Part shown: positions 1 to 64,000 of the stretch, one piece after another | Numbering within the stretch: position 1 is the stretch's first letter | How the letters are laid out: each line of letters begins with the position of its first letter | The notes under the pieces: model-generated | What the model saw: only the letters and a program-made list of their open reading frames with translations | Databases searched by the model: none | What the model was told of the DNA's origin: nothing | Position numbers and translations under genes: made by a program | Virus record (IMG/VR): IMGVR_UViG_3300044826_000112 | Length of the DNA: 64,000 nucleotides | Strand: one strand, 5' to 3' | DNA from: a virus

Positions 1-4
1 TGAG

Positions 5-328
5 ATGCCGGAGGGCAGCTACTTCGAGACACACATCCAGATGACGCTGGTACGTCCGGAGTTCATGGACATCCTCGAGGAGTTCATCCGTCGCAACAAG
101 GTGCACCTGAGCCGCAATGCCTTCAAGCAACAGAAGGATGGCAAGATGGTGTACATGCTGACCTACCGTAGCACCGACTGCTATGGCAAGTTCTACAGCA
201 CCAAGTCGAAGTTCATTCTGGATTTCCTGGAGCACTTCGAAGATGTAGCGGTACTGCGGCCGGCCAACGTCGAGTTCATTCTGTTTGACTCCAAGCAGTC
301 TCATGATGACCGTTGGCTCCAGGTATAA
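5..328 (+). CDS. Hypothetical protein (probably 5'-truncated by the window edge)
   Basis: ORF with phage-typical codon usage; its stop coincides with a GGTATAA motif. Confidence 0.6.
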   Translation: MPEGSYFETHIQMTLVRPEFMDILEEFIRRNKVHLSRNAFKQQKDGKMVYMLTYRSTDCYGKFYSTKSKFILDFLEHFEDVAVLRPANVEFILFDSKQSHDDRWLQV

Positions 329-339
329 GTACTTTGGAG
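322..339 (+). promoter_or_regulatory. Recurrent phage promoter motif GGTATAA-NNA-YTNTG(G/T)AG (representative copy)
   Basis: Also at 1937, 5067, 6528, 8656, 8771, 11622, 17154, 23471, 26201, 45402, 54575, 57540, 61281 and 34044(-), upstream of transcription units. Confidence 0.75.
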
Positions 340-367
340 TCAATAAACCAACAACAAGGATAACCTT

Positions 368-703
368 ATGTCTATTGGGACAACCCCTATTCATATGGAA
401 GACATCGAGCTTTCTAACGCCATAATCCTCCTGGCGACCTATTCGCTGTATGGGCTACCGCATGATCAGTTCACGGACTTCATCACCACCCCGTACGAGG
501 ATCTGGCAACACAGCGTCACTTGGTGGCCAACCTGATCACCGAGTTTCACTTAACTCAGCTGTTCTCCGATGGCAAACTGAAGACGGATCCCAAGGACTT
601 TGGTCGTTACGTCCTAGAATCAGCCTATCTGACCATCCGTGAGAAAATGCAAACAAGCAAACTCAAGGAGGTCATATGCCCATCTTCTCAGGGATCCTCT
701 TGA
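368..703 (+). CDS. Hypothetical protein
   Basis: AAGGA RBS; lies downstream of the promoter motif at 322. Confidence 0.65.
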   Translation: MSIGTTPIHMEDIELSNAIILLATYSLYGLPHDQFTDFITTPYEDLATQRHLVANLITEFHLTQLFSDGKLKTDPKDFGRYVLESAYLTIREKMQTSKLKEVICPSSQGSS

Positions 704-757
704 TAGGTCTGATTATCGTGTTGGTCAAATTCACAGGATACGCATGGAGAACAAGGA

Positions 758-1315
758 ATGACGATAAACATAAGCATTGGTGAGCGGAAGTTCGAGTACA
801 AGACTGACTTCCTGCTGAGCGGCGAGGGTTCGGAGTCCCTCAAGGCTAAACTGAATCTTCGTCGTGAAGGTCGCGGTGAAGGAATCTGGATGTTCATTCA
901 CCCGGAAGACAAGGAGGCGTATGAAAAAGATACTCGTGATGGGGACTTTGTCCGTCTGGGTATCTTGATCAACGCAGCCTTATGCGGGATGCCCTGGGGC
1001 TCCTATGTGCCGTACAAGTTGAACGGTGATGAGCGTCCGTCGGCCATCTTCGAGAAGGTGATCGACGTCAACCAAGATCCGCAGTTCCACCCGGAAATGT
1101 GGCGTCGCATCCTCGAAGGTGCTCCATCTCAACTGATCGAAGCCTTCAACCACTGCATGGACAGCAACCGTCCAGACTATGGTAAAGACTGGATCGAATG
1201 GGCTCAAAGCATACACGATGACGAGAAGTCTCAATCTCACCCTGAACTCATGGCCAAAATCAAGGAGACCATTGACCAATGTTCCACCGCCTTAAACGTG
1301 CAGCAGAAGGTATAA
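758..1315 (+). CDS. Hypothetical protein
   Basis: 185-aa ORF with a purine-rich RBS and typical codon usage. Confidence 0.7.
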   Translation: MTINISIGERKFEYKTDFLLSGEGSESLKAKLNLRREGRGEGIWMFIHPEDKEAYEKDTRDGDFVRLGILINAALCGMPWGSYVPYKLNGDERPSAIFEKVIDVNQDPQFHPEMWRRILEGAPSQLIEAFNHCMDSNRPDYGKDWIEWAQSIHDDEKSQSHPELMAKIKETIDQCSTALNVQQKV

Positions 1316-1434
1316 CCTTCCGGGCTGAAGCGGAGAAGATCCGCATACAGATCACGAATGCAAGTCTGTCAGACTCTCAGAAGCGGGAACTTAACCGCAT
1401 TCTGGACGAGAAACTGGCACGCTGCACTCGTTGA
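1279..1434 (+). CDS. Small hypothetical protein (MFHRLKRAAEGITFRAEAEKIR...)
   Basis: 51-aa ORF absent from the ORF track; AAGGAG upstream; ends at a terminator. Confidence 0.45.
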   Translation: MFHRLKRAAEGITFRAEAEKIRIQITNASLSDSQKRELNRILDEKLARCTR

Positions 1435-1462
1435 AAACAAGGGGGTTATCCCCCTTGTTTTT
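1434..1462 (+). terminator. Rho-independent terminator
   Basis: aaaacaaggggg-ttat-cccccttgttttt. Confidence 0.8.
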
Positions 1463-1513
1463 TACCCACAGATGCCCTAATATGGAGACTTCGGAAATCA
1501 AGGAGATAACATT

Positions 1514-1645
1514 ATGTGGGAAGTATTCCAACATTATCTGCAAGAAGCTCTTTGTTGGTGCGGATTCCATAACTGGTCCAACACCGATTCTTTCCACCAG
1601 GTCTGTACGCACTGTGGCGAGATCAGAGAGAAACCGCTGGAGTGA
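1514..1645 (+). CDS. Small putative Zn-ribbon protein
   Basis: AAGGAG RBS; MWEVFQHYLQEALCWCGFHNW...CTHCGEIREKPLE with CxxxH and CxxC motifs. Confidence 0.55.
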   Translation: MWEVFQHYLQEALCWCGFHNWSNTDSFHQVCTHCGEIREKPLE

Positions 1646-1711
1646 GTGAAAGGTTAAGCTGCCGGATTGCAAACTCGGATTTTGTGGGTTCGAATCCCAC
1701 CTCCAGCTCCA
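1636..1711 (+). tRNA. tRNA-Cys(GCA)
   Basis: GCTGGAG/CTCCAGC acceptor stem, TTGCAAA anticodon loop, GGTTCGAATCC T-arm, encoded CCA. Confidence 0.9.
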
Positions 1712-1720
1712 AAGAAAACT

Positions 1721-1797
1721 GTTCCCTTAGCTCAATTGGACAGAGTACCGGGCTACGAACTCGGGGGTTATAGGTTCGACTCCTATAGGGAACGCCA
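1721..1797 (+). tRNA. tRNA-Arg(ACG)
   Basis: GTTCCCT/AGGGAAC acceptor stem, CTACGAA loop, GGTTCGACTCC, CCA end. Confidence 0.93.
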
Positions 1798-2006
1798 ATT
1801 TAAGAGGCCGTCATGAAGAACGTAATGTTGTATCTTCTAGGCGGAACCGCAATGATTATCGCAATAGACATCATCTTCCGCCTGTAGGGCCCGTGACTAA
1901 CCTCTCGGGCCTTTCTCATTTCTGCATACCCACTCTGGTATAAGAACTATGGAGTCTGAAAAGGTCCAAAACTAAAAAAATACATACCAGTACAAGGATA
2001 ACGGAA

Positions 2007-2603
2007 ATGCGTGCTGCTAACTTTGAGATGTCTAGTGTCGGTCACATACATGTGATGCGTGTGTTCCCTCAGGGAGCTGAAGTGGAATACGTTACTCTGC
2101 TGCTCAAACCTGTGGTTGACAAGAGGAATCGGTTGCAAGGATTCTTCGAAGCAATCCTGGATATCGAGGGTCTCGATGGGATGTTCCCTAGAGTAGAGGT
2201 AGAGAACACTATGATGTTAAAAAGGGTCTTATCAGGCCTTGCAGATCGCAAAGAGATCATTGGAACTCTGCGTAAGCTGGGTATCGAAGATCCCGAAGTG
2301 ATCTACAACCGCCTGCTTGAGTTGAACCTTGTGAAAGGTGCAGTACCCGTAGTCAAACCCCGCGGTCGCTACAAGGATGTAGTGGTTGAGCTGTGGGGTG
2401 ATGAGACTGAAGAGCACGGTGTATACACCATCTCTTTGGAACGTCAAAAGGGTGAATACGTGATGATCGAGCGTGAAAACAATCGTGAAATCAGTCGTCG
2501 TCCGCAGCCAGGTATTACCATCGGTCGTACTGAACTGCGTGACACAGTCGCCTTGATCGAGAAGCTTGAAGGCTGCCGCCTGAAGCTCTTCGTTCAGAAC
2601 TAA
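2007..2603 (+). CDS. Hypothetical protein
   Basis: 198-aa ORF between the promoter motif at 1937 and a UUCG terminator. Confidence 0.7.
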   Translation: MRAANFEMSSVGHIHVMRVFPQGAEVEYVTLLLKPVVDKRNRLQGFFEAILDIEGLDGMFPRVEVENTMMLKRVLSGLADRKEIIGTLRKLGIEDPEVIYNRLLELNLVKGAVPVVKPRGRYKDVVVELWGDETEEHGVYTISLERQKGEYVMIERENNREISRRPQPGITIGRTELRDTVALIEKLEGCRLKLFVQN

Positions 2604-2606
2604 TCT

Positions 2607-2628
2607 AAGGGGTCTTCGGACCCCTTTT
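2607..2628 (+). terminator. Rho-independent terminator
   Basis: aaggggtc-ttcg-gacccctttt. Confidence 0.8.
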
Positions 2629-2645
2629 CTTACCTAGGAGACCAA

Positions 2646-3185
2646 ATGTTTTACACAGCAATCGCTGCAGTTAGTACAGAAGGGGCTATCGGGGCAGGCC
2701 TCGATTTGGCAGTCAAGAGCCGTGCCGATATGATTCACTTCGCAAATACCACAAAGGATGGCGTTGTGATTATGGGCTACAACACGGCTAAGAGCCTTAA
2801 GACGCCTCTGCCAGGCAGATCTAACTATGTGATTGGGTTCACGAGATCTATCAGAAGTAATCATACCTCCGATCTGGATCCTGGATTTACCCAGATATTC
2901 ACCCACCCAGACTCTCTTGAGAGCATCCTCCATATGATCGCAGCTAGTCATCCAGACCAATTGCTGTTCATCATCGGAGGAGCCAAGATGTACGAGGCGT
3001 GTGCACCCTACTGTAGTCGCCTGTATCTGACGGAAATCCCCAAGTCTAACCCGGATGCCGACGTGTTTTTCCCCAAAGAGGCGTTTTCAGGGTATAAAGA
3101 AGTTGGGAGACAAGATTTACAAGACGGTTCGGTGATCGTCGATTATGTAAATCCCCATTGCCTTTACGGTATCAGTGTAGTATAA
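2646..3185 (+). CDS. folA: Dihydrofolate reductase (divergent)
   Basis: IAAVSTEGAIG, DMIHF..TT...VIMGYNT..SL..PLPGR.N, FIIGGAKMY, LYLTEI, DVFFP motifs. Confidence 0.9.
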   Translation: MFYTAIAAVSTEGAIGAGLDLAVKSRADMIHFANTTKDGVVIMGYNTAKSLKTPLPGRSNYVIGFTRSIRSNHTSDLDPGFTQIFTHPDSLESILHMIAASHPDQLLFIIGGAKMYEACAPYCSRLYLTEIPKSNPDADVFFPKEAFSGYKEVGRQDLQDGSVIVDYVNPHCLYGISVV

Positions 3186-3211
3186 AGTAGTTAACTACCT
3201 GGAGGCACCGA

Positions 3212-3400
3212 ATGATCCTGATCCTAGAAGTCCTAGCTAACCTGTTCGCATGCGTTTGCGGGTTCTTCCTCGACTCCGAATCGAGCTGGGATGTGGACTT
3301 TGATGCCAAACACCGTCAATCATTTAGCTCCAACCAGGTTCGACGCCCTAAACATAAGACTCCTCGCCGCCTCATCCGGGGCAGATCGGGGTTTACTTAG
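3212..3400 (+). CDS. Small protein with hydrophobic N-terminus and basic C-terminus
   Basis: GGAGG RBS; 62 aa. Confidence 0.5.
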   Translation: MILILEVLANLFACVCGFFLDSESSWDVDFDAKHRQSFSSNQVRRPKHKTPRRLIRGRSGFT

Positions 3401-3476
3401 TGTAGGTGGTACGAGACCTGACGGTGACTAATTTCTTAAATGGCCCTCTTCGGAGGGCTTTTCTATTGGAGGAAGT

Positions 3477-3782
3477 ATGAGATCAGGTACCGCTGCACTC
3501 TTCATGAGTGCATCCTCGTCTGACAGTGTGTTCGAGGCCCTCTGTGCGGCTTACGCCATTCACTACGGGTCAGTCTCGTTGTATGACCTGACAGAGCAGA
3601 TCCGTGAGTTCTGGGGTGGCACTGGCCGCTACCATACTCGCATCGACAACTATCGCTGTCTCGCCAAGACCGGCCACCGCATTCGCGGGACCACCCAATA
3701 CATCATCGATAATCAATGGGCCTTGAACAACCCTGTTCAAATGGACCGCTATCGTGCCATCGCAAGGGAGCTTTTCGAATGA
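3477..3782 (+). CDS. Hypothetical protein
   Basis: GGAGGA RBS; ATGA-coupled to the next gene. Confidence 0.65.
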   Translation: MRSGTAALFMSASSSDSVFEALCAAYAIHYGSVSLYDLTEQIREFWGGTGRYHTRIDNYRCLAKTGHRIRGTTQYIIDNQWALNNPVQMDRYRAIARELFE

Positions 3783-4579
3783 TCGACCGTCCAACTACTA
3801 TGATCCACCTGCTCAGCATGAGCCATCTGCATCGTGACCGCCTCTGGATTGCCGCTATGGCTCGCCAGACTCTCACGCAGGTAACCTCTAACCTCTGCCG
3901 TAGCATGGCGGAGCTGGGGTATGACATGTCCCTGCCTAACGGATACAACCAGCGTTTCTACAGCCTCAGTCATGCGTCTCGTCGTCAGTCGGTCAGTATG
4001 ACTTGGGCTCTGGATCCTACCCGCATGGGTCAGCATCAGAACTTGTCCTGGCGGCATTTCTTTGGCCTGATCCGCGGTATGGGTAACAGCTACGGTGCAA
4101 GCCTGTTGTGCACCCGTAACGGTAGTGCATCTTCGATCAGCTGGTCTGAAGACCCCAGCTCCAATCTGGCAGACTACTACATCACAGAAGGTCCGACAGT
4201 TCCTCCTCTGGATCTGCGTGCTGCGTACGACACTAACGTGTTCCCGAAGGTTATGGAGGTGCTGTGCATCTTCGGTTCGGTCTGTCTGGCCCAAGTTGCC
4301 ATGTATGGTAATGAAGCCCGGGCCATTCCGGACTTGTCCCCGCTGCTGGATCAGCTTATCCCACTGCTGTCAGATGAAGACAAGGTCATCTTGACCAACT
4401 TCTTGACGCACAACTCAGCGGTTCGCCTGCTGTGCCGCAGCCACATTGCCATCATGGAGGGGCGAAATGTACCTGGATCCACTACTGAAGCCGCTGTCGG
4501 AGATGCAGACGCACAAACTGCTGAAGCTACCTGTGCCGCTCAAGACGTACCAGGAACTCCTGCTGCTGATCAAGGCTGA
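3779..4579 (+). CDS. Hypothetical protein
   Basis: Start reassigned to the ATG overlapping the upstream stop (MIDRPTT). Confidence 0.65.
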   Translation: MIDRPTTMIHLLSMSHLHRDRLWIAAMARQTLTQVTSNLCRSMAELGYDMSLPNGYNQRFYSLSHASRRQSVSMTWALDPTRMGQHQNLSWRHFFGLIRGMGNSYGASLLCTRNGSASSISWSEDPSSNLADYYITEGPTVPPLDLRAAYDTNVFPKVMEVLCIFGSVCLAQVAMYGNEARAIPDLSPLLDQLIPLLSDEDKVILTNFLTHNSAVRLLCRSHIAIMEGRNVPGSTTEAAVGDADAQTAEATCAAQDVPGTPAADQG

Positions 4580-4959
4580 TATCAAGCGAGATTACCCGGG
4601 TCTGACCATCCTTCAAGTATTGGAGATGGACACACCTACGGAATCTTGATAGGGTTGTAACAGTCGATACCGGGAGGTGCCCATGGCGGACTTCGTATAT
4701 GTGGTCAAGGCTGTTACCAAGAACCTTGAAGAGGATGTAATCGGACTGACTCGTAGGGGATGCCCAACTGCGGCTCCTGGCTCTCACCACATCTGGGATG
4801 ATGAGGATGAAGCCTACGACTTTATGTTGAAAGCTGAAAGGTGCTTCAGTAAAGCCGTCTACCCGATCATGTACGTGCAACCTATCCGAGTATGACGAGG
4901 GCTCCTTCGGGAGCCCTACTTCTTGCTCTTCCGTCTCCTTTTAGCTATCATTCAGTTAT

Positions 4960-5035
4960 GCCCCAGTAGTTCAGTGGATAGAGCAACCGCCTTCTAAGCG
5001 GTGAGTCGTAGGTTCGAATCCTACCTGGGGTGCCA
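4960..5035 (+). tRNA. tRNA-Arg(TCT)
   Basis: GCCCCAG/CTGGGGT acceptor stem, ACCGC-CTTCTAA-GCGGT anticodon arm, GGTTCGAATCC, CCA. Confidence 0.93.
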
Positions 5036-5132
5036 CTCTCCTTTTCAATTTTCAGCATATAGCTCCGGTATAAGTACTACGTAGAGGAGGATATACCCTC
5101 CACTTTCTATTACTCACCACCAGGAGACTATC

Positions 5133-5411
5133 ATGTCTACACTTCCGGATACCTCGAACATGGTCATGATGACCGTGAATGATCTCATTGCCTTGCAAGA
5201 GAAAGCTGAAGACAAGCCGAAAGAATACTCCGTCGGAGATGCCATCGGCGGCATCCTCGGGGTTGCTCTGATCGGCGGAGGTCTGTACCTCGCCTGCTCT
5301 GGTCTGAACTCCAGCATGAGCAAAGACCGCCAGTACACCAAAGACATGGAACACGAAGTTAATGATCTTCGTACCCGTCTGGAAGCCCTCAAACAAGCCA
5401 CAGGTAAATAA
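5133..5411 (+). CDS. Small membrane protein, paralog 1
   Basis: One TM helix; C-terminal NDLRTRLEALKQATGK. Confidence 0.75.
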   Translation: MSTLPDTSNMVMMTVNDLIALQEKAEDKPKEYSVGDAIGGILGVALIGGGLYLACSGLNSSMSKDRQYTKDMEHEVNDLRTRLEALKQATGK

Positions 5412-5413
5412 TC

Positions 5414-5695
5414 ATGGAACTGAAACTCGAGAATGACTTCCTGGCGTTGGTAAATGCTGACCGCTATCAGGAACTGAAAGAACAAGCCGCTGCCAATGAG
5501 AACGCCTCTCAGAGCGTGCTGGAAACTACCCTGCAGGTTGCCACTGGTGCGATCATCGTGGGTGCCATCGGGTACATGGGTTATGCAGTGCATGACTCCA
5601 TCAAGCAATCCGAGAAGCGTTCTGAACTGCGTCGTGAAAAGAACGACCTGGCAGACCGTCTGGCAGAACTCAAGCGGAAAACCGAGAAGGAATAA
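5414..5695 (+). CDS. Small membrane protein, paralog 2
   Basis: TM helix; C-terminal NDLADRLAELKRKTEKE. Confidence 0.75.
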   Translation: MELKLENDFLALVNADRYQELKEQAAANENASQSVLETTLQVATGAIIVGAIGYMGYAVHDSIKQSEKRSELRREKNDLADRLAELKRKTEKE

Positions 5696-5698
5696 GTC

Positions 5699-5962
5699 AT
5701 GGAACTGGCTACTGGTAAGGTGATGATCTCCCAAGATCATCTGGAGATGATGCGGTTCGATGCGAGCCGCTCTGAGCGTAGTACTACTGCGGCGGTCGTA
5801 TCGACTGCCGTTATGGTTGGGGCAGCGGTGGCGGTGGGTTATGTTGTCTATTCAGATGTCAAAGACGGTCGAGATCACAGGGCCCGGATGGAAAAAATGC
5901 ACAACGAGCACGACGACCTCAAACGCCGAATCGCTGAGCTTACAAAGAAGAAGGACGCATAA
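5699..5962 (+). CDS. Small membrane protein, paralog 3
   Basis: TM helix; C-terminal DDLKRRIAELTKKKDA. Confidence 0.75.
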   Translation: MELATGKVMISQDHLEMMRFDASRSERSTTAAVVSTAVMVGAAVAVGYVVYSDVKDGRDHRARMEKMHNEHDDLKRRIAELTKKKDA

Positions 5963-5963
5963 G

Positions 5964-6254
5964 ATGGAAACTTTCGAGTACACAGGTCCCATGCGTATCA
6001 TGGACAAGAGTGATCTGGAATCCATGATCACCAAGATCGACAAGATCGAAGCCTCTATGGAGCCGGGTGCAGTTGAAGTGGCCCTCAAAGGTCTGTCTGC
6101 TGCAGTAATCGTTGGTGCCGGTCTGTACTTCATGTCGAAGTCTAGCTCGGACTCAACCCCGGTTCGGGCCGCTCGTGAAGCCACTATCGCTCGTGAGAAC
6201 GAGAACCTGGCTACCCGTCTGGCTGAACTCAAGCGTAAGACAGGTAAGGAGTAG
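5964..6254 (+). CDS. Small membrane protein, paralog 4
   Basis: Start reassigned to METFEY; TM helix; C-terminal ENLATRLAELKRKTGKE. Confidence 0.75.
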   Translation: METFEYTGPMRIMDKSDLESMITKIDKIEASMEPGAVEVALKGLSAAVIVGAGLYFMSKSSSDSTPVRAAREATIARENENLATRLAELKRKTGKE

Positions 6255-6257
6255 GCC

Positions 6258-6494
6258 ATGCTGGGACCAGCCCTGCTGTTCGGCCTGATAATGCAGGTCA
6301 AGAAAGATCGGGCTAACGCGGCTGCCGAAGAGATCCTCAGGAACATGGAGCCTATCTATGTTCCTGAAGGAGAAGCTCCGCTGAACGAGAAAGCCCTTGA
6401 GCGGATCCAGAATCTGCTCGATAAAGTTGACACTGTGGCCCAAGGTGTGGAGAATGCCTCGGTCACAGTGAAATCTATGAAGGAAGGGCAATAA
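6258..6494 (+). CDS. Small hypothetical protein
   Basis: AAGGAG RBS; last gene of the paralog operon. Confidence 0.65.
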   Translation: MLGPALLFGLIMQVKKDRANAAAEEILRNMEPIYVPEGEAPLNEKALERIQNLLDKVDTVAQGVENASVTVKSMKEGQ

Positions 6495-6539
6495 GCTCTT
6501 CTTTTAGTCAACTTTTAGCCATTAGGGGGTATAACCATT

Positions 6540-6677
6540 ATGGGAGAACCTAGCTTTATCAAAAAGGTTGTCCGGGATCCTATGTTCCGCCACAAGGTTG
6601 AGAAGCCTGGCAAGGGCAAAGGTTCTTATCAACGTAAGCCAAAAGGAAGTAAGAATGACCCTGTACGCGAAGATTAA
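6540..6677 (+). CDS. arfA: Alternative ribosome-rescue factor A (short form)
   Basis: MGEPSFIKKVVRDPMFRHKVEKPGKGKGSYQRKPKGSKNDPVRED matches the ArfA core DPLFRQRVEKNKKGKGSYxRK; absent from the ORF track. Confidence 0.85.
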   Translation: MGEPSFIKKVVRDPMFRHKVEKPGKGKGSYQRKPKGSKNDPVRED

Positions 6678-7083
6678 GGCTGATTGCCTTGTGCTCCGTA
6701 AGGAACAACAGAAGGAAGAAGCAGGCGTTCTGCTTGTTGTTTTAGGTGATGCCGAGACTCGGGCTAAGCAGCTCAGTCCTGCTATGCTGGAAGCTGACGG
6801 CTCTCTTCCGGATCACGAAGTTCTGAAGATCATCAAGAAGAACATCGATGATGCCATCACCACCCTCAACGCCAAGAAGGACAACCAGAAAGCCCAGCTG
6901 ACTCGTGCCCTTCTCGAGCCCTATATGCCAACCATGCTGACTGCCGAAGAGCTCCAGGACATCCTGACCTCTGCGGTAGAAGTAGAGAGCCTCGGCTCTG
7001 CAATGAAATTCCTCAAAGAGAACTATGCCGGTAAGTATGACGGCAAGATCGCTTCTGAAGTTGCCCGTAACATGTTCGCCTAA
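6655..7083 (+). CDS. YqeY/GatB-domain protein
   Basis: MTLYAKIKAD..., EVLKIIKK, LEPYMPTMLTAEEL, GSAMKFLKENYAGKYDGK are typical of YqeY. Confidence 0.8.
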   Translation: MTLYAKIKADCLVLRKEQQKEEAGVLLVVLGDAETRAKQLSPAMLEADGSLPDHEVLKIIKKNIDDAITTLNAKKDNQKAQLTRALLEPYMPTMLTAEELQDILTSAVEVESLGSAMKFLKENYAGKYDGKIASEVARNMFA

Positions 7084-7092
7084 GGAGGCAAA

Positions 7093-8415
7093 ATGAACAT
7101 TAATCTCAAGAAACTGCTCGGTATTGGTGCAGCTGGTCTGCTCGGTGCTGTCATCCTCGTCTACGGTCTGTTCGGCTGGATCTACGTAGCTGGCGGTGAG
7201 TATGCCCGAATTCAGAAGCCTGATGGCTCCTATGAATGGCACGTCACCAACGGCTTCAAGGTGAAGACTCCGTTCCTGGATCGCTACGAGATCTTCAACC
7301 AGTACAACACCATCGACATGACCGATGGCGAGAACCCTACTGCAACGATCGATCTGCCGTTGCACAAGGTTAACTTCAACGATACCTACACCATGGATAT
7401 CGGCGTAACTGCCCGCTACTCCTTGATGCCGGATCCGGAGAAGCTGGAAATCATGTACCAGGCGAACAAGACCAACAAGGCCTTGGTTGCCAGCACCATG
7501 GTGCCGAACCTGCGTAACCTGTTGAGCCAGACTGCCAACCAGTTCCGCGGTGAGGACTACCTCCAGGGTGGTCAGAACGAGTTCCAAGCTCGTCTTTACT
7601 TCCAAGCTGAGAATGGCCTGTACGTTACCGAGCGTGTTAAGCGTGAAGTGGACGTTGAATCTGGCTACTCTGCCGACGTGAACGCTTCTGCTAACGCCGA
7701 AGGTACCAAGCAGACCAAGGCTATGGCCTGGGTTGTGGACATCGTTCGCGATGATCAAGGTAAGCCGATCACTCAAGAGAGCCAGCTGGCCAAGTTCGGC
7801 GTCATGCTGGATCTGATTGAGATCAACAAGTTCATTCCGGATCCCGATCTGGAAGCCTTCATGACTCAAAAGCGTGCCAAGATCCGTGAACGTGCCGGTA
7901 TCGTTGAAGACCAGCGTAACGCTCGTGAAGCTCAAGTAACTGCCCGCCTGATGGGTGAGAAAGAGCGTATCGAAGAGCGTAACAAGGCTCTGAAAGCTAA
8001 AGACCGTGCCGTTATTACCGAATCCCAGCAGGTAGCAGTTGAACAAGAACGTGCCAAGCTGGAAATCGTTAAGAAGGACAAGGAACTGAAGATCGCTCAG
8101 GCGAACGAAGGTATCCAAAAGGCCAACTACGAGGCTGCCAAGTATGAAGCTCTGGCTATCAAAGAGACCGGCTTGGCCGAAGCTCAGGTAGAAGACGCCA
8201 AGTATAAGGCTAAAGATCGTCAGCTCTACATGAAAGAGCTGGAGCTGGAAAACAACAAGCACCTGTACAATGCTCTGCCGGCCCTCAAGGTCCAGATGCC
8301 TCAGTACGTGCAGATGGGTGGCCAGAGTGGCATGAACAGCAACCTGGAAGCTATGTCCTCTCTCAAGCTGATGGAAGGCTTGGGTATGAGTACTCCAGCG
8401 ACTCCTGCCAAGTAA
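7093..8415 (+). CDS. SPFH/band-7 domain membrane protein
   Basis: N-terminal TM, GFKVKTPF segment, long Ala/Glu/Lys coiled-coil C-terminus. Confidence 0.75.
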   Translation: MNINLKKLLGIGAAGLLGAVILVYGLFGWIYVAGGEYARIQKPDGSYEWHVTNGFKVKTPFLDRYEIFNQYNTIDMTDGENPTATIDLPLHKVNFNDTYTMDIGVTARYSLMPDPEKLEIMYQANKTNKALVASTMVPNLRNLLSQTANQFRGEDYLQGGQNEFQARLYFQAENGLYVTERVKREVDVESGYSADVNASANAEGTKQTKAMAWVVDIVRDDQGKPITQESQLAKFGVMLDLIEINKFIPDPDLEAFMTQKRAKIRERAGIVEDQRNAREAQVTARLMGEKERIEERNKALKAKDRAVITESQQVAVEQERAKLEIVKKDKELKIAQANEGIQKANYEAAKYEALAIKETGLAEAQVEDAKYKAKDRQLYMKELELENNKHLYNALPALKVQMPQYVQMGGQSGMNSNLEAMSSLKLMEGLGMSTPATPAK

Positions 8416-8468
8416 GGCAGACTAAAGGCCCTCTCCGGAGGGCCTTTTCTTTTACCTAAGGAGTAGGT

Positions 8469-8654
8469 ATGGAGATTTTCTTAGAGGTAATCGCTCTGAT
8501 GGGACTCTTGTCTGTTGCGATAATCGCCTACATAGTCGGCTTAGTGGTCGCAATGGTGACGGAGGAGCTGCTATTGGGAGGAGCTGCGTTCGTCGGAGTA
8601 GTTGTTGTTGCGTATTACTTCTGGCAATACCTCTCAACAACGGTGGCATCTTAA
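8469..8654 (+). CDS. Small 2-TM membrane protein
   Basis: AAGGAG RBS; highly hydrophobic 61 aa. Confidence 0.65.
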   Translation: MEIFLEVIALMGLLSVAIIAYIVGLVVAMVTEELLLGGAAFVGVVVVAYYFWQYLSTTVAS

Positions 8655-8669
8655 CGGTATAAGTAAGTT

Positions 8670-8752
8670 AGAGATGTGATAGCTGTAGATCCTGTACGAC
8701 AGATTTGGGCCACTTGGCCGCCCGGCTTACGCAAATTCCCCGGGTTTTTTTA
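8670..8752 (+). ncRNA. Putative small ncRNA
   Basis: Own promoter motif (8656), three hairpins, GC stem followed by a U-run, no credible ORF. Confidence 0.35.
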
Positions 8753-8784
8753 CTATCGCTGAGCGATTCGGGTATAAGTACTAT

Positions 8785-9380
8785 GTGCCAGAGGAAGCGT
8801 ATAACTCTGACACTCTCGACCGCAAGAATCAGACTCCGTCTACTCTGCAGATGCCCGCCAAGCGTCAATGCAGAATCCCATCGCTAGCGGTCGAGAGTTT
8901 CAAAAGGAATGAAAAACGTGAAGAACTCGCAAATAAGGAGTCGGAATCGTGCAGGTCGCAAATCTAGGAACTATCACCGGTGAAACTGCAGTATTAACCG
9001 GGTGTCTGAACCTAGAAGGCGACTTCGCCATACAGGCTGAGGATGGTGCATTCCTCAACTTCTTTCCAGTGCACTACCCGGACGGGTATGTACGTAAGAA
9101 CTGGTCCGTAGAATTTCGCACCGACGGCTGGTATTTACATACATCATGTTCGGTTTTGAATGGCAAGGTTGAGTGTCCATTTAAAGCACAGCTCTGTATG
9201 GAGTTGGTTCGAGGCTCATTGGAATGGACAAAGGGTCTAAGGTTAATCTCAAGGATTTGCCGAGGGGATATCAGTAAGATCACAACTACTATGAGGATGC
9301 TTCAAAATGCAGGCTTAATCACGGGTACTAATCGGGAAGAATAACAACACCACTCATGGGGGCTCGCACAGGCCCCCATA
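8785..9380 (+). ncRNA. Putative large structured ncRNA
   Basis: Promoter motif at 8771; dense nested helices including 12-bp 8812-8823/8887-8898; final GC hairpin 9356-9379. Confidence 0.5.
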
Positions 9381-9399
9381 TCAATCCAAAGGAGACAGT

Positions 9400-10014
9400 A
9401 TGTCTAAAGCACTAGACCCGATTTCTTTAGCTATCGCGAAAGCCTCGTGGTGGCATGGCGAACAGAAACGCAAGTACACCAACGATGACTACATCGTTCA
9501 CCCTATTGAAGTCATGAACTTCCTAGCCTTGTTTACTCAGGACGAGGCAGTCATGGTGGCAGCCATCCTGCACGACGTAGTAGAAGATACCCCCGCCACC
9601 GTTCAGGAAGTCGAAGCTATCTTCGGTGAGGACGTAGCCAAACTGGTATTCGGCATGTCGGAACCTGAAGTACCGGCAGGTACCAACCGCGGGGAGCGGA
9701 AGGAAATCTACCGCCTACATCTGGAGAAGCAATGCTGGCGGACCAAGATGATCAAGTTTGGGGATATCTACTCGAACACCAAAGATATCGCTATGCACGA
9801 TCCTGACTTTGCTGTAGTCTACTTGGCCGAAATCCAGCGTACTATCAACTCGATCGATGATAACCGTATCCCGCTCCTGCTCCGCCAAATGGTCAAAGAG
9901 CAGGTCAAGCTGGCTAAGCTGTACGTTGATCAGTTCCAGGCCAACAAGAAGTTGGTCAAGAAGCTGAGCAATATCAGAACTATTACCGAAACCATCAAAG
10001 GAGAACTGCTATGA
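9400..10014 (+). CDS. RelA/SpoT-type HD hydrolase (small alarmone hydrolase/Mesh1-like)
   Basis: HGEQKRK...YIVHP, AAILHDVVEDT, FGEDVAKLV, IKFGD..SN. Confidence 0.85.
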   Translation: MSKALDPISLAIAKASWWHGEQKRKYTNDDYIVHPIEVMNFLALFTQDEAVMVAAILHDVVEDTPATVQEVEAIFGEDVAKLVFGMSEPEVPAGTNRGERKEIYRLHLEKQCWRTKMIKFGDIYSNTKDIAMHDPDFAVVYLAEIQRTINSIDDNRIPLLLRQMVKEQVKLAKLYVDQFQANKKLVKKLSNIRTITETIKGELL

Positions 10015-11600
10015 AGAACTATCTGAACAACGCTCTTGGTCGTGCCCACCTGGCTAACGTAGAAGGCGTGGACGTCAAACTTCCCGGCCAAGTACGTACT
10101 CACGGCGGTGGTTTCGCCTTCGAGATCACTCCTGAAGTGCTGCTCGAACGCTTCCTGATCCTGGGTACCACTACCTCTCAGTACGTCGGTCCAGACAAGC
10201 TGGCAGTAGACGCTCTCGGCCGTCTGATGCCGCACATCGCTCTGAACCCGGTGACCGTGGCTCGTACCGCGGTAGAAGCCGTGGAGCAGAACCGTGTGCT
10301 GTCAAAGGTACCTGCTCTTTTCGTTTACGCTACAGCTCACACTGTGGCCACCTCTGGTGAACACCGTCGTGCCATCGCTCTGATGCTGCCTCGTATCGTC
10401 AACACCTTCTCCGACCTTCAGACCCTACTGGGTTTCGTAGCGAACACTCATAACAAGGGTATCGCTACCAGCTTGGTCAAGGCATGCCGTCGCTACCTGT
10501 ACAACATGCCGATCGACAAGATGATCAACCAGGCTCTGAAGTACCGTAAGCGTGCCGGCTGGGCAGTTCTGGACATGCTGCGTGTCATCCACCCTGTGCC
10601 GAAGGATAACGACCAGAACTTCCTGTACGGTTACATCGTGGAGAACGATGAAGCCCGTGCAGAAGCTTGCCGTCGCTTCCCGATGGTAGCAGCCTTCGAA
10701 GCTGCCAAGGTGCTGGATGATCACAACCTGATCGTCAAGCTGATCAAGGACAACGGTCTGACTTGGGAGCACGTACCTACCGAGCACCTGAACAACAAGT
10801 GGGTTTGGAAGGCTCTGCTGCCCAACCTGCCGATGACCGCTCTGATCCGTAACCTGCCGAAGATCTCTTCTGTAGGTGCGATCGATGACACCTTGTCTCT
10901 GGACATCGTGCTGGACAAGCTGAAGCCGGAGATCGTGGCAAAGGCTAAGGTTCACCCCTTCCGTCTTTACCTGGCATGGTACGGCTATGGCCAAGGCGGC
11001 AACCGCAACATGTCCTGGACTCCTAATCAGCGTATCCTCGCTGCTCTGGAGACCTGCCTGTATGCGGCATTCGCCAACGTAGAGGTGAAGGGTAAGGTGT
11101 GCATCGGCTCTGACATCTCAGGCTCTATGTGGTGGGATGACTCTCGCATCAACCGTACTGGTCCGTATGCAGGCGATGCAGCCGGCATGCTGGCAGCCAC
11201 CTTCAAGGCAGCTAATCCGGAAACTGACGTGTTCTACTTCTCCGGCCAGCTGGTCAAGGCGGCGTTCGACCCGATGTCTTTGAAGTCGGTCAACATCGAC
11301 ATGCACAAGCATCACATGGGTAGCACCAACCCAGGTTTGCTGATCTCCAAGGCCATCAAGGATAAGGTCAGATACGATGCCTTCATCGTCCTGACTGATA
11401 ATGACGTGAACAGTGGTCGTCACTCCCAGCAACTGCTGGAGACCTACCGTGCCACCGTCAATCCGAAGGCCAAGCTGATCGTCGTCGGTATGACTGCGAA
11501 CAACTTCTCCATCTCCAGCCCGGATGACGTCCTGTCTATGGACATCGCCGGTATGGACGCAGGGATCATGACTGCGATCGAGAAGTTCATCGCAATGTAA
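10011..11600 (+). CDS. rsr: Ro60/Rsr TROVE-vWA RNA-binding protein
   Basis: GGFAF..LERFLILG, KYRKRAGW..DMLR..HP, LTWEHVP, LPMTALIRNL, DISGSM (MIDAS), FIVLTDND, AGMD. Confidence 0.92.
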   Translation: MKNYLNNALGRAHLANVEGVDVKLPGQVRTHGGGFAFEITPEVLLERFLILGTTTSQYVGPDKLAVDALGRLMPHIALNPVTVARTAVEAVEQNRVLSKVPALFVYATAHTVATSGEHRRAIALMLPRIVNTFSDLQTLLGFVANTHNKGIATSLVKACRRYLYNMPIDKMINQALKYRKRAGWAVLDMLRVIHPVPKDNDQNFLYGYIVENDEARAEACRRFPMVAAFEAAKVLDDHNLIVKLIKDNGLTWEHVPTEHLNNKWVWKALLPNLPMTALIRNLPKISSVGAIDDTLSLDIVLDKLKPEIVAKAKVHPFRLYLAWYGYGQGGNRNMSWTPNQRILAALETCLYAAFANVEVKGKVCIGSDISGSMWWDDSRINRTGPYAGDAAGMLAATFKAANPETDVFYFSGQLVKAAFDPMSLKSVNIDMHKHHMGSTNPGLLISKAIKDKVRYDAFIVLTDNDVNSGRHSQQLLETYRATVNPKAKLIVVGMTANNFSISSPDDVLSMDIAGMDAGIMTAIEKFIAM

Positions 11601-11634
11601 TTCAACATTTGGGGTATTACGGGTATAAATATTA

Positions 11635-12149
11635 TGTGGTGAGGTATCTTACTCTTAAGTAGAGAGGAGGTAACCTCCTCACTCCGTAGTACCCCTCCGG
11701 GGCGGATCCTGGCGGATCCAACTCGGCGTTATGCTCACCAAGCGACGTACAGTATGTTCGACAAGTGTTGAACTGCAAGAGGTAACCTCTTGACTCGTTC
11801 TTCCAGGCGCCGCTCCGGGCTTCGCCCTACGCTCTGCCTGGAGTATCTATAGATTGGATCTAGCATCCGCGAGTGTACGTTAGTACCAACCACCAGAGGT
11901 AACTTTGGGAATACCAAGCGAGGAGGCTACCTCCTCATTCTGTTAAACCCGCAGTCGGCGTACAGTCCCAATCACTGTACCGCCTTCGCATGCTCTGGTT
12001 GATGCTGTGGCATCACGAGTAGTCTGTAGTATATGGACTTAGTTCCGTGGGGAGGTAACCTCCCTACTCCATTACTTCGCGTATTTGCACAGAAGTGCAA
12101 AGTACGCATGTACAGACCATAACCAAAAGAGAGTCCAACTCTCTTTTTT
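11635..12149 (+). ncRNA. Putative Ro60-associated structured ncRNA with repeated hairpins
   Basis: Promoter motif at 11622, no plausible + strand ORF, repeated GAGG-TAA-CCTC hairpins, terminator 12125-12149. Confidence 0.65.
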
Positions 12150-12164
12150 ACTTGGAGATTAGCC

Positions 12165-12716
12165 ATGGACCTATTCCTCGGGGTTGACCCGGGTTGGAAG
12201 AACCTCGGATGGTGCGTCTCGACAATCGATGGGGAACCTCAATTGTTCGGGACAATGAACCCTTCCGAGTATGAGTTGGGCACGGTGCCTAAGCTCATCT
12301 TAGATAGTCTCGGCAGCAAGGCGAAAAACCTGAAAGGTATTGCCATGGAGCGGTACGTCTTTTATGATGGCCGCTACAACGCTGACAGTGAGCACATCCT
12401 CATGGTTACGGGACAGTTCCAGTACATGGCTGCCTCGTTGGGGATGGAGATCAAGATGTTCCGAGCTATTGACTGGAAGACTACGCTAGCCAAGGTCTTG
12501 TTCAAGTCCAATGGCTGGCAGAATCCTTCTGATTCGTTCGACAAAGTGTTCTCAATTGCAGCTGCTAAAGAGGCAACTGGAATGGAATTCAAAGTCGACC
12601 ACGTGGCGGACGCAGGGTGCCTCGCATACCTCGCAGGACGCTACCAGAAGGCGTTGACGGCTGCTGCCCTAGGCAGTGGTCTAGGTAAGACTAAATGCTC
12701 TCAGAAACGCTCCTAG
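12165..12716 (+). CDS. RuvC-like Holliday junction resolvase
   Basis: LGVDPGWKNLGW, IAME, WK, DHVADA acidic catalytic residues. Confidence 0.8.
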   Translation: MDLFLGVDPGWKNLGWCVSTIDGEPQLFGTMNPSEYELGTVPKLILDSLGSKAKNLKGIAMERYVFYDGRYNADSEHILMVTGQFQYMAASLGMEIKMFRAIDWKTTLAKVLFKSNGWQNPSDSFDKVFSIAAAKEATGMEFKVDHVADAGCLAYLAGRYQKALTAAALGSGLGKTKCSQKRS

Positions 12717-12745
12717 AGCGTTATACGACACACAAGGAGAATACC

Positions 12746-13171
12746 ATGCATCTTAACGAAGTTTTGAAAGAGTTCGCCCCGGCAATGGCAGCTATCGAGA
12801 AGACTACTGTAGTGGAGACCTTCTTCGCTCAGCTGGTATCTCTCGAGGGAGCCATCTCTGAAGTGTACAGTGTCCAAGGCCGCCTGGAAGAGTACTCCCG
12901 TGACCAAGTGGAGTTCTCCATCCGTTGTAGCTGTGGCTCCGATGAGCTGCTGGAAACTGAAGAGCTCAAGCAGTACTACCGCTTGAAGAAGGCCAGTTTC
13001 AGTGCCATGGGCTTCATGTACAACCAGCGTGTCAACGACGATCTGGTCGATCTGGCCTGGGAAGCATTCCAAATTGCTACCCCTCAGGCTGATCGTGCCA
13101 TGTTCGACCGTGTACGTGCAGGCGACGTCGAGGCCTTGAAGGCTCTGCAAGAGCTACATAAGGCCCAGTAA
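12746..13171 (+). CDS. Hypothetical protein
   Basis: Start reassigned after the AAGGAG RBS (MHLNEVL). Confidence 0.7.
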   Translation: MHLNEVLKEFAPAMAAIEKTTVVETFFAQLVSLEGAISEVYSVQGRLEEYSRDQVEFSIRCSCGSDELLETEELKQYYRLKKASFSAMGFMYNQRVNDDLVDLAWEAFQIATPQADRAMFDRVRAGDVEALKALQELHKAQ

Positions 13172-13450
13172 TCGACACATTTCGGCCCCATGTGTCTGGT
13201 CATTTTGAGTCCAATCGACACATAAAATGACGATTTCATGGGGTTTTTAGCGTGTATGTGTCGGTTGTGTCGCCTGTTCCACCCCAAAATACATACCTAC
13301 TTCTACGAAAAGGCACCAATGTGTCTTATCCTATATATCTCTCTATCTCTCGTAAGGAAAATATAAATAAATAAATAGAGAGGGGTGGTTGGGATATTTC
13401 AGATATGGGATGTTTTTAGAGGGTGGAACACCGACACATCGCACACATGA
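13171..13450. repeat. ~280-bp dispersed element, copy 1 (GACACAT motifs, inverted arms, AT-rich core)
   Basis: Shares identical 33-, 22- and 19-bp blocks with 54221-54488. Confidence 0.9.
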
Positions 13451-13542
13451 ATCTGAAGACTGCTTTGCTTACGAGGATGTTCCAGGCACACCATGTGCAC
13501 ACAGACTCATACTTGACCGCCACATGCCCAAGGAGGCATTCA

Positions 13543-14163
13543 ATGTCGTATATCGAAACCTACAGTGGAGACAAGTTCTTCGCCATCGCCGAAGACCTGG
13601 AAGGTATCAACATCGATGATATCGCCAAGGCCTTGTCTCACACTAACCGCTACAACGGTCATACTGAGCTGCCCTACTCGGTAGCTGAGCATAGCATCCA
13701 CGTAGCCAGTCTGCTGCCGCCAGAGCTGCAGATGATGGGTCTGCTGCATGACGCTTCTGAAGCGTACATTGCAGACATCCCGTCTCCGTTCAAGCCGCTT
13801 ATCCGTGGCTACGAGGAACTGGAAGATCACATCATGAAACGGGTATGGCGGAAGTTCGGCATTCCGCTTGAACTCGTAGAAGAGCGTTACGCGGAAGTGA
13901 AACATGCTGACCTACTGATGCTGTGTGCCGAGGCACGGAACATCAAGAAGTCGAAGGGTGAGCTGTTTAGCGACGTGTTCGAACCGTACTTCGAAAAGGC
14001 AGAACAGGATGAACGACTGAAGGATATGCCGTATCATATCTCTCCCGCAATAGCCTGTGGTCTGTTCAAGAAGATCTTCCGCATGATCAGCGAGGGGAAA
14101 TTCCTGGAAGGCCCGTTCCTCCGTCACGAGGACATGGTTAAATTTCTGATGGTAAGAGGATAA
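13543..14163 (+). CDS. HD-domain deoxynucleotide phosphohydrolase (YfbR-like)
   Basis: IDDIAKALS..NRYNGH...YSVAEHS, LLHDASEAYIADIPSPFK; AGGAGG RBS. Confidence 0.85.
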   Translation: MSYIETYSGDKFFAIAEDLEGINIDDIAKALSHTNRYNGHTELPYSVAEHSIHVASLLPPELQMMGLLHDASEAYIADIPSPFKPLIRGYEELEDHIMKRVWRKFGIPLELVEERYAEVKHADLLMLCAEARNIKKSKGELFSDVFEPYFEKAEQDERLKDMPYHISPAIACGLFKKIFRMISEGKFLEGPFLRHEDMVKFLMVRG

Positions 14164-14165
14164 AG

Positions 14166-16454
14166 ATGACTCAACGTGTAACCAAACGTGATGGCTCTCT
14201 GGAGCCGGTTGATCTGGCAAAGATCAGCAAAGTACTGACCTGGGCTGCTGAAGGCCTGGACGATGTATCCGTATCCCAGGTAGAGATGTCCTCTCACCTG
14301 CAGCTGGTAGATGGCATGTCCACCAAGGATATCCATGCAGTGCTGGTTAAGTCAGCTGCCAACCTGATCTCCGTGGACACCCCGGACTATCAGTACATGG
14401 CTGCTCGTCTGAACCTGTACAGCCTCCGCAAGGAAGCCTACGGCGGCTACAAGCCTCCTCACCTGGCCGACCACATCCTCAAGATGGTAGAGGCTGGCAA
14501 GTATGACCGGACCATCCTGGTCGACTACAACCCGCAAGAGCTCGAAGAGCTGGCCCAGTACATCGATCATGATCGTGACTGGCTGTACGCCTACGCTGCT
14601 ACCAAGCAGCTGGAAGGCAAGTACCTCGTGAAGGATCGTCACACCGGTCAAATCCACGAGAGCCCGCAGATGATGAACATGCTGATCAGTATGTGCCTGT
14701 TCCAGCGTTACGTGTCTATCGACCGTGCTCGCCGAATGGACTACGTGAAGCGTTTCTATGATGCTCTGTCTACCTTCAAGATCTCTCTGCCGACCCCGAT
14801 CATGAGCGGCGTCCGTACTCCGACCCGTCAGTTCAGCTCCTGCGTAGTAATCACTACCGGTGACAGTCTGGATTCCATCAACGAGACCTCTGCTTCCATC
14901 GTGAAGTATGTATCTCAGCGTGCTGGTATCGGCCTGTCGGTTGCATCTATCCGTGCCCTCGGTAGCGCAATTCGTGGGGGTGAAGCCAAACACACCGGTC
15001 TGATTCCGTTCATCAAGAAGTTCCAGTCCGACGTCAAGTGCTGCTCCCAAGGCGGAGTACGTGGCGGTGCAGCTACTGTGTTCTTCCCCTGGTGGCACTA
15101 CGAGTCTCCGGAGCTGATGGTTCTGAAGAACAACCGTGGTACCGAAGATAACCGTGCTCGTCACCTCGACTACGGTATCGAAGTCAACGGCTTCATGTAT
15201 CGCCGCTTGCAGGCCCGTAAGGACATCTCCCTGTTCTCTCCGTCTGACGTACCGAACCTGCTGGAAGCGTTCTACGCTGACCAAGGTGAGTTCGAGCGTC
15301 TGTACGAGATCTACGAGTCTGACCTGAGCATCCCGCGTCGCACCATGTCTGCAGTCGACTTCTGTACCTCTATCGCCTCTGAGCGTGCGAGTACTGGCCG
15401 TCTGTATGTGGCACACATGGACCATATGAACACCAACAGCCCGTTCGATCCGAATGTGGCACCTGTTCGTCAATCCAACCTGTGCCTGGAAATCGCTCTG
15501 CCGACCAAGCCTGTCGGTATGGAAGAAGAGACTGGTGAGAAAGGTGAGATCGCCCTGTGTACTCTGGGTGCGTTCAACCTGGGTGCCATTACCGAGGAAG
15601 AACTGCCGGAGCTGTCTGACCTGCTGGTCCGCGGTCTGGATACCATCCTGGATTATCAGGATTATCCCCGCAAAGAAGCCAAGTACGCAACCATGCTGCG
15701 TCGCCCTCTGGGTATTGGCGTCATCAACTACGCCTATGACCTGGCCCGCCGCGGCCTGCGTTACACAGACCCCAAAGCTCTGGAGTACACGCACCGCCTG
15801 TTCGAAGCCATCCAGTACAACCTGCTGTCCGCATCGGTTGACCTGGCAGTGGAGTTCGGTGCATGCCCGGCGTTCCACGAGACCACCTATGCTCAAGGCG
15901 TCCTGCCGATCGACCGCTACAAGAAGTCTGTCGATAAGCTGACTGCTCCGGTCTACTACTACGACTGGGAGAGCCTGCGTGAGCGTATCGTGAAGCACGG
16001 TCTGCGTAACTCTACTCTGACCGCTCTGATGCCTTCCGAGACCTCCAGCCAGATCTCCAACGCCACCAACGGTATCGAGCCGCCACGTGGTCTGGTGTCT
16101 GTGAAGCAGTCCAAGGACGGCGTCATGCGTCAGGTGGTACCGGACATCAAGCGTCTGCGTCGTGCCTACGAGACTCTGTGGGAGCAGCCAAGCTGTGTGC
16201 CGTACCTGCAGCTGGTAGGTGTAATGCAGAAGTTCGTCGACCAGGCTATCTCTGCCAACACCAACTACGACCCGGTTCGTTTCCCGGAAGGTAAGGTGTC
16301 TGCAGCGACTGTTCTGCGTGACATGATGACTGCTTACAGCTATGGTGTGAAGACTCTGTACTATCACAACACTCGTGATGGTGCCGACGATAACATGGCT
16401 GAAGTTCTGCTGGCGGAGTCCGATGACTGTGCCGGTGGTGGTTGCAAGATCTAA
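14166..16454 (+). CDS. nrdA: Class Ia ribonucleotide reductase alpha subunit
   Basis: ATP cone VTKRDG, PTPIM, SSC, SNLCLEI, LYY, C-terminal CxxxxC. Confidence 0.97.
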   Translation: MTQRVTKRDGSLEPVDLAKISKVLTWAAEGLDDVSVSQVEMSSHLQLVDGMSTKDIHAVLVKSAANLISVDTPDYQYMAARLNLYSLRKEAYGGYKPPHLADHILKMVEAGKYDRTILVDYNPQELEELAQYIDHDRDWLYAYAATKQLEGKYLVKDRHTGQIHESPQMMNMLISMCLFQRYVSIDRARRMDYVKRFYDALSTFKISLPTPIMSGVRTPTRQFSSCVVITTGDSLDSINETSASIVKYVSQRAGIGLSVASIRALGSAIRGGEAKHTGLIPFIKKFQSDVKCCSQGGVRGGAATVFFPWWHYESPELMVLKNNRGTEDNRARHLDYGIEVNGFMYRRLQARKDISLFSPSDVPNLLEAFYADQGEFERLYEIYESDLSIPRRTMSAVDFCTSIASERASTGRLYVAHMDHMNTNSPFDPNVAPVRQSNLCLEIALPTKPVGMEEETGEKGEIALCTLGAFNLGAITEEELPELSDLLVRGLDTILDYQDYPRKEAKYATMLRRPLGIGVINYAYDLARRGLRYTDPKALEYTHRLFEAIQYNLLSASVDLAVEFGACPAFHETTYAQGVLPIDRYKKSVDKLTAPVYYYDWESLRERIVKHGLRNSTLTALMPSETSSQISNATNGIEPPRGLVSVKQSKDGVMRQVVPDIKRLRRAYETLWEQPSCVPYLQLVGVMQKFVDQAISANTNYDPVRFPEGKVSAATVLRDMMTAYSYGVKTLYYHNTRDGADDNMAEVLLAESDDCAGGGCKI

Positions 16455-16495
16455 CTAACAGGGCCCTACGGGGCCCTTTCATTTGGAGAAAGGAT

Positions 16496-17149
16496 ATGAA
16501 GAAGACTATTCTGGTTGCCATGATGGCTATCTCTCTGACCGGTTGCGTAGACTCTCTGCGTGATCTGGATAATAACACCCGTATGACCAACGCTGAGCAG
16601 GGCTATATCATTGCTACTGGTAAGGCCGCGGATGCCCGGGATGCCATCACTAACGGCTATGAGTCAGGTACTGGTGCTGGCGAAGACTTCCGCCGTATCT
16701 GGTGGGATCTGGCCTCCGCCGCTAACTCTAAGCGTAAGAACTTGCGGAACGAGGATGAGGTAAACATCAAGCCTTTCTGCGACATCCTAGAGGAAGTTCG
16801 CATGGCTGACTACCGTGTCACCACGCAGTTCCCTAAGGCTCGCACTCTGCAGAGTGTCTACCAGGAGATCACTGGTAAGACTCTGGATGAGTCATGCGGC
16901 GTAGTACCTGCGGCCATCCCTGTGGCACGTACTGTTCAGACTGACCGTACCGGCAACGGTGAACCTGAGTTGGCCCCTGAGACCTATGGTCTGATGATCG
17001 ACGCTGCTAAGTCCTGCGAGCGTGCACGTATCTCCCTGATGTCCTATCCGTCAGGCTACGTGTTCACCAAGAAGGACTACAACAAGATCATGAACCTGGT
17101 GAACGACTGCAAGCGATTCGAACTGGAGAGTTCAATCAACAGTAAGTGA
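16496..17149 (+). CDS. Putative lipoprotein
   Basis: MKKTILVAMMAISLTG-C lipobox. Confidence 0.75.
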   Translation: MKKTILVAMMAISLTGCVDSLRDLDNNTRMTNAEQGYIIATGKAADARDAITNGYESGTGAGEDFRRIWWDLASAANSKRKNLRNEDEVNIKPFCDILEEVRMADYRVTTQFPKARTLQSVYQEITGKTLDESCGVVPAAIPVARTVQTDRTGNGEPELAPETYGLMIDAAKSCERARISLMSYPSGYVFTKKDYNKIMNLVNDCKRFELESSINSK

Positions 17150-17214
17150 TCATGGTATAAGTACTGTGTAGGAGTCTGACCTACGAAATCAAATAACTAT
17201 ACAGGAATACTGTC

Positions 17215-17364
17215 ATGCAAACTCAAGTTGTACAAATCGCTGCTAGTAAGCTGGTCCACATGTCAATCGAAGAGATCGAAGAGATCAATGCCATGGAAGG
17301 TGTCGAAAGCATGAGCCAGCTGGTTCGCAAAGTAGAGGCTGAGCAGTATAAGCTCGATGCGTAA
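17215..17364 (+). CDS. Small hypothetical protein (MQTQVVQIAASK...)
   Basis: 49-aa ORF between promoter motif 17154 and a hairpin; absent from the ORF track. Confidence 0.55.
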   Translation: MQTQVVQIAASKLVHMSIEEIEEINAMEGVESMSQLVRKVEAEQYKLDA

Positions 17365-17452
17365 TCCAGTAGACCGGGGTCAACATTGATCCCGGTCAAA
17401 TCTTCCTTTTCTTTTTTCCCTATACTTACTCCCGATTTTCCGGAGAATCCAT

Positions 17453-19309
17453 ATGTCCATGATCAGACTAACCCCCGACCAACTCAAGCAGATGGTCCAG
17501 AACTCTATTGACTATCGTCAAGCCCAGAACGCCGCCACCGGCTCCAAACTGGATGCCAACGCCAACGTATCAGTCAAGAACGTAGCGACCGAAGAAGTGG
17601 AGCTCGTCAAAGACTTCCTCCTGCAGCTCAACCGTACTCGCGTAAGTGCTGCTATCCAGGAATTGTACGGCACTCGCGACGCCCAACAGTACCTGGAAGA
17701 CCTTGGTGATCACTTCATCTATACCCACGATGAAACCTCTATCAAACCCTACTGCACCTCGATCTCCATGTATCCGTTCGTACTGAATGGTCTCAAGGGT
17801 CTGGGTGGAGATACCACTGCTCCTAAGCATCTGCGTACCTTCGTAGGTGGCTTCATCAACCTCCTGCATGCCATTGCCAGCCAGTTCGCTGGTGCCGTGG
17901 CCACTGTAGAATTCCTTACCTACTTCGATCACTTTGCTCGTATGGAGTATGGCCAGGGCTACTCGAATGCCTTCGACCCCAAGAGCCTCAACTATGACTC
18001 TATTCAGGCTCAAGAGATCCGCAAGGACATCTACGAGCACTTTGCCCACGTGATCTACACCATCAACCAGCCGGCTGCGAACCGCGGCTATCAGGCCATC
18101 TTCTGGAACATCACAGTATTCGACCAAGGCTACTTCGAGAGCATGTTCGAAGGCTTTGTGTTCCCCGATCTGGACCGTCCGAACTGGGCATCTACCTCTG
18201 TGCTCCAGCGTGAATTCCTGCGTTGGTTCAACAAAGAGCGTGAGCGTGCAGTCCTGACCTTCCCGGTCGTAACTGCTGCCCTGTTGAATGATGGTACTGA
18301 CTTCCGTGATCTGGATACTGCAAAGTTCCTGGCCAAGGAGATGTCTGAAGGTAACTCCTTCTTCATCTACACCTCCAAGTCCGCGGATAGCTTGGCCTCT
18401 TGCTGCCGTCTGCGTAACGAGGTGACTGACAACGTGTTCTCCCATAGCCTGGGCGCTGGCGGTGTCATGACTGGTTCTCTGAACGTCATCACCATCAACA
18501 TGAACCGTTTGGCCCAAGCAGGTAGCCGTGAGCTCAACATTCAAGGGTTCCACGCCGCTCTGAAACGTCAGGTCCAGCAGGTACACAAGTACCAGCACGG
18601 CCACCTGAAGATCTACCAAGAATACTTGGCCCAAGGGATGCTGACCGCGTACGACGCAGGCTTCATCTCTATGGAGAAGCAGTTCCTGACCGTAGGCCTG
18701 AATGGTCTGGTAGAGGCTGCAGAGTTCTTCAACATCCGCCCTGACAACAACCCTCTGTATCGCAAGTTCGTACAAGACACTCTCAAGGTCATCTATGATG
18801 AAAACCGTGAGTTCTCCGCACGTACTGGCCTGAAGGTGAACACTGAATTCGTGCCGGCTGAGAGCCTGGGCGTCAAGAACGCCATGTGGGACCAGAAAGA
18901 CGGTTTGAAGGTCATGCGGGATTGCTACAACAGCTACTTCTATCGCGTGGAAGACGAGAACCTCTCTCCTCTGGATAAGCTGAATCTGTTCGATCAGGAT
19001 ATGACCAAGTACCTGGACGGCGGTTCTGCCCTCCACCTCAACCTGGAAGATCTCCTGGACGAGGAACGCTGGATGGGTATGATGCGTTGTGCCATCGTGG
19101 TCGGTGTGCAGTACTTCTGCTTTAACGTGAAGTCCACTATCTGTAACGACTGTGGCTTCATCGACAAGCGTACTCGCCAGTGCTGCGAGAAGTGCGGCTC
19201 CCATGACGTCGATGGTGCCACTCGAGTGATTGGCTACTTGAAACGGGTGAGCAACTTCTCGAAAGCTCGACAGGAAGAGCATTCCAGAAGAGTCTATTCC
19301 CGGGTATAA
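17453..19309 (+). CDS. nrdD: Class III (anaerobic) ribonucleotide reductase
   Basis: IYTHDE..PYC, TFPV, SCCRL, VPAESL, CxxC...CxxC, glycyl-radical RVIGYL. Confidence 0.95.
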   Translation: MSMIRLTPDQLKQMVQNSIDYRQAQNAATGSKLDANANVSVKNVATEEVELVKDFLLQLNRTRVSAAIQELYGTRDAQQYLEDLGDHFIYTHDETSIKPYCTSISMYPFVLNGLKGLGGDTTAPKHLRTFVGGFINLLHAIASQFAGAVATVEFLTYFDHFARMEYGQGYSNAFDPKSLNYDSIQAQEIRKDIYEHFAHVIYTINQPAANRGYQAIFWNITVFDQGYFESMFEGFVFPDLDRPNWASTSVLQREFLRWFNKERERAVLTFPVVTAALLNDGTDFRDLDTAKFLAKEMSEGNSFFIYTSKSADSLASCCRLRNEVTDNVFSHSLGAGGVMTGSLNVITINMNRLAQAGSRELNIQGFHAALKRQVQQVHKYQHGHLKIYQEYLAQGMLTAYDAGFISMEKQFLTVGLNGLVEAAEFFNIRPDNNPLYRKFVQDTLKVIYDENREFSARTGLKVNTEFVPAESLGVKNAMWDQKDGLKVMRDCYNSYFYRVEDENLSPLDKLNLFDQDMTKYLDGGSALHLNLEDLLDEERWMGMMRCAIVVGVQYFCFNVKSTICNDCGFIDKRTRQCCEKCGSHDVDGATRVIGYLKRVSNFSKARQEEHSRRVYSRV

Positions 19310-19357
19310 GAAACCTAGAGGGGCCCATATCGGGCCCTTTCTTATTGGAGAAGAGTC

Positions 19358-19594
19358 ATGACTGACCTAGCGAGAATGATGAGCAACCTTAACGGGTTGA
19401 CCTCGGAGAGACGTCTGATTGAGAACCGGATCCTCACTGCTAACAGTGACATCCTTGCTGCTATCAAAGAGAGCGGCTTGACCAGGGTTCAATTAGAGAT
19501 GATGCCTGAGTTCCGGACGTACGCCGGCTGCGTACTCATCCAGACTGCCTTCCAACCTAAACCACCAAAGGATAACTATGAGCTCGGAGCTTAA
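19358..19594 (+). CDS. Hypothetical protein
   Basis: GGAG RBS after a terminator. Confidence 0.6.
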   Translation: MTDLARMMSNLNGLTSERRLIENRILTANSDILAAIKESGLTRVQLEMMPEFRTYAGCVLIQTAFQPKPPKDNYELGA

Positions 19595-20078
19595 GAACTT
19601 GATATGCATTGGGGCTGCTAGTTACGAGGCTGCCCGCTCTGCTAACGTGGCCCTTGCCGGGGCCGAAGACGCTATCGAACGACTATTCCACCGAGAGGCT
19701 CTTAACGGCCAGATCTACACGCTGCTTGAATGCATGAAGGGTATGACCTACTCGTTCTGCTGCAAGCTGTTGGATAAGATGTTCTACGACTATGGTTCAA
19801 CGTGGCTGACGGAGGACATAGTAAAGGCTTTGCTGCCAGCATACACCTGGCTGGAACTGGAACCTTCGGCTACATGCCAAGATCCAAAGCCTATCCTGGA
19901 AATGCTCTACCGTATAGAGACTGGGTTTGCGGAGTATTTCGCAAGAGATGACCGTCCATATAATGAGAGATACTACCTGATTATTCATGAAGAGGAATTC
20001 CTCGGGATAATCAATAAGGCTCAGCGTATTCGCAAACGAGAAAAACGGAAGGTGAAACGTGGCAACAGTGATCTTTAA
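19578..20078 (+). CDS. Hypothetical protein
   Basis: Overlapping operon arrangement. Confidence 0.6.
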   Translation: MSSELKNLICIGAASYEAARSANVALAGAEDAIERLFHREALNGQIYTLLECMKGMTYSFCCKLLDKMFYDYGSTWLTEDIVKALLPAYTWLELEPSATCQDPKPILEMLYRIETGFAEYFARDDRPYNERYYLIIHEEEFLGIINKAQRIRKREKRKVKRGNSDL

Positions 20079-20823
20079 GCAAGCTGGGGTAGGTGTAGAG
20101 ACCTACCTCAAAGATGGCATTCCGATGCTGTATGTGGACCAGATCTTCACGATGTGCAAGATGAGTCTGGACCACCTGGTGAAGTTCAATGAACGCTATG
20201 AGACTGATAACCTTTGTCCGGCCGAAGGTGACCCAGAAGATCGCGGCTACTATGTAGGGGCCCAGCTGTACGATGTACACGAGTATCTCGTCAGCCTCCG
20301 TACCAATCCCTTCCAGAGCCTGCTGCGTACCTTCCAGGCAAGCCTGTTGAAGGTGATTACGGGCTATTGGGCGAACATCGTGTATGACTCAGACTTCGCT
20401 CCAGTTCTCACCATACGTGAGCATCGGGAGATCACTCTTGATGATGAAGCTTTCGTGGTCAACGCGGCGTTCAAGATGATTGCACTCCTGCAGGCTCATG
20501 CCGAGGAGTTCAACTACATCGATCTCGCCCGCAAGAGCATCTACAAGGCCCGCACTAAGACTGTAGGCCCAAATTTGCTCGTCAACACACTCATGTGGTA
20601 TATTCCCCGAACGTCTGGGGGTGCTGCCGTGTTGTCTCGCGTGCGGGAAATCATCTGGGCCATACAGAAAACCAATCAAACCGAAGGTTCGCTATTCGCT
20701 CTCCAATGGGCAATAGCGGACCTGATGAGCCTCGAGCCAGAGGCATACGAGGATCTGGACCTGCTCGAAGTTGAGCTGTTCACAGGAATCCTCCTAGTAC
20801 TAAGGGAGTTCACTAATGGCTAA
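20059..20823 (+). CDS. Hypothetical protein
   Basis: 254-aa ORF in operon. Confidence 0.65.
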   Translation: MATVIFKQAGVGVETYLKDGIPMLYVDQIFTMCKMSLDHLVKFNERYETDNLCPAEGDPEDRGYYVGAQLYDVHEYLVSLRTNPFQSLLRTFQASLLKVITGYWANIVYDSDFAPVLTIREHREITLDDEAFVVNAAFKMIALLQAHAEEFNYIDLARKSIYKARTKTVGPNLLVNTLMWYIPRTSGGAAVLSRVREIIWAIQKTNQTEGSLFALQWAIADLMSLEPEAYEDLDLLEVELFTGILLVLREFTNG

Positions 20824-21430
20824 CAACAAGATCCACGAGATCCACGCAAGTGCCGATAGCGTTCCGTATTGGAACGAGCGTCACGTTACCCGTAACGCAT
20901 TGGCCTTGCGGTCTCTGGAGATCGCCGATGCAGTAGTCCTGAACGAGGCGGATTTGACCAAATTGCGTGACGTCGACATGCTTCAAGAGCGTGACCTCAG
21001 CGGTATCACCAAGCCTATCTATCTGCAGTTTGACGGTAAGAAGTCCGAAGGTCGCTTCATCATCGGCCTGCTGATGTCCCTGTCGGAAACGGACGAGCGG
21101 GTAACTGTAGTTCCCTACTCGAACAACAACGATGAAGGCAAGATGTGGCCGTATGACGTGTACTTTGAGATCACCAAGGTCTGCGAGAAAGAGGCTACGG
21201 TGACTACTCACCCGTTCCACCCGGCTGCTCTGCAGGACAAGATGGATGAAGAGGCTAAGGCACACTTCACAGCACTGAGCGGGATCGCCTTAAGCTTCCT
21301 GACTTTGCTGGGTACTGGCGCCCTGACTATCGGTCCTGAGAAGGAAGACATGTCCAAACTCAACAAAAGGAGAGGAAAGGATGGTAAACCGCCTGTTAAA
21401 GCGGACTGCCAGATCGTATGGAATAACTAA
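20816..21430 (+). CDS. Hypothetical protein
   Basis: GGGAG RBS; KLNKRR..GKPP C-terminal motif. Confidence 0.7.
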   Translation: MANNKIHEIHASADSVPYWNERHVTRNALALRSLEIADAVVLNEADLTKLRDVDMLQERDLSGITKPIYLQFDGKKSEGRFIIGLLMSLSETDERVTVVPYSNNNDEGKMWPYDVYFEITKVCEKEATVTTHPFHPAALQDKMDEEAKAHFTALSGIALSFLTLLGTGALTIGPEKEDMSKLNKRRGKDGKPPVKADCQIVWNN

Positions 21431-22064
21431 GCGTGTTTTGGCGGTGACAGCTGTAGCCGCCATAACCATGGGCTTTAGCAGCACCCATGAAGTAATAACT
21501 AGCTGCGAAGCATACGCTGCCTCTTACGCAGTCGTTCAGAAGAGAGCCCGGATGCATCGAATCGATGAGTCCGGTAAGAGTGAGATCTACACTCGGTTCT
21601 GGGAAGAACGAGCAAATGAGAAGAGGAAGATCCGTACCATAAATGGCAAAGTCATCTGGGATACTCCGGTATCTCGGGGGGAAAATCTAATACGGAGCGA
21701 TTATGGCTATTACGTTAGAGAATATCCTGATGTACCAAGCACGGTATACACCTCGGAAGACGCTTATGGTTGGCATAATCAGATCGATGTTGTGGTCACG
21801 GCCTGGACAATGGATGGCCTACAGTATCGACTCAGAGCTGACCAGTACCAGCAGTGTATGGCAAGCCTTCATCGGCCAACTCCTGCCTACGAGTGGTACG
21901 GAATTGTACTATCAACAGAAATAATCAAGGAGAATGAAGAGAAATGGCCTATAGCACTTTTGGCGAAAAACGTGTGGACCACACTGTACAACCGATGTTC
22001 TTCGGTACTCCGGTTAACGTGGCTCGATACGACCGAGTCAAGTACGACGAGTTCAACGACCTGA
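21381..22064 (+). CDS. Hypothetical protein, possibly exported
   Basis: Signal-like segment; the ORF runs about 120 nt into nrdB. Confidence 0.5.
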   Translation: MVNRLLKRTARSYGITKRVLAVTAVAAITMGFSSTHEVITSCEAYAASYAVVQKRARMHRIDESGKSEIYTRFWEERANEKRKIRTINGKVIWDTPVSRGENLIRSDYGYYVREYPDVPSTVYTSEDAYGWHNQIDVVVTAWTMDGLQYRLRADQYQQCMASLHRPTPAYEWYGIVLSTEIIKENEEKWPIALLAKNVWTTLYNRCSSVLRLTWLDTTESSTTSSTT

Positions 22065-23053
22065 CGACTCGTCAGCTGGCGTTCTTCTGGCGTCCTGAAG
22101 AGATCGACCTGTCCATCGACCGCGTCGACTTCAACCAGCACATGCAGGAGCATGAGCGTCACATCTTCACCTCCAACCTGAAGTATCAGACCCTGCTGGA
22201 CTCCGTCCAAGGTCGTGCTTTGGTTCTGGCATTGATGAAGATCACTTCGCTGCCTGAGCTGGAGAACTGGATCGAGACTTGGTCTTTCTCCGAGACCATT
22301 CACTCTCGCTCCTACAGCCACATCATCCGCAACCTAGTAGCGGATCCCGACGTTATCTTCAACGATATCGTCGAGAACAAGTACATTTCTGAGCGTGCTC
22401 GTTCGGTAACGGACCGCTACGACCGCTTCATCAAGATGGTCGATGAGTATTCCCATGCGGAAGACCTCGCGATGTTCGACCTGAAGGTCATGAAGCGTGA
22501 CCTGTACCTGCTGCTGGTTGACATCAATGCCCTGGAAGCTCTTCGCTTCTATGTGAGCTTTGCGTGCTCCTTCGCCTTCGCTGAGCGTGAGCTCATGGAG
22601 GGTAACGCCAAGATCATCAAGCTGATCGCCCGGGACGAGGCCCTCCACAAGGAGGGCACCGTTACCATCCTTCGTCTTTTGCGTACCAGCGAAGACGCAG
22701 ACTTCCGGGCAATCGCCAATGATCCTGAAGTTCACAAAGAGATCGATCTGATCTACGCATCGATCGTTCAGCAAGAGAGTGAATGGGCCGACTACCTGTT
22801 CAAGGACGGGGCTATGATCGGCCTGAACGCAACCATTGTGAAGCAGTACATGCAATGGATTGCGGATATCAACCTGCGTCTTATCGGTCGCCCGGCTATG
22901 TTCGGCATCAAGAGCAACCCGCTGCCCTGGATGTCCAACTACACCAACTCCTCTGATGTACAAGTTGCACCTCAGGAGACCGAACTGACCTCTTACCGTA
23001 CTGCTGACCTTGCAGCAGATACTCATGGAGCTGATCTCGATGTGGAACTCTGA
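21944..23053 (+). CDS. nrdB: Class Ia ribonucleotide reductase beta subunit
   Basis: FFWRPEE, LLDSVQGR, ETIHSRSY, EALRFYVSF, RDEALH, VAPQETE..SY. Confidence 0.97.
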   Translation: MAYSTFGEKRVDHTVQPMFFGTPVNVARYDRVKYDEFNDLTTRQLAFFWRPEEIDLSIDRVDFNQHMQEHERHIFTSNLKYQTLLDSVQGRALVLALMKITSLPELENWIETWSFSETIHSRSYSHIIRNLVADPDVIFNDIVENKYISERARSVTDRYDRFIKMVDEYSHAEDLAMFDLKVMKRDLYLLLVDINALEALRFYVSFACSFAFAERELMEGNAKIIKLIARDEALHKEGTVTILRLLRTSEDADFRAIANDPEVHKEIDLIYASIVQQESEWADYLFKDGAMIGLNATIVKQYMQWIADINLRLIGRPAMFGIKSNPLPWMSNYTNSSDVQVAPQETELTSYRTADLAADTHGADLDVEL

Positions 23054-23366
23054 GTTTGAAGAGGCTGAACGTTTCGTTCGCCTCATCTCTATCCCGAAGA
23101 AGGCCGTAAGCGGTCCTGTCTTCATCGAAGTTCCGGAGGGTACCACCTTCCGGAATGAAATCCGTTGGCAGAACAATCGTCCTGTCATCATGGCTTCCTG
23201 CCCAACCCACCGCAACATGGTCAAGCTGCGTCTGTGCGTCTATCGCATTGCTGACGTACCGGTTGGCCGTGACATCTGTGGTCCGTACTGCCTGGGTACT
23301 TTTTACATGAACCTCGGCAAGATGGATACTTACGTGGCGTTCCTCGACGCCAACGTAGCAGAGTAA
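23040..23366 (+). CDS. Hypothetical protein
   Basis: ORF coupled to nrdB and followed by a UUCG terminator. Confidence 0.6.
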   Translation: MWNSEFEEAERFVRLISIPKKAVSGPVFIEVPEGTTFRNEIRWQNNRPVIMASCPTHRNMVKLRLCVYRIADVPVGRDICGPYCLGTFYMNLGKMDTYVAFLDANVAE

Positions 23367-23390
23367 CTTCAAGGGCCCTTCGGGGCCCTT

Positions 23391-23450
23391 TGAGCATTAT
23401 CTTGCTCAAAATCCTCTAGACCAAGCCGATTTTGAGCAATAAGTTGCTCA
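23391..23450. promoter_or_regulatory. Pair of TGAGCA-N6-TGCTCA palindromes (putative operator)
   Basis: Copies at 23391-23408 and 23433-23450, upstream of promoter motif 23471. Confidence 0.5.
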
Positions 23451-23498
23451 TCCACATTCCCTCGTATCCAGGTATAAGTACCTTGGAGGAACACATAT

Positions 23499-24386
23499 AT
23501 GATCGAAATAGATGAATTGGAGAACCGCTGTGCCAACGGATTGATGGCGGCAGCTGGTTGTCTTCCGATTATGACCTTGGCGTCATATCGGGCTCAAGAG
23601 GCTATGGCCCGTCCGAAGTCTTCTGTTAGAGCAGTCTCCTGGGGTTTCATCTCATCGGTAGCCCTCGGGGCTATATGGGCTGCAACTCCTTGGGCTAAAG
23701 AAGAGCCTACGGAGAAGGATGAGGCAGAAGTTCTGAAGGCGTATCAACCACGTATCGTGATGTCCATTGCCAACGAGATCGGTGAAGACATCAAAGAGAC
23801 CGCAGACGACTATGCATACAAGATTGCCGATGAGGCAGGTAAGCGTCGTATGCGTGCAGAACGCTTTGAGAGCGTGCTGTGGGGTGATCGCTTCAAGCGT
23901 GAACACATAGAAGCACTGCATGACTCGGAACGCAGGAAGGACCTCAAGGAGCGTCTGATGCGTATCGATCCGGTGTATGGTGAGCGTCTGTTCTCATCGT
24001 ACGACGAGGCGGCGGCTCGCTACTATGATCTGCCAGAGTGGCGTTGGATGGATAACATCGATGAGAAGGAGAAGGATCGCAGTAGTGGAAGCTACTATCG
24101 TAATCCGTACCTCTCGTCAGGCAAGGAGGATACCTCACGGCCTACCTCTAAGTCAGTCTTCTCGTACCGATCTCCTACTCTTGAGAAGAAGATCGATGCA
24201 TCCAAGAAGGCTGCCGATGAGCGTAAAGCCGCAGCTGCCGTCCCAACCAAACGCTACGACACTTCCCGTTGGGATTCTGACGATGATGACGGTGAGGAGG
24301 TAGTGGTGCGGGAAACTCGTCACACTGACGTAGTAGATCGCCTCCTGGCGGGCGGCATAGACACAGACTTCGAGGATGAATCATGA
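23499..24386 (+). CDS. Hypothetical membrane-anchored protein
   Basis: TM segment near residue 50; charged C-terminus. Confidence 0.7.
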   Translation: MIEIDELENRCANGLMAAAGCLPIMTLASYRAQEAMARPKSSVRAVSWGFISSVALGAIWAATPWAKEEPTEKDEAEVLKAYQPRIVMSIANEIGEDIKETADDYAYKIADEAGKRRMRAERFESVLWGDRFKREHIEALHDSERRKDLKERLMRIDPVYGERLFSSYDEAAARYYDLPEWRWMDNIDEKEKDRSSGSYYRNPYLSSGKEDTSRPTSKSVFSYRSPTLEKKIDASKKAADERKAAAAVPTKRYDTSRWDSDDDDGEEVVVRETRHTDVVDRLLAGGIDTDFEDES

Positions 24387-24862
24387 GTTGGTGGGGTAAC
24401 GGGTACCGTAGCGGGAGTACATATACGACCACTACTTCCAAGACCTCTCGTCGCCGTCCGAAAGATGGCGTCGACTTGGGGATCGAGGTGAATGTACGGC
24501 TTAAGCTGTACGAGCGTAGACACCTGAAGGGCCGCGGGGAGTCGGCCCTTGTGCAGTACCTCTTGCAGCATCCTAAGATAGAGGGCCTGCAAGTATCGTT
24601 CACCTGCCGCCGGGAGCAACTGCCCGAAGTGCTGGAGGCGATAGCAGAAAACAAGGAAGACATCATCAATATGAATGACTTCCAATTCGAGACATTCGGG
24701 GAGATGCTCCATGCAGTTGTGGAGAGTAACCTCGGTGTAAAACTGGATGACGACACAAAGGAAGCTTTGACAGGCAAATCCCACTCCGTACGGCCGGATA
24801 AAAGGGAGAAGCCGAAGTCAAGTGACCCTCTGTCACTCATTCGGATGAAAGGGGAGGATTGA
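24383..24862 (+). CDS. Hypothetical protein
   Basis: ATGA-coupled ORF. Confidence 0.65.
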   Translation: MSWWGNGYRSGSTYTTTTSKTSRRRPKDGVDLGIEVNVRLKLYERRHLKGRGESALVQYLLQHPKIEGLQVSFTCRREQLPEVLEAIAENKEDIINMNDFQFETFGEMLHAVVESNLGVKLDDDTKEALTGKSHSVRPDKREKPKSSDPLSLIRMKGED

Positions 24863-24913
24863 TCCTCCCCGCTCCTTTTTATATACTTCCGGGTATACAC
24901 AAAGGAGACGGAT

Positions 24914-25540
24914 ATGAACACAATTGTCGTAGGAATTGCAGGATTGGCCGGTGCTGGCAAGGATACCTTCGCAAACTACCTCATCGAAGAGCTGAAGAAG
25001 TACCAGGTGAGCGTCGGCACGTATGCCTTCGCAGAGCCGGTTAAGCACGTTGCAGGATATGTTTTCGGTATGACCGAGGAAGAGCTTCACACCCAGGCTG
25101 GTAAAGCTGCAGTGGCTATTCATGGCTACGGCTTGACCAACCGTGAGATTCTCCAAAAGGTTGGTACCGAGAGCTTCCGCGACGTGTTTGCCCAGCAGAT
25201 CTGGATCGACTTCGCTAATCGAGTACTGAGTGAGCGGACCGAGGTCTTTACCATCATCACCGATCTCCGTTTCGAGAACGAACTGAACTTCGTTCAAAGC
25301 AACGGCATTTCCATCCGGATCGACGCACCAAAACGGAACAAGATTACAGTGCCTGATCACCCGTCTGAACGCTTCGTGCAGAACATGCCGGTAGATGTCG
25401 TTGTTAGCAACGATGGCTCCCTGGCAGACTTGCAAGTAGCAGCGGCCGAGGTGGCACAAGTGCTGATTTTCCCTTTAGCTGAGCAGCTTCAGGGTAACAT
25501 TGGAGCTAACTATGCTAGCCATTTCAAACCTGCCGTCTGA
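24914..25540 (+). CDS. Deoxynucleoside monophosphate kinase
   Basis: GLAGAGKDT P-loop, FAEPVK, REILQKVGTE..R, ITDLRFENE, HPSE. Confidence 0.9.
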   Translation: MNTIVVGIAGLAGAGKDTFANYLIEELKKYQVSVGTYAFAEPVKHVAGYVFGMTEEELHTQAGKAAVAIHGYGLTNREILQKVGTESFRDVFAQQIWIDFANRVLSERTEVFTIITDLRFENELNFVQSNGISIRIDAPKRNKITVPDHPSERFVQNMPVDVVVSNDGSLADLQVAAAEVAQVLIFPLAEQLQGNIGANYASHFKPAV

Positions 25541-26207
25541 CGGTAGTGATTGGGGTCCTATGGACCCCACCTTTTCTTTTAGCCATGACGTAAATTCCCC
25601 ACTGCGAAATATCCAGTGCGGCAAGCGAGATCAGTATCCTCTAAACGAATTGGATATGGTCTACTCCCCAGAGAAACCTGAAGATATCCATACGATGCAC
25701 TTCGTCATCGATGAGATTGAAGAAGAACCTGAAGATACCGAATATGTTTTCATTGATAGTCCAGTTCTTTCGTATATTAGAGCCAACCTTTCCCTACTCC
25801 CTAAGTGCATGGTTACGGATCCTCTCGGTGATGTTCACTATGTTTATCAATGCTACTCGTTCACGCGCCCAATCTATTACACGATTTCAGATAACATCGT
25901 GTCTATCAGCCGTAATCGCCCTGTTTATCCTTTTGGGTCTACTTGTAGCGATTTCGATGTATCTCTTCTCCTGGATCACCGTCCCCGCCTCGTAGAGGCA
26001 ACCTACCTCTTAAGCTTCTCCCCTGTCGACACCATGATGATCTTTGGTGGGCGTTATGACGTCGTCGGGAAATTCTTCAAGTACGGTAAGGAATTCTGGG
26101 GAGATGTGAAGGAGCATCTGATGGATATCGTTCAGGAGCAGGAACGCCGTCGGATTGCCGAACAAAAGCTCTATAACTACACAGAAATGCTCTTCTCCAA
26201 GGTATAA
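25500..26207 (+). CDS. Hypothetical protein (start uncertain)
   Basis: Long ORF following the dNMP kinase. Confidence 0.6.
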   Translation: MELTMLAISNLPSDGSDWGPMDPTFSFSHDVNSPLRNIQCGKRDQYPLNELDMVYSPEKPEDIHTMHFVIDEIEEEPEDTEYVFIDSPVLSYIRANLSLLPKCMVTDPLGDVHYVYQCYSFTRPIYYTISDNIVSISRNRPVYPFGSTCSDFDVSLLLDHRPRLVEATYLLSFSPVDTMMIFGGRYDVVGKFFKYGKEFWGDVKEHLMDIVQEQERRRIAEQKLYNYTEMLFSKV

Positions 26208-26250
26208 GTATATTGGAGGTGGATAAGATGCCACCGTAACTTCGGAGAGT

Positions 26251-26511
26251 ATGATGTTTCAAGTAAGAATCCCTATGGCAGGTCGATCTGCCAAGGATAT
26301 GTTGGACTTCGCCCAAAGCAAGGCTAAGGAGCGTAAGGGATGCCTGATTATGGGCACAACGGAAGCTGGTCAGGTGCACGATGATGGTAAGCATCTTGCA
26401 AACTATCATTTTGACGCAGACCACATGGTCGTCAACGTACTCCACAAGCCCTTGTTCGTTCCCCAAGGGTTGGTAGAACGGGAATTACACAAGTTATTTG
26501 CGGCGAGCTAA
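26251..26511 (+). CDS. Hypothetical protein
   Basis: Downstream of promoter motif 26201; GGAG RBS. Confidence 0.6.
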   Translation: MMFQVRIPMAGRSAKDMLDFAQSKAKERKGCLIMGTTEAGQVHDDGKHLANYHFDADHMVVNVLHKPLFVPQGLVERELHKLFAAS

Positions 26512-26556
26512 GCCCCAGAGGGGCCAAAATTTAAGAAGGGCACGAAGGCCCTTCTT

Positions 26557-26949
26557 TTAGTCTGCAATCTCGAAGTGAGGCAGGTCGTTGAAGGAGTTAT
26601 CCTTCAACTCCGTGTTCTGGTTCCAGTCACCACCCCAGCGTAGCTTGATGCCCATAGTGGCAGCGATGCCTACTACGAAGCCTGCGAAGTAACGCATGCG
26701 GTTGGTGTCGTTCCAGTCGATAGGGTAAGGCAGAACGTCAGCCGCCAGGGACGGAGTCTTGTTGTGCTTACCTTGCGGATACTTCAGCTTGGACTTACCT
26801 TCAGCGAAGGCCTTGTTCTGAGCTGCTTCTCCACGGTGACCCTCGATGACGGTGCAATCAAAGTGCTTGATGACTTCGTTGAACACCTTCTGCAGGCGTG
26901 GATCACAAGTTGCTAGCTTCTCCTGCGAAGCTTTACCGAATGCTGGCAT
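26557..26949 (-). CDS. Endolysin, peptidase M15 (L-Ala-D-Glu peptidase)
   Basis: EGHR...Q, KH....LAAD, RWGGDW, DLPHFE. Confidence 0.92.
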   Translation of the reverse strand: MPAFGKASQEKLATCDPRLQKVFNEVIKHFDCTVIEGHRGEAAQNKAFAEGKSKLKYPQGKHNKTPSLAADVLPYPIDWNDTNRMRYFAGFVVGIAATMGIKLRWGGDWNQNTELKDNSFNDLPHFEIAD

Positions 26950-27486
26950 TTACTTTCTCCCAGTTTGCTGGGACATCATAGGGATGTCCTTCATGTCAGA
27001 AGACTTGGACGAACCGAAGTAGTAGTTCAGGATAGTTGTCCACGCCGTGCCTAGCGAACCTAAAAGGATGTTCAGCACGTTTAGCATTGTACCCTCGACC
27101 TTCACGAAGATCAGGGTGAACAGGATACCAAAGAACCCTACTGTAACGGCCCCGGCAAGAGCACGGGGAGTCCAGTCTCGTAGTACGATCTCGCGTTGAC
27201 GAGCGTCGGAACGATCGGCGAGATACATACCAGTTTCCTTAATGCCAAGCTCCTTCATCTTGACCTTGAAGTCGTTGTCTAGCTCCTTCATCTTGGTCAG
27301 AACTGCGGGATCACCCGTCTGAACAAGCTTCTCGAGCTTAGCTTCCAACTGGTCTTGAGTATCGCCTTCTGTGTCTCCTAGGAGACTGTCAGCGAGGAAC
27401 TTAGTAGCCACGCCAGCAAGAGGACCACCAAGGGCAGTCCCCAGAGCTGGAGCGACAGTTTTAACCATGTCTCTCCATTCAAACAC
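26950..27486 (-). CDS. Putative holin
   Basis: APALGTALGGP N-terminus, DRSDARQRE, 2 TMs, YYFGSS motif; adjacent to the endolysin. Confidence 0.75.
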   Translation of the reverse strand: MFEWRDMVKTVAPALGTALGGPLAGVATKFLADSLLGDTEGDTQDQLEAKLEKLVQTGDPAVLTKMKELDNDFKVKMKELGIKETGMYLADRSDARQREIVLRDWTPRALAGAVTVGFFGILFTLIFVKVEGTMLNVLNILLGSLGTAWTTILNYYFGSSKSSDMKDIPMMSQQTGRK

Positions 27487-27844
27487 TGAATACCTCTACT
27501 ACAGGCCCTCTTTGCTCAGTACTTTGATGGACAAGAGCCTTGAAGCTCTTCTTCATCGTCTCCATCGTACGCAGCAGCTGTTCCTTACTGTCGTACGCCA
27601 CCGACATCTCCGAGTGTCGAACCAGCCGAGAGCCAAAACCGGAAGCGGGTTTGTTCGGATTGTACAGAGGATACTTGCCTAGCTCGTCCAGGTAGCACAG
27701 AGTCTGGTACTCTCCTAAGGTGCCATCTTCCTTGCGTTCGTGCAGAAAGATGTCCTTGGACACTTCAGACCCGTCACCTACCCGGGCCTTCAGTGTGTAC
27801 TTGCCTCTCACGAGCTCATGTGTCAGCTCAAGAGTATTAGGCAT
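27479..27844 (-). CDS. Hypothetical (structural module)
   Basis: Coupled ORF in the late operon. Confidence 0.6.
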   Translation of the reverse strand: MPNTLELTHELVRGKYTLKARVGDGSEVSKDIFLHERKEDGTLGEYQTLCYLDELGKYPLYNPNKPASGFGSRLVRHSEMSVAYDSKEQLLRTMETMKKSFKALVHQSTEQRGPVVEVFSV

Positions 27845-28334
27845 ATACGATTCTCCAAGAGAACTGCAGGGAGAAGGACTCATTTTTAGGTACGGCTCGG
27901 AATGTCTTGATGTTAAACATGTCGCCGGCCTTCTTGAACAAGCCTACTTCACTGATGTTCTGGTCGTTACCTTCATCCTGGGTCAGAGCGAACACTACGA
28001 GGATGTAATCCTGAGCGTCAGTATCCTTGGACGCCGTAATAGTGATCTTGTTGTTGTTGATGTTCAGCGGTGCGTACAGGTTGTTACGGGTAGGATCCGG
28101 GTTGATCGGACGCTTACCTTCCGGGTCCATGGTACCGCCAGTACCCACCTTGAAGCTCGTCAGGATGTCTGGACGAGCCATTTCGTCATACAGGAAGGAT
28201 AGGTGGTGACGCTTACTCTTACGAGTGATCACGTTCTTCTCTTCGGTGAAGACGTTCTCGACGGTGCCATCAGCGAACACCTTGTCGATAGTAAGGTAGC
28301 CAAAGGCTACCGCATTCTCTACTAAATCCATCAT
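27837..28334 (-). CDS. Putative baseplate/tail structural protein
   Basis: NVIT, VGTGGT, ISEVGLF, W.I pattern seen in baseplate-associated proteins. Confidence 0.55.
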   Translation of the reverse strand: MMDLVENAVAFGYLTIDKVFADGTVENVFTEEKNVITRKSKRHHLSFLYDEMARPDILTSFKVGTGGTMDPEGKRPINPDPTRNNLYAPLNINNNKITITASKDTDAQDYILVVFALTQDEGNDQNISEVGLFKKAGDMFNIKTFRAVPKNESFSLQFSWRIVYA

Positions 28335-28338
28335 TTCG

Positions 28339-30558
28339 TTACACCTTCTTGTAAATCTTCAGCGGCTTGTCCAGGTCTCCGTACACACCAGAACGGTTGA
28401 GGTACAGGGTATATCCGCCGTCTCTATCCACGTAGGCACCCTTCTCGTTATCTCGAGACATCAGGAAGGATGGCTCCAGATTGATCGTAGAGCGGTTCAG
28501 CAGAGCTGGGCGGTATCCGGTGAAGTCAGTAGCATCCGCTCCTCCCGCTGGGTAGCTCAGCTTGTTGTAGTCGAACTCGATTACCAAGTCGATCTCATCA
28601 GTACGAGGTACTGGGAAATAGGTCGGGCGAACCTTCACGTTACGCTCGATCACATATACCGCCCAGACGTGGCGGAAGATCTCTGCTACGACGATGTCTA
28701 CTGTGTCGCCAAATGCCTGACGTGGAGGCACGTACATCTGTAGATTATGGCGAGACAGCAGTGGGTCTAAGCCTAGTTCTGAGATCTGGAAGTCAAACAC
28801 CTCTTCTAGCATAGGGTGGTTGAAGCCAGTGCCCGGCGTTGAAGCGACTTTGCTACGCATCATTACGTCGTCCCACACTAATTTTAGTGGAACGTTACGC
28901 ACAACTTTCATTTTGGAGTTGTCCAGGTCGAAGGAGATGTACACCTTCTTGAACTTCTCCAAGATCTCACTGGCAGTAGCCGAGTAGAGAGGGATCAGCT
29001 GCTTCTCAAGGAAAGTCTCGCCTTTATCTGCTGGATAGCAGCTCTTAGCTGGTACATTCCACTCCATGTTGTCGAACGACTCATTGATATCCCCACGGCG
29101 TCCACGGATGGCGGTGCTGCGAGTTCTGGAGATGACGTTGTCACCACGAGTACGGAACATAGGAGCCATGCGTGCACGATCGATGTCCTCAACAAACTGG
29201 AACTCAGGGACCCAGCCACCGATACCAGAACGGACCAGTCCATCCACGTTAACCCCAATGTCATCCGCATCAGAGTCATCGCCAAGACGCTTCTTCACGC
29301 CCATCGGAACTTGGTAGCGGTTGTACCAGTTCTTACCGCGGTAGAACTCAGTCTGAGGATTGTTACGGATGAACAGCTCGATAGGCAAGCCTTGCCCCAG
29401 GTTGTCTTCGATGGAGACGTCCAGCAGATACGAGAAGTCCTCCTTCAGATCAACGATTTCATCGCCAACCGGAGCTTGCCATACGAAGATCGGGAAGGTG
29501 TAGCTAGGTTTCACACGGTCCACGATCTCACGGACGGTCTGGTAAGCATCCAGTGACACACCTGCTTGCTTAAAGAGAACCTGGAAGGTGTGGTTCTTCA
29601 GGTGAGAACGCATCAGGCGATCTGTTACGTTACCAGGCACAGCAGGTGGCAGCTCGGTGTTATTCAGCAGCTGCTTAGGGATAAAGCTGTTGATCCACCA
29701 ATCGCCATCCTTTTGATAGTCACGTACCTCGATCCAAGAGGCCAGCTGCTGGCCGGACTGGATGATGTCTCCTACTTCGATGTCTGGGCGGAAACCATAC
29801 GGGATGTCGTAGTACTGGGATGCAGTAACTACGATCCAGTGACCATTCACACGGTCTTGGATAACGGATAGCACCTTCTCAGTCTGGCGGGCGTACGGCA
29901 GACCAAGAGCCAGGTTCAGACCTTGCTCGATGTACTGGATGTTAGGCCCATGGCCATATAGGAAGTACAAACCCTTCAGGAAATCTTTGTAGCGACCGAT
30001 CGCCTTCTCTGGCGTCATATCAACTAAGTAGCCATACAGCTTCTCAAGCTGACCTTCATCCACGCAGTAGTCGGTTGCCCAGATGGCGTATTCCTCAACG
30101 CCCAGCTTAGTCGGACGCTTAGGGAAAGCCAGTTCGAACAGCGGACGATACAGCAGCAGCTCACCATCGTTGATCTCGAAGTGAACACCACGCTCCAACG
30201 TAAGGGTTGGAAGCAGAGGGCGGTTCATCAAGTACTTAACAGTAGTCACACCTTCAGGAAGACGGAAGCGAACCGATAGTCCTGGCTCTGGAGAGTCCTC
30301 TTGAGACAGACGGATCAGCTTGATCTGGGAGTTGTAGGTCTCCTGGATAGAATCCAAGGAGATGTTACCTGCAAGCTGCAAGAATCGGCTGTAGACGTCA
30401 CCAAGTTGGAAGGTAGACGCCTCTAGGATCCCATCGACCAGCTCGGAATCCTCAAAGATGGACACCCAGAAGTCAGACAGACCATACAGGTAAGTAAGGG
30501 AACTTTGGTTCCCTTCGTTTACGTTTAGGCCAAGCTTGCTGGCCGGGGAGATGAACAT
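28339..30558 (-). CDS. Putative baseplate wedge protein
   Basis: Follows the gpJ-like gene; VKPSYT motif of wedge proteins. Confidence 0.6.
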   Translation of the reverse strand: MFISPASKLGLNVNEGNQSSLTYLYGLSDFWVSIFEDSELVDGILEASTFQLGDVYSRFLQLAGNISLDSIQETYNSQIKLIRLSQEDSPEPGLSVRFRLPEGVTTVKYLMNRPLLPTLTLERGVHFEINDGELLLYRPLFELAFPKRPTKLGVEEYAIWATDYCVDEGQLEKLYGYLVDMTPEKAIGRYKDFLKGLYFLYGHGPNIQYIEQGLNLALGLPYARQTEKVLSVIQDRVNGHWIVVTASQYYDIPYGFRPDIEVGDIIQSGQQLASWIEVRDYQKDGDWWINSFIPKQLLNNTELPPAVPGNVTDRLMRSHLKNHTFQVLFKQAGVSLDAYQTVREIVDRVKPSYTFPIFVWQAPVGDEIVDLKEDFSYLLDVSIEDNLGQGLPIELFIRNNPQTEFYRGKNWYNRYQVPMGVKKRLGDDSDADDIGVNVDGLVRSGIGGWVPEFQFVEDIDRARMAPMFRTRGDNVISRTRSTAIRGRRGDINESFDNMEWNVPAKSCYPADKGETFLEKQLIPLYSATASEILEKFKKVYISFDLDNSKMKVVRNVPLKLVWDDVMMRSKVASTPGTGFNHPMLEEVFDFQISELGLDPLLSRHNLQMYVPPRQAFGDTVDIVVAEIFRHVWAVYVIERNVKVRPTYFPVPRTDEIDLVIEFDYNKLSYPAGGADATDFTGYRPALLNRSTINLEPSFLMSRDNEKGAYVDRDGGYTLYLNRSGVYGDLDKPLKIYKKV

Positions 30559-30560
30559 GC

Positions 30561-32120
30561 TTATCCTCCGTTAACTACGAAGCGGTTAAGCAGGAATTTC
30601 TGTGTGGTGGACAGGTTGAAAGTATCGTTGATAGTTCCAGAGGCCACTTCCAGGTTCTTGTTTACTGCTGCGTAGGGAATCTCGATTGGGGTTACGATAC
30701 CCTTGATCCCTGCGTCATCCAGGATGGCTGTCAGCTCCGATACGTAGAAGATGCCACCACGTTTGATGCCTTCGACATACTCACGAACAGCCTTCTCAGT
30801 TGTCACTGCATCGTACACCACAGGGCTGTGAGTACTGATGTTAACATCAAGCTGCACCGGTTCAAACCCGCGGGCCATGTAGTTAGCACAAACGACGCGG
30901 TTTAGCTTAGCCTTCAGGTATTCCTCGATGTCGCTGATGCCCACGAAGGACTTCACGATCAAGGATGCAGTGCTGTCTTTGTGCATATCGCCAAAGGAGA
31001 TCTTCAGTTGCTGACGAGCAGACAGACCAAAGTCCTTCAGAGGGTTTACTGGCACGCCATTGTTGTAGCGAGTACCTTCAGAGATCGTTACGGACATAGG
31101 AGCATTAGCAGGCACCAAGTCGTCTACCCCATCTGGATCACCTGTTACTGGCGAGCGAGATACGTGATAGATCGGACCCTGGATGTACACATCGCCGTGT
31201 TCATCGGTGATGTACTGCTTGACGGTCTTGGTGATTGGCGTACTGCAATACACATCGACGTGTCCACCAGACTTGTAGGTGATGTGTCCGCCCGGGGCGT
31301 CCGGATCGTTGATAGTTACCTGGTCACGGTACATCTCCTTGTCACCATGGCCAACCACGAGAATATCCCGTACATAGTCAAAGACGTCATGTAGACGAGC
31401 CTCGACAGATGGGTCGTTGATCAGGTTACGAGTAGAGATAGCCGTCGGAGCACGGGTTACCATCTCAGTGTTCTTCTCACGAGCCACAGCTGCCTTCTCA
31501 AGGTATAAAACGGTACCTTTGATGAAGTACGGGGAGAAAATCGTGAAGTAGATCAGGTCGCCTTCCTCAAGGCTGTAGTCTTCTGACGGAGCCTCAGAGA
31601 TCAGGGACAGGTCGGCATACCACAGATCTTCCGCAGAGTCGTACTGCATGTAAGTAACGCCTGGCACCGGTGTGTTTGTCGGAGGATCTACCGTCAGGGA
31701 TGCCTGTGGGTAGAACTTACGCTCGTTATCCGTGGAGAAGTACGCTGTAGATGGGATCTGCAGGGACTGTGGACGGTTGCCCGGGAAGGCAAAGTACAGA
31801 CGAGCACGCACAACGGAGTTCTCACCAGCCTTACGGGTGATGAAGAAGTTGGACAGGATCTTATCAGCCGTCTCTTCTGGCGTATCGTTGGTGATATCCT
31901 TGATGGACATCTGTTCGAAGTACACAGCGATTGCCTTGTTAACTAACGCAATAAGCGTAGCACTAGGACGGATCACCATGTCTCGCACACCGGTACCTTG
32001 ACGGAAGTCTACTTCCGGGAACTTCGATTCCAGATACTGTTGGGCGAACACTTCGGCCTGGAGGACGTCGTCACGAGTCAGCTCCAGTTCATTCATAATT
32101 CCGAAAATGTTAGACATCAT
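30561..32120 (-). CDS. Baseplate J-like wedge protein
   Basis: DFRQGTGVRDMVIRP, NFFITRKAG, GGHVDVY. Confidence 0.7.
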   Translation of the reverse strand: MMSNIFGIMNELELTRDDVLQAEVFAQQYLESKFPEVDFRQGTGVRDMVIRPSATLIALVNKAIAVYFEQMSIKDITNDTPEETADKILSNFFITRKAGENSVVRARLYFAFPGNRPQSLQIPSTAYFSTDNERKFYPQASLTVDPPTNTPVPGVTYMQYDSAEDLWYADLSLISEAPSEDYSLEEGDLIYFTIFSPYFIKGTVLYLEKAAVAREKNTEMVTRAPTAISTRNLINDPSVEARLHDVFDYVRDILVVGHGDKEMYRDQVTINDPDAPGGHITYKSGGHVDVYCSTPITKTVKQYITDEHGDVYIQGPIYHVSRSPVTGDPDGVDDLVPANAPMSVTISEGTRYNNGVPVNPLKDFGLSARQQLKISFGDMHKDSTASLIVKSFVGISDIEEYLKAKLNRVVCANYMARGFEPVQLDVNISTHSPVVYDAVTTEKAVREYVEGIKRGGIFYVSELTAILDDAGIKGIVTPIEIPYAAVNKNLEVASGTINDTFNLSTTQKFLLNRFVVNGG

Positions 32121-32125
32121 TTACC

Positions 32126-32626
32126 TCATGCGTTGAAGACCATACCGGTGCTAGTGAACGGGACGGAGATTGGGGCAGACTTACCGGCCTTCGTGAGAAC
32201 ACGTAGCTGCACGATAGTGTACTCGTCGCCCTGTCTTGCATCCAGTACCTCTACGCTATCCATTTGGGATTCAAGACTGTACTTATTGCTGTTCAGGATG
32301 TTCTTCGCTTGATCTACTGCTGACTTCACGCTGACTTCGATGGCAGATTTAGCCTCAGAGGTCGAGTAAGTCCCGACGTTCGAGTACTGCATGAAATCCT
32401 GGAAGTCCGTGCCAAGAGAGGTGTTGATGACATCGCTGCCTCTTCTCGTAGTCAGGCACTTCAGGAAGACCTGCACGACCTTCTCAACACCGGTGATTCT
32501 CCGAGGGGTTGCCCCTAGCGTGAATTTCAGCTTGGAGTTAGGGAACCCGTCTGGGAAGTCAAACAGCAGTAAGTCATAGCGGTCGTTCTTTCGCAGGTTC
32601 ACATCGTTACGTAGACGACTTGTCAT
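32126..32626 (-). CDS. gp25/GpW-like baseplate protein
   Basis: ITGVEKVVQ..LK.L.T.RGS...LGT pattern; upstream of the gpJ-like gene. Confidence 0.65.
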   Translation of the reverse strand: MTSRLRNDVNLRKNDRYDLLLFDFPDGFPNSKLKFTLGATPRRITGVEKVVQVFLKCLTTRRGSDVINTSLGTDFQDFMQYSNVGTYSTSEAKSAIEVSVKSAVDQAKNILNSNKYSLESQMDSVEVLDARQGDEYTIVQLRVLTKAGKSAPISVPFTSTGMVFNA

Positions 32627-32629
32627 GGA

Positions 32630-33010
32630 TTACCTCTGTACTAGTTCTCTCCCTTGCAGCAGGTTTTTGCTAACCTGGTGGGAGTATTTCCACTGATCAC
32701 CTACTCGTCTTGCCTCAGCGGCTGCATCGGCTAGATAGCCTTTACGAGTGGTAAGGCGGAGTTCATATTCGTGCTGGAGGGACTCAACGTCCCGATAGGC
32801 TGTCAGCATAGCCCCTTCAGATCGGCTGGCACTCGAGTCGATCCTGGATTGGATCGAACGTACAAGCGTATCTAAAAAAATACCGTTGAGATAATCTTGA
32901 GGCTCTCCTAAAGGAGAAGCGGGGTCCCCATGGAACCCCGCGACTGCATCAAGATACTTCTGAACGGCATCGTATAGCTTGCTGACCTCCGATGGAGTGT
33001 CTACTGCCAT
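32630..33010 (-). CDS. Hypothetical protein
   Basis: Coupled ORF. Confidence 0.6.
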   Translation of the reverse strand: MAVDTPSEVSKLYDAVQKYLDAVAGFHGDPASPLGEPQDYLNGIFLDTLVRSIQSRIDSSASRSEGAMLTAYRDVESLQHEYELRLTTRKGYLADAAAEARRVGDQWKYSHQVSKNLLQGRELVQR

Positions 33011-33011
33011 A

Positions 33012-33752
33012 TTACCATTCTCCGTAATCCTTGATGAGCTTCTCTACCTTCTCACGCAGCTTACGAACCGCATAGTTGTATGCGTTGATGTTCATGTTCA
33101 TACGTGCTGCGGTCTGACCGGCTGGTACATCATTAGCACGATCATTGAAGAGTTCAAGCTCTTCTTTGGTCAGGTGGCTCTTGATGTAGTTTAGCTTGAT
33201 GGCATCTTGATTGAAACCACTATGCTCCTTGGCATAAGTCGCACCAGATTCACTGAAATCGTTGAAGATCAGTGTGGCGAACTTGCTGGTTTCCTTCTCT
33301 GTCCACCCAAGCTTATGGGCCAGCTCTTTGTGGTTTGGCTGACGACCAAGCTCATCTTCCAGCTGGGTACGAGCGTTGTTGTACTGACCATACAGACGCT
33401 GCTTGTCTTCCCCCATATCCGCAAAGTTCTGGTGCTGGTAGTTCAGACGCTTGGTCTTCTGCACCCAGTTGTAAGCGTGAGTGGACAGCTTAGTGCCTTT
33501 GTCCGGGCTGTACGTGTTGATTGCACGGATGGTCCAGCTAACGGCTTCACCCTTCAGGGCTGACTGCGGCAGGGAACCAGACAGAGCGTTCACTTCCTTC
33601 AAGATGATGGGTTTGAGGCTGTTAACCAGATCCCGCAAAGCTCTCTTGTCGCCGGTACTTTTCCAGCGAGTGTAGAGCTCCATATCCCGATCGCCTAGAT
33701 TGGCGTTCGTTTGTGCCTGAGTTAGAGGCGGCTTGTTATCTTCATCGAACAT
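33012..33752 (-). CDS. Sigma70-family (FliA/WhiG-like) phage sigma factor
   Basis: GDKRALRDLV, AINTYSPDKGTKLSTHAYNWV (region 2), LGRQPNHKELAHKLG (region 3), region 4 HTH. Confidence 0.85.
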   Translation of the reverse strand: MFDEDNKPPLTQAQTNANLGDRDMELYTRWKSTGDKRALRDLVNSLKPIILKEVNALSGSLPQSALKGEAVSWTIRAINTYSPDKGTKLSTHAYNWVQKTKRLNYQHQNFADMGEDKQRLYGQYNNARTQLEDELGRQPNHKELAHKLGWTEKETSKFATLIFNDFSESGATYAKEHSGFNQDAIKLNYIKSHLTKEELELFNDRANDVPAGQTAARMNMNINAYNYAVRKLREKVEKLIKDYGEW

Positions 33753-33753
33753 C

Positions 33754-34032
33754 TTAAACCTCTTGTGTTAAGTTGAAACTCGTAACGACCATGTACGTGT
33801 AGTTCATCAGATAATCTTGCATCAGTCGACTGCAACGACGAAGGACAAAGCAGTCCTTCGCATTAGATGTTTTAGACAGGTAGCCGCCGTTGTAGATTTC
33901 CTTAGGGATTGCGTAAGACCATCTACGAACGGTGTTGATGCCGGTACTTTCCAGTTCTCCTTGGGCGTCGGACGAACCGACGACCTTGGAGGTACTATCC
34001 ACGTCGCTAGGAGACCATTCAGGATACACCAT
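33754..34032 (-). CDS. Hypothetical protein
   Basis: Directly after the minus-strand promoter motif at 34038-34044. Confidence 0.5.
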   Translation of the reverse strand: MVYPEWSPSDVDSTSKVVGSSDAQGELESTGINTVRRWSYAIPKEIYNGGYLSKTSNAKDCFVLRRCSRLMQDYLMNYTYMVVTSFNLTQEV

Positions 34033-34047
34033 AGTACTTATACCTCG

Positions 34048-37000
34048 TTATTCAGCATATGGGCCTTGACCCATCCAGATTTGACCTTCTTCAGCACGAC
34101 GCTGGACAAGTCCATTACTCACCTTGCCGCCAGAGCGGTTGTACAGCTTCATGGCGACCGGGACGTTGGCCCAATCCTTGGTCCGCAAGGCTGTGTTAAT
34201 GGCTCTGAACTTATCATCGCGAGAGTAGAAGTACTCACCTGCGTTGTAGCTGAATGAAATCAGAGCGGTCCTCTTGTTGTTATCCATCTCATCCCAGTAC
34301 GGGATATTACGTAAGATGGATACATTGAATCTCACGCGGTATTCCATCAATCTCACAGCTCTAGTCTGGTCAATAGCTGGGTCGCTCATACGAACAGGGG
34401 TACCGTCTTCGTAGAAGCGGCAGCCGTACCCGATAGTAGCGTATCCAGACCCATCGTCGTAAGGATGAGGGATGAAGTCTTCCTTCGCAACCAGATACTT
34501 AAAGACTTGTGGGGGAATATCACCGCTGGATGGCTCAAAGCCTAGATCGCCCAGCTTGACCGTGTTAGTTGGCTGTCCAGCTGCAATGACGACAGGAGTG
34601 ATCTTGTCGTAGGTCAGGAACGGACTAGCCTCGATCTCACGGAAGCCTTCTGCGATACCTGTAGGTGATTCTCCACCTTCGGTCTTCTCCAGGGCAGTTA
34701 GCTTAGCACCGACCGAGATCAGCTCCCAGCCACCTGTTTGAGCCTTCTCACGGATTTGCTCCAGCTCGGTTCTTGTGTAGTTGTGCACATACTGTACCTC
34801 TACCTTGTCACTTACGTGCCACATCGAGATATCCACGAATTTCTGTCCCTCTTCACAATAGTCGCGTTCGACTGTCGGTAAGCTGACGATGTTGCGGGCT
34901 ACCAGGTTCAAGTTACCAAGAGTGGAGTAGTACAGGTTGTAGGCTGTATCAATCCCATCTTTAGCGGCTTGATCTGTAGAGCCGACGTCCCATACGCCGC
35001 CTTTACGTGTGACCGGGGACGCTTCACCTGTGTTCAGGTCTTGAAGCATTACTGGATTTGCCGCACCAACGCCAAGTACCTCGCCGTAGAAACGGCAGGC
35101 AATCTTATAGGCGGTCATGTTGGAGAAGATGCGAGGATCTTCGTCCAGACCCAGGACTTGGGCAAGCCATGGATCAACAGCAGGGATGAAGCAGGAGGCC
35201 AGCTCCGTGTAAGTCATGGCAGAAGCCATGCCGACAGTGGTGCTAGAGTATCCGGCAGCATCGATGCTGTGGGTTACGCTTGAGCAGAAACCGTGATAGC
35301 TATCACGTTGCGGTGACGGATCGATTACATCCATCGGGTAACCCGCGATGATATACGGGTTGAATACGCAGTTTACCTGGCCGGTACGAGATTGGGCATG
35401 CGACATGGCATACTCCTTATCCGCAATAGCAAACCCCATACGTTGGTTGTCAGATAGACCAGATTCAGTACCCCAAGGGTTCATGCTAGCTTGTCCTTTC
35501 GGATAGGCTTTAGCATAGGCCTTTCCGTAGCTGGCAATTTCTTCCTGCTTCTCAGTTGGTAGCTTCTTAACAGAGAATCCAGCTGCTGCCTTGTCCCACT
35601 CAAACACTGTCGTAGTAGGGATTTTGACTGGAATCCCCTCCTCGCTAGTAGAAGCAGCCGGCTTATCGGACTCTGCCGGAGTATTCAGCTGCTTATGAGT
35701 ATCCGCTTCGGTATTCTTGTTGCCCCGCTGGTTGTTCACGTTGTGCTTAGTGTTAAGCAGTGAGTACCACATTGGGAACTGAGAGATCTGCGGACGGATA
35801 CCCGTACCCCACTCATAGACGCCTACCTTGCTCGTGTAGGCCATCATAGTGGCGTTCAGGTTGGCAGCCTGCTTGATACGAACGCTATGTGGAGCCAAGT
35901 ACTGCAACTGCACAGGGGTGTTGCCGGCATCACCTTTCTCTAACCCCGACATGAAGACCATACGGCTTGGGATGTCGAAGTTGCTGAAGTTGATGCTGAA
36001 CGAGTCGTACATGTACGGCAGGATCACGTTGCAGATTGGCGAGTAGTAGAACGGCATGTTCGGCTTCACGATCGTCTCAACGGTAGATCCATCACCCTTG
36101 ATAGCAGGACTGTTCAGGAACGCAATGCTGTAGTGGCAGAAGTTCAGGAATTCAGCTACCAGGTTGGCAAAAGACACCTTTTGGTAAGCACTCATCCACT
36201 CTTGCAGAGCTGACTGCACCATTTCTGCCATGAGAGCAGTAGCAAAACCTGCTGTCTTAGCAAACGGCGGAGAGATAATCTTCAGGACGCCGACTGAGTT
36301 CTCCATAGAGCCCTTAGTTGGGTCGGTCACTCCGCTTAGCTGCATGCGGTCGCCTTGAATGGCTGACTCGAGGAATGGGTGGCCGGTCATCTTGATGAAC
36401 ATCTTCAAACCTTCTTCCACTAGAGGGATGTACATCTCCTCTGCGGCTTCAGATGAAGTAGTGCCGGTTAGGTTGTACGCATCGAACTTGATGGTGTTCC
36501 ACAGGGCTACGATAGCCCCTGGAATGCCTTGCAGCTGCTCAAATCTATCCAATGCATTGCGGGGAAGTCCATTGATATCGCCTACGGGGCCGCTACCTTG
36601 TTCCTTCTTCTCAACCCCTACTTTACCCCTCTCAATCCCCTGCATGATACGGGTAAATGCAGTCCCGCTCCCCATTAGAGAGGACTTAACAGAACCGTCT
36701 ACGTTGGCACCATTAGCTGATAAGCCTTCAATGCCGAGCCCGAAGAAAGTCAAAGCAATTTCCTGCAGAATGTATAGAGGATGTACACATTCCAATGTCA
36801 CCATGGCGTTGGCACCACCCCCACCGATAGACTTGCTCTCACCGATGTTGATGGCTACGCCTGAGAAGATCTGCTTGTATGCCTCACGAGAAGCTTGGTC
36901 TGCCTTGACGTCGCTGCTGTAGTCAGCTCCTTCCGCACTAACAGAGTCTTCCTTAGCGATATCGTAAGGGGTCTGTGCCTCATTAAAGTCACGGTAGAAA

Positions 37001-37194
37001 ATGTGGACCTTCGGGTAGTAGTTCTTGCCGATTTCTACCATACCATCATAAGGAGGCAGGTAGACAGTAGCTCTAGGGAGATCCCCCATGGCTGTAGTCA
37101 CGCTGGCTGAACTAAAGGGGACCTCGATCCCCTCAATGTACACGCGAAAGTCGGTGTATAGGTGGTCGCCACCCAGTTCGTTAATTGATCGCAC
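34048..37194 (-). CDS. Baseplate hub protein with C-terminal GH24 lysozyme
   Basis: Hub-like N-terminus (VYIEGIEVP); C-terminal EDFIPHPYDDGSGYATIGYG, ALISFSYNAG, GLVQRRAEE. Confidence 0.8.
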   Translation of the reverse strand: MRSINELGGDHLYTDFRVYIEGIEVPFSSASVTTAMGDLPRATVYLPPYDGMVEIGKNYYPKVHIFYRDFNEAQTPYDIAKEDSVSAEGADYSSDVKADQASREAYKQIFSGVAINIGESKSIGGGGANAMVTLECVHPLYILQEIALTFFGLGIEGLSANGANVDGSVKSSLMGSGTAFTRIMQGIERGKVGVEKKEQGSGPVGDINGLPRNALDRFEQLQGIPGAIVALWNTIKFDAYNLTGTTSSEAAEEMYIPLVEEGLKMFIKMTGHPFLESAIQGDRMQLSGVTDPTKGSMENSVGVLKIISPPFAKTAGFATALMAEMVQSALQEWMSAYQKVSFANLVAEFLNFCHYSIAFLNSPAIKGDGSTVETIVKPNMPFYYSPICNVILPYMYDSFSINFSNFDIPSRMVFMSGLEKGDAGNTPVQLQYLAPHSVRIKQAANLNATMMAYTSKVGVYEWGTGIRPQISQFPMWYSLLNTKHNVNNQRGNKNTEADTHKQLNTPAESDKPAASTSEEGIPVKIPTTTVFEWDKAAAGFSVKKLPTEKQEEIASYGKAYAKAYPKGQASMNPWGTESGLSDNQRMGFAIADKEYAMSHAQSRTGQVNCVFNPYIIAGYPMDVIDPSPQRDSYHGFCSSVTHSIDAAGYSSTTVGMASAMTYTELASCFIPAVDPWLAQVLGLDEDPRIFSNMTAYKIACRFYGEVLGVGAANPVMLQDLNTGEASPVTRKGGVWDVGSTDQAAKDGIDTAYNLYYSTLGNLNLVARNIVSLPTVERDYCEEGQKFVDISMWHVSDKVEVQYVHNYTRTELEQIREKAQTGGWELISVGAKLTALEKTEGGESPTGIAEGFREIEASPFLTYDKITPVVIAAGQPTNTVKLGDLGFEPSSGDIPPQVFKYLVAKEDFIPHPYDDGSGYATIGYGCRFYEDGTPVRMSDPAIDQTRAVRLMEYRVRFNVSILRNIPYWDEMDNNKRTALISFSYNAGEYFYSRDDKFRAINTALRTKDWANVPVAMKLYNRSGGKVSNGLVQRRAEEGQIWMGQGPYAE

Positions 37195-37846
37195 TTCCGT
37201 ACACTCCGTAATATGCTGTCATGATGAGGGCTCTTTCGAGCTCATCCTTCACCGTCATAGTGTAGTCTACCTCATCTGAGTTCATTTTCAGAGCACGAAG
37301 ATTGCCTGCAAGCTTATCCATCGTTTGATGATCGATGATTGTGCTGTAAAGAGCAGATCTGATTGGCAGTGGAGTAGACGGAACAGACTCGATACCCATC
37401 AGAGCTCCCGAGTAGGTGTTACCCAGGTATTCCAGGAAGGCACCTGAGTCACCTTTGAGGGTCACCACGGAGCCCACAGGAGGCACTGTGAGCGTACTCT
37501 TCTTACGAGCCATAGCTCCGGCTAGACAAGCCTTACAAACGCCTCCAGGGGCCGTACAGGTGCTTGTATCGCGTACTCTGAGCTCGTACACACCCTGACG
37601 CCACAGGTTCTCCAGGTACGCCTGGGTGATAGGTTGTCCGTTGGCCAGGTTAATCATGCCAATTGTGTCTGTTTCTGCTTGTAACTTAAGGCCTACGAGC
37701 GTCTTGCAGTCCTCGATGACCACCTTGACCGTCGGGTAGATAACCCGACGGGCAAAGCGATAGAGGTCCATGTCTCGCTTAGGCGTTACGTTAAAGATGT
37801 TCTCAAGGAACAGAGCGTTCGCATAAGAACGGTTACCTAAAGCCAT
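37181..37846 (-). CDS. Protein resembling the RNA polymerase beta' Zn-binding region
   Basis: VVIEDCKT..G and VRDTSTC...GVCKAC resemble beta' EDDCGT and RS..TC...GVC..CYG. Confidence 0.55.
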   Translation of the reverse strand: MALGNRSYANALFLENIFNVTPKRDMDLYRFARRVIYPTVKVVIEDCKTLVGLKLQAETDTIGMINLANGQPITQAYLENLWRQGVYELRVRDTSTCTAPGGVCKACLAGAMARKKSTLTVPPVGSVVTLKGDSGAFLEYLGNTYSGALMGIESVPSTPLPIRSALYSTIIDHQTMDKLAGNLRALKMNSDEVDYTMTVKDELERALIMTAYYGVYGSAIN

Positions 37847-37855
37847 TGTATCTCC

Positions 37856-39208
37856 TTAGATCTCATCTACGTCGATGACTGCACCGTCATCAGCGGTCTT
37901 GCTGGCCGCCTTCTGAGTACCCTGAGGAGTACCACGGATAGGACCAGGGTTAGCACGGCTCTTCATGCGAAGGATTGCTTCGGCATCTGCAGAGCTCACG
38001 TAGCTTCCACCAATGATTTGAGCTGAAGAATCTCCCGTGCCACCGCCAGTAATCAACAGACCGTTATCGATGAACGAGCCGATCTTATCTGCGATAGACT
38101 CTGGGAAGTTCACCAGATCACCTGCCCAGTCCTGGAAGTAGTCAACAGTGCTCTCTGCATACTCGATCGCGTTGGTCACCGAGCTGATTGCACCTAAGAC
38201 TTCATCCACAGCACCTTCTACGGCACCTAGATACGCATCGACTTCGTATGTGAAGTTTCGTACGTAGTCTACAACACCGTTGATCTCATCGGCAATCTGC
38301 TTGAGCGGGTCAGTGATAACCGACAGCCAGCTGGAGAAGATGTTCGCCAATTCTTCCGGAGTAATCCCCAGGAGATCTTTCAGGTCAGGCAGAGAGTCAA
38401 CCAAACGAGTGTATGTACCGCCAATCCCCAAGGTAGCAGTCTTATCCACACCAGACATCGTCACGGACGTACCGTTGATCCGAGCGGTTAGGTCTGCAGA
38501 CTTCTTACGTGCCTGCGATTGCGTGTAGGTTGGGATTTGATTACGGGCACTCTCGAGGAATGTCTCGTTCTGGTAATCCTTCAGCTGTCCATCTTCACCC
38601 ATGAAATAGGTGTCAGTGGAGCGGAAGATGACCTTCTTCGCGATGAACGACATGGAGAATCCCACGTCAGTATCACGAGCTGCGTTCTGGTTGATCTGCA
38701 AGGCACGAATAGAACCGAAGAAGGTCGCATTAGGCGTAGAGATCTGCACCAGAGCGAAGTTCTTGGCAGCCTTCGTACCGCGGATATGGTTGTTGTACAG
38801 GGTGACGAAGCGGACGAACTGGTCGTTGTCTAGATCGTCGATCACTAAGCCTGATAGTTGTAGATCAACCGGGTTGTGACCGTAGAAGTACACTGACTCT
38901 CGCCCACCGAAGGTGTGGAAGACCTGGTGCTTCTCGGTCATGCTGTAGCCGATATCCGATACGAGGAAGTTGATGTAGCCACTCTCGCTGAACATCTGAC
39001 GAAGAGCGTTAGCTTCGTGAGAAGGTGCTCCGGCGATGATCTTGCTGATATCGTCGTTAGTCAGATCCTTCGGCAGAGTCAGACGGATGGTACATACTTC
39101 ACCACGACGGGGATTGTTACGATCAACAGCATTGTAACGCGGACGGACGGTGAACAGACGTTCACCCTCCTGATTAATCCGGCGTGTATCGTATTTGCCT
39201 TCAGCCAT
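37856..39208 (-). CDS. Putative tail/baseplate structural protein
   Basis: Located downstream of the tape measure gene; EKHQVFHTFG..VYFYG. Confidence 0.55.
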   Translation of the reverse strand: MAEGKYDTRRINQEGERLFTVRPRYNAVDRNNPRRGEVCTIRLTLPKDLTNDDISKIIAGAPSHEANALRQMFSESGYINFLVSDIGYSMTEKHQVFHTFGGRESVYFYGHNPVDLQLSGLVIDDLDNDQFVRFVTLYNNHIRGTKAAKNFALVQISTPNATFFGSIRALQINQNAARDTDVGFSMSFIAKKVIFRSTDTYFMGEDGQLKDYQNETFLESARNQIPTYTQSQARKKSADLTARINGTSVTMSGVDKTATLGIGGTYTRLVDSLPDLKDLLGITPEELANIFSSWLSVITDPLKQIADEINGVVDYVRNFTYEVDAYLGAVEGAVDEVLGAISSVTNAIEYAESTVDYFQDWAGDLVNFPESIADKIGSFIDNGLLITGGGTGDSSAQIIGGSYVSSADAEAILRMKSRANPGPIRGTPQGTQKAASKTADDGAVIDVDEI

Positions 39209-39408
39209 TACTTCTTCCCTAGCGTAGTAATACGCATCACATTACCGCCCTCGAGAATCTCTCTTTGAGCGAAGATGCCCCCGAGTTGCAGGGGCATGAA
39301 GTTGGTGCCAGTGCCGGCGTTCTGTAAGCGGATCCCCTCAATAGAGGTCTGAACCCGCTGTTTGAACATCTCGGTCGGCGTCATGTTTTTCAGCTTGACG
39401 TTACTCAT
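39208..39408 (-). CDS. Small hypothetical protein
   Basis: Coupled to both neighbours. Confidence 0.55.
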   Translation of the reverse strand: MSNVKLKNMTPTEMFKQRVQTSIEGIRLQNAGTGTNFMPLQLGGIFAQREILEGGNVMRITTLGKK

Positions 39409-42400
39409 TTTTGGATTGTCCCTCCTAGGCCTGGGTTTTTACCCACTGAAGAAGATGCCGGTGCCACAGTACCCTTGGACAGAGTCTTATCCAACTTATC
39501 CAGTGTTGTACTGAGTTTAGACATCACTTCAGAGTCAAAATTGGAACCCTTAGAGCCGCCTTGTGGGCGGTTTTCGCGAAGCTCTTGGGTAAGATTCTCC
39601 ATCGCCTTAGCTGCACGACCGATACCTTCACCGGACGAGTTGATAGCCTTAGTGGCATCAGCAAAATCCTTGATGAAGTGCAGATCCATACCGCCTAAAG
39701 CTTTGACGTCATCGCTAATACGCTTATTGACCTCTCCCATCTGCTCTTGAGCATGGCCTTCAGCTCGAGATTTAGTTACCCAAGCCTCTAGGCCGCCATC
39801 ACCTGCGACTCCATGAGTGGTGGCGGATAATCTCTCGGCTGCGATTTGCATCTTCCCATCGCCAGTTTCTAGAGCTGCTTGTACTGCAATGTCCTTCAGC
39901 ACCTCCCCATCAGCTGTTTCGGTCAACTGGTCGAGGTTATATTTGAACTTCTTGCGGATAGAGCCAAGGCTCATACTGGTAATGCCTGCGGCTCCTCGCT
40001 TGAGGTTAGCGTCGAACTCTTCTGAGGAGATGCCAGACAAAGCTGCAACCTTACGGGCCTCTTCGACCTTAGTCTTCTCAGCATCCGACAGCTTATCTAG
40101 CGAAGTACCTGATTTGATCTTGTTGGCGATAGTACCCATATCAGTACTGCCGATACGGTCAAACATCAGGTTCACAATCTCATCGCTGGAGTGATCCTTA
40201 GACATCTTGTAGGCTTCGGTTAGGATATCCCGACCGTGGCTCTCCATAGCCCCTTGGACTACAGAGTCATCCCCAGACCAGTTGTTCCAAGCGGTCCAGT
40301 TGTCATCCACTAATTTGGCCTTCAGAGCCTTATCTGTAGCTGCCTTCATAGACTTCAGATCGATGTTCTTCTCGATAGACAGCTTGGAGTTGTCTCGCAG
40401 CAAGCGAACGTATCTAGCCGCTGCTTCCCGATCAGTTTCGTCATCGAAGCGAGAGTATAGAGCACCCTTAGCCTTCTTATTGGCAGTCATCAGGGTATCT
40501 ACACCCTTCTCCCAATCCTTCTCCTTGCCGGTCAGCAAGTCTTTGATGGTCTGGGCTTCTCCATATAGCTCGCTATCTTCGTCTACGTTAAGCATACGAC
40601 CAATGGCGCCTAAGGTCTCATCATGACGGCCATCTAGGACCAGTCTGCTGTTACCAGAAGGCGTGATCAGGTTGAAGCCGGTTTGTAGACGCATGCGGTC
40701 GATGGTCTTCTTACCGTCAGGCCCTTCCTTGAAGGTGTAGTTCCAAGCATCACCTTCTGCCTGCAAGCCTTGAGCTCTGGCTTGAATCAGATTCCACGCA
40801 TCCTGGAAGTTAGCCTTGAAGCCAGTGATACCGGCCATCATATTGTTGGCACCGCGGTCCATGCTGCGGCCTAGTTCGCGGGTATCGGCAATCAGAGTAC
40901 CTACTCCTGGCATGTTGGTAAACAGGCCAGTCATTCCGTTTTGGTTAAGCTGCTGCATCATGGTACGGGTAGCACCAGACTGAGCTGCCTCACGGGCACG
41001 TTCTTGATAAGTAGGATCTTGTACGGCCTTCCAGTTTTCCAAGGTCGCACGGATTTCTTCATCGCCAAGCCCCATGGACTTCATGATGATAGGTAGGGAA
41101 CGCTGAGGATCCTTGATGTTACCTTTCTCGTCCAGGAAGTAGTTGCCAAACTGGGACATCATCTGCTTAACAGATTTGACCTCAGCATCGATCTTACCAG
41201 TGCTAGCCAGCTGCTCAGATAGACGAGCCTTGCCGTTCACGATCATATCACCCATCATGGCAAACGGATCTTGGGCAAACTGATTACCGAACTTCGACAT
41301 AGTCTCAACTAGGTTAGCACCCATAGGCATGCCTGCATGAAGACCCATCATGTTAGCCTGGCTGCCAGTTAACTTCAGGAACGCCTGCATGGAGTTCTGA
41401 GTTGCACCCTCTACGCCTCCCAGCATTGCCAGGTTTTCAGTAGAGATGATGCCTGCCTTGTAAGCATTAGCAAAGCCTGCATGCGTACCGATGGCTGCCT
41501 TTTGGCCCAGAACAGGCAGAAGCCCTTGACTCTGGAACATCAGCTGACCTTGGTTACCCACGGTGTTCATCAGCTGCTCTACCGCTACGCCGGACATAGC
41601 GGAAGATACGCCGATGCTCTGCATAGTACGACGTGCAGCAGCCGGATCAGTGATGCCAGCGGCCTTCAGGCGACCCATGTACTCAATAGCTGTCTTCACG
41701 GAATCCGTATTGGCTACGGCCATGATCAACTTAACGGTGTCAGCCATGTTGGCCACACGCTTCTTCATATCGTCAACGTTCATGTTGCCGATATCATTCA
41801 AGAGGCCTTGCTGCATTGCGTAGTCAGCCATGATGCCCATATCTTCACGCTTGAACGCAAGATCATTGGTACCAGACTGAGTGAATGCTTCTGCCAACTT
41901 AGCTGCATGTACTGCAGAAATACCATATCCACCGCCTACAGCCCCTGCTCCGCCACCTACGAAGGTGTTAGCAGTGTTAGACAGCATGGCGTCTTCGTTA
42001 CGGCGAAGGGAGATATACGGGTCTGCTACGTATCTGTTGGCTACAGTTGCTGCTGCTTGAGCTGCTAACAGTGGAACTGCAATGCCACCTACGGCTGAAC
42101 CGATAGTTGCACCTACTGCTCCCATGCCGCCAGCAATCGCACCAGAACCAGCAAAGCCTAACCCTTTAGCACCCATGTTGATAAGGCCGCCAGCTCCACG
42201 GAAGACGTTCTTACCAAATCCTGCACCAATACGAGCACCTAGGCTTTGCTTAGCCTTAGTGGCCATTGCGGCACGAGCTGCGGCCATACCGGCAGTATGC
42301 CCCTTGGCCTGGAAGAAGCCTTGACGCATGTACTCGGTAGCCCCATAGAAGCCTTTAGCCAATGGGTTAGCTGAACGAACTTGGCGGTTGAAAACCTTGT

Positions 42401-42719
42401 TGGCAGCCCACCACGCAGCAAGTGGAGTACCCCACTTAGTAACACCATCTACCAAACCATCCCAGTGGGTGTCGTCAACCTGCTTACTCAAAGCATAGCT
42501 ATGAGTTAGCGGATCTGACGCGAAGGTAGTAGTGTCACGAAGAGGGAGAACCGACTCGGCGAAGGCCGCCGAGTACGGGTATTCCATTGCATACGGGTTA
42601 TATGGGTCTTGCTCGAAACTGTATGCTGGTCTGAAGTTGGACATGTATGCCGGCGTGGTGTACGCCGGGTTAATGCCGAAGCCATCATACGTTGTGATTG
42701 GAGTTTGGAATTGATCCAT
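39405..42719 (-). CDS. Putative tail tape measure protein
   Basis: 1104 aa, Ala/Gly/Met-rich and helical; directly follows a frameshifted chaperone pair. Confidence 0.75.
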   Translation of the reverse strand: MDQFQTPITTYDGFGINPAYTTPAYMSNFRPAYSFEQDPYNPYAMEYPYSAAFAESVLPLRDTTTFASDPLTHSYALSKQVDDTHWDGLVDGVTKWGTPLAAWWAANKVFNRQVRSANPLAKGFYGATEYMRQGFFQAKGHTAGMAAARAAMATKAKQSLGARIGAGFGKNVFRGAGGLINMGAKGLGFAGSGAIAGGMGAVGATIGSAVGGIAVPLLAAQAAATVANRYVADPYISLRRNEDAMLSNTANTFVGGGAGAVGGGYGISAVHAAKLAEAFTQSGTNDLAFKREDMGIMADYAMQQGLLNDIGNMNVDDMKKRVANMADTVKLIMAVANTDSVKTAIEYMGRLKAAGITDPAAARRTMQSIGVSSAMSGVAVEQLMNTVGNQGQLMFQSQGLLPVLGQKAAIGTHAGFANAYKAGIISTENLAMLGGVEGATQNSMQAFLKLTGSQANMMGLHAGMPMGANLVETMSKFGNQFAQDPFAMMGDMIVNGKARLSEQLASTGKIDAEVKSVKQMMSQFGNYFLDEKGNIKDPQRSLPIIMKSMGLGDEEIRATLENWKAVQDPTYQERAREAAQSGATRTMMQQLNQNGMTGLFTNMPGVGTLIADTRELGRSMDRGANNMMAGITGFKANFQDAWNLIQARAQGLQAEGDAWNYTFKEGPDGKKTIDRMRLQTGFNLITPSGNSRLVLDGRHDETLGAIGRMLNVDEDSELYGEAQTIKDLLTGKEKDWEKGVDTLMTANKKAKGALYSRFDDETDREAAARYVRLLRDNSKLSIEKNIDLKSMKAATDKALKAKLVDDNWTAWNNWSGDDSVVQGAMESHGRDILTEAYKMSKDHSSDEIVNLMFDRIGSTDMGTIANKIKSGTSLDKLSDAEKTKVEEARKVAALSGISSEEFDANLKRGAAGITSMSLGSIRKKFKYNLDQLTETADGEVLKDIAVQAALETGDGKMQIAAERLSATTHGVAGDGGLEAWVTKSRAEGHAQEQMGEVNKRISDDVKALGGMDLHFIKDFADATKAINSSGEGIGRAAKAMENLTQELRENRPQGGSKGSNFDSEVMSKLSTTLDKLDKTLSKGTVAPASSSVGKNPGLGGTIQK

Positions 42720-43080
42720 TACAGTAACCCTTCTAATCCGCTTACGGCCACACGTTCGTTGCCGTTTCCGTCTCTTTCCACATGAACTTCAGGAGAAAGA
42801 TTTCGTACCACCTGTTCGTAGTACTCCAACATCTCTTGATGTTTGTCCTGTTTCTTCTTACCGAGGTACCAGAGGTCTTCGGTATACTGCTGCAAGAGAC
42901 TACGCGAACTCTTAGGATCACCGAGGGAAGCTACCATCATAGCCGTGAGCTTCCGGGACTCTCTAAGCTTTCGCTCGGATAAGAAGGCCCGGAAGGTCGT
43001 ATCCCTAATAGAGCCCATGCGTCCCGGGTTGATTCCATCTAGATAGAGCTCAACCCGGAATTTGGCCCACGGCTCTTTTA
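42719..43080 (-). CDS. Tail assembly chaperone, -1 frameshift extension (GT-like)
   Basis: The -1 frame is open from the slippery site into ORF 42719-43018. Confidence 0.75.
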
Positions 43081-43638
43081 GAAATTTTCCTGGCCGTACT
43101 GGACAGCTGCCATGACCTTCGCATCGAACTTGCCGAGAGCGTCGGACAGGACTACTACAGTCTGGCTCGGCAGGTCAGATACGACCTTATAGCGATCCTT
43201 AACCTTCATGTCACGGTAGTCTTCACCGTTCCACTCAGCCAGGGAATACGCCAAGGTCAGCAGGCTTGATTGGTTCTGGTAAGCCAGCAGGGTCTCGAAC
43301 TTCATAGCGTCGAGACGGCTGCTGATAGTCAGATCCTCTGCGGCAGAGCGAGTTTGGAATACGGCATGGTACTTACGGCCGATCTGAACACGTTCTTCGT
43401 ACTTGCCTTCGAACAGCAGAGTATCGAAGATGTTCAGCATTTCCAGCTTCTCTTCTTCAGTAGGGCCTGCCGGCTCTTCAGTCTCCGCATCCTCTTTCAG
43501 GGCAAGCTCCGCCGGCTTGTCAGCCTCTTTCTCCTTCGGCTTCGAAGGCTCTTGTTCATCAAACAGAGCGGCGGTTTGGTCTTCCTCACCGAGTACGAAG
43601 TCGGGTTGGTCAATAAAAAGTTCTTGAGTCTCTTGCAT
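43078..43638 (-). CDS. Tail assembly chaperone (G-like)
   Basis: Acidic protein ending ...GQENF at A-AAU-UUC, upstream of the tape measure gene. Confidence 0.75.
   Translation of the reverse strand: MQETQELFIDQPDFVLGEEDQTAALFDEQEPSKPKEKEADKPAELALKEDAETEEPAGPTEEEKLEMLNIFDTLLFEGKYEERVQIGRKYHAVFQTRSAAEDLTISSRLDAMKFETLLAYQNQSSLLTLAYSLAEWNGEDYRDMKVKDRYKVVSDLPSQTVVVLSDALGKFDAKVMAAVQYGQENF
43081..43087 (-). promoter_or_regulatory. -1 ribosomal frameshift slippery heptamer A AAU UUC
   Basis: X XXY YYZ in the correct frame just before the stop; strong hairpin downstream at 43021-43060. Confidence 0.8.
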
Positions 43639-43667
43639 AATTGCCTCACGGTATCCATTAGTTTAGG

Positions 43668-45299
43668 TCACTCAGTGTAGGTGAAATCGCCTGTCAGGTA
43701 CTGGTATCCCACGTTCCCGAACACGACCGCATGCATCCAATCGTCCGGCTCATCCGGGTGGTGACGGTACACACGTTTACCTACCATCGTCTCCTCTTCG
43801 AAGACGCTCAGGGCATCTTTCCAGTAGCCTTCGGTCAGCTCCCAGGACGGGCACATGAAACGATCGGCACCAAGACGCCACTTCATCATTACGTTGTCGA
43901 TTGCTTGAGTACGGTCTGCAGCCAGGAATTGGCCGTTAGAGTCCCAACGCAGTCGCTTACCAGCCGACACGTACTGTACCATGATAACCTTATCATGACC
44001 CAGTTCTTTCTGCATCAGCTGACCTTGAAGAACACCGACCCCGCGGTCGGAAGCTACCATGCTGGCGTTCCAGCGACGTGCGATTTCACATACGCTGGCG
44101 ACTTGATCAAGAATGTGGATTCCCTGCATCTTCCGAGACTCCAGCAGGTAGCACTTGCCATTATAGTCGTATCCGAGCACAACTGCGACTGTATATGACT
44201 TCTCACTACCGGTAACCGACCAGTCCACACCAACGACAGTTGTCTGGATGGTTGGCAGGATAGCCTTGCTGACTTCATCAAGCGGCTCACCTTTAGCTAG
44301 TGCCAGGCCGGGCCATTGCTTCCAGGTATCTACGCAGCACTTCAGAGCTTCACTCATGGACAGGGACTTACCTGACAAGTCTGTAGCAAGCCCGAACACT
44401 TCGTTCGCCAGAGTAGCTGGGGTGTACAGACCGCCTTCCTGTGCGGAGATCACTTTGTCATACAGACGCGGCCAACGCTTAGGAACACAGTTAGCACCGA
44501 TAACAAGCTGCGGCAGGTGGAAACCTACGACCTTCTTGATGGTTGGTCTAGTAGATACCCAAGTACCCTTGTTCACGTCGATGAACTTACCGCACTTAAC
44601 GCAAGTAGGGCCATCTGGGTGAGAGCAGATCTTAACGCATGTGTCATAGTCGCCCGGGATGTTCCAATGGTTGCAGTGAGTGCACTTCATGGCCCATTCA
44701 AGTTGGTTACTACGAAGCCAAAGCTGCTCGAGAGTGTTCGAGACTGACTTACTGGTGCCGGCCATAACTTTGAAGCCATGGTCAGAGGCGTTAAGGATTT
44801 CGAAGATTGGTGGTAGGGCATCGAAGGAGATGTCCTGTACTTCGTCTACAGTCAGAAGGTCCGCCATGATACCACGAATACGGTCCGCATCAGATTCAGT
44901 CTGAGCGTAGGACAGGTAAATCGTGGAGCCGTTGGAGAAGCTCTTTTCGTAAACGTTACGGGAAGTACCGGTGGAGCGGAAGTACTTCTTCACCAAAGGG
45001 CTGTCCATGAAGCTATCCAGATAGGCGTTCGAGAAACGCTTGGCCTGAATCTGGAATGGTGCAATGTACAGCGAGTTGAAGTACGGCAACGCAATACTCT
45101 TAGACACCAAGCGGCCACCGAGAGATACGGACTTACCGATCTGACGGCCAGCCTTGAACACCATCAACTCCGGGTCGATGTCATAGATCGCCCGGAAGGG
45201 TTCGTACTGGTCGAATCGTAGCGGATATCCCTTCAGCTCCAGCAGGGATGCTGCTAGCTGTGAGGCCGTGGCGATACGAACGCTTTTCTGTTTAATCAT
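43668..45299 (-). CDS. terL: Terminase large subunit
   Basis: KAGRQIGKS Walker A, LTVDEVQD Walker B, GTSK, GVDW nuclease, PDDWMHA. Confidence 0.9.
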   Translation of the reverse strand: MIKQKSVRIATASQLAASLLELKGYPLRFDQYEPFRAIYDIDPELMVFKAGRQIGKSVSLGGRLVSKSIALPYFNSLYIAPFQIQAKRFSNAYLDSFMDSPLVKKYFRSTGTSRNVYEKSFSNGSTIYLSYAQTESDADRIRGIMADLLTVDEVQDISFDALPPIFEILNASDHGFKVMAGTSKSVSNTLEQLWLRSNQLEWAMKCTHCNHWNIPGDYDTCVKICSHPDGPTCVKCGKFIDVNKGTWVSTRPTIKKVVGFHLPQLVIGANCVPKRWPRLYDKVISAQEGGLYTPATLANEVFGLATDLSGKSLSMSEALKCCVDTWKQWPGLALAKGEPLDEVSKAILPTIQTTVVGVDWSVTGSEKSYTVAVVLGYDYNGKCYLLESRKMQGIHILDQVASVCEIARRWNASMVASDRGVGVLQGQLMQKELGHDKVIMVQYVSAGKRLRWDSNGQFLAADRTQAIDNVMMKWRLGADRFMCPSWELTEGYWKDALSVFEEETMVGKRVYRHHPDEPDDWMHAVVFGNVGYQYLTGDFTYTE

Positions 45300-45479
45300 T
45301 AGGGTTCTCCTTGATTACTGATTATAGTTTAAATCCAGAGATTTCGTTATAGTCATAGCTAAAAATAGATTGGATAAAGTTTCAACATTTTGAAAACCCC
45401 TGGTATAATAACTGTGTAGGCAAGTACGCTACGCTTACACATTTACCGAACCCAAATCATATCTTTTAGGAGAAATGCC

Positions 45480-45860
45480 ATGTCTATTACCTCTACCGTA
45501 GTTAAGATCCAAGGCCAAGCCGATGTAACCCTGCCGCTGGTTCTGACCGCTCAGGAAGTCATCGCCCAGATGACCAGCCAGGATCTGAACGGTATGAACA
45601 ACAGCACTTCCGAGTCCGGCTCCGTGCGTACCATCACCTTCACCAAGCGTACCGGTACCAAGGGCGCCGAGATCACCAGCACCGTGCTGAAGATCGAAGG
45701 CTACTCCGACGTGACCCTGCCGATGGCCCTGACCCTGGAGTCTGCTCGTGAGCAGTACCGCTCCGTGGATCTGTCCGGCTACAACGCCAACGTGACCGAA
45801 GACGGCTCTGTCCGTACTCTGTCCTTCACCAAGCGTACTGGTACCAAAGGTAACGATTAA
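45480..45860 (+). CDS. Tandem di-ubiquitin-like protein precursor (PRTRC protein C-like)
   Basis: Two 62-aa units, each ending FTKRTGTKG, plus an ND tail; heads an E2/JAB/E1 operon. Confidence 0.8.
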   Translation: MSITSTVVKIQGQADVTLPLVLTAQEVIAQMTSQDLNGMNNSTSESGSVRTITFTKRTGTKGAEITSTVLKIEGYSDVTLPMALTLESAREQYRSVDLSGYNANVTEDGSVRTLSFTKRTGTKGND

Positions 45861-45884
45861 GTTACCTCTGGCCGGTGCCAAAAA

Positions 45885-45913
45885 CGGGGAGCCTTCGGGC
45901 TCCCTATTTTTTT
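45885..45913 (+). terminator. Intra-operon terminator after the Ubl gene
   Basis: ggggagcc-ttcg-ggctccct followed by a T-run. Confidence 0.8.
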
Positions 45914-45934
45914 AGTCTCTGCAGAGAGGTTTCT

Positions 45935-47116
45935 ATGTACTTCTGCTATACGAAAGAGTTTGATATTAGCAGAGCAAGAGCTAACGGAGTTCCTCGGATC
46001 AGCAGCGTATCTCTGGCTACCTTCGGCAGCTGGCAGGTATCTCGCACCCCATCCCCAGAGCACTACGGATTCATCAACTCGCCATCACTTGAAGAAGGTC
46101 TTAAAGACTTCCTCAATTATGGCTTTGAGGAACTTCGTAAGGTTGAGTTCACAGACTTAGCCGACGGGGAAGTAGAGAACTTCCAACGGATGATTGCGAT
46201 TGACATCCAGAACATCTGTAAGGAGTTCTTACAACAGTCTGATGATAGCGGTTGTTTTTCAATAATCAACGTGATTCAGACGGCACTGAACGACCTGTAC
46301 GAAAAACTTGGAGTATCCAGCGGGCCATTCATCATCTCACACCCTCCGGTAACTACTGGAGCCCTGCGAGATTTGGTTCGTGGAATTATCTCCAACGCAT
46401 CTACTGGTATGCGTAAGTTCTTTCCTCCGCGTATTGCGTCGGAAACTACCATGCAGACCTGCCGTCCAATGATCAACACGCATCGCTTCGAGAGCTCAGA
46501 AGGATTTCAGCATTCCATCATCAAATCGCTGCGTCATGGCCCTACTTTGGAAGCCTTAGAATATGTCGGTGAAGATGATGTAATCTCGCTGAACGGGTTC
46601 GAAATCGATCTCGATGATACTCCGCTGACTCGCCGATATGTGCGGTTCATCCAGCATTTGGCACATAAATACTCCCCGTATCGCCTGCAGGTTCGCCTGC
46701 ATAGCCAATCCAGGAGTATTCGTATAATGCCACTCATCGAGCAGGATTACATTATCGAGGCAGCGTTCGAACGCTTCCGCGGTCACATCCCTTGTGAGTT
46801 GCCGGAAGATCTTCCTTTAGAAGACAAATTGGTCTTGAGCTTTATGGTCATCTCTCAGATGAACCTAGCTCCGCGGTGGCCAATAACTATCACAGACGCG
46901 GACTACCACGAGTACAACCGTGCTGCTATGGTAGAACGCCTGAGTCGTGTAGGCACTGAGGTTAATCTCACACCTATAGATATGACTCATATCTTCAACC
47001 ACATCATGCCCCATCTGGTGGAGGTAATATGGTCCATAGGCAAGCTGAAATGGACGCACTTGCAATCAACTTCGCTGAACTTCCCGGAATTGGCGACGTT
47101 TACGCAGAACGCATAG
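45935..47116 (+). CDS. Uncharacterised protein in the Ubl operon
   Basis: Start reassigned after the GAGG RBS (MYFCY); no motif recognised. Confidence 0.65.
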   Translation: MYFCYTKEFDISRARANGVPRISSVSLATFGSWQVSRTPSPEHYGFINSPSLEEGLKDFLNYGFEELRKVEFTDLADGEVENFQRMIAIDIQNICKEFLQQSDDSGCFSIINVIQTALNDLYEKLGVSSGPFIISHPPVTTGALRDLVRGIISNASTGMRKFFPPRIASETTMQTCRPMINTHRFESSEGFQHSIIKSLRHGPTLEALEYVGEDDVISLNGFEIDLDDTPLTRRYVRFIQHLAHKYSPYRLQVRLHSQSRSIRIMPLIEQDYIIEAAFERFRGHIPCELPEDLPLEDKLVLSFMVISQMNLAPRWPITITDADYHEYNRAAMVERLSRVGTEVNLTPIDMTHIFNHIMPHLVEVIWSIGKLKWTHLQSTSLNFPELATFTQNA

Positions 47117-47307
47117 GTCAGGCTATCGATGATATGGTCTCTCGCATTGGGGGTATCAACTTCGAGGATCGTGCGTATGTCCATGCGTTATCTATCAATC
47201 ACATCAGACAGCGTCGTAACGTGCAGATCAACCGGGTCATACCGGTAGAGCAGCGTTTGAACTTCCGGGCCTACCGTCCGGTAATGTCTGGCATCGTTTT
47301 CATCTGA
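47050..47307 (+). CDS. Small protein with a helix-hairpin-helix-like motif
   Basis: FAELPGIGDVYAERI; overlaps the end of the upstream ORF. Confidence 0.5.
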   Translation: MDALAINFAELPGIGDVYAERIGQAIDDMVSRIGGINFEDRAYVHALSINHIRQRRNVQINRVIPVEQRLNFRAYRPVMSGIVFI

Positions 47308-47314
47308 GGTATCT

Positions 47315-47992
47315 ATGATCGTAGAACTCAAACCCAACGGGGTCCTCGTGGACAATGGCCTCGGTGGCAAGAAGGTCATTTCATATGAATCCTTCATCGC
47401 CGAAATTGCCAAGATGGCAACTGAAGATACTGCCGCTATGGTGCGTACCTTAGGTCTGCCGGAGGGTGCATATGTGCTGGCTCAGAATGGTCGTGAAGCG
47501 ACTATCGGCATGTACTACCCCTCTCGTCGTGCCACTCTGGACTTCAGCGGTACCAAATTCAAGGACGTCCTGTTGCCCAACGTGGTAATCATGGTCGGCC
47601 TTACCAACTTCGGCGTAGACGGTGACTTTGCCATCCTGGATGGCATTCACTGGTTCTGTACCGATCTCCCTCTGGCGATCATGCCGCGGGTTACTTTCCG
47701 TAGCCTGAATGATCTGCCAGAAGGCCTTGCTGGTCACGTATGGTGCCTGCCGTTCCCCAATATGTATTCGGGGATGGGCTGCTCCATGTGTACTGGCAGC
47801 AACAGCTTCATTAGCCGCTTCCCAGATAACCAACTGGCAGGCATCTCCTCTTACTATAACGATCTGTTCATCGGTAGTCGCTTTAACAACGACTTGGGCC
47901 AGTGGATGATTGAGAATGGCAGAGGCTGGCCTGAATGGTTGCGTGAACTGGCGGCTGCTGAAGAATTTCCCTACAATAGACTGCGGAGTTAA
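47315..47992 (+). CDS. Prokaryotic E2 family D-like conjugating enzyme (PRTRC protein B-like)
   Basis: LPFPNMY..G..MCTGSN (candidate catalytic Cys), FIGSRFNNDL. Confidence 0.7.
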   Translation: MIVELKPNGVLVDNGLGGKKVISYESFIAEIAKMATEDTAAMVRTLGLPEGAYVLAQNGREATIGMYYPSRRATLDFSGTKFKDVLLPNVVIMVGLTNFGVDGDFAILDGIHWFCTDLPLAIMPRVTFRSLNDLPEGLAGHVWCLPFPNMYSGMGCSMCTGSNSFISRFPDNQLAGISSYYNDLFIGSRFNNDLGQWMIENGRGWPEWLRELAAAEEFPYNRLRS

Positions 47993-47997
47993 GTCTG

Positions 47998-49368
47998 ATG
48001 ATCAATATCACTCTGTTCGAATCCCTGGTAACCGAGCGTGACTTCCTGGATAAGAAGTTCCCGGACCATCACAACGTGATCAACGTACTGGCAAACGATG
48101 GCAAGCTCTACCGCTACCATCGCTATGCCGGTGAGCGTGAGCTCCTGACGAAGATCGCCGAAACCCCCATCCGTTTCGTCGATAAGACTCAGCTCGTAGA
48201 GCGTCGTCAAATCGTGCCGGGCGGAGTGCGTGTTCCGATGCAGCTGTTGAAAGACATCGAGAACTTCTTCCGTGCCTTCATGATCAAGAACGTGACCTCC
48301 GCTGCCGGGTATCGCCCGGGCCACGGTGACTACGAGGCTATGGCCTTGATCCTGTACAACCTGGATACACAGCAGTATCGCGTATCCATCCCTACCCAGA
48401 AAGTCTCCAAAGCATCTGTGTCCTATGACATCGATGACAAGGCTGACAACGAGATCGTGGTAGTGGATATCCACAGCCACAACTCTATGGGTGCCTTCTT
48501 CTCCGGTGTGGATGATCGTGATGATCGCTCCGGTGCTTGGGTGACGGGCGTACTGGGTAAATTGGATCAGCCAGAGTTCGCCTCGGTATGGCGTTTCAAC
48601 GCCGGTGCTACCAAGGTTCAGCTGACCATCGCTGACATCTTCGAAACCCCGACCATCACCGCTAACCCGGTTGATCAGGCCTGGATGGACAAGGTGCAAG
48701 TAGGCTACTCCAGCTACGGTGGTACTCCGTACTACCAGCGTCCGGTAGGCGGTGCCCAAGTGGGTAACTCCAAAGTAGGGGGTGCCCAGGTGGGAAACCA
48801 CAACTTTCAATCCGAAGCCAAAAGCCCCCGCATCTACGGTGCTGAGGTTGGAGGACTTGGTGGGGGAAAATCACAAGGGGGGTTCGGAAAAAACCCAGCT
48901 GGATTCCCCGTTGAAAGTGACTTCTTCGACCAAGAAGCCTACGAAGAACTCATGGACATGCTGGGTGTCGACGGCTTGGGCTCACGCCTGGACTTGGATG
49001 ACGACATCCCTTTCGAGGAGGACGAAGTAGTTGGTGAGGCCGATGCTTCTCTCGTCCGTCAAATTGACAAACTTCTCGGCCGAATCGAAAACGAGCACGC
49101 CTATGGGCTCGTAGTGGAGAACATCGTTCAGTACGTGACCGATGAAGCTGTCCTGGTGGATATGGCGGGAGAAGTAGTAGACCGCATCACCGATGGCATC
49201 CCGGATCTGACTGAGCGTGGTATCTACGTCATCACCGATCCTGAGCAAGTAGTAGATGCTATGGCCGACATGTGCGGCGAGTATCTGCATGCTGATCAAA
49301 TTGCTACTGCGTTCAATGAGATCTCAGAAGCTCAGGGTGTCCTCTACACATACACTCCCAAGGAGTAA
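47998..49368 (+). CDS. JAB/JAMM metalloprotease (PRTRC protein A-like) with acidic C-terminal extension
   Basis: EAMALI...PTQKVS...DIHSHNSMGAFFSGVDDRDD (E...HxH-x7-S-x2-D). Confidence 0.88.
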   Translation: MINITLFESLVTERDFLDKKFPDHHNVINVLANDGKLYRYHRYAGERELLTKIAETPIRFVDKTQLVERRQIVPGGVRVPMQLLKDIENFFRAFMIKNVTSAAGYRPGHGDYEAMALILYNLDTQQYRVSIPTQKVSKASVSYDIDDKADNEIVVVDIHSHNSMGAFFSGVDDRDDRSGAWVTGVLGKLDQPEFASVWRFNAGATKVQLTIADIFETPTITANPVDQAWMDKVQVGYSSYGGTPYYQRPVGGAQVGNSKVGGAQVGNHNFQSEAKSPRIYGAEVGGLGGGKSQGGFGKNPAGFPVESDFFDQEAYEELMDMLGVDGLGSRLDLDDDIPFEEDEVVGEADASLVRQIDKLLGRIENEHAYGLVVENIVQYVTDEAVLVDMAGEVVDRITDGIPDLTERGIYVITDPEQVVDAMADMCGEYLHADQIATAFNEISEAQGVLYTYTPKE

Positions 49369-49371
49369 AAG

Positions 49372-50514
49372 ATGTTTCACACTCGATTCAACCGGATTGT
49401 GTCGAATGTGATCATCGTAGGTTGCGGCGGGACTGGTTCCCGCCTCATTCCTATGGTGGCACAGTTCATGAAAAGCTGCCCGGCTATCCTCGATCCGTTC
49501 ATCACCCTGATCGACGGGGATACAGTGGAGATGAAGAATCTGGCTCGTCAGAACTTCATCAAGCCGGATATCGGCCGTCACAAGTCCGAAGTGCTGGCGG
49601 AGCGTTATGGCGGGGCTATCGAAATCCCCATCGTATCTATCCCGGAATACTACCAGTACTCCAAGTACAAGGACTTCCGCGGCTGGCTGCAGAACCACTA
49701 CTCGAAGCTGGATCCGAACCTGGCCAACCGTTCTGTCGGTAGCCCGATCGTCTTCTTCGCAGTGGACTCTATGCAGGCACGGATGGAGATCTTAGCAGGC
49801 ATCATGTACTCTCGCTTCCGCAACCACACCTGGGCGTCTGTGATGCCCATCATCGTGGATGCCGGTAACGAGAATACCTTCGGCCAGGTTAGCGTGTATC
49901 ACGCGGCTGTCGTACCTGATGATTCCCACTACCTCCATCATCGCCATGTAGAAGAGTTCATTCGCAGCTTCAACTCTCTGAGCACCATCAAGAAGGGCTA
50001 TGTTGGCGGCGATCTCAACTTCCCACTGCGTCCTGCTCCGGTAGACATGCTGGTATCTGCCCTGGAGAACCCCTCCGAGGCTGACGTATCGTGTGCCGAC
50101 TTGGATCAGACTGCTGCGATCAACGCTCAGATGGCTGTAGGTATGTTCACTGCATTCCAGAACATCTGTCTGAACCACAAGATGACGATTCTGACTTCCT
50201 ACTTCGATATTCATAATGGCAACAGTCAGACGAAGATCGATGATTGGCTGCTGAATCTGCCGGAAGAGGATCCCTCTAAAGGTGCTCGGGTGACCGCTGA
50301 GCGTATCGCCAAGGCATTGAAGAAGGCCCGTGATGTGAAGACTTTGGATAATGATTCTTCTGAGATGTGCCGCCTCCTGGCGTCAGGCACGGTCGATATG
50401 GATATGACCATTATCCGTGATGCCCGTCAGGTAGCCCAAGCGGCTATCAAAGATGGATCTATCTCCAAGCGTAACTTGGAGTTGGAAGCTCTGCTTAACG
50501 GCAGGGCAGCATAA
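49372..50514 (+). CDS. ThiF/E1-like ubiquitin-activating enzyme
   Basis: IIVGCGGTGS, IDGDTVEMKNLARQNF, K..VLAERY, DAGN, SCADL (candidate catalytic Cys). Confidence 0.92.
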   Translation: MFHTRFNRIVSNVIIVGCGGTGSRLIPMVAQFMKSCPAILDPFITLIDGDTVEMKNLARQNFIKPDIGRHKSEVLAERYGGAIEIPIVSIPEYYQYSKYKDFRGWLQNHYSKLDPNLANRSVGSPIVFFAVDSMQARMEILAGIMYSRFRNHTWASVMPIIVDAGNENTFGQVSVYHAAVVPDDSHYLHHRHVEEFIRSFNSLSTIKKGYVGGDLNFPLRPAPVDMLVSALENPSEADVSCADLDQTAAINAQMAVGMFTAFQNICLNHKMTILTSYFDIHNGNSQTKIDDWLLNLPEEDPSKGARVTAERIAKALKKARDVKTLDNDSSEMCRLLASGTVDMDMTIIRDARQVAQAAIKDGSISKRNLELEALLNGRAA

Positions 50515-50540
50515 GAAAAGGGCCCATTGGGCCCTTTTTT
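50515..50540. terminator. Bidirectional terminator
   Basis: aaaagggccc-att-gggccctttttt between convergent genes. Confidence 0.75.
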
Positions 50541-51786
50541 AGCTAGACTCGAGGTCCGTTCTACGTTCACGAGAGGAGACGTCAGGAGTATCCGTAATGG
50601 AGAATACTGCCGCTTCCAAACCGTGAGTATCGAACATAGTCAGAGTACCTGCACGCTTATCCCAGCTCCAAGAGCCCATAGCTTCGGCGTGAATATCCAT
50701 GATCATGTCGATGACGTTAGATGGTACACCTTCAATACCTGCCAGAAGAGTCTTCAGCTCGTTTTGATCACTAGACATATGACCATGTACGCCTTCGATG
50801 GCGGACATAACGCCGGAGATCTGGCTACCAGTGCTCGCCATAACAGCCGATGCTTGATCTTGAACTACCTGATTGGTGTTAGTGAAACGAGAATTTACGT
50901 TATCGAAAAGCCCATTCATGCTGCTTTGCATGCTGGAAATGTGAGAGTGTACACCATTGAACTGGGTATCAGACACATCCTTTACAGCGTCCACTTGGGC
51001 AATTACCAGGTCTACTTTGGCACCCACAGTTTGACTGGTGGAAGTCACGTTAGTGTCTACCGCAGTAACCTGCAGAGCAATAGCATCCAGCTTATCCAGA
51101 ATATCCAGAATAGGAGACATGTCTACTGTGCCACCGCCGCAACCGCATCCACCACCATCTCCACTACCCTCGTAGTTATCAGGCACGAAGAACTTGAACA
51201 CCTGTTTGGATTCGATCAGCTGAACACCCATAGAGGTATAGGTGAAGGTGTGCCCGCAGATTACGCGGATCTTCAGGAAGGTGTCGATAGGCTGCTCTTC
51301 AATCACATGTACGTGGTTGAGCGTTAAGTCCCAAGGACGAGTATCGGAGTAGATCTCGCTGTTATGGTTGACCATAACGTGAGTATCCGGGTATGGCTTA
51401 GGGTTGTTCTCGTCGTCGATCACACCATCAGCACGGTATAGGACAAGCTCCCGGGAGCCACTGCCAGTGCGTGTGTTGTAGTGCATGTCGGTGAAGACTA
51501 CTGGAGAGTCCAGCAGCCAGCCGCGGTGGTAAATAACGCCGAAAAAGCAGGTGTCGTAACCGCCTTCGATCTCCCAGTTAATCTGCACGGTGTGCAGGTC
51601 GGTGTAGAAATCGGCCGGAATCCCATTGCCAAAGTTAGGGGTGTACTGAGAGACTGTTACACCTCGCTGGTACAGTTCGATCGTTGGCGGTTGGGAGATA
51701 TCCAACGGCAGGATCATCTTGTACACCATCGCTTTGTAGTTAGCCACGTCGCCGTGAACGATGGGGTTAGATGCAATTAGCTTCAT
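50539..51786 (-). CDS. Putative virion protein with a coiled-coil region
   Basis: Late-strand ORF; Gly linker followed by a heptad-like region. Confidence 0.6.
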   Translation of the reverse strand: MKLIASNPIVHGDVANYKAMVYKMILPLDISQPPTIELYQRGVTVSQYTPNFGNGIPADFYTDLHTVQINWEIEGGYDTCFFGVIYHRGWLLDSPVVFTDMHYNTRTGSGSRELVLYRADGVIDDENNPKPYPDTHVMVNHNSEIYSDTRPWDLTLNHVHVIEEQPIDTFLKIRVICGHTFTYTSMGVQLIESKQVFKFFVPDNYEGSGDGGGCGCGGGTVDMSPILDILDKLDAIALQVTAVDTNVTSTSQTVGAKVDLVIAQVDAVKDVSDTQFNGVHSHISSMQSSMNGLFDNVNSRFTNTNQVVQDQASAVMASTGSQISGVMSAIEGVHGHMSSDQNELKTLLAGIEGVPSNVIDMIMDIHAEAMGSWSWDKRAGTLTMFDTHGLEAAVFSITDTPDVSSRERRTDLESS

Positions 51787-52268
51787 ACAGATTCCTCCAT
51801 AGCCCGAATGTAGAGACGAATAGCTTTCGCTTTGTTAGCGGTCTCTTGTTCGGTTTGCTCTGTGGTCAGGGGCTCTTTGATGAAGTCGAATGGTGGAACA
51901 GCTTTGGCGTACCCTTCTTCCTGCAGTACGTAATGGCAAATAGTGGCCAGTACGGAGGAGTCTTTGATATCTACCAAGCCCTTCAGTTCAACTAAAGCCC
52001 ACGCTAGCTCGAGACTGTTCGGCATGTGCACGAAATCAGGCTCAAGCAGGTGTCCGTTTGCTACTTCTACGAAACGTAGGAAGTAGTCTGCGTTCTCAAG
52101 GAATTCAAGCGGGTTATGCTTGACGGCCTTGATCATTTGGATCTTCTCGACAGTATGGGGGTCGAAAGCGGCCCCCGTATCCAGGGAGAGCGTCTCTGTT
52201 TCCAGAGACGTCCAATCCTGGCCATACCGTCGAGTGAAGAGTTTATCAAGTCTCACTAGAGTGCTCAT
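51783..52268 (-). CDS. Hypothetical protein (late strand)
   Basis: Coupled ORF. Confidence 0.65.
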   Translation of the reverse strand: MSTLVRLDKLFTRRYGQDWTSLETETLSLDTGAAFDPHTVEKIQMIKAVKHNPLEFLENADYFLRFVEVANGHLLEPDFVHMPNSLELAWALVELKGLVDIKDSSVLATICHYVLQEEGYAKAVPPFDFIKEPLTTEQTEQETANKAKAIRLYIRAMEESV

Positions 52269-53116
52269 ACGATTCCTGCAAGTGTTTTCTTCTCAGCCAG
52301 AGGAAGTGCCTCAAGGGCATGCTTCATGTTAAGCGGGTCTTCTTTCAGAAGAGCACCGACGTCTGGGCCTAGGATAGCAGAAACCTTGCTGGAGCCCAAG
52401 GCGATAATCTTCTCAACCGGTACGGACTTAGAGCCCAGGTTGACGGTCACACCGGCAAGCTTGGTCATGAAGATGTCCTTGTAGATGTCACCGAGGTACC
52501 CAGCAGTCTTGTCCAGACCCATGATGGTGCTGGCAATGTTCCGCTTGTCTTCAGTGGACAGCTTGTATGGGTCAACGCCTTGGATTACGTGAGCAACCTT
52601 TTCGAACTCAGAGTTACCGGTCTTCTTAGCACGGTAAGTCAGAGCAGCGACAGCCGCTTCCTTGTTTAGGTGGCCTTCGCCGCCGTACAGACGAACAAGA
52701 GGAGACTGGATGTGCTCACCGTAGTTGTCTACCAGAGACTCTGCCATAGCGGCCAGCTTTTCCATGTCCGGAATACCGCTCAGGGAGCCTTCGAAGATCT
52801 GTTCGGCCATACGGACTTCAGCAGTCACATCATCAGAGGCTTGCTTTTGAAGGGCTGCAGCCTTGATCATCTTGTGGGCCATGTCTTCTACTTGATCACG
52901 TACGTCGTACAGTTCGACAGCTTTGCCGACACGACGCAGGTGTTCTTCGTCGACCATCTGGTTAGCAACCTTGGTCAGGAAGGTAATTTCAAGGGCTGAT
53001 GCGATAGTGGCATCCCTGGAAGTAGTCGGGAACTCGGTCTCTACGCAGGCCTGCTTGACGATTCCGGCAGCCTCCGGAATCAGTTCGATAACGTTCTTAA
53101 GTGCATATAGGGACAT
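52265..53116 (-). CDS. Putative head-internal/scaffold-type protein with repeated hydrophobic-x-K-x-A motifs
   Basis: AGGAGG RBS; about 9 KxA motifs. Confidence 0.55.
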   Translation of the reverse strand: MSLYALKNVIELIPEAAGIVKQACVETEFPTTSRDATIASALEITFLTKVANQMVDEEHLRRVGKAVELYDVRDQVEDMAHKMIKAAALQKQASDDVTAEVRMAEQIFEGSLSGIPDMEKLAAMAESLVDNYGEHIQSPLVRLYGGEGHLNKEAAVAALTYRAKKTGNSEFEKVAHVIQGVDPYKLSTEDKRNIASTIMGLDKTAGYLGDIYKDIFMTKLAGVTVNLGSKSVPVEKIIALGSSKVSAILGPDVGALLKEDPLNMKHALEALPLAEKKTLAGIV

Positions 53117-53127
53117 AAGTCCTCCTG

Positions 53128-54150
53128 TTACTGCGAATCTCTGTAATGCTTGAGGTAGTTAGCAAGGTCCCCAAGGGTGTCTGATTTAGACAGTTTCTGT
53201 GCATGTTCTGCCAGATCTTGATGTGGCTCGGAAAGGATAGATGCACTGTTAACTTGATCCATCATCCCTTTGAGCATTTTAGCCTTGTTGGCAATCTCGA
53301 CAGCCTTGTCAGCATTGGCGATATCTTCGTCAGTAGCGGTTCTGTTCGGGTTGTAGTTGCCGCGGATAGCATGGTCAATCATCTCTCGCGGGTATGGATT
53401 GCCGTCGTCGTCACGAGCGGCCTCGAGAGCACTGTTAACACGCTCGATGACCCCCAAGTCGTGCTCCATACGTGACTGCATGCCATCTACATCCAGCTCA
53501 TCTGCTTCATGCAGAAGACGGCCGTAGTTGACCGAGTTGATAGCCTTCTCATATGGCTTGACCAGCTGACCTACTGTGTTGATGATTGGGTTTGCAAAGG
53601 TTACCGGCTTAGGATCATCGTAATGGCGTACGGAACCAAACATGGCACCATAGGCATGAGCATCTGCGTCATCCCCACCTTTACGGATGGCCTCTAGTGC
53701 GTTGTGAACACGCTGCTTGTCCGACTCCTGGGCTTGGATCTTCTTAACGGCGTTGTAGGCGCCTTGAGCACCACCCATGCCGGCCATCAGGCCTACACCC
53801 AGTTGAACAGACTTGTCGGCAGCAGCCATACGAAGACCTGTCAACAGAGCTTTAGGACTCTTAGATAGCGGCATGAACCCAGAGCGGATAACCATTGCCA
53901 CCGGTAATCCGGTTACTGCACCGGACAGAGCTCCCCATGCAGCCTTAGCAGCCAGGGCTTTGATCCGTTGCTTAGTGTCCATAGGACGTGCCTCGACCTC
54001 ATGGGCAGAGGCGTACTCCTTCACGACTGCAGCTCGGTCTTTCATATCGAGTGTCGTAAAGTTGCGGTTCTCAAGGATGTCTGACAGGGGGACTCCGCTA
54101 TCGCGGGCAAGTCGAACCCCTCGAGCTACGTTAGTAATACTTACAGTCAT
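53128..54150 (-). CDS. Hypothetical virion/membrane-associated protein
   Basis: Start probably MTVSITN; two Gly/Ala-rich hydrophobic segments. Confidence 0.6.
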   Translation of the reverse strand: MTVSITNVARGVRLARDSGVPLSDILENRNFTTLDMKDRAAVVKEYASAHEVEARPMDTKQRIKALAAKAAWGALSGAVTGLPVAMVIRSGFMPLSKSPKALLTGLRMAAADKSVQLGVGLMAGMGGAQGAYNAVKKIQAQESDKQRVHNALEAIRKGGDDADAHAYGAMFGSVRHYDDPKPVTFANPIINTVGQLVKPYEKAINSVNYGRLLHEADELDVDGMQSRMEHDLGVIERVNSALEAARDDDGNPYPREMIDHAIRGNYNPNRTATDEDIANADKAVEIANKAKMLKGMMDQVNSASILSEPHQDLAEHAQKLSKSDTLGDLANYLKHYRDSQ

Positions 54151-54220
54151 GGGTATTCCCTCTCTAAAAAGCTGTAACTCTATTTTACCCATCGCATTTG
54201 CCCGCCGCTAGAGCTATCTA

Positions 54221-54488
54221 ATCGACACATGTGTCGGGTCATTTCGAGTCCCCACCACACATCAGAATGGCTATTTCATAGGCTTTTCGCCTGGTATGTG
54301 TCGGTTGTGTCGATTGTTCCACCCCAAAATACATACTCACTTCTGTAAAACCTCCGATGTGTCTTATTCTATATATCTCTCTATCTCTCGTAAGGAAAAT
54401 AAAAATAAATAAATAAGAAGGGCGGTTGGGGATTTTCCATGTACGGGGTATTTTTAGACCCTGGAACACGCACACATCCGACACATGC
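54221..54488. repeat. ~280-bp dispersed element, copy 2
   Basis: Homologous to 13171-13450, same orientation. Confidence 0.9.
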
Positions 54489-54627
54489 TACTAGATATCC
54501 TTTAGAGCAACGACATGTTCCGTGTAGCCGCCCCACACGGGTCCGGCACACACGTCAAGAAATCTCGAGATAATGGTATAACTATTGTAGAGAAGCCTTA
54601 TTACACTAACCATATTCGAGGTCCCAC

Positions 54628-54750
54628 ATGAACTTCTTCAAGAAAGCTAAATCCGTCAAATTCTCTATGAACCTGGCTCAGTTCCTGGCAGTCGTCAAGG
54701 TCCTGGCATCTACCATCGCCGGCATCGGCGTCCTCGTCGGAGTACTCTAA
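54628..54750 (+). CDS. 40-aa membrane peptide (MNFFKKAKSVKFSMNLAQFLAVVKVLASTIAGIGVLVGVL)
   Basis: GAGG RBS, typical codon usage; first gene after promoter motif 54575; absent from the ORF track. Confidence 0.6.
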   Translation: MNFFKKAKSVKFSMNLAQFLAVVKVLASTIAGIGVLVGVL

Positions 54751-54761
54751 GGAGGTACCCA

Positions 54762-55250
54762 TTGGCTAAACCAGCAATCCCGCTACCACGACTACTGAGA
54801 GGTGGTTCCGCAATGGTCCGGAACGTAAAGCCATCTCACGCAACCGATTCTTTAGTCCTGAAGCCGAACTACTATGTGGTCACGATTCAGGAAGACGGCT
54901 GCCCGACATTCTTCTATTACCCCTGCCGGGTAGTGGAGATGTCTGGCGGGCGAGTAAGAATCACCCGTTATCCACCCGTTGCTTTACCTGGAATCCTAAT
55001 GCTGTCCCGGAAGAGAGTCTACCTTGTCGACAAGGCTGACTATCAACGAGGCGTCCTTGGCGAGAACCGCCGCGTCAAGGATATTCAAGCATTCTTCAAC
55101 TTCGTGAGTGAGAAGTATGGAACTCCAGACCAAGAAGCAGCTGCAGCAGCAGTGCAATATCCGTACGCTGCGGACGTTGACCTTCCCGACAGTCAACAAG
55201 ACTTTATCCTACGATATCTGTCGGGTACCGAAGAGTTCTGGCGGATTTAG
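54762..55250 (+). CDS. Hypothetical protein upstream of the RT
   Basis: GGAGGT RBS with TTG start; overlaps the RT 5' end. Confidence 0.6.
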   Translation: MAKPAIPLPRLLRGGSAMVRNVKPSHATDSLVLKPNYYVVTIQEDGCPTFFYYPCRVVEMSGGRVRITRYPPVALPGILMLSRKRVYLVDKADYQRGVLGENRRVKDIQAFFNFVSEKYGTPDQEAAAAAVQYPYAADVDLPDSQQDFILRYLSGTEEFWRI

Positions 55251-56121
55251 AACGCTGCACGTGCCAAGACCGCACATGAAGATCGCCCAGGCAGTGATCC
55301 TCAAGTACGTTCTGAACCACCTTAAGGTACCTGACTATCTATGGGCTTTCGAGAAAGGCAGATCGATTCCTCAGATGACACGTCTACATCTGAATAAGGA
55401 GTGGGTCCTGTCGCTGGACATCAAGAACTACTTCACCAGCATCAAGCAGGTGAACATCATGTCCATGCTGGAGTCTCACGGCATAACCGATGAGGCTGCC
55501 CGGTTGATCTCGGAGATCGTTACGTACAAATTCTTTTTGCCCCAAGGTGCGATGACCTCGCCTAAGGTAAGCAATCTGTATGCTGCGTACACGTTCGGCC
55601 CAGAGCTGGAGTCCGCTCTCAAAGAGTTGGACATAACATTCACCATCTATGCAGATGATATCACGTTCTCCTTCGACTACTCCCAAGGGCTATGGGATGG
55701 CGTCAGGGATGTGTACCAAAACGTGCTGCCAGCCGAAGACCGGATCGAGATTCCCTCGGTCGGTTGTGGCAAAGCCATCTGCACCCTACTCACAGATATG
55801 ACCAAAAAGATCCTGAACCGACATCAGCTCCGGCTGAATATGGACAAGGTGAAGGTAATGGGTCCTGGTAGACGACACTGGATCTGTGGAGTAGTAGCCA
55901 ACAGAAAACCGAATATCTCAAAGGCTCAGCGAGACTTCTTACGAGCTGTCGTTCACAACATCACTGTGAATGGATTGGAAGTTGAAGCTGCAAAAGCCGG
56001 TCGTGAACCTGGCGAGTTCCTCTCGAACATCAAAGGCCGCATCGGCTGGTATCATCAACTCAATCCTGAGCGTTCACAAAGAATGCTCGAAACCATCAAC
56101 TCAATTGGAGTGCAATCATGA
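55117..56121 (+). CDS. Retron-like reverse transcriptase
   Basis: YDICRVPKSSGGFRTLHVP, LDIKNYFTSI, LPQGAMTSPKVSN, YADDITFS, ICG at the VTG position, GRIGW. Confidence 0.9.
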   Translation: MELQTKKQLQQQCNIRTLRTLTFPTVNKTLSYDICRVPKSSGGFRTLHVPRPHMKIAQAVILKYVLNHLKVPDYLWAFEKGRSIPQMTRLHLNKEWVLSLDIKNYFTSIKQVNIMSMLESHGITDEAARLISEIVTYKFFLPQGAMTSPKVSNLYAAYTFGPELESALKELDITFTIYADDITFSFDYSQGLWDGVRDVYQNVLPAEDRIEIPSVGCGKAICTLLTDMTKKILNRHQLRLNMDKVKVMGPGRRHWICGVVANRKPNISKAQRDFLRAVVHNITVNGLEVEAAKAGREPGEFLSNIKGRIGWYHQLNPERSQRMLETINSIGVQS

Positions 56122-56699
56122 CTATGGTAAACGAAATCCGCGTACAGTTCCGTGGCAACGCTATCCGTACTGGCTTCCTGTGGGGAGTTCAACTGGTAAA
56201 CATCACTGACATCTGTGCCGGTCTGGGTATCGATGTGACCCCTACCCGCTTCAACGCCATGCACCTAGATCAGACCCGTTCCTACTGGGCTCCGATGCAG
56301 GATATGGTTGCAGGCCTGGAGGCTCTGCTGGTTGAGATGGAGCCGATGCGGGATGCGTTCCCCGACATGATCAACAACATCGTTGTCTTCAAGGACATGT
56401 TGCCGGCTACCATGAACTTCCCGACTCCGGAGTTCCTGGAATATGCCCGTCAAGGCGGCTCCACCAACTTCGCTCTGTACCCGGCACAGATCCGTCGTTG
56501 CATCCTGGAAGCTCTGCACGTACCGGTCAGCGGAAACTCCTACACCGTAGATGTTCCGCAGCAGTACTCCACTCAGTATGCCATTATGTGGCATGTTGCA
56601 GATGCCTCTCTGCGTCGCTCTATGGCAGCCAACAAGGGCTACAAAGAGTGCTACCAGACCATGAAGCAGGACATCACCACTGTAGCTGCTCTGGTGTAA
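56118..56699 (+). CDS. Hypothetical protein translationally coupled to the RT
   Basis: ATGA overlap; followed by a UUCG hairpin at 56704-56725. Confidence 0.75.
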   Translation: MTMVNEIRVQFRGNAIRTGFLWGVQLVNITDICAGLGIDVTPTRFNAMHLDQTRSYWAPMQDMVAGLEALLVEMEPMRDAFPDMINNIVVFKDMLPATMNFPTPEFLEYARQGGSTNFALYPAQIRRCILEALHVPVSGNSYTVDVPQQYSTQYAIMWHVADASLRRSMAANKGYKECYQTMKQDITTVAALV

Positions 56700-56757
56700 T
56701 CCGACAGGGGCCTTCGGGCCCCTGTTGTCTATCCTATCTCTTTTTAAGGAGTGTATT

Positions 56758-57528
56758 ATGAAAGTGACCGTAGGCGGCAGAGAAGTTACAACTAACTTCA
56801 AAGGCTATCTGAAAATAACAGACTTCAAGTGGATCGCTCAGTACGTAGATTACGAGGGCTCCATAGTCTCCATATCCGCCCGCACCGGGTACCATGTAAG
56901 AAACCTTCCCGAGTGCATTAAGAAGTACTTCAAACGTGAAAACATCCCACTAAGCGATGTCCGCTGGTCTGATCCAGCAAAAGGCCCTGGCGGTCCGGCA
57001 TACGTACACCCGCTGGTATGGATGTATGTGGCTGATCGATTGGGCCCGGTCATCTCCGAGGCTGTATCCGCCAGATATCATATTGCTCAATACATCGATG
57101 GATACAAGGCAAACCTCCGACAGCTCCCACCTCCTCAAGCTCCGGCTGCTCCACGTCCAAAGCTTGACGATCCGCATCAAGTTCCGCTGGTTGATGATGC
57201 TATCGAGGACCTACGTCTGGCCATCCAAGTTCAGCTGAGCCAAGCTATCTCCCCGGCTCAGATCATGTCTGACATCCTCCATGACGCAGAGAGTCTGGTT
57301 CTCCGCGGATACACAGGGGTACGTCTGCCTTTCGAACGTACTGCTATCCCTGAGTTGATCCAGGTGGCGGTCAAGGGGTTCTCCGATGGCTTGGCAGCCA
57401 AGAAGGTGAGCGAAGCTATGGTCGATCACTTCCTCCATAACATCAATCCGCTCCTTGATGCTCATCGGGAAGTAGCTGGGGTTCTGCGTCCTACCGGACC
57501 TGCGGATCTTCACCTGGCTAAAGGATAA
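56758..57528 (+). CDS. Hypothetical protein, possibly KilA-N-like N-terminus
   Basis: AAGGAG RBS; GYLKITD and GGPAYVHPLV resemble KilA-N. Confidence 0.5.
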   Translation: MKVTVGGREVTTNFKGYLKITDFKWIAQYVDYEGSIVSISARTGYHVRNLPECIKKYFKRENIPLSDVRWSDPAKGPGGPAYVHPLVWMYVADRLGPVISEAVSARYHIAQYIDGYKANLRQLPPPQAPAAPRPKLDDPHQVPLVDDAIEDLRLAIQVQLSQAISPAQIMSDILHDAESLVLRGYTGVRLPFERTAIPELIQVAVKGFSDGLAAKKVSEAMVDHFLHNINPLLDAHREVAGVLRPTGPADLHLAKG

Positions 57529-57567
57529 TGCGGCAACCGGGTATAAGTCATATGAAGGGAGGATTCG

Positions 57568-57831
57568 ATGCCCAGAACTTCTACAGATAGAGTCTTCGTC
57601 AACATCATCATGAGTCTTGTACTAGTCGTACTCATCGTCTTGGTGACGTATATCCTGAGCGGCCTGTTAGGCAAGAATAAAGCAGTAAATCTCGAGGGAC
57701 CGTTCTGGTTGGATTCGCTTGTATGCACCGAAAGCGTGTGTACAATGTCCATCCGAAACAGTTATGAAAACCGAATGGAGGTCATTGTAAGTCGTGAAAC
57801 AGCAAATCATGTCTATGGTATTAGTCGCTAG
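57568..57831 (+). CDS. Small membrane protein
   Basis: N-terminal TM; downstream of promoter motif 57540. Confidence 0.6.
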   Translation: MPRTSTDRVFVNIIMSLVLVVLIVLVTYILSGLLGKNKAVNLEGPFWLDSLVCTESVCTMSIRNSYENRMEVIVSRETANHVYGISR

Positions 57832-57988
57832 TCTGCTGACTGGCTGCACTCAAACCGCCCCTGAAGAGAGACGCTTCGTGTGCAACATCTACACAATCGA
57901 CTCTATGAAGTCGTTTGCAGTCAACTCTACTGAGGCCAAAGAGTGCCGCCATCAAGGTGGTATCGTGCGGTTCGTAGACACTCCGTAA
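57794..57988 (+). CDS. Small lipoprotein
   Basis: VLVASLLTG-C lipobox. Confidence 0.6.
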   Translation: MKQQIMSMVLVASLLTGCTQTAPEERRFVCNIYTIDSMKSFAVNSTEAKECRHQGGIVRFVDTP

Positions 57989-58055
57989 TGATCTGAAGGT
58001 GGACTTTTGTTGATACGTTAGTATAATCGGCGTACTAACCAACAAGGAGTCCACC

Positions 58056-58430
58056 ATGATCACTATCGAGAAACAAGAGCACATCGACGCAATCAAGGCT
58101 GAGGCAGAAATTTTTACCCAGTCCTGGAAGCGAATCGCCCATTCCGCCCAGCAGATCAATGCCCTGAACGGGTTTTGGGATGGTGAGCGTAACAAGGGTG
58201 AGATGATTGCTCTCATGCACTCCGAGCTGTCTGAAGCTCTTGAAGCCCTTCGTAAAGATGCGAATGACGACAAGATCCCTCAGTACCTCGGAGAAGAAGC
58301 TGAGCTGGCAGATGCCGTGATCCGCGTAATGGATTACGACGCAGGGTTCTCTCTGCGTATTGCGGAAGCGATCATCGACAAGCTCGTGTTCAATGCAGGC
58401 CGGGAGCCTAAGCATGGCAAGAAGTTCTGA
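58056..58430 (+). CDS. MazG-like NTP pyrophosphohydrolase
   Basis: IALMHSELSEALEALRK, EELADAVIR-type motif (EAELADAVIRVMD), K..FN..R..KHGKKF. Confidence 0.85.
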   Translation: MITIEKQEHIDAIKAEAEIFTQSWKRIAHSAQQINALNGFWDGERNKGEMIALMHSELSEALEALRKDANDDKIPQYLGEEAELADAVIRVMDYDAGFSLRIAEAIIDKLVFNAGREPKHGKKF

Positions 58431-58744
58431 TCGTCTGATTGACAGAGATCTGTATTACAAAGGGGCTCCTCGCGGGCCCCTTCTTGATTTCAAGGCAATC
58501 ATTTTCGCTAACTTACTGACGTACCTCAACGAAGATCTAGAGGATTCCGACAGCATTCGCAAGGATGATCGAGGCATCTCTTACTGGGGCCGGTACGGTG
58601 TGTTCGAGTTCTACATGGGCAGCGATAGCGTAAGCATCCGCTACTCTGAAGCGTTCCCAGCACACAGACCTCTACTAGTACTGTTCGAGTATCTCGAAGG
58701 TTACGTTGATATCATCAAAGTAGTCATGGAGATTGAGAAAGCCT

Positions 58745-59113
58745 ATGCAGACTATACTCACAGTGGCTAAGCGATTCAGCGGACATGTGCCTACCCATAT
58801 GGCCGCAGACTTCGAGCATATCCTCAACCGGATAGGTGGAGGCGATGCCCGTTGTAAGATCGAGAAGATCATCGAGATTGACGGCAACCCTCGAATGTTC
58901 TTCGAAGTCAGTATCTCCCCTCGTCGTCCGTTTGAACTGAGAATGAGGTTCACATCAGCCGGTTGGTTGCATATGGAAGTAGCAGCAACCCGGGATGGTG
59001 CAGCTTTGTTCTTTGGACTTGCGGACATCCTTTTACAAGTCGGCGTTGATATATGGGAAGGGGTAACTCCTCAGAACATGCGTACCCTTGCCGAAGGACT
59101 TGAAACTACCTGA
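58745..59113 (+). CDS. Hypothetical protein
   Basis: ORF in operon. Confidence 0.55.
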   Translation: MQTILTVAKRFSGHVPTHMAADFEHILNRIGGGDARCKIEKIIEIDGNPRMFFEVSISPRRPFELRMRFTSAGWLHMEVAATRDGAALFFGLADILLQVGVDIWEGVTPQNMRTLAEGLETT

Positions 59114-59150
59114 AGTAAAATGTCACATCTGACATTTAAGGACCTATTAC

Positions 59151-59387
59151 ATGAAGATCGAAATCTTTGGCCGTTCGGCCCCTCATTGCCCATTCTGTGA
59201 AGCCGCTAAGAGTTTCTGCGAGCGTTTCGGTAAGGAGTTCACCTACTCCGACATGTCGAAAGGCGAGTGGGATCCTGCTCAAATGGCTGAGCGTCTGGGT
59301 CATCCCGTACGTACAGTTCCGGCTGTATTCGTCGATGACAAGTTCATCGGTGGTGCAGCAGAACTCGGGGATCTTCTCCGCAAGTAA
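59151..59387 (+). CDS. Glutaredoxin
   Basis: CPFC, TVP, FIGG. Confidence 0.9.
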   Translation: MKIEIFGRSAPHCPFCEAAKSFCERFGKEFTYSDMSKGEWDPAQMAERLGHPVRTVPAVFVDDKFIGGAAELGDLLRK

Positions 59388-59430
59388 ACCAAAAGGCTCC
59401 TTCGGGAGCCTTTTACATTAGGGTTAGAGT

Positions 59431-59817
59431 ATGTTCTACGACAACTTTCGCTTGAACAATCGCAACTACACCTTGGCCAACATGGACTTCAATCACATCA
59501 GCATCGAGCGGATGATCGAGGCGGCCAGAGCCAAGCTAGGTTTCCCGTTCAGAGATCTGATAGTAGAAGGACATGACTGGCCTGGTGCCATCAACGTTTC
59601 CTACTACGAGCGTCTGCGGGAAGCTTACGAGACCGCTCGTTACCCAGAGCTCGAGTTGGAAGATGCTCTGCGGCATATCGATGGTTATGTAATCCTCGAT
59701 GATGAGGACAGCATCGTAACCCTCCTCAACGCTTACTTATCTGTCGGTGCTGGCCGGGAAGTCTGCCTGCACGACGTTTCACCCCACAAGGTCATTCGCT
59801 TCGACCTTTCACACTAA
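59431..59817 (+). CDS. Hypothetical protein
   Basis: Begins MFYDN, like the next gene. Confidence 0.65.
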   Translation: MFYDNFRLNNRNYTLANMDFNHISIERMIEAARAKLGFPFRDLIVEGHDWPGAINVSYYERLREAYETARYPELELEDALRHIDGYVILDDEDSIVTLLNAYLSVGAGREVCLHDVSPHKVIRFDLSH

Positions 59818-59827
59818 GGAGAACACC

Positions 59828-60319
59828 ATGTTCTACGATAACAATCCTTCACTGATCCCTTCCCTGCTCCTCGTAGAGGTAGGCGATTGGTCCCGAGATG
59901 GGCACAACGAATCCACAGTTTATCCACTGCACTGGGAGGGTCTGCATCCTGGCGACAATGCCCAGAAGATGTTCGAAAACTTCCTGGACGTAGGTGCCAA
60001 GAAGATGGGTGTAGATCTGCGTGAAGAGATCTGCTCTGACTACGAGGACGACAAGCTGCCGGTCAAGAAGATCCAGCCTCTGTACGACGCCATCATGGAC
60101 CTGCGGATCAACGTAAGTCTGCTGGCTCCGTTCAAACGTATGGGCCTGGAGTTCATCGACAGTGTTCTCCAAAAGGATGGTGGGGTAGCTGATAAGAAAG
60201 ACTACGTCTTCTTGATCTACCTGCAGGCATGCGTAGGGGCAGGCGTAGCTTTGCCGATTACTCTGGTAGATCGCTCTTCCTGCAAGATTGGCGGTTATGG
60301 CCTGTTCAGTGTGGGGTAA
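59828..60319 (+). CDS. GDxSxDGH-family paralog 1
   Basis: VGDWSRDGHN...IGGYGLF. Confidence 0.75.
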   Translation: MFYDNNPSLIPSLLLVEVGDWSRDGHNESTVYPLHWEGLHPGDNAQKMFENFLDVGAKKMGVDLREEICSDYEDDKLPVKKIQPLYDAIMDLRINVSLLAPFKRMGLEFIDSVLQKDGGVADKKDYVFLIYLQACVGAGVALPITLVDRSSCKIGGYGLFSVG

Positions 60320-60322
60320 TCT

Positions 60323-60808
60323 ATGATCTCCGTATTCGATTCGTGGAAGGATGAGGTCCAACCGGGCCTCTTTAACATCTTCGTAGGGGATGACAGTGGG
60401 GATGGCCATGGGCATTGCTTCCGCACCACTATAGCCTGGCCGGATTTCGCACCTGAGTTCTCCCATAAGGAGATGAAAGAGCGTTTCAATGAGATGCTCA
60501 CTAAGGGTGACGAGATCCTTCAGACGCAACTGCTTAGTCTGTGCTCTGCGTATGGTGACATTGAAATCCCGATGAGCTATATCAAACGCTTGCTCGGGTA
60601 CATCGAGGATATGGGATACATTGATGAGGCTGACAGCATCCGCAAGGAGGTAGCTCTCAGCTCCGACCCAGAAATCTACTACGCCGACACCTGCACTTGG
60701 ATCTACTTGATCCTCTGGCATGCTATCGTCGGTAATGGCCATTTCATCCCGTTCAAGATCGTCAACATCGTAGAAGTAGATGGCGGCGGTTACGGGTTCT
60801 TCTCATAG
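60323..60808 (+). CDS. GDxSxDGH-family paralog 2
   Basis: VGDDSGDGHG...GGGYGFF. Confidence 0.75.
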   Translation: MISVFDSWKDEVQPGLFNIFVGDDSGDGHGHCFRTTIAWPDFAPEFSHKEMKERFNEMLTKGDEILQTQLLSLCSAYGDIEIPMSYIKRLLGYIEDMGYIDEADSIRKEVALSSDPEIYYADTCTWIYLILWHAIVGNGHFIPFKIVNIVEVDGGGYGFFS

Positions 60809-60815
60809 GTAACTT

Positions 60816-61250
60816 ATGAACTTCAACAGTCTGTTTGAACTCCTGATCGGCGATACCAGCCATGACGGACACGGCCAGGTCAGCTGCTACGCATACCAAT
60901 GGGTGGGTGATATGGCAGATCTGGACTACGACTCTGCAAGCGAGGCTTTCGAGAACCTCCTGGCTCTGGGGCGTAACATCATGTCTATCCCGAAAAACAT
61001 GATCTACGAGAAGTACATCCCTGAGGCCTACTACTCCAAGATTCTGGAGTATGCCGAGCAGTTCAACCCTGATCTCGTAGAACACATCAAGGGTGAGTGT
61101 GAGATCATATCTGGTAACGTGAACCTGCATGAAGATGCCTATCTGAGCATCATGCTGGCCATCGCTACTGTGGGCTACGGGAGTCCTCTCCCGATCAAGT
61201 CTGTCGAGATCCCAGCTATTGACCTGGGTGGATACGACATTCTGGCGTAA
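60816..61250 (+). CDS. GDxSxDGH-family paralog 3
   Basis: IGDTSHDGHG...LGGYDIL. Confidence 0.75.
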   Translation: MNFNSLFELLIGDTSHDGHGQVSCYAYQWVGDMADLDYDSASEAFENLLALGRNIMSIPKNMIYEKYIPEAYYSKILEYAEQFNPDLVEHIKGECEIISGNVNLHEDAYLSIMLAIATVGYGSPLPIKSVEIPAIDLGGYDILA

Positions 61251-61337
61251 CTGATAGAGGGCTCAACGGCCCTCTTTCTTGGTATAAGTACCTTGGAGTC
61301 GATGAGATCGACCTAATCATAACTAAAAGAGGCTATT

Positions 61338-62057
61338 ATGAAATTTCATCTGTACGTACCTGTGGAAGAAGAAGGTAAAGAGCCGCCTACCCGCATCCGT
61401 ACCTTGATCGGTCAGATGCACCTGGCTGGTCACACCTTCTGCTCAGAAGTAGGAGATACTGCTGACGGCTCTATCACCTTCCATCAGTTCACCGATGTAG
61501 AAGATCCGGCATGCACCCTGTTCTTCATGACACTCGAGAACAAATACGGCAAGTTCCTGTGTGACTCTACCGTTACTAGCTATCCCCTGCTCATGCAGTG
61601 GATCGACGAGTGCTTCGTAGAGCCTCAAGGCCTTGGTGCTGCTCTGTATGTCCTGTTCAGCCCGAACAAAGGCTTCGCCATGCTGATGAGCGAGAAGCGT
61701 GGCCTCACTTTCCCGGGTGGTAAGATCGAAGAAGGGGAGGAACCCTACGAGGCGTGTATCAGGGAGGTGATGGAGGAGACTGGTATGATTGCCAAGATCC
61801 ATCCCAAAGCATCCTTCCAGATGATGTGTGGTACATGCCGGTGCCACGTACATGTCTGCATCGAGGATAGTGCAGAGGTTCTTCCAAATGAGTTCGGTCC
61901 TCAACCTGAATTCGCTCATGAAGGTAAGGGCGTTTGGAATCCGTACACTCTTCCGAGCAAGTACTGTGGGTTCAACGAGCGGGTATATCAGACCGTTCTG
62001 TCTATGGCTGGCATCTGGGGTCACGTACGTGAGCATGGAATCACAGCTGCTGACTGA
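61338..62057 (+). CDS. NUDIX hydrolase with N-terminal extension
   Basis: GGKIEEGEEPYEACIREVMEETG Nudix box. Confidence 0.9.
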   Translation: MKFHLYVPVEEEGKEPPTRIRTLIGQMHLAGHTFCSEVGDTADGSITFHQFTDVEDPACTLFFMTLENKYGKFLCDSTVTSYPLLMQWIDECFVEPQGLGAALYVLFSPNKGFAMLMSEKRGLTFPGGKIEEGEEPYEACIREVMEETGMIAKIHPKASFQMMCGTCRCHVHVCIEDSAEVLPNEFGPQPEFAHEGKGVWNPYTLPSKYCGFNERVYQTVLSMAGIWGHVREHGITAAD

Positions 62058-62231
62058 GATTCGTCTCGGGATAGCTCTAGGCGGTCGTCCTAAGGTGATC
62101 GTCGCCAACTTGGCCAAAAGCGGGAGGTATCCCGCTTCTGCCCTTCTCATCGGACTCTTGAAGTCCAAGCATCCAGAACAGATCGTGGAGGAGCTCATAC
62201 CTGCACACGATCAAGCACTCCAGGAGGAGAA

Positions 62232-62444
62232 ATGCAGTCTGTTAATGATTTAGTGATGTCGTATGACGAGATGAACGCCATGGTAGGCGAGATGCTCAAG
62301 AAGAAAGGTTTCATAGGTCCAGGTAACTCTGTCGCCGTCAATGTGTTGACAGTAGATCGTCACCAAGGTGAGGGGTTCAAGCTGCGGGTCTCTGTAACGA
62401 CTCCAGACGTCCCTGAGAAGCCAGAGGGGCCTATCTCGCGGTAA
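62232..62444 (+). CDS. Small hypothetical protein
   Basis: AGGAGG RBS. Confidence 0.6.
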   Translation: MQSVNDLVMSYDEMNAMVGEMLKKKGFIGPGNSVAVNVLTVDRHQGEGFKLRVSVTTPDVPEKPEGPISR

Positions 62445-62516
62445 CCATATTGCCGAACTCTCAGAATCGCTCCTAGAGCGTCTGAGAGCGTCTGAGGGGG
62501 CGTTGCACCCCCTCTT

Positions 62517-62807
62517 TTAGCCTACGTTCACATTCCCAGAGCACCCCCCGGCAATCTTATCTCCGCATCCACAAGAACTTCCCATCTTTGCCAACGGTTT
62601 CCCGTTAACGAAGACGGTTCCAGACCCTGCAGATACAGTTACGGCGTGCGGAGGGTTATCCGGCTTGCTGTGACTGACAGAGTTATGACCTACAGTTACT
62701 GCTCCGACACCATTGATATTGACGTTAGGAGAGCAATCAGGGATGGATACGGGTGGGAATCCATCATGACCTGCTGTAGTACACCCTTTTTTAGCTGCTG
62801 CTGCCAT
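62517..62807 (-). CDS. PAAR-domain spike tip protein
   Basis: TAGHDGFPP, SPNVNING, H..H, GSGTVFVNGKPLA, CGD. Confidence 0.88.
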   Translation of the reverse strand: MAAAAKKGCTTAGHDGFPPVSIPDCSPNVNINGVGAVTVGHNSVSHSKPDNPPHAVTVSAGSGTVFVNGKPLAKMGSSCGCGDKIAGGCSGNVNVG

Positions 62808-62816
62808 ATCTACTCC

Positions 62817-63932
62817 TTAGTTCAGGTTGATAGTCGATGCTTTCACGTCAAAGGAACCGCCTGCGTTGAACTTCACGTTACCGGATGCATTAAATTGCAT
62901 ATCCCCGGATGTGGTGACTGTAAGCTTGCCATTGGTGTTTGCATCGATAACCACAGCACCATTGGAGTTAATTCTGATTCCCCGCTTGTCGATGTCGACT
63001 TTCCAGTTTGTTCCGACATCCAGGTGGATAGAGGTTTCGTCCATCTTATAGTAAGAGGTGTCTCCTCCATGGACTTTGATAGAGGCGATATTCTCCGCAC
63101 GGATCTCTTCCATCCGGCTAGATCCTCCTGCGTTCTGGGAAAGTACTCTGACACGACCTGTAATAAACTTCTCAGTGGTGCGTCTAAGAGCGTTGGCGGC
63201 ATCATAGAGATATTCTCTGAAGTAGGATCCGTCATCTGCAGCACTAGATCCAGCACCTGCTGTCGCGTATCCCTTTCCGATAGACTCCCCTGCTTGAGCC
63301 ATTCCTTCAAAGCGTTTGACGGTTGCTCTCTCACTTCTCGAATCGGCTTGAGATCGATATAGCTCGTAAACGGAGAATAGTTTTCCACGTGTGCTTACCT
63401 TGTAAGTTGCGTCCATATCCGTGAAGAGCTCGTAGTTACGAGACACTACGCGAACCAAGTCTCCTAGCTTAGAGACGATGATCTGAGACATGGAGGAGGA
63501 CTTAAGGATGGCCGTACCAGATCTCAGCAATGCGATGATACCACCCATCTTGTTGGATAGCACGCGGTCACCTGGACGTACATCTTGAGGATTCTTGCGG
63601 TCACCCTTGATCCCGTTACTCTTCATAGGAGAGTAGTCGGCGATGTCAGGAGTTGCCGATGCGGCACCCTTAATGCCGGGCATTGGGACGTCACCAACAG
63701 ATGCTACCGGTAGGTATCCGGTAATGTAGAAACTGCCGTTTCTCTGCTCGATTTGAACCTCATCACCTTCGGATGGGATCGATACGTCTGAACTGGAGGG
63801 GGACATCCAGCGAACGTTGGAGATAGGACGTCTATCTCGAGTCAGGCATTTGCACACACTACGCTGAACGTCTACGGCGATTACCGTAGCTTCATTCGTG
63901 CTGCTTACGTCAGGTTTGCTTTGTCCGAACAT
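62817..63932 (-). CDS. Baseplate central spike (gp5/gpV-like)
   Basis: OB-fold-like N-terminus (IPSEGDEV), beta-helix-type C-terminus ending INLN; adjacent to PAAR. Confidence 0.75.
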   Translation of the reverse strand: MFGQSKPDVSSTNEATVIAVDVQRSVCKCLTRDRRPISNVRWMSPSSSDVSIPSEGDEVQIEQRNGSFYITGYLPVASVGDVPMPGIKGAASATPDIADYSPMKSNGIKGDRKNPQDVRPGDRVLSNKMGGIIALLRSGTAILKSSSMSQIIVSKLGDLVRVVSRNYELFTDMDATYKVSTRGKLFSVYELYRSQADSRSERATVKRFEGMAQAGESIGKGYATAGAGSSAADDGSYFREYLYDAANALRRTTEKFITGRVRVLSQNAGGSSRMEEIRAENIASIKVHGGDTSYYKMDETSIHLDVGTNWKVDIDKRGIRINSNGAVVIDANTNGKLTVTTSGDMQFNASGNVKFNAGGSFDVKASTINLN

Positions 63933-64000
63933 GATTACTCCAAACTAGAAGGGCCCCGAAGGGCCCTATCTTTTAGCGAAGGTCGACTGGGACAACCCGG

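Follow-up and report, generated by a model that had tools for sequence, protein, structure and literature searches.

A Conserved, Covarying Leader RNA Heads a Phage Operon That Joins a RelA/SpoT-Type Hydrolase to Ro60

Results

The interval 8771–9380 of the 64,000-nt viral sequence analyzed here (the window) is the head of an mRNA and not a single RNA gene: a putative promoter is followed by a folded leader RNA of ~165 nt, a gene for a 131-residue protein, and an intergenic hairpin, beyond which the operon continues into genes for an HD_4 hydrolase and Ro60. We hold this anatomy, taken as a whole, to be nearly certain; the coding status of the open reading frame (ORF) at 8949–9344, three helices and an invariant loop in the leader, and the synteny of the operon are direct observations. 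The anatomy replaces a false call made in an earlier sequence-only reading, which had taken everything downstream of the motif at 8771 for one structured non-coding RNA (ncRNA) of ~600 nt; the large-ncRNA reading is rejected, the leader being the one new structured RNA within the stretch. As to what the leader does, the best explanation as a whole, and one to which we give slightly better than an even chance, is that it acts in cis to gate translation of the 131aa-HD_4-Ro60 operon.

The promoter-like motif GGTATAAGTACTATGT (8771–8786, + strand) lies 3′ of an intrinsic terminator (8723–8750) and is invariant across all homologous loci. The sequence GGTATAAGTA is present in 16 copies (≤1 mismatch) in the window, compared with 2.2 expected; nearly all copies are on the + strand and intergenic, and several are followed by GGAG and a start codon within ~10 nt. 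On the strength of this over-representation and placement we treat it as the phage's promoter motif, as the sequence-only reading had already done for the copy at 8771, and we infer that transcription starts near 8781–8786, a position that coincides with the first helix of the leader. The leader itself (8783–8948) contains no credible ORF, and there is no terminator between it and the 131-aa gene (8949–9344, + strand), which is the first gene of the operon. The GTG start of this gene is preceded, 8 nt upstream, by an AAGGAG core; its ribosome-binding site AAGGAGUC (8935–8942, + strand) has an invariant UC after the GGAG core, AAGGAGTC (8935–8942) ends 6 nt before the GTG of the 131-codon frame, and an in-frame TAA at 8934 leaves no earlier start and no longer ORF. 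The gene is followed by an intergenic element (9347–9379, + strand), in which an invariant ACACCACUC precedes a covarying 9–11-bp GC hairpin (arms 9356–9364 and 9371–9379); across the same 11 lineages in which ACACCACUC is invariant, the sequence of the stem differs and its pairing is preserved. As it lacks a U tract, the element is no standard terminator, and it may act as a signal for processing or stability. A second AAGGAGA lies between the GC hairpin (9356–9379) and the next gene, which starts at 9400 and encodes a RelA/SpoT-type HD hydrolase (HD_4; Pfam E = 8e-15). The Ro60 gene is recognized in Pfam by its TROVE and vWA_Ro60 domains; the HD_4 and Ro60 genes overlap stop to start and are translationally coupled.

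All homologues of this locus were obtained from Logan assemblies by protein look-ups, and they represent one clade of uncultured phages. No relatives were found among GenBank phages by blastn, in IMG/VR by either pattern or protein search, or in JGI metagenomes by pattern search. The gene order (SPFH, non-coding gap, 131-aa gene, HD_4, Ro60) is the same in every contig that reaches far enough, and an alignment of the upstream region shows strong conservation from the promoter motif through to the start codon. A covariance model (R1) built on eight sequences has one match in each of 19 loci (11 distinct sequences) and one match in the 175-kb genome of the phage, in which the leader is single-copy by both BLAST and the covariance model; the leader is always found at this operon. 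Across 11 lineages, 70 of 175 leader columns (40%) are invariant, whereas among the codons of the adjacent gene whose amino acid never changes, only 3 of 43 third positions (7%) are, which argues for selection on the RNA itself. Taken together with the helices described below, the comparison indicates that 8783–8948 is a conserved structured RNA selected at the RNA level.

The leader contains three helices, all on the + strand. P1, a 10-bp hairpin with a 9-nt loop at the 5′ end (8785–8794/8804–8813), has changed on both sides in 7 of its 10 pairs among the 11 distinct sequences. P2 is a long stem (8815–8823/8887–8895, plus 8825–8826/8884–8885) that closes around an internal loop and P3; 99% of its cells are paired, and four of its pairs change on both sides. 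P3 has an invariant base, CUGC/GCAG (8845–8848/8870–8873), surmounted by a variable, covarying upper stem (8850–8853/8863–8866) in which three of the four pairs change on both sides. For the three helices together, 94% of cells are paired in the 11 distinct sequences (24%–42% in controls with slid partners), and double-sided changes are seen in 14 of 29 pairs, compared with 7.9 ± 1.7 in shuffles, none of which (0 of 500) reaches 14. RNAalifold independently recovers the same P1, P2, and P3, and the minimum free energy of the first 178 nt, i.e., the leader, has a z score of −3.4 relative to shuffles. The helices that the sequence-only reading had listed are all present where it had placed them, including GTGCCAGAG/CTCTGACAC at 8785–8813, the perfect 12-bp helix ACTCTCGACCGC/GCGGTCGAGAGT (8812–8823/8887–8898) enclosing TCTGCA/TGCAGA, which is P2, the complementary pair GACTCC (8832)/GGAGTC (8937), and the helices inside 8953–9180. 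Its claim of a structured ncRNA starting after the motif at 8771 is thus partly right: a conserved, covarying RNA does begin there, and it is ~165 nt long, not ~600 nt.

Several unpaired segments of the leader are invariant or nearly so. The block UCAGACUCCGU (8829–8839, + strand), in the internal loop of P2, is invariant in all 11 distinct sequences; the other invariant unpaired blocks are a CCA in the loop of P3, a GCAGAA immediately 3′ of P3, and a GCU before the return strand of P2. Further downstream, the block (A/G)UGAAGA(A/G)CUCGC (8918–8930, + strand) is near-identical in 10 of 11 lineages and is shifted by one base in the L014 clade (AAUGAGAACUCGC); within it, GAAGA(A/G)CUCGC (8920–8930) is identical in the same proportion of lineages save for its A/G position and reads GAGAACUCGC in the L014 clade, and CUCGC is invariant in 11 of 11. 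AGG(A/G)GUC is conserved at the ribosome-binding site. An all-against-all search for columns covarying with CUCGC was swamped by phylogenetic correlation among the few lineages. When the whole window was scanned against Rfam with cmscan at gathering thresholds, only three tRNAs were found, and at E ≤ 10 there was nothing relevant in 8400–9420. We also considered the leader as coding sequence, since an open frame runs through it in L004 and L012, where genes of 151 and 180 aa were called, and rejected this on account of in-frame stops in other lineages and substitutions of the helix type.

The longest invariant unpaired block contains a hexamer, GACUCC (8832–8837, within UCAGACUCCGU), that is the exact complement of GGAGUC (8937–8942), a sequence made up of the ribosome-binding site's GGAG core and the two bases (UC) that follow it. 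The UC after the core is invariant, and the spacer from there to the start codon varies freely. The calculated energy of the GACUCC/GGAGUC duplex is −8.3 kcal/mol, a value for the duplex alone, as nested algorithms cannot score a pseudoknot, and a 6-mer complement would turn up by chance somewhere within a leader of 150 nt with a probability of ~0.04. The only partner change is an A to G in L003 and L004, which leaves a G-U pair; five of the six pairs never vary, and the pairing is thus without covariation. The possible pseudoknot raised in the sequence-only reading involves the most conserved bases of the leader. From its invariance and complementarity, we consider the GACUCC block a candidate anti-Shine-Dalgarno (anti-SD) element.

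Nested folding pairs the GACUCC and GGAGUC blocks with probabilities of 0.37–1.0 in 5 of 11 lineages. Without constraints, 5 of 11 lineages adopt the alternative nested fold as their ground state or as a major state; in constrained ensembles, it lies 4–8 kcal/mol above the P2 fold in 6 of 11. A simple two-state switch is therefore not uniformly supported, and the cost of the alternative fold in these six lineages favors the version in which the loop pairs with the SD as a pseudoknot. We also asked whether the 3′ strand of P2 pairs with GAAGARCUCG: the one variable position can pair in only 4 of 11 lineages, and a change in P2 in L012 has no matching change downstream, so that a role of this pairing as an anti-sequestor is unproven.

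Downstream of the leader, the 131-aa gene behaves throughout as coding sequence. Protein searches gave homologues with 87%, 81%, 79%, 67%, 65%, and 50% identity (P0002–P0007). The frame is open in every lineage; in L004 and L012 the start (TTG) is shifted by 2 nt, and a 2-nt deletion near the start restores the frame. Pairwise dN/dS values are 0.06–0.17 and changes fall mostly at third positions, the differences between the window and L004 being 36, 19, and 66 at first, second, and third codon positions; across the 11 lineages, 66% of second positions are invariant and 7% (9 of 126) of third positions. Judged by this pattern of substitution, 8949–9344 is a genuine protein gene under purifying selection. 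The helices predicted within it are not maintained: when the ORF's own minimum free energy structure is laid over the homologues, 33 cells are compensated and 233 disrupted, a ratio no different from that of controls with partners slid by 1–3 columns, and the stem at 8953–9025 shows a few compensations in close relatives and is gone in L004, L012, and L014. The ORF has a folding z score of −2.1, compared with −2.7 and −1.7 for two control stretches in neighboring genes. The continuous helicity that the sequence-only reading had remarked on is hence borne out for the first 178 nt, whereas from 8949 on there is no more of it than in neighboring coding sequence; among the checks that it had proposed, the folding z scores set the whole stretch (−2.8) and the leader (−3.4) apart from shuffles and the ORF on a par with its neighbors, and the weighing of dN/dS against covariation gives purifying selection and disrupted helices in the ORF and covarying helices, with 14 double-sided pairs, in the leader. 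Two of the three observations by which the sequence-only reading would have been overturned for 8949–9344, conservation with substitutions of the codon type and a lack of covariation in the helices, are thus seen. The same reading was correct that the codon usage of the ORF is unlike that of the phage's genes (−0.29 per codon, compared with +0.18 to +0.70 for other genes; GC3 of 0.48 compared with 0.53–0.70), although the correct frame scores far above the remaining two.

The 131-aa protein has no known family or fold. It has no match in Pfam, PHROGs, or the ESM Atlas features; an AF2 model (pLDDT 87.6) shows a small beta domain and three helices, for which a Foldseek search against the PDB gave no convincing structural match (best E = 0.04) and the highest Z in a wide VIA-align comparison was 5.7 over 53 residues, which is not usable. 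A C-terminal winged helix, suspected at first, was not confirmed. Outside this phage clade, the family has a single borderline relative (P0009, E = 2e-4).

Discussion

The leader behaves like the SD-sequestering riboswitches and translational operators (preQ1-II, SAM-II, ribosomal-protein leaders) and belongs to no catalogued family. It resembles them in its 5′ position, its covarying helices, its invariant unpaired junctions, the presence of a conserved stretch that is complementary to the first gene's ribosome-binding site, and the lack of a terminator before that gene; it differs in that it matches no described family, that its SD pairing shows no covariation, and that it comes from a single clade of uncultured phages. 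A structure in the 5′ UTR that is supported by covariation, by which riboswitches and cis-regulatory elements are generally recognized, is what is seen here between the promoter motif and the SD. Because the leader is continuous with the mRNA, has no terminator, and is found only before this operon, translational control by SD occlusion is the simplest reading.

In the mechanism that we propose, the promoter-like motif at 8771–8786 would start a transcript headed by the ~165-nt leader, with P1 at its 5′ end, followed by the long stem P2, in whose large internal loop the hairpin P3 would form. The UCAGACUCCGU loop would then pair with GGAGUC as a pseudoknot on the P2 fold. Alternatively, P2 might open, with its 3′ strand pairing to GAAGARCUCG and its 5′ strand to the start-codon region. 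Either form of pairing would set the frequency at which ribosomes initiate on the first gene of the operon, and the trigger might be a small molecule, a protein, or temperature. That translation is controlled through loop-SD pairing in particular is, on the sequence evidence, a proposition that we consider as apt to be right as wrong; it explains neither the invariance of CUCGC nor the conservation of an upstream start codon, which is discussed below. The more specific idea that the leader is a new phage-carried class of riboswitch, which would sense a small molecule linked to the operon, such as an alarmone handled by the HD_4 hydrolase, by way of the loop-to-SD pseudoknot, is doubtful.

The presence of Ro60 in the operon brings to mind a different role, in which the leader would be a Ro60-binding element, either an RNA of the Y-RNA kind cut from the 5′ end of the operon transcript or an operator whose Y-RNA-like stem and large internal loop Ro60 would recognize in repressing its own operon. 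The module formed by P2 and P3 (8813–8898, 86 nt) has the general shape of a Y RNA, with its large internal loop and long terminal stem, and the sequence GUCGAG(A/C)G on the 3′ strand of P2 is one mismatch away from the motif GNCGAAN0-1G proposed for bacterial Rsr (PMC4201824). The Y RNAs of M. smegmatis are processed from a precursor upstream of rsr, and the leader is found only with this Ro60 operon. More generally, the leader shares with bacterial and phage Y RNAs (YrlA/YrlB, Yrn1; Chen et al., 2014, PMC4201824) a position beside the Ro60 gene, a long stem around a large internal loop, a size of ~90–120 nt, and the near-match to the GNCGAA motif. In YrlA-type Y RNAs, however, the proposed motif is part of the terminal stem and close to the 5′ end (PMC4201824), whereas in the leader its counterpart occupies the opposite arm, the 3′ strand of P2; nor is it conserved in sequence, as it covaries with its partner and reads GAUCAGG in L012. 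The leader also differs from Y RNAs in being continuous with the mRNA and in having no tRNA-like T or D arm: there is no T-loop motif near 8771–8948 and no ARAGORN call, and neither YrlA nor Y_RNA matches at E ≤ 10 in 8400–9420. Finally, the separately promoted array at 11622–12149, on which the leader model scores only E ≈ 0.5, is a better candidate partner for Ro60. We therefore regard Ro60 binding by the leader as unlikely.

About as improbable is the proposal that the leader serves mRNA stability or processing constitutively, without switching, its 5′-terminal hairpin and compact fold shielding the mRNA from 5′-end-dependent decay, and that the match to the SD is incidental. P1 begins at the inferred 5′ end of the transcript, other copies of the promoter motif (5067, 17154, 19303) also have hairpins immediately after them, and most lineages have the P2 fold as their clear ground state, all as would be expected of such an element. 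A protective hairpin, on the other hand, needs neither eleven invariant unpaired bases nor an invariant CCA loop or invariant junctions, and the 40% of leader columns that are invariant stand against 7% of near-neutral sites.

The conserved start codon upstream of the main one invites a third explanation, according to which a short upstream ORF overlapping the main start out of frame would exert control, its translation opening or occluding the main initiation site. The upstream start codon is present in 11 of 11 lineages (GTG in the window, ATG in the other 10) and has a purine tract of the AGGA type 7–10 nt before it, and the ORF that it opens (8918–8983 in the window) is 20–23 codons long and begins 28–31 nt before the main start. 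This length is nevertheless what chance predicts for an alternative frame, the encoded peptide is not conserved, its frame relative to CUCGC shifts in L014, and the 8918–8930 block varies at the second codon position with the third fixed, a pattern of the RNA type and not of coding sequence; control of this kind is quite unlikely.

That the whole of 8771–9380 is one large ncRNA of the ROOL or GOLLD kind, or a trans template for the orphan reverse transcriptase (RT), as the sequence-only reading had suggested, can be set aside as scarcely credible in spite of the phage context and the impression of size, the z score of −2.8 for the whole stretch, and the atypical codon usage of 8949–9344, since an RNA of that kind would be expected to keep its structure over ~500–800 nt of non-coding sequence and here only ~165 nt are non-coding, the other 396 nt encoding a protein under strong purifying selection (dN/dS 0.06–0.17) with helices that fare like slid controls and a z score like that of neighboring genes, since no Rfam match was obtained for the whole window at gathering score or for 8400–9420 at E ≤ 10, and since a retron msr-msd or DGR template is expected beside its RT and, for a DGR, with a TR/VR repeat, whereas the only RVT_1 match in the window is at ~55225–55860, 46 kb away, and the single-copy leader has no second copy to make up a template/variable pair.

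The leader is thus a well-supported, uncatalogued structured RNA at the head of an unusual phage operon in which a RelA/SpoT-type hydrolase is joined to Ro60. Were it a sensor, it would reveal the circumstances in which the phage deploys a module for RNA quality control and alarmone removal, and it would also open the little-understood function of viral Ro60 to direct experiment. A second item of interest is the 131-aa protein, which lacks a known fold and whose gene invariably comes first in the operon.

Just upstream of the leader promoter, a unit of ~85 nt running from promoter to terminator (8656–8750) is kept in the homologous loci. It consists of a second copy of the promoter-like motif (8656), ~45 poorly conserved nt, a hairpin, and an intrinsic terminator (CCCGG..CCGGG plus U7), and compensatory changes in the hairpin are visible between lineages; a small RNA is one possibility for the unit, and a checkpoint for promoter-proximal termination is another. 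The stretch that separates this unit from the SPFH gene carries a hydrophobic ORF of 61 aa (8469–8654), which is 61–67 aa long in L020–L026 and missing in L001 and L014.

Directly after the Ro60 gene there is an ORF-free transcript unit of ~520 nt (11622–12149) with its own promoter motif and terminator. It contains repeated GAGG-UAA-CCUC hairpins and is conserved, with one unit fewer, in L014 (8617–9107); nothing relevant was found in Rfam at E ≤ 10 for 11500–12250. We considered the leader as a fifth unit of this array and rejected the idea, as R1 gives 4 bits (E ≈ 0.5) and shared 7-mers are at chance level. The array is more likely than the leader to be the partner RNA of Ro60.

Hairpins are also found immediately 3′ of the promoter-motif copies at 5067, 17154, and 19303, and the one at 5067 (GAGGAGG..CCCTCC) resembles the hairpins of the Ro60 array. 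These copies open stretches of 275–690 nt (5067–5760, 17154–17453, and 19303–19578) without a + strand ORF of at least 100 aa, which may be further long leaders or ncRNAs.

What the first reader, a model, noticed from the sequence alone, without database searches (positions are those of the whole stretch)
11622..12149. ~510-nt putative RNA with an array of GAGG-UAA-CCUC hairpins directly downstream of Ro60
Seen in sequence: a promoter motif at 11622 and a terminator at 12125-12149 enclose a region with no credible ORF. It has four covarying hairpins: GAGGAGG-TAA-CCTCCTC (11664), CAAGAGG-TAA-CCTCTTG (11776), GAGGAGG-CTA-CCTCCTC (11920) and GGGGAGG-TAA-CCTCCCT (12049). Each is followed by A(C/T)TC, with spacings of 112, 144 and 129 nt, and weaker variants occur at about 11639 and 11893. 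Other helices lie between them (11744-51/11874-81; 11801-08/11836-43; 11957-11984 with a bulged C; 12079-12107). Outer-stem changes are compensatory, which points to selection on structure. Established: bacterial Ro60 genes usually neighbour ~100-nt Y RNAs. Inference: this is a tandem array processed into several Y-like RNAs, or one multivalent scaffold/decoy RNA. I see no tRNA-like T-loop typical of YrlA, so it may be a new class.
Basis: partly seen in the sequence, partly recalled or inferred. Interest (0 to 1): 0.85.

Follow-up and report, generated by a model that had tools for sequence, protein, structure and literature searches.

The report
Large structured RNA gene beside phage Ro60
Right after its Ro60 RNA-binding protein gene, a 175-kb phage carries a non-coding RNA gene of about 510 bases with four copies of one small hairpin. 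It is probably a new, much larger kind of Ro60 partner RNA, but binding has not been tested.

Summary
Window 11601-12164 has no conserved ORF. It starts with a phage-wide promoter motif (11622) and ends in an intrinsic terminator (12125-12149). It folds far better than shuffles (z about -8) and better than 12 flanking coding windows.

The four GAGG-YWA-CCUC hairpins are the only such sites in the 175-kb genome. Their outer pairs covary.

Only one homologue could be fetched (L049, 97% identical). Its changes cluster in two hairpins and keep pairing, through a paired deletion and a G-C to A-U swap.

Contigs from four metatranscriptome studies cover the stretch. This is weak evidence of expression, because the runs were chosen for holding it.

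No Rfam family matches. YrlA, the usual bacterial and phage Ro60 partner, is absent from the whole genome, although its model rings in 7 of 17 other phage Ro60 loci. There is no tRNA-like domain and no GNCGAA Ro60 motif.

Best reading: a new, large, modular non-coding RNA that is most likely the Ro60 partner. The RNA nature is well supported. The link to Ro60 rests on position only. Processing into Y-sized units is not shown.

The parts
9400..10014 (+). HD-domain phosphohydrolase gene; its end overlaps the Ro60 start (context)
   Evidence: Pfam HD_4 8.4e-15; PHROG metal-dependent phosphohydrolase
10011..11600 (+). Ro60 (TROVE + vWA) gene, full length
   Evidence: Pfam vWA_Ro60 4.5e-31 and TROVE 2.6e-22. 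Matches human and Xenopus Ro60 and D. radiodurans Rsr over residues 27-526, E 1e-44 to 1e-48.
11615..11640 (+). Promoter-like element of the phage's own type (GGTATAA at 11622-11628); start of the RNA inferred near 11634-11640
   Evidence: 18 copies on the + strand and 1 on the - strand in the window, against 4.1 expected, with a shared downstream context. 100% identical in L049.
11634..12149 (+). The non-coding RNA, about 510 nt (5' end inferred, 3' end at the terminator)
   Evidence: Fold z -7.6 to -8.5, against -4.8 to +0.2 in 12 flanking windows. No conserved ORF. RNA-library contigs at 11648-11951, 11933-12118, 11668-11890 and 11767-12097.
11638..11653 (+). Degenerate copy of the hairpin (GUAU loop, two G-U pairs)
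   Evidence: (family D4)
11664..11684 (+). Hairpin H1 (7 bp, UAA loop) plus ACUC tail
11776..11796 (+). Hairpin H2 (7 bp, UAA loop) plus ACUC tail; pair probability 0.97
11801..11843 (+). Long hairpin with internal loops. It is the variable spot among strains, and pairing is kept.
   Evidence: 9 of the 17 differences between L049 and the window lie here. They include the loss of both partners of the pair A11805-U11839 and U-G/U-A swaps. Further indels appear in RNA contigs. Pair probability 0.91.
11893..11908 (+). Variant hairpin with a GUAA tetraloop
   Evidence: family D3; pair probability 0.55-0.88
11920..11940 (+). Hairpin H3 (same stem as H1; loop CUA, which is UUA in L049) plus AUUC tail
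   Evidence: It can also pair with H1 over 16-17 bp.
11957..11984 (+). Hairpin with a bulged C at 11980
   Evidence: pair probability 0.87-0.99
12049..12069 (+). Hairpin H4 (UAA loop, one G-U pair) plus ACUC tail
   Evidence: pair probability 0.99. In L049 one G-C pair becomes A-U and the tail changes.
12079..12107 (+). Hairpin of 12 pairs
   Evidence: pair probability 0.80
12125..12149 (+). Intrinsic terminator (stem-loop plus U run)
   Evidence: I10; pair probability 0.93. A near copy lies elsewhere in the genome.
12165..12716 (+). Next gene, Holliday-junction-resolvase-like (context; probably unrelated)
   Evidence: PHROG 1770, E 2.1e-05

Best explanation
Window 11634-12149 (+) is a gene for a non-coding, highly structured RNA of about 510 nt in a 175-kb phage of freshwater and wastewater.

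It is transcribed from a phage-type promoter at 11622, and probably also by read-through from the HD-Ro60 operon. It ends at the intrinsic terminator at 12125-12149.

The RNA is built of stable local hairpins. Four of them (H1-H4) share a conserved GAGG/CCUC core and a three-base loop, and in this window an A(C/U)UC tail.

Inferred: the RNA is the partner of the Ro60 encoded immediately upstream, replacing the tRNA-like YrlA that this phage lacks. The four repeated hairpins would be the reiterated docking sites for Ro60 itself or for the factor that Ro60 is tethered to. One RNA would then gather several proteins, either as one scaffold or after cutting into units.

Shown: it is non-coding, structured and unique, its pairing is conserved, and it is present in RNA libraries. 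Inferred only: the link to Ro60, the valency and any processing.
For: - Position and strand match known Ro60 partners. YrlA RNAs lie within 4 kb of Ro60 on the same strand (PMC4201824). In Salmonella two Y RNAs sit directly after rsr in the rsr-yrlBA-rtcBA operon (PMC7790460).
- The Ro60 is full length.
- No YrlA exists anywhere in the genome: the best hit is 19.5 bits, on a tRNA. There is none within 10 kb of Ro60. The same model rings near Ro60 in 7 of 17 other phage loci.
- Structure: z is -7.6 to -8.5, against -4.8 or weaker in flanking windows and in 18 of 19 other ORF-poor gaps beside phage Ro60 genes.
- The hairpin motif is unique to this spot and covaries.
- In L049 the changes keep pairing.
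- The + strand is favoured: 17 local hairpins with 18 G-U pairs, against 10 hairpins with 8 G-U pairs on the - strand. The promoter motif is almost + strand only.
- Contigs from RNA libraries of four studies cover the stretch. In the smallest run (X17) the RNA's span is covered and the Ro60 gene is not.
- The phage also carries RtcB and an RNA ligase.
Against: - No test of Ro60 binding was possible.
- The Ro60 recognition motif of bacterial Y RNAs (GNCGAAN0-1G) is absent from the + strand. There are only two near matches (read against PMC4201824).
- There is no tRNA-like domain.
- The size is four times that of any characterised Y RNA.
- Only one homologue, 97% identical, could be fetched, so covariation has no statistical weight.
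- The RNA runs were selected for holding this stretch. Contigs show neither strand nor ends, and one contig bridges from Ro60 into the RNA.
- The two strands fold about equally well.
- None of 83 other phage Ro60 loci has a similar sequence or hairpin array.
Confidence: 0.5

Rival explanations
1. A stand-alone structured regulatory or scaffold RNA that has nothing to do with Ro60 and merely sits beside it. One example is an RNA that displays masked Shine-Dalgarno-like (GAGG) and anti-SD-like (CCUC, ACUCC) elements and acts on ribosomes or on the phage's own GGAGUC-type ribosome-binding sites. Another is an RNA that multimerises through its palindromic hairpins.
For: - It has its own promoter motif and terminator.
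- The known Ro60 motif is absent.
- The hairpin arms are SD and anti-SD-like. The tails of H1, H2 and H4 are complementary to the GGAGU(C) that follows many copies of the promoter motif.
- H1 and H3 are reverse complements of each other: 16 of 17 bases here and 17 of 17 in L049.
Against: - The complementarities are only 5-6 nt long.
- The H4 tail is lost in L049.
- The hairpin motif occurs nowhere else in the genome, so it is not a shared operator.
- The position directly after Ro60, in a phage without YrlA, would be a coincidence.
Confidence: 0.25
2. A long structured 3' untranslated region of the HD-Ro60 operon. Its hairpins would only protect the mRNA from 3'-5' exonucleases or guide RNase III processing, with no function in trans.
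For: - One RNA contig runs from inside Ro60 (11256) to 11969.
- A 12-bp helix pairs 11611-11622, upstream of the promoter motif, with 11684-11695. Its pair probability is about 1.0 if read-through occurs.
- The only terminator after Ro60 is at 12125-12149.
Against: - About 510 nt with at least ten hairpins and a four-fold conserved motif is far more than mRNA stabilisers need.
- A phage promoter motif sits at the start of the region.
- Outside two hairpins, the region is 100% identical between two strains whose Ro60 3' part is 93% identical.
- In two RNA runs the RNA's span is covered and the Ro60 gene is not, although this is weakened by selection bias.
Confidence: 0.12
3. A DNA-level element: palindromic binding sites for a dimeric DNA-binding protein, or an origin or packaging signal.
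For: The four sites are perfect or near-perfect inverted repeats in an intergenic region.
Against: - The outer positions change on both arms while the consensus is not kept. That is what base pairing predicts, not protein half-sites.
- G-U pairs exist on the + strand only, in H4, in both variant hairpins and in the variable hairpin.
- The rest of the region is also strongly structured.
- The stretch is covered in RNA libraries.
Confidence: 0.04
4. It encodes small proteins, from antisense ORFs of 48-64 aa or a 29-aa + strand ORF.
For: ORFs of 48, 60 and 64 aa exist on the - strand.
Against: Single-base indels in L049 break or reshape the 60-aa, the 64-aa and the 29-aa ORFs. The 48-aa ORF starts with TTG, lies antisense, and is unchanged only because the DNA there is identical.
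Confidence: 0.02

Closest known systems
YrlA / bacterial and phage Y RNAs (Rfam RF02553; Chen et al. 2014, PMC4201824)
   Same: A non-coding RNA encoded next to Ro60 on the same strand. It is modular, made of stems and hairpins. The phage context also holds tRNAs and RNA-repair genes.
   Different: There is no covariance-model match, no tRNA-like T and D arms, and no GNCGAA motif. It is about 510 nt against 80-130 nt. It carries a four-fold repeated hairpin not described for Y RNAs.
Salmonella rsr-yrlBA-rtcBA operon (PMC7790460)
   Same: More than one Y RNA unit lies in tandem directly downstream of the Ro60 gene, and the units can be co-transcribed with it.
   Different: In Salmonella there are two separate ~100-nt RNAs, one of them tRNA-like, followed by rtcBA. 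Here there is one 510-nt unit with its own promoter motif and terminator, and RtcB lies about 130 kb away.
Thermus phage phiLo Yrl1/Yrl2 (PMC12135203)
   Same: Phage-encoded Ro60 with non-canonical Y-like RNAs next to the gene. That paper reports higher-order Ro60-RNA complexes with stoichiometries above 1:1.
   Different: The phiLo RNAs lie upstream, are short, and were picked by their CGAA motif, which is absent here. The phiLo Ro60 is only distantly related (E 1e-10).
Large ornate phage- and prophage-associated RNAs (ROOL, GOLLD and others, in Rfam)
   Same: It is several hundred nt long, very structured, phage-borne and of unknown function. Its palindromic hairpins could mediate RNA-RNA contacts.
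   Different: No Rfam model matches at E<=10, and there is no sequence similarity. Known examples are not linked to Ro60.

Membership tests
YrlA (Rfam RF02553) | Match to the covariance model (gathering score 69 bits; diverged phage members score 30-52 bits) | tested here: not met
   No hit at E<=10 in 11500-12250, none in window 1-20000 at E<=1, and a genome-wide best of 19.5 bits on a tRNA. Positive controls ring at 29-52 bits in 7 of 17 other phage Ro60 loci.
YrlA (Rfam RF02553) | tRNA-like domain with T and D arms | tested here: not met
   ARAGORN finds nothing in 11400-12400. The only UUCGA stretch (11757-11761) sits in a 7-bp hairpin stem, without a closing G-C pair around a 7-nt loop.
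YrlA / bacterial Y RNA | GNCGAAN0-1G motif near the 5' end (putative Ro60 contact, PMC4201824) | tested here: not met
   There is no CGAA on the + strand of 11634-12149. The nearest are the G(A/G)CGUA stretches at 11744 and 11957, which form the 5' strands of helices (family D5).
YrlA / bacterial Y RNA | Encoded within 4 kb of Ro60 on the same strand | tested here: met
   It starts about 35 nt after the Ro60 stop, on the + strand.
Y RNA (general) | 80-130 nt, with a long stem formed by the 5' and 3' ends | tested here: inconclusive
   The whole RNA is about 510 nt. Four candidate units of 85-138 nt can be drawn, but their closing stems have pair probability 0.0-0.5. The exception is the first, which needs sequence upstream of the promoter motif.
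Y RNA (general) | Bound by Ro60 in vivo | not testable with these tools
   No protein-RNA prediction or binding data were available.
Known large structured RNAs (ROOL, GOLLD, OLE, HEARO, tmRNA, group I/II introns and others) | Match to the family's Rfam model | tested here: not met
   All 4227 Rfam models were run with permissive filters. The only hit is a chance 14-bit IMPDH match on the - strand.
Independent sRNA gene | Own promoter and intrinsic terminator with no ORF between | tested here: met
   Promoter motif family; terminator; no conserved ORF. The 5' end itself has not been mapped.

The most novel reading that the evidence does not exclude
A new class of Ro60-associated RNA: one polyvalent transcript of about 510 nt that lacks tRNA mimicry. 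It would carry four reiterated hairpin docking sites, plus a possible long-range or intermolecular H1-H3 duplex. It would assemble several Ro60 or effector molecules into one particle during phage infection, in place of the single-site ~100-nt Y RNAs known so far.
Probability: 0.3. Interest if true: 0.8.

Novelty: new variant of a known kind. Interest (0 to 1): 0.62.

Why it matters
All characterised Ro60 partners, from animals to bacteria, are RNAs of roughly 100 nt. In bacteria and phages at least one of them is tRNA-like. What phage Ro60 proteins do is unknown.

A phage that has Ro60, RtcB and an RNA ligase but no YrlA, and instead carries a 510-nt modular RNA with a four-fold repeated hairpin beside Ro60, would widen the definition of Y RNAs. 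It would also give a defined substrate for testing multivalent Ro60 assemblies and their role in phage-host RNA conflicts.

Even if the RNA is unrelated to Ro60, it is a clean candidate for a new large structured phage RNA. The element recurs in wastewater and freshwater samples from 13 studies.

Tried and rejected
- Homologue hunting mostly failed. blastn against phage records found no match. Ro60-based scans of IMG/VR, JGI metagenomes and GTDB genomes with the close-family alignment found no relatives. The exact H1 string is not in IMG/VR.
- Two-hairpin DNA patterns gave 7 IMG/VR and 55 genome hits, all unrelated to the region. They also gave 52 metagenome hits, of which only L049 is real. 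The hits with a fixed 122-nt span are conserved protein-coding genes and match no Rfam family.
The contigs of the Ro60 relatives at 93, 89, 75 and 60% identity (P0001-P0004) could therefore not be fetched.
- nhmmer and a motif scan of 83 other phage Ro60 loci found no similar RNA.
- The generic sigma-70 scan called no promoter at 11622. It listed H2 and H3 as terminator-like, which I regard as noise.
- Fold energy does not tell the strands apart.
- In the RNA runs, some parts of the flanks had no cover. This was not used as evidence of absence.
- The idea that the hairpins copy the 16S rRNA 3' end (shared AGGUAACC) was considered and dropped, because the match is not colinear.
- CRISPR-repeat mimicry, ToxI-like repeats and REP elements were considered and rejected on spacing, on stem variability, and because the motif is not a multi-copy family in any genome that was hit.

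Full report
**Context.** The window is bases 17314-81313 of a 175,261-base IMG/VR virus record, judged 98% complete. ORF 10011-11600 (+) is a full-length Ro60. It carries Pfam vWA_Ro60 (4.5e-31) and TROVE (2.6e-22). It aligns over residues 27-526 to human and Xenopus Ro60 and to D. radiodurans Rsr (E 1e-44 to 1e-48). An HD phosphohydrolase gene overlaps its start. A Holliday-junction-resolvase-like gene starts at 12165. The ribonucleotide reductase is 61% identical to those of Proteus, Cronobacter and Salmonella phages, so the host is probably a proteobacterium. The genome also encodes RtcB and an RNA ligase, but far from Ro60.

**Observation.**
- Four hairpins with a GAGG/CCUC core, a three-base loop and an A(C/U)UC tail lie at 11664, 11776, 11920 and 12049, with spacings of 112, 144 and 129 nt.
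- The core occurs only at these four places in the whole genome. A covariance model built from the hairpins finds only these four (33.8-38.3 bits) and their mirror images at E<=10.
- Across six copies (four here, two variant copies in L049), all 42 cells pair. The three outer pairs change on both sides. The covariation score exceeds all 500 shuffles and all slid controls.
- Degenerate copies sit at 11638-11653 and 11893-11908.
- The arrangement (degenerate copy, H1, H2, degenerate copy, H3, H4) and a local alignment of the two halves suggest an old duplication of a unit of about 250 nt. The alignment scores 36 against 21 +/- 3.3 in shuffles.

**It is a transcription unit.**
- GGTATAA at 11622 belongs to a motif family with 18 copies on the + strand and one on the - strand, against 4.1 expected on both strands. 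The copies usually share a downstream context and sit ahead of genes.
- The generic sigma-70 scan misses this site, so it is a phage-type promoter by inference.
- The terminator at 12125-12149 has pair probability 0.93 and a U run. A 92% identical copy lies elsewhere in the genome.

**It is not coding.** There is no + strand ORF of 40 aa or more. The antisense ORFs of 60 and 64 aa and a 29-aa + strand ORF are broken or reshaped by single-base indels in the relative L049.

**It is strongly structured.**
- The fold z-score is -7.6, or -8.5 in my own shuffles. Twelve flanking windows of the same length range from +0.2 to -4.8.
- Nineteen other ORF-poor, tRNA-free gaps beside phage Ro60 genes range from -0.2 to -4.6, with one outlier at -7.3.

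**Strand.** Energy alone does not tell the strands apart. The + strand has 17 local hairpins with 18 G-U pairs, against 10 hairpins with 8 G-U pairs on the - strand. The promoter motif, the flanking genes and the U run also point to +.

**Relatives.**
- Ro60 relatives at 93, 89, 75 and 60% identity exist in Logan assemblies.
- One metagenome contig, L049, carries the region. It is 97% identical there, 93% in the Ro60 3' part and 98.7% in the next gene.
- Sixteen of its 17 differences fall into two spots; the 17th is in the H3 loop (see below).
- In hairpin 11801-11843, both partners of one A-U pair are deleted, two U-G/U-A pairs swap, and an opposed C/A in an internal loop becomes A/U. Two inner pairs are lost.
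- In H4, a G-C pair becomes A-U and a G is added. The 3' tail is rewritten so that it pairs with the same upstream segment in another register.
- The H3 loop changes from CUA to UUA.
- RNA contigs show further indels in the 11801-11846 hairpin and the same extra G.
- This pattern fits selection on pairing, but two sequences give no statistical test.

**Expression.**
- Twenty runs from 13 studies of freshwater and wastewater hold the stretch, six of them on record as RNA.
- Contigs of four RNA studies were laid on 10400-13400. X17 gives 11648-11951 and 11933-12118, with no cover of Ro60. X19 gives 11668-11890. X18 gives 11767-12097 plus flanking pieces. X15 covers everything, including a contig from 11256 to 11969.
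- The runs were chosen because they hold this stretch, and contigs show neither strand nor ends. This is therefore only a weak hint of an abundant RNA. It also leaves read-through from Ro60 open.

**Known families.**
- No Rfam model matches and ARAGORN finds nothing.
- YrlA (RF02553) is not found in the whole genome. It rings at 29-52 bits near Ro60 in Mycobacterium, Gordonia and Streptomyces phages and in 4 of 14 IMG/VR loci.
- The GNCGAAN0-1G motif proposed as the Ro60 contact (PMC4201824) is absent from the + strand. Two repeated G(A/G)CGUACAGU stretches form 5' strands of helices, one of them with a bulged C. They are the nearest thing to it.
- None of 83 other phage Ro60 loci has a similar sequence or hairpin array.

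**Anatomy models.**
- Local hairpins H2 and H4, the variable hairpin, 11957-84 and 12079-12107 are robust, with pair probabilities of 0.8-0.99.
- H1 and H3 share the same stem, and their central bases are complementary. They can therefore form a 16-bp duplex (17 bp in L049) that extends to a roughly 30-bp imperfect helix. This duplex is favoured (probability 0.99) if the RNA starts at 11634.
- If transcription reads through from Ro60, a 12-bp helix (11611-22 with 11684-95) wins instead.
- Four Y-sized units can be drawn from the two-sequence consensus, but their closing stems are weak. Processing into units is therefore open.

**Mechanism, committed.** I take this to be the Ro60 partner RNA of this phage (confidence 0.5), with the four hairpins as reiterated docking sites. 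The argument has three parts. Ro60 genes almost always have their RNA next door on the same strand (PMC4201824), and in Salmonella directly downstream in tandem (PMC7790460). This phage lacks any YrlA. The only exceptional RNA structure near Ro60 is this one. A phage Ro60 forming higher-order complexes with non-canonical Y-like RNAs has a precedent (PMC12135203). The rivals are an unrelated regulatory or scaffold RNA (0.25), a structured 3' UTR (0.12), a DNA element (0.04) and small ORFs (0.02).

**Verdict.** This is a real and unusual feature. The RNA nature is well supported, while the function and the Ro60 link are inferred. I class it as a new variant of the Ro60-associated RNA kind. If Ro60 does not bind it, it is a candidate for a new RNA class.

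Noticed in passing
window 322, 1937, 5067, 6528, 8656, 8771, 11622, 17154, 23471, 26201, 45402, 61281 and others: A phage-wide promoter-like motif, GGTATAA, usually followed by GTAC..TGGAG. There are 18 copies on the + strand and 1 on the - strand, against 4.1 expected. It resembles a -10-only (T4-late-like) promoter with a very short leader to the ribosome-binding site.
   Followed up: partly
L192:2475-2910 (also L193), upstream of another phage Ro60: An ORF-free 436-nt gap with fold z of -6.4 to -7.3. A domain of about 300 nt is closed by a 33-bp helix (2581-2615 with 2850-2883). No Rfam or YrlA hit. It is a second unclassified large structured RNA beside a phage Ro60.
   Followed up: partly
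window 11664-11680 and 11920-11936; L049:1044-1060: H3 of L049 is the exact reverse complement of H1, and here 16 of 17 bases match. The central loop base is A in H1 and U in H3, but A in both H2 and H4. This may mean a long-range or intermolecular duplex, or a conformational switch.
   Followed up: partly
window 11801-11846: This one hairpin collects most strain-to-strain variation, with indels in L049 and in three RNA runs. The surrounding ~200 nt on each side are identical between strains.
   Followed up: partly
G000:C1:158564-159595 and G000:C1:15643-16125 (outside the window): The phage encodes RtcB (281.6 bits) and an RNA ligase (59.5 bits). It therefore has an RNA-repair kit, but not clustered with Ro60.
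   Followed up: no
window 10550-11065: This stretch inside the Ro60 coding sequence folds with z -4.8, the strongest of the 12 control windows.
   Followed up: no
L131:2639-2767 and L132:399-528: These are 'tRNA' matches of about 130 nt just upstream of Ro60 in IMG/VR phages. The L132 match overlaps a YrlA-like hit, so they are probably long tRNA-like Y RNAs.
   Followed up: no

Follow-up and report, generated by a model that had tools for sequence, protein, structure and literature searches.

Sequence reading of the window, the whole 64,000-nt stretch of DNA analysed here, placed positions 45382-50540 (plus strand) in one operon. Most probably (we put the joint reading at roughly 0.6), this is a ParB-less, highly diverged PRTRC-type (type 6d) ubiquitin-like (Ubl) conjugation cassette and a fixed, vertically inherited core module of the Arash-like clade of phages (~110-190 kb). 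The reading rests on sequence, and there is no biochemical evidence of adenylation, a thioester or a conjugate. The source is a near-complete phage genome of 175 kb (IMG/VR record IMGVR_UViG_3300044826_000112), in which the operon comprises, in order, a promoter, a di-Ubl gene, a terminator-like hairpin, the genes for protein X, a 92-aa protein, an E2-like protein, a JAB/JAMM peptidase and a ThiF-type E1, and a two-way terminator. An earlier note had described a phage-borne Ubl/E2/JAB/E1 operon of the PRTRC type with its own promoter motif and without ParB. An ORF check recovered all six of its ORFs, the description passed every test that could be run, and its core reading, a PRTRC-type conjugation operon in a phage, is supported; its ideas on function (the tagging of host, defence or virion proteins) are speculative.

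PRTRC stands for ParB-Related, ThiF-Related Cassette (NCBIfam TIGR03734-03742), known from Burkholderiales plasmids and ICEs such as pMOL28 of Cupriavidus metallidurans and corresponding to the type 6d operon of Iyer, Burroughs & Aravind (2006; PMC1779556). The order C-F-B-A-ThiF of 8 plasmids is also that of the phage, with the Ubl (C), a ~380-aa protein in the F position, the E2-like protein (B), the JAB (A) and the ThiF E1 in turn. The resemblance noticed earlier was borne out by hhalign (JAB 99.1%; E1 99.5% over 224 columns; Ubl 81%, E 1.2e-5) and, for the E2, through intermediates. The homology of these four recognisable parts to PRTRC C, B, A and ThiF is distant, and every score lies under the NCBIfam PRTRC cut-offs. 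On plasmids the cassette is tied to a ParB-family DNA-binding protein, whereas no ParB was found in the whole 175-kb phage genome, which extends what had been claimed for the window alone. Further differences are that counterparts of PRTRC_E and PRTRC_F are undetectable in the phage, X and the small protein being unrelated to them by profile; that the phage JAB (456 aa vs ~213) and E1 (380 vs ~270) are longer, the extra length being C-terminal; that the phage Ubl occurs in tandem repeats; and that the carrier is a large phage of lytic type whose virion/packaging gene cluster houses the cassette. No functional study of any PRTRC system was found in the searchable literature.

The di-Ubl precursor (45480-45860, plus strand, 126 aa) consists of two repeats, residues 1-62 (45480-45665) and 63-124 (45666-45851), both terminating in FTKRTGTKG, and a two-residue tail, ND, precedes the stop. 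Its AF2 model (pLDDT 72.6) contains the b-b-a-b-b pattern twice. The best PDB matches in Foldseek were ISG15 and linear di-ubiquitin, and the VIA matches were beta-grasp proteins, with Z up to 5. The beta-grasp fold expected of the Ubl is thus predicted for both units. The C-terminal motif F-x-R-x-G-x-K-G is common to the phage Ubl and PRTRC_C. Genes of relatives carry 1, 2, 3 or 5 Ubl copies, each unit in all of them closed by G-[TNA]-K-G, and plasmid PRTRC_C ends in ...GAKG plus 2-8 residues. This Lys-Gly rather than Gly-Gly terminus is a point against a conjugation reading. In most relatives the Ubl already terminates at Gly without a tail, so precursor trimming cannot be the sole role of the JAB.

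The JAB/JAMM metallopeptidase (47998-49368, plus strand, 456 aa) has the motif HSHNSMGAFFSGVD with residues E113, H159-S-H161 (48472-48480), S169 and D172, followed beyond about residue 240 by a Gly-rich linker and an acidic C-terminal region. It matched Prok-JAB over the Pfam cut-off (6.4e-7) and PRTRC_A at 1.4e-18, with 67 bits against a cut-off of 101.8. The ThiF-type E1 (49372-50514, plus strand, 380 aa) carries the motifs VGCGGTGS and SCADL, with G17-C-G-G-T-G22 (49420-49437), D48, R59-Q60, K71 and D132, and a candidate thioester cysteine, Cys241, in S-C-A-D-L (codon 50092-50094). It matched ThiF over the Pfam cut-off (1.8e-11) and PRTRC_ThiF at 7e-16 (58 bits, under the cut-off of 144.75). 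Both enzymes had been identified earlier from these motifs, and both assignments hold. Across 31-38 distinct clade members, the P-loop, Arg finger, Mg-Asp and Cys of the E1, the E/HxH/S/D residues of the JAMM peptidase (31 sequences) and the PN..C of the E2 are at least 95% conserved.

The E2-like protein (47315-47992, plus strand, 225 aa) is less secure. Its motif LPFPNMY..MC159TGSN places P146-F-P-N149-x-Y151 ten residues ahead of the candidate catalytic Cys159 (codon 47789-47791). The 38 distinct sequences agree at 95% or more at C159, N149, Y151, G161, N191 and D193, and Cys159 is kept in all 38. Two relatives (P0007 and P0008) match Prok-E2_D (4.9e-8) and PRTRC_B (2.4e-7), and the ESM Atlas score, from language-model features, is 0.95 to Prok-E2_D/PRTRC_B clusters. 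Compared directly with PRTRC_B, profile against profile, the protein gives only a weak match (6.8%, P 0.005), and no relative with a solved structure was found. From these transitive links and language-model features, the protein appears to lie within the Prok-E2_D/PRTRC_B neighbourhood. Of the earlier claim of an E2-like protein with a conserved Cys, the cysteine and the family links therefore stand, but because the AF2 model is poor (pLDDT 50) the UBC fold has not been demonstrated structurally.

Protein X (45935-47116, plus strand, 393 aa) belongs to an orphan family with only 6 relatives among 1.84 billion representatives. Its start is taken as ATG; reading from an alternative GTG start (413 aa) would pass through the hairpin. 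It occupies the position held by PRTRC_F on plasmids, to which hhalign gave no match, and it has no match in Pfam, NCBIfam, PHROGs or PADLOC. Many charged residues are invariant across its alignment, and the C-terminus has the motif STSLNFPEL. The 92-aa protein (47029-47307, plus strand, GGAGG-N4-ATG) starts 88 nt before X ends, so that the two genes overlap, and stops 7 nt upstream of the E2 start. It likewise lacks a family match in these four collections and an hhalign match to PRTRC_E, and all that relatives have in common is a hydrophobic tip at the C-terminus, [DG]-x-[FY]-[VIL]-COOH. The label HhH-like, once given to this ORF, is unsupported: there is no Pfam match at E<=1, and the LPGIG..A..I stretch varies in relatives. 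Neither X nor the small protein can be aligned between subclades; both are fast-evolving and clade-specific. As selectors of the target, or as targets, these two are the best candidates. Between strain variants ~1.6% divergent, frame-breaking indels are absent and 32 of the 40 SNPs listed fall at codon position 3 (6 of 7 in X).

The promoter (45382-45420, plus strand) scored 10/12 matches with a TG extension in an automatic scan. It consists of a -35-like TCAACA (45382-45387), a 16-nt spacer and an extended -10, TGGTATAAT (45401-45409), followed by a conserved AACTGTGTAGG. The window contains 5 copies of its core, TGGTATAA, all on the plus strand, against 1.1 expected, a count reached in 0 of 100 shuffles, and TTCAAy..TGGTATAA lies 65-115 nt upstream of the Ubl start in most relatives; the motif proposed ahead of the di-Ubl gene is thus both enriched and kept. 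The same promoter class is found at other plus-strand, accessory-looking units, for example the operon at 54574 with a retron-like RT. In the gap that separates the Ubl gene from X, the automatic scan detected a terminator-like hairpin (45886-45913, plus strand; GGGGAGCC-TTCG-GGCTCCCT, then ATTTTTTTAG). A hairpin with a T-run stands at the equivalent place in 27 of 35 distinct relatives and is probably an attenuator. The two-way terminator at ~50516-50540 (AAAAGGGCCCATTGGGCCCTTTTTT), a hairpin GGGCCCATTGGGCCC flanked by A/T runs, is common to the operon and the convergent minus-strand gene 50539-51786. The bidirectional terminator previously claimed here is visible by eye but absent from the automatic scan's list.

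Upstream, the divergent neighbour is, as previously proposed, the large terminase gene (phrog_675, 6.9e-44). The cassette was present in all 37 testable IMG/VR relatives (terminase at least 44% identical), and in 36 of these loci Ubl, E2, JAB and E1 adjoin the terminase gene; the 37th has the full cassette away from it, still beside the d415/d161/d283 genes. Flanking genes are identical in kind in Arash, Vibrio D69 and the IMG/VR relatives, so the synteny expected among related phages was found. In the outgroup (terminase 31-33% identical), none of 28 loci had a cassette adjoining the terminase gene, and ThiF was absent from the five outgroup records searched whole (four 89-93% complete, one 54%). 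Hosts of the clade appear diverse (Salmonella, Vibrio, freshwater and wastewater bacteria). In the GenBank record of Arash, the homologues of E1 and E2 are entered as 'structural protein', a term that the Arash paper applied to proteins re-annotated from mass spectrometry of particle preparations. Since this 'virion' proteome comprises 116 of 272 proteins, ribonucleotide reductases among them, it is evidence of expression, not of virion location.

All steps of the working proposed here are inferred from homology and conserved residues. The phage-specific promoter would drive strong transcription of the Ubl gene, and the hairpin would end some of the transcripts before the enzyme genes, so that the modifier would be made in excess. 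It would be produced as a head-to-tail precursor (two units here, one to five in relatives). Cleavage by the JAB after each ...T-G-T-K-G is predicted to release the single units and take off the ND tail; the enzyme possibly removes conjugates later as well. The E1 would then adenylate the exposed C-terminal Gly and load the Ubl onto Cys241, from which it would pass to Cys159 of the E2-like protein and finally be joined to a lysine on a target as yet unidentified. The gene design resembles eukaryotic polyubiquitin genes (UBI4/UBB/UBC type) in its head-to-tail units, each with a C-terminal processing/activation motif, the short extension (one or a few residues) behind its last unit and its lineage-variable copy number. 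This is analogy only: neither the sequence nor the enzymes belong to the eukaryotic families, processing would fall to a JAMM peptidase, and inter-unit cleavage of the phage Ubl is only inferred. By the same kind of analogy, the di-Ubl might instead stay uncut and work as a single molecule, as ISG15 or FAT10 does. Lambda/T1 TAPI with the JAB-NlpC TAPK (Iyer et al. 2006) likewise pairs a phage beta-grasp protein ending in Gly with a JAB peptidase in a morphogenesis cluster, but it has no E1 or E2 and is not a conjugation system, and no sequence relation to the phage cassette was found.

The same chemistry could serve counter-defence or host takeover, with an immune sensor or some other host protein tagged and disabled, or host Ubl immunity (Bil, CBASS Cap2/Cap3) competed with or reversed through the JAB, and phage proteins not acted on. 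Every characterised bacterial E1/E2/JAB system works in phage-host conflict, and Bil (BilABCD, ISG15-like) and CBASS Cap2/Cap3 share with the cassette the logic of a Ubl or target C-terminus, E1, E2 and JAB deconjugase, the tandem beta-grasp modifier of the phage resembling ISG15; Bil and CBASS are, however, host defences whose E1-E2 proteins are fused or arranged otherwise. PADLOC E1-E2 models match only E1 residues ~12-78 (best E 6.5e-7), a P-loop-level similarity, and left Ubl, E2 and JAB unmatched. The very fast evolution of X, with its 6 relatives, and of the small protein is typical of arms-race interfaces, and the promoter class shared with accessory-looking units points the same way. 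Anti-defence genes commonly differ even among close relatives, whereas the cassette is universal and syntenic in its clade, and with hosts apparently so diverse a single host target would need wide conservation. We regard this purpose as rather unlikely.

Chemistry other than protein conjugation has weaker support. It is quite unlikely that the Ubl is put on DNA or a nucleotide, a lipid or a cell-wall precursor, or polymerises into a structural array. The ParB link of plasmid PRTRC hints at a DNA-linked role, the high-output Ubl gene would fit a structural product, and filaments are formed by some bacterial Ubls (PMC11601603), but the phage genome lacks ParB, family searches recognised no transferase for a non-protein acceptor, and nothing in the sequence points to such chemistry. 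A sulfur-carrier pathway, in which a ThiS/MoaD/TtuB-like Ubl is thiocarboxylated by the E1 for tRNA thiolation or other thio-modification and the JAB merely exposes the Gly, is very unlikely. Some bacteria do use sets of JAB, Ubl and E1 to assimilate sulfur (Iyer et al. 2006, PMC1779556), and the E1 has weak ThiF/MoeB/TcdA-type NCBIfam matches. These span only residues ~11-80, far under cut-off, and family/profile searches found no rhodanese, cysteine desulfurase or sulfurtransferase in the operon; the E2-like cysteine invariant in 38/38 sequences and the K-G, not G-G, terminus also speak against a carrier, and a multi-copy modifier gene with an attenuator is better suited to supplying a tag in stoichiometric amounts than a carrier that acts catalytically.

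Nothing in the cassette can be recognised as an E3-like protein, and no published description of a PRTRC-like cassette in phages was found in the literature. New here are its core-module status, the conserved promoter and post-Ubl hairpin, and the Ubl copy number of 1, 2, 3 or 5 with G-x-K-G ends. For the conjugation cassette, we favour a role in the phage's own infection/assembly programme over that of an optional anti-defence accessory, because it is universal in the clade, never lies apart from the same virion-gene block, and adjoins the terminase gene in all but one relative; this is the weakest step of the reading, and the core position does not exclude a defence-related role. As the relatives include culturable Salmonella and Vibrio phages, Arash for example, the purpose of the cassette is testable.

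The cassette is a unit of six tightly packed plus-strand ORFs in a 175,261-bp IMG/VR genome whose completeness is estimated at 98%. Its divergent neighbour, on the minus strand at 43668-45299, encodes a large terminase (phrog_675, E 6.9e-44), and a convergent block of minus-strand genes lies on the other side. All on the plus strand, the ORFs encode a di-Ubl (45480-45860; 126 aa), X (45935-47116), a small protein (47029-47307; overlapping the end of the X gene), an E2-like protein (47315-47992), a JAB peptidase (47998-49368) and an E1 (49372-50514). Reading of the window sequence bore out every ORF coordinate and motif of the earlier note, as well as its placement of the unit beside a divergent terminase. 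5′ of the cassette lies a sigma-70-like promoter whose -10 is extended (TCAACA-16-TGGTATAAT; 45382-45409, plus strand). Its core, TGGTATAA, has five copies in the window, all of them plus-strand (1936, 17153, 45401, 54574 and 61280), against 1.1 copies expected, and none of 100 shuffles reached five. Downstream of all five copies lies a similar stretch, ..AyTnTGkAG, at a spacing of N2, and in most relatives TTCAAy-(N)-TGGTATAA is found 65-115 nt 5′ of the Ubl start codon. The proposal that the cassette has its own promoter motif is thus supported by the plus-strand enrichment of the core and its conservation in front of Ubl. The composite TGGTATAA-N2-AyTnTGkAG is a phage-wide promoter-like motif that heads plus-strand units amid minus-strand virion genes; the copy at 54574 heads a retron-like RT unit. 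Directly 3′ of the Ubl gene, a GC hairpin is followed by a T-run (45886-45913), and 27 of 35 distinct relatives have a hairpin with a T-run, often ending in TTTTTTTAG, within the 75 nt that follow the stop codon of Ubl. We infer that this element is an attenuator, yielding far more modifier than enzymes. The unit closes with a palindromic GGGCCCATTGGGCCC hairpin between A and T runs, where a terminator had been proposed.

For comparison with PRTRC, protein profiles from eight annotated plasmid loci, all arranged ParB-E-C-F-B-A-ThiF, were aligned with the phage profiles using hhalign. The E1 matched Pfam ThiF above the cut-off (1.8e-11, 44.1 bits; cut-off 28.1), in line with its earlier assignment, and its best NCBIfam match was PRTRC_ThiF (7e-16, 58.3 bits), under the TIGR03736 cut-off of 144.75. 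The hhalign probability with PRTRC_ThiF was 99.5% over 224 columns; judged by sequence comparison, E1 is homologous to PRTRC_ThiF despite the sub-cut-off score. Residues G17, G19-G22, D48, N56, R59, Q60, K71, D132 and S240-C241-A-D-L were at least 95% conserved in alignments spanning the clade, which for E1, JAB and E2 comprise 31-38 distinct sequences. E1 is accordingly predicted to meet the criteria for an adenylating ThiF/MoeB/Uba enzyme (GxGxxG loop, Arg finger, Mg-binding Asp and Cys), and its activity is untested. In Vibrio phage D69 (OZ195729), the annotation splits the E1 region (L002:8001-8978) into two small CDSs, one on each strand, yet a full E1 (GCGGTG ... SCADLDQ) can be read in a single open frame from 8001. 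No ATG, GTG or TTG lies close to the end of JAB to initiate it, and its start is probably non-canonical or coupled.

The JAB protein likewise matched Pfam Prok-JAB above the cut-off (6.4e-7), with PRTRC_A as its best NCBIfam match (1.4e-18, 67.2 bits; under the TIGR03735 cut-off of 101.8) and an hhalign probability of 99.1%. Its JAMM site, E ... H-x-H-x(7)-S-x(2)-D, is complete, with E113, H159, S160, H161, S169 and D172 at least 95% conserved. The JAB call of the earlier note holds, and the motif criterion for an active JAMM/MPN+ peptidase is met, as far as can be judged from residues. Type-6d JAB proteins carry an N-terminal alpha+beta domain, JAB-N, with conserved Arg and Trp (Iyer et al. 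2006, PMC1779556). The phage JAB has about 110 residues N-terminal to the catalytic Glu, including R47 (at least 95% conserved); its hhalign alignment with PRTRC_A, however, begins at phage column 76, corresponding to PRTRC_A column 74. Among relatives, the JAB gene matched as two pieces about 340-1140 nt apart at three loci (L031:4111-5781, L037:3927-6369 and L069:3912-6354), and a 181-aa ORF lies between JAB and E1 at another (L007:11798-12343); these may be mobile intron, intein or homing-endonuclease insertions. Enlarged proteins were also seen, namely an 859-aa JAB (L099:5389-7968) and, at one locus, a 1046-aa E1 with a 400-aa E2-like protein (L026, 67-3207 and 4715-5917). Their size indicates extra fused domains, which might reveal partners or targets.

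The window Ubl consists of two 62-residue repeats, each ending in FTKRTGTKG, with Asn-Asp and a stop codon after the second. Its predicted beta-grasp fold was upheld by an AF2 model (pLDDT 72.6) showing strand-strand-helix-strand-strand twice, and by a Foldseek search of the PDB in which ISG15 and linear di-ubiquitin were the top matches (E about 1e-3, probability up to 1.0). In an independent all-against-all structural search (VIA), nearly all matches were beta-grasp proteins (GB1, MoaD, SUMO, FAT10, UBX and TtuB); for a domain this small, Z was modest and did not exceed 5. Against NCBIfam PRTRC_C, the Ubl scored 13.8 bits (cut-off 45.95), and the profile-profile alignment reached 81% (E 1.2e-5). 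The C-termini of plasmid PRTRC_C proteins read ...F-V-R-A-A-G-A-K-G plus 2-8 residues, a motif and length in common with the phage Ubl. The number of units varies among relatives: one in Salmonella phage Arash and most others, two in the window and at least nine other loci, three in D69, and five in one 172-kb contig. Every unit in all relatives is closed by G-[TNA]-K-G; most single Ubls stop right at the terminal Gly and others continue for 1-5 residues. In Arash, the Ubl is apparently mis-annotated, in that the deposited CDS gp251c (L001:102-320) lies in another frame; the Ubl proper, L001:107-307, encodes 66 aa ending in RRTGTKG. Because of this wrong-frame annotation, the Arash Ubl would be undetectable in proteomic searches of the deposited proteins.

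The head-to-tail, multi-unit architecture is the same as that of eukaryotic polyubiquitin genes, a likeness we offer as an analogy only. It predicts JAB-dependent cleavage between units. The tandem might instead work uncut, as ISG15 does, and this is not excluded; such a reading fits less well with the full C-terminal motif kept by the internal units, and with the long, non-conserved linkers in the D69 and five-unit proteins. No longer poly-Ubl protein was scored in a set of 5.8 billion proteins, which is weak evidence given the word-limited method.

The E2-like protein had no direct family HMM match in Pfam or NCBIfam. Two relatives (P0007 and P0008; E 9e-23 and 3e-16), with 32-34% identity to it from end to end, matched Prok-E2_D (4.9e-8) and PRTRC_B (2.4e-7). 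In the ESM Atlas, the protein fell at 0.95 among Prok-E2_D clusters; one bore the name “putative PRTRC system protein B”, and two were mostly viral. The hhalign comparison with PRTRC_B was weak (6.8%, P 0.005), yet it remained the top off-diagonal pairing. The proposed kinship with PRTRC B and Prok-E2_D rests on the relatives and the ESM Atlas placement and not on a direct match. UBC (E2) enzymes carry the signature H-P-N ... Cys, which is mirrored here by an invariant P-F-P-N-x-Y ... C159-x-G-x-N, with F-P-N replacing the classical H-P-N. P146, N149, Y151, C159, G161, N191 and D193 were at least 95% conserved among 31-38 distinct clade sequences. Type-6d E2-like proteins lack the classical His and have an invariant His after the Cys (Iyer et al. 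2006, PMC1779556). No invariant His C-terminal to C159 was seen in alignments of 14 or 38 phage sequences, where the invariant residues are G161, N191, D193 and L194. The UBC fold remains unconfirmed, since the AF2 model from a nine-row alignment was unusable (pLDDT 50); a search of the family profile against PDB sequences gave chance matches only.

X matched nothing in four HMM libraries and had no usable match in the ESM Atlas, and a set of 1.84 billion representative proteins yielded just six relatives. Its own subclade preserves about 45 positions without change, many of which hold charged residues, together with the motif STSLNFPEL at the C-terminus. X occupies the position of PRTRC_F and is of similar size; hhalign gave no signal for X against PRTRC_F or for the small protein against PRTRC_E (0.1%), and neither had an NCBIfam match. 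The small protein has a good ribosome-binding site (GGAGG-N4-ATG), and its gene overlaps the X end and abuts or overlaps the E2 start in most loci. A C-terminal [DG]-x-[FY]-[VIL] tip is the sole part shared with its counterparts. MAFFT alignments of X across subclades and of the small proteins were too poor for domain definition. The small ORF had been called HhH-like, a reading we reject: its LPGIG..A..I stretch lacks both Pfam support and conservation among relatives. A three-chain prediction of X and E2 with the small protein as partner scored 0.00, which has no bearing on binding either way. In the mechanism inferred below, X and the small protein would be the likely specificity factors.

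Taken with these alignments, the window order Ubl-X-(small)-E2-JAB-E1 matches C-F-B-A-ThiF of the PRTRC plasmids, and the PRTRC resemblance claimed earlier is upheld by gene order and by the JAB and E1 profiles, and less firmly by that of Ubl. The absence of a ParB partner from the window extends to the entire genome, in which neither ParB_N (PF02195) nor PRTRC_parB (TIGR03734) found a match. By homology and gene order, inferred from sequence alone, the cassette is PRTRC/type-6d-like. It is not a member of PRTRC by the family’s own criteria, because the four recognisable proteins all score below the cut-offs, ParB is absent, E and F are undetectable, and the type-6d His after the E2 Cys is missing. 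In four of the eight plasmid PRTRC loci (L010-L017), a gene for an N-6 DNA methylase borders ParB on its upstream side or lies close by. Identity with Bil, CBASS Cap2-Cap3 or 6A-MBL was also considered and rejected, as the match to E1-E2 fusion models is confined to residues about 12-80 of E1 (best PADLOC match 6.5e-7; NF058523 3.8e-5, with a cut-off of 320 bits); the other five proteins had no matches to the PADLOC and NCBIfam models of these systems.

Four cultured relatives emerged from a tblastn search with E1: Salmonella phage Arash (OQ632216), whose isolation host is S. Typhimurium ATCC 14028, and the Vibrio phages D69, D181 and D148. The single blastn match of the operon to GenBank phages was 250 nt in Arash. 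A locus search with E1 as a single sequence returned nothing, whereas alignment-based scans did find loci. The Ubl-X-small-E2-JAB-E1 order was the same in Arash and D69 (the two inspected) and in five IMG/VR contigs from an E2-profile scan. Four of these five contigs have the terminase gene as one neighbour, in the arrangement of the window; homologues of the genes at 50539-53116 flank the other side in four of the five, in Arash and in D69. We then surveyed 37 loci anchored on a terminase at least 44% identical, with at least 7 kb of upstream DNA. Ubl, E2, JAB and E1 were directly beside the terminase gene in 36; the exception, a complete 192.7-kb genome with terminal repeats, carries the whole cassette elsewhere, next to the same three convergent genes. 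None of 28 loci with a terminase 31-33% identical had the cassette beside that gene, and ThiF was absent from all five outgroup records searched whole (four 89-93% complete, one 54%). It follows from this survey that the cassette is a shared derived character of the clade, vertically inherited and not a mobile island. The gene convergent on E1 (50539-51786, minus strand) encodes, at its C-terminus, a domain of about 55 aa, W-x-W-D-K ... R-E-R-R-x-D-L-E, kept in all relatives (counterparts at L001:4528-4761, L002:9864-10304, L004:6410-6820 and L099:9365-9763); its N-terminal part varies in length between about 20 and about 360 residues. This gene adjoins the cassette in every case, even without an adjacent terminase gene.

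Near-identical strains from several wastewater and freshwater studies differ by about 1.6% in the operon, without frame-breaking indels, and 32 of the 40 best-supported SNPs listed fall at third codon positions of the six frames. One freshwater strain has a 30-nt in-frame insertion at 48743, in the Gly-rich linker of JAB, adding a copy of a VGGAQVGNSK-like repeat. Metatranscriptome contigs (run X15) span the operon; DNA carry-over is possible, so they are not evidence of transcription. In the Arash GenBank record, the E1 and E2 homologues are labelled “structural protein”, a term given to formerly hypothetical proteins seen by mass spectrometry of particle preparations, in which 116 of 272 proteins were detected, ribonucleotide reductases included (PMC10585845). 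Given such detection of metabolic enzymes, the labels were rejected as a sign of virion location, and we take them as evidence only that the homologues are made. The gp numbers in the table of that paper are possibly offset from the GenBank tags.

We propose, with a probability of roughly 0.6, an inferred mechanism in which attenuated transcription would give a high output of Ubl precursor, which JAB would trim; E1 would then adenylate the Ubl and form a thioester, pass it to an E2 thioester, and the Ubl would be conjugated to a target whose identity is unknown. As to its role, universality in the clade and a fixed place beside packaging and virion genes incline us towards a built-in part of the infection or assembly programme. 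A conserved counter-defence function is a serious rival, and all characterised bacterial E1/E2/JAB systems are, to our knowledge, host defences. Returning to the built-in role, its fullest form would be that the whole large-phage clade depends on its own Ubl conjugation pathway, with a polyubiquitin-style multi-copy precursor, covalently marking phage or host proteins as an infection step, for example in virion assembly or stabilisation; this is a tentative idea that we consider rather doubtful at present.

PRTRC/type-6d cassettes were predicted to be ubiquitin-like conjugation systems in 2006 (PMC1779556). In the literature searched, we found no functional study of any PRTRC cassette and no published phage PRTRC-like or Ubl/E1/E2/JAB cassette. 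What is added here is the clade-wide core status, the fixed position, the conserved promoter motif and putative attenuator, and the variable poly-Ubl. Machinery known from host defences is here, in contrast, a fixed core module of a phage lineage. Since the lineage includes Arash and Vibrio phages D69, D148 and D181, it offers a tractable system for determining what the cassette tags, whether Ubl conjugation serves a prokaryotic virus in its own assembly or in takeover, and whether precursors of the polyubiquitin kind evolved independently outside eukaryotes. If the clade does depend on such a pathway, no earlier virus-encoded writer/eraser Ubl system would have been shown in a prokaryotic virus, and the PRTRC/6d family would gain its first functional handle.

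Follow-up and report, generated by a model that had tools for sequence, protein, structure and literature searches.

A putative polyubiquitin-type precursor of a ubiquitin-like tag, encoded beside the terminase gene in a clade of large phages

The window, a 64,000-nt stretch of IMG/VR record IMGVR_UViG_3300044826_000112, comes from an uncultured phage of 175,261 bp that is 98% complete. Its plus strand carries a cassette in the order Ubl-X-Z-E2-JAB-E1, in which Ubl denotes a ubiquitin-like protein. The gene for the large terminase subunit (TerL; 43668–45299, minus strand), identified by Pfam GpA_ATPase/Terminase_6N matches on an orthologue, is divergent from the cassette, and ORFs of 186, 99 and 1104 aa also lie upstream on the minus strand. 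At 45382–45409 on the plus strand there is a promoter-like site (TCAACA, 16 nt, TATAAT, with TG before the −10, i.e. an extended −10) that scored 10/12 in a consensus scan and is a motif match only. A Shine-Dalgarno sequence, AGGAG, is readable in the sequence at 45468–45472 (plus strand), 7 nt 5′ of the ATG of the Ubl gene. Directly 3′ of that gene is an intrinsic-terminator-like hairpin with an 8-bp stem containing 6 GC pairs, followed by ATTTTTTT (45886–45914, plus strand). The remaining ORFs of the cassette, all on the plus strand, are X (393 aa, 45935–47116), the small ORF Z (about 85–92 aa, 47029–47307), which overlaps the end of X, a 225-aa E2-like protein termed Y (47315–47992), a JAB/JAMM metallopeptidase of 456 aa (47998–49368) and an E1-like adenylating enzyme of the ThiF family with 380 aa (49372–50514).

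The Ubl ORF (45480–45860, plus strand) has 126 codons that divide into 62 + 62 + ND. Unit 1 (residues 1–62, 45480–45665, plus strand) and unit 2 (residues 63–124, 45666–45851, plus strand) were recognised by the unit HMM with domain E-values of 4.7e-29 and 2.1e-27, respectively; both end in KRTGTKG, and translation places the Asn-Asp cap and the stop codon at 45852–45860 (plus strand). An earlier note on this DNA had described the protein as exactly 62 + 62 + 2 aa, with FTKRTGTKG closing both units and ND after the second, and the translation bears this out. The note had also counted 36 identical residues between units that align without gaps, and BLASTP gave the same picture, a gapless alignment with 36 identities over 60 aligned columns (E 2e-25, single comparison); in alignment A2 the two units are 58% identical. 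The DNA of the units is only 62% identical (116/186), with a pS of 0.45, indicating that the units did not duplicate recently. The layout of two units plus ND recurs in five close relatives from other samples (78–99% identical) and is therefore no assembly artefact. Across these five the ND cap has four synonymous and no non-synonymous differences.

The window Ubl has no match to PF14454 (Prok_Ub) and scores 13.8 bits against TIGR03738 (PRTRC_C), below the cutoff of 45.95. Thus, by curated cutoff, it is a distant branch and no member of either family. Searches of the window Ubl, X and Y against Pfam, PHROGs and PADLOC gave no usable match; a Reprolysin_4 match on the Ubl (E 0.0064, below cutoff) was taken as chance. 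Among 28 units of the wider family, five match PF14454 (best 4e-6) and six match TIGR03738 (best 3.1e-7). The last position of the PRTRC_C model aligns with the unit Gly (Gly62).

The hairpin behind the Ubl gene is conserved. A hairpin plus T-run of −8 kcal/mol or lower is found there in 31 of 34 non-identical loci, as compared with 26 of 460 random 100-nt windows from the same loci, and the hairpin reaches −14 kcal/mol in 25 of the 34 loci versus 5 of the 460 control windows. This suggests, as an inference, that more tag than enzyme is produced. The operon is covered by RNA-library contigs from three studies of wastewater or aquatic samples, and in one run the Ubl contig has a depth of 30 versus at most 3.8 elsewhere. 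These depths are not evidence of expression, since contigs do not allow expression to be ranked and the libraries may contain DNA.

Related loci were collected with an alignment of E1 homologues (A3), which retrieved 79 IMG/VR loci; the alignment was needed, as the same kind of search with the single E1 protein found nothing. The unit HMM placed the Ubl gene in 46 ORFs located 3–4.5 kb upstream of E1 on the same strand, and a profile search of 1.84 billion proteins returned 41 Ubl matches. The pooled set contains 68 non-identical Ubl proteins, of which 37, 19, 8, 2 and 2 have one, two, three, four and five units, respectively. The earlier note had proposed a comparison of Ubl copy number in homologous loci, and the range of one to five is what a precursor model predicts. 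Forty-three of the 68 proteins end exactly at the Gly. The other 25 are capped, by 1–5 residues in 23 cases (the caps seen being A, ND, C, K, L, I, V, ALA, ILA, ALLAA and INYSK) and by longer tails of 17 and 23 aa in two. Single-copy proteins mostly stop right after the Gly (30/37). The criterion that the mature length be set by single-copy homologues is thereby met, as is the criterion of head-to-tail units each ending in the residue to be activated, both units of the window ending in KRTGTKG. The mature end is set independently by the single-copy proteins and by the end of the PRTRC_C model.

The unit tails are highly conserved throughout the family. G(−3), K(−1) and G(0) never vary among the 117 units, and 115 of these have F(−8). 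Because units were delimited by the tail pattern, G(0) and a basic residue at −1 are given in advance, but the invariance of Lys and of G(−3) is not. The family tail can be written F-x-x-[RK]-T-G-[TN]-K-G, with G-x-K-G in every functional unit, internal or terminal, and the 31 tandem homologues carry the same kind of tail on all of their tailed units. Ala is the commonest residue after an internal Gly (25 of 49 junctions). Some homologues have acidic spacers of up to about 60 aa between units, and the upstream units still end in TGTKG. The 263-aa protein of Vibrio phage D69, for example, has three units, each ending in TGTKG, spacers of 21 aa and about 55 aa and an INYSK cap. Tail-less units also occur (P0136/L010 and P0138); these have decayed into linker and are embedded in acidic spacers. 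Near-identical tags are present in one copy in locus L006 and in two copies in L009, with the same enzymes, which fits a role in dosage better than a fixed two-domain architecture.

An AF2 model of the di-Ubl was obtained from a 17-row alignment (pLDDT 77, pTM 0.42). Each unit is modelled as β-β-α-β-β followed by a flexible tail (E5–10, E16–18, H24–30, E39–46 and E49–56), so that in the model both units satisfy the criterion for a β-grasp fold, a core with a flexible C-terminal tail. The low pTM indicates that the predicted protein consists of two independent β-grasp beads without fixed packing between units. Foldseek ranks linear di-ubiquitin, ISG15 and polyubiquitin as the top PDB matches of the model (E 7e-4, probability 0.98–1.0). 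The earlier note had pointed out that the central helix differs between the units (AQEVIAQMTS versus LESAREQYRS), and these segments do differ and fall on the predicted helices H24–30 and H86–92.

The match to ISG15 (7s6p, probability 1.0) raises the question of whether the two units stay joined, with only ND removed, the 124-residue di-domain conjugated as a whole and the internal TGTKG being a relic linker. Such a design has precedents in the Bil and Bub Ubls, which contain two to three β-grasp domains and act whole (PMC11601596, PMC11601603), and the two window units have diverged and are separately conserved, like the two domains of ISG15. The family data argue otherwise. The internal tail equals the terminal tail in conservation, both over the 49 junctions and in old duplicates. 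Relatives that share the same enzymes differ in copy number, with switches among 1, 2, 3 and 5 (L006 versus L009 being one case), upstream units end in TGTKG in front of spacers of up to about 60 aa, and the AF2 pTM of 0.42 gives no fixed unit packing. A conjugated di-domain is thus quite improbable in our judgement.

Selection on the tails was compared in the five close relatives. The internal and terminal tails have pN/pS values of 0.20 and 0.21, respectively, as against 0.43 and 0.34 for the unit cores; these figures come from no more than five close sequences, with nine codons in each tail. By this measure the internal tail is as constrained as the terminal tail in close relatives, and it is also invariant in old duplicates. 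A quick IQ-TREE phylogeny of the units, based on 61 columns and of low resolution, groups unit 2 of the window with unit 2 of four relatives (SH-aLRT 98). In the window lineage, unit 1 and unit 2 are sister clades, and five genomes retain each of them; within the Vibrio-phage clade, units group by position (first, second and last). For at least 14 proteins, the units cluster within their own protein, implying repeated independent duplication or concerted evolution. The earlier note had considered that the window might encode two functionally distinct tags. The separate conservation of units 1 and 2 in five relatives is compatible with this reading and does no more; it does not imply that the functions differ, and the question remains open.

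The enzymes of the cassette were assigned from profiles, invariant residues and models. The JAB protease that the earlier note had placed in the operon was recognised by Prok-JAB PF14464 (29.7 bits versus a 25-bit cutoff) and contains an N-terminal domain and an acidic C-terminal region. It meets the JAMM motif E...HxH-x7-S-xx-D, with E113, H159, S160, H161, S169 and D172 invariant in 14 homologues, and matches TIGR03735 (PRTRC_A) at 1.4e-18, below cutoff. The E1-like protein matches PF00899 (44.1 bits versus a cutoff of 28.1), with a single ThiF match in the Pfam scan at residues 11–182, and TIGR03736 (PRTRC_ThiF) at 7e-16, again below cutoff; its profile matches the NEDD8, UBA7 and UBA1 E1 structures. 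The nucleotide loop GxGGxG (G17, G19 and G20) is invariant, as is Cys241 in the motif SCADL[DE]Q[TS]; a catalytic role of Cys241 is inferred only.

Protein Y appears to be a relative of Prok-E2_D/PRTRC_B. The consensus of its family in alignment A4 is LPFPNxYxxGxMCYG, giving PFPN-x8-C with Cys159 invariant, and the N-x8-C spacing is that of the HPN-x8-C signature of UBC enzymes. The window protein has a two-residue insertion relative to this spacing. Among Y homologues, 21 of 30 match PF14460 (best 2.7e-10) and 13 of 30 match TIGR03737, and the atlas clusters for Y carry PF14460 and the label 'PRTRC system protein B' (0.95); the window Y itself matches neither PF14460 nor TIGR03737. The AF2 model of Y has a pLDDT of 91. 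In a structural search with VIA-align, E2 enzymes rank first over residues 46–223, with Z-scores of 5.3 to 3.5, and make up the majority of matches to this region. The best match is 5a31_Q (Z 5.3, 115 aa aligned, rmsd 3.6), and all Z-scores are below 8 and hence weak. Foldseek of the same model against the PDB gave nothing below E 0.29.

The positions of X and Z are occupied in the other loci as well, by a gene of 170–390 aa and, in all loci, by an ORF of 80–160 aa, respectively. X has no match in Pfam, NCBIfam, PHROG or PADLOC, 23 homologues searched against NCBIfam/Pfam and in the atlas gave nothing, and jackhmmer linked X only to the X of the Arash group. The protein varies greatly, belongs to an unknown family and could be an adaptor or a substrate. 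Eight Z homologues had no match in Pfam, a scan that leaves out NCBIfam, the home of the PRTRC_D/E/F models; a helix-hairpin-helix reading of Z lacks support from any Pfam model.

The simple form of the E1 also bears on the nature of the reaction. It is of the single-domain ThiF/MoeB type, its NCBIfam matches include the ThiF and MoeB models, and the units are ThiS-sized (62 aa) with a single terminal Gly, so the Ubl could be imagined as a carrier like ThiS or MoaD, its Gly being adenylated and thiocarboxylated or joined to a non-protein acceptor for phage cofactor, nucleotide or DNA modification. The E2-like protein with its invariant Cys (N-x8-C) and the JAMM peptidase mark conjugation rather than sulfur transfer. 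Moreover, the cassette is without a rhodanese, a cysteine desulfurase or a biosynthetic gene, and multi-copy precursors suggest a stoichiometric and not a catalytic use. A carrier function is therefore very improbable.

Taken together, we consider it likely that the 126-aa ORF specifies a phage Ubl tag in the form of a polyubiquitin-type precursor and that this tag follows the complete route proposed below. The narrower statement that the precursor is cut into monomers is held with higher confidence than the full mechanism, and is itself inferred, without biochemical evidence. Internal units have no start codons, so free monomers would need proteolysis. In the proposed mechanism, the Ubl gene would be transcribed from its own promoter, and the terminator behind it would let less transcript through to the enzyme genes. 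The JAB metallopeptidase would cut after Gly62 and Gly124 to release two 62-residue tags, each with a free C-terminal Gly. The ThiF-type E1 would adenylate this Gly and probably take the tag on Cys241, and the tag would then pass to Cys159 of the E2-like protein and on to target lysines, a conjugation that JAB would also reverse. Extra copies would mainly raise the dosage of the tag; in the window lineage the two diverged units may have specialised. The earlier note had arrived at the same precursor interpretation, which is now supported by comparison (copy number, Gly ends, tails and caps) and not by biochemistry.

The assignment of the processing step to JAB remains an inference, and neither cleavage nor conjugation has biochemical or proteomic support in any member of the family. 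All loci retain JAB, even where the Ubl has nothing to trim. The conserved role of JAB must therefore go beyond processing, deconjugation being the simplest option, and its presence alone is no proof of its being the processing enzyme. A complex prediction for JAB(1–235) with the di-Ubl scored 0.01 and carries no weight for or against binding. In a related case, the JAB enzyme BilC of E. aridi cuts its Ubl at Gly97|Ala98 and cleaves a Ubl-GFP fusion (PMC10557695).

The genomic setting of the cassette was examined through TerL. An alignment of TerL (A7) retrieved 80 loci; 38 of them combine a TerL identity of 43% or higher with upstream sequence of about 9 kb or more. In 35 of these 38 relatives the cassette is the divergent neighbour of TerL, and in two it is found elsewhere on the contig; the divergent TerL-Ubl arrangement is kept where TerL is only 44–74% identical. 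One complete related genome of 144 kb is without E1 and the cassette, showing that the module is not essential. For TerL relatives of 34% identity or less, none of the four cassette models was detected within flanks of about 10 kb or less. The cassette is thus a near-core, vertically inherited module of a clade of phages of roughly 150–190 kb.

This fixed place beside TerL favours a role in the phage's own cycle over that of mobile defence cargo. The opposite view would be that of a phage-borne module resembling Bil, which tags competing phages or host defences and has no part in morphogenesis; it concerns only the target and is compatible with the precursor model. The complete relative without the cassette speaks for such an accessory nature. 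Constancy of the TerL-divergent place in 35/38 relatives, with TerL at 44–74% identity, instead fits vertical core genes, and PADLOC gave no defence Ubl match except weak E1 matches. On balance an accessory weapon appears unlikely, though far from negligible. For the targets, phage morphogenesis proteins are the leading guess, because the cassette is fixed beside packaging and structural genes.

A broader hypothesis can be built on this guess. Phages may have independently evolved a true polyubiquitin system, dosage-tunable and processed by JAB, in which the units become position-specific tags and the phage E1 and E2 place them on its own virion or packaging proteins during morphogenesis. Candidates for position-specific tags would be the two units encoded in the window and, for the Vibrio-phage clade, the conserved 'last unit' that follows an acidic spacer. 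We regard this hypothesis as a tentative possibility only. The published virion proteome of Salmonella phage Arash (PMC10585845), which lists Gp246–249 and Gp251 as 'structural', was rejected as evidence for a location in the virion, because the list contains 116 proteins that include RNA polymerase and ribonucleotide reductase subunits and because gp251c is in the wrong frame.

Among known systems, PRTRC provides the nearest curated families for all four core parts of the phage cassette. PRTRC is found mostly on plasmids according to its NCBIfam description, and we know of no experimentally established function for it. Differences are evident: the window proteins either fall short of the curated PRTRC cutoffs or have no match, neither phage X (Pfam and NCBIfam) nor Z (Pfam only) has a ParB or PRTRC_D/E/F match, the phage cassette sits in the packaging region of large phages of lytic type, and the phage Ubl is multi-copy. 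Going by the matches of JAB, E1 and the Ubl units to PRTRC/Prok_Ub models, the cassette is a distant phage branch of the PRTRC/Prok_Ub type with no detectable ParB-like partner.

Eukaryotic polyubiquitin genes encode Gly-ended repeats in varying copy number with a short non-ubiquitin cap. The phage precursors resemble polyubiquitin genes such as yeast UBI4 and human UBB/UBC in their head-to-tail units, Gly ends, variable copies and short cap, and in that units are more alike within a gene than between genes. The phage Ubl shares only the fold with ubiquitin and has no sequence relationship to it, its tail is T-K-G in place of R-G-G, and some members contain long spacers. Polyubiquitin is processed mainly by cysteine DUBs, whereas the presumed processing enzyme of the phages is a JAMM metalloprotease. 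As far as sequence alone can tell, the combination of an activation tail on each unit with single-copy orthologues that define the cut site is polyubiquitin logic proper.

A resemblance to polyubiquitin was pointed out in 2006 for tandem β-grasp Ubls of bacterial operons (PMC1779556). In the operon type 6e/Bub (Iyer, Burroughs and Aravind, 2006; Ye et al., 2024), two to three β-grasp domains occur in tandem. Different from the phage proteins, Bub Ubl2 forms intact monomers and Ubl3 structures show a conserved homodimeric assembly; Bub also works through oxyester intermediates without catalytic cysteines, while the phage family has invariant Cys159 (E2) and Cys241 (E1) and a Gly tail on every unit. 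Tail protein I of lambda/T1, together with gpK (JAB plus NlpC/P60), offers another parallel, a phage Ubl with a conserved C-terminal Gly and an adjacent JAB predicted to release it (PMC1779556). There, however, E1 and E2 are missing and the Ubl is fused to another domain and not repeated.

The operon of Bil (bacterial ISG15-like; BilA–BilD, types I and II) has the same four activities in the same order (Ubl, E2, JAB and E1). Its JAB enzyme cuts a Gly|Ala bond and so trims the Ubl back to its C-terminal Gly (PMC10557695), and one Bil system targets a phage tail protein. The E1 of BilABCD has an inactive and an active adenylation domain and a mobile CYS domain (PMC11601596), an architecture to which the 380-aa phage E1, with its single ThiF match in the Pfam scan, does not conform. 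A multi-domain BilA is one protein, while the phage units each have their own activation tail. Finally, Bil is a bacterial defence operon, in contrast to the near-core phage module with its additional X and Z, which does not meet the criterion of a defence island.

A full-text literature search, in which subscription journals are thinly covered, turned up no publication that deals with tandem Ubl precursors of phages or with what PRTRC does. Bacterial Ubl conjugation has so far been studied as anti-phage defence (CBASS type II, Bil and Bub), whereas here a whole clade of large phages owns an E1-E2-JAB-Ubl kit as a near-core module, and it is the phage tag gene that has the most eukaryote-like feature of ubiquitin, a multi-copy capped precursor. 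If the morphogenesis reading is true, this would be the first Ubl conjugation pathway that serves a phage rather than fighting one; if the phages do have a true polyubiquitin system, its precursor would be the first of this kind outside eukaryotes and their viruses. The natural series of one to five copies, with or without caps and spacers, offers a test of why ubiquitin is encoded as a polyprotein, and the family supplies small (62-aa) tags with a defined protease site.

Culturable members are available for target finding, namely Salmonella phage Arash and Vibrio phages D69, D148 and D181. The Arash Ubl is a single 66-aa unit with a stop codon directly after TGTKG. The deposited annotation calls another frame at this locus, and the finding corrects a wrong-frame annotation in a published phage genome.

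An intrinsic-terminator-like hairpin followed by a T-run lies directly 3′ of the Ubl gene (window 45886–45914). The same arrangement is found at this place in 31 of 34 loci within L001–L070, the related phage loci, compared with ∼6% of random windows. Its retention behind the Ubl gene suggests that most tag transcription ends ahead of the enzyme genes.

The Ubl gene of Salmonella phage Arash (OQ632216; L001:107–307) encodes 66 residues, ends in TGTKG followed directly by the stop codon, and matches the unit HMM with an E-value of 1.6e-31. The deposited CDS at this position, gp251c (L001:102–320, the complement of 180500–180718), was called in a different frame from this conserved gene, and the Arash Ubl is therefore hidden in the OQ632216 record. 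Degenerate Ubl-like pseudo-units that lack TGTKG at their end were observed within the long acidic spacers of two homologues, P0136 (L010:3262–4350) and P0138; such spacers may be remnants of dead Ubl units.

The small ORF Z (window 47029–47307), which overlaps X at its 3′ end, includes the sequence ELPGIG..YAERI. Every related locus has an ORF of 80–160 residues here; eight of these were tested against Pfam and none matched a model, helix-hairpin-helix included. Beyond the cassette, a 415-residue ORF on the minus strand (window 50539–51786) is oriented convergently towards the 3′ end of E1 and carries a GGGCGCGGG run. Most related loci keep fragments of this ORF and its L164 orthologue shows a weak Baculo_PEP_C match; the product is probably a structural protein.

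E1 is not detectable in L115 (IMGVR_UViG_3300013121_000049), a complete phage of 144,252 bp with terminal repeats, indicating that the cassette can be lost; the L115 TerL is 49% identical to that of the window. DNA near-identical to window 45300–50600, with at least about 0.7 of the sampled words shared, is present in public metagenome runs of freshwater and wastewater that stem from several studies, and parts of the operon were also assembled from libraries labelled metatranscriptomic. Long enzyme ORFs occur in single loci, one for E1 (∼1050 residues, L070:7887–11045) and one for JAB (∼860 residues, L022:5321–7906), and may represent fusions with additional domains.
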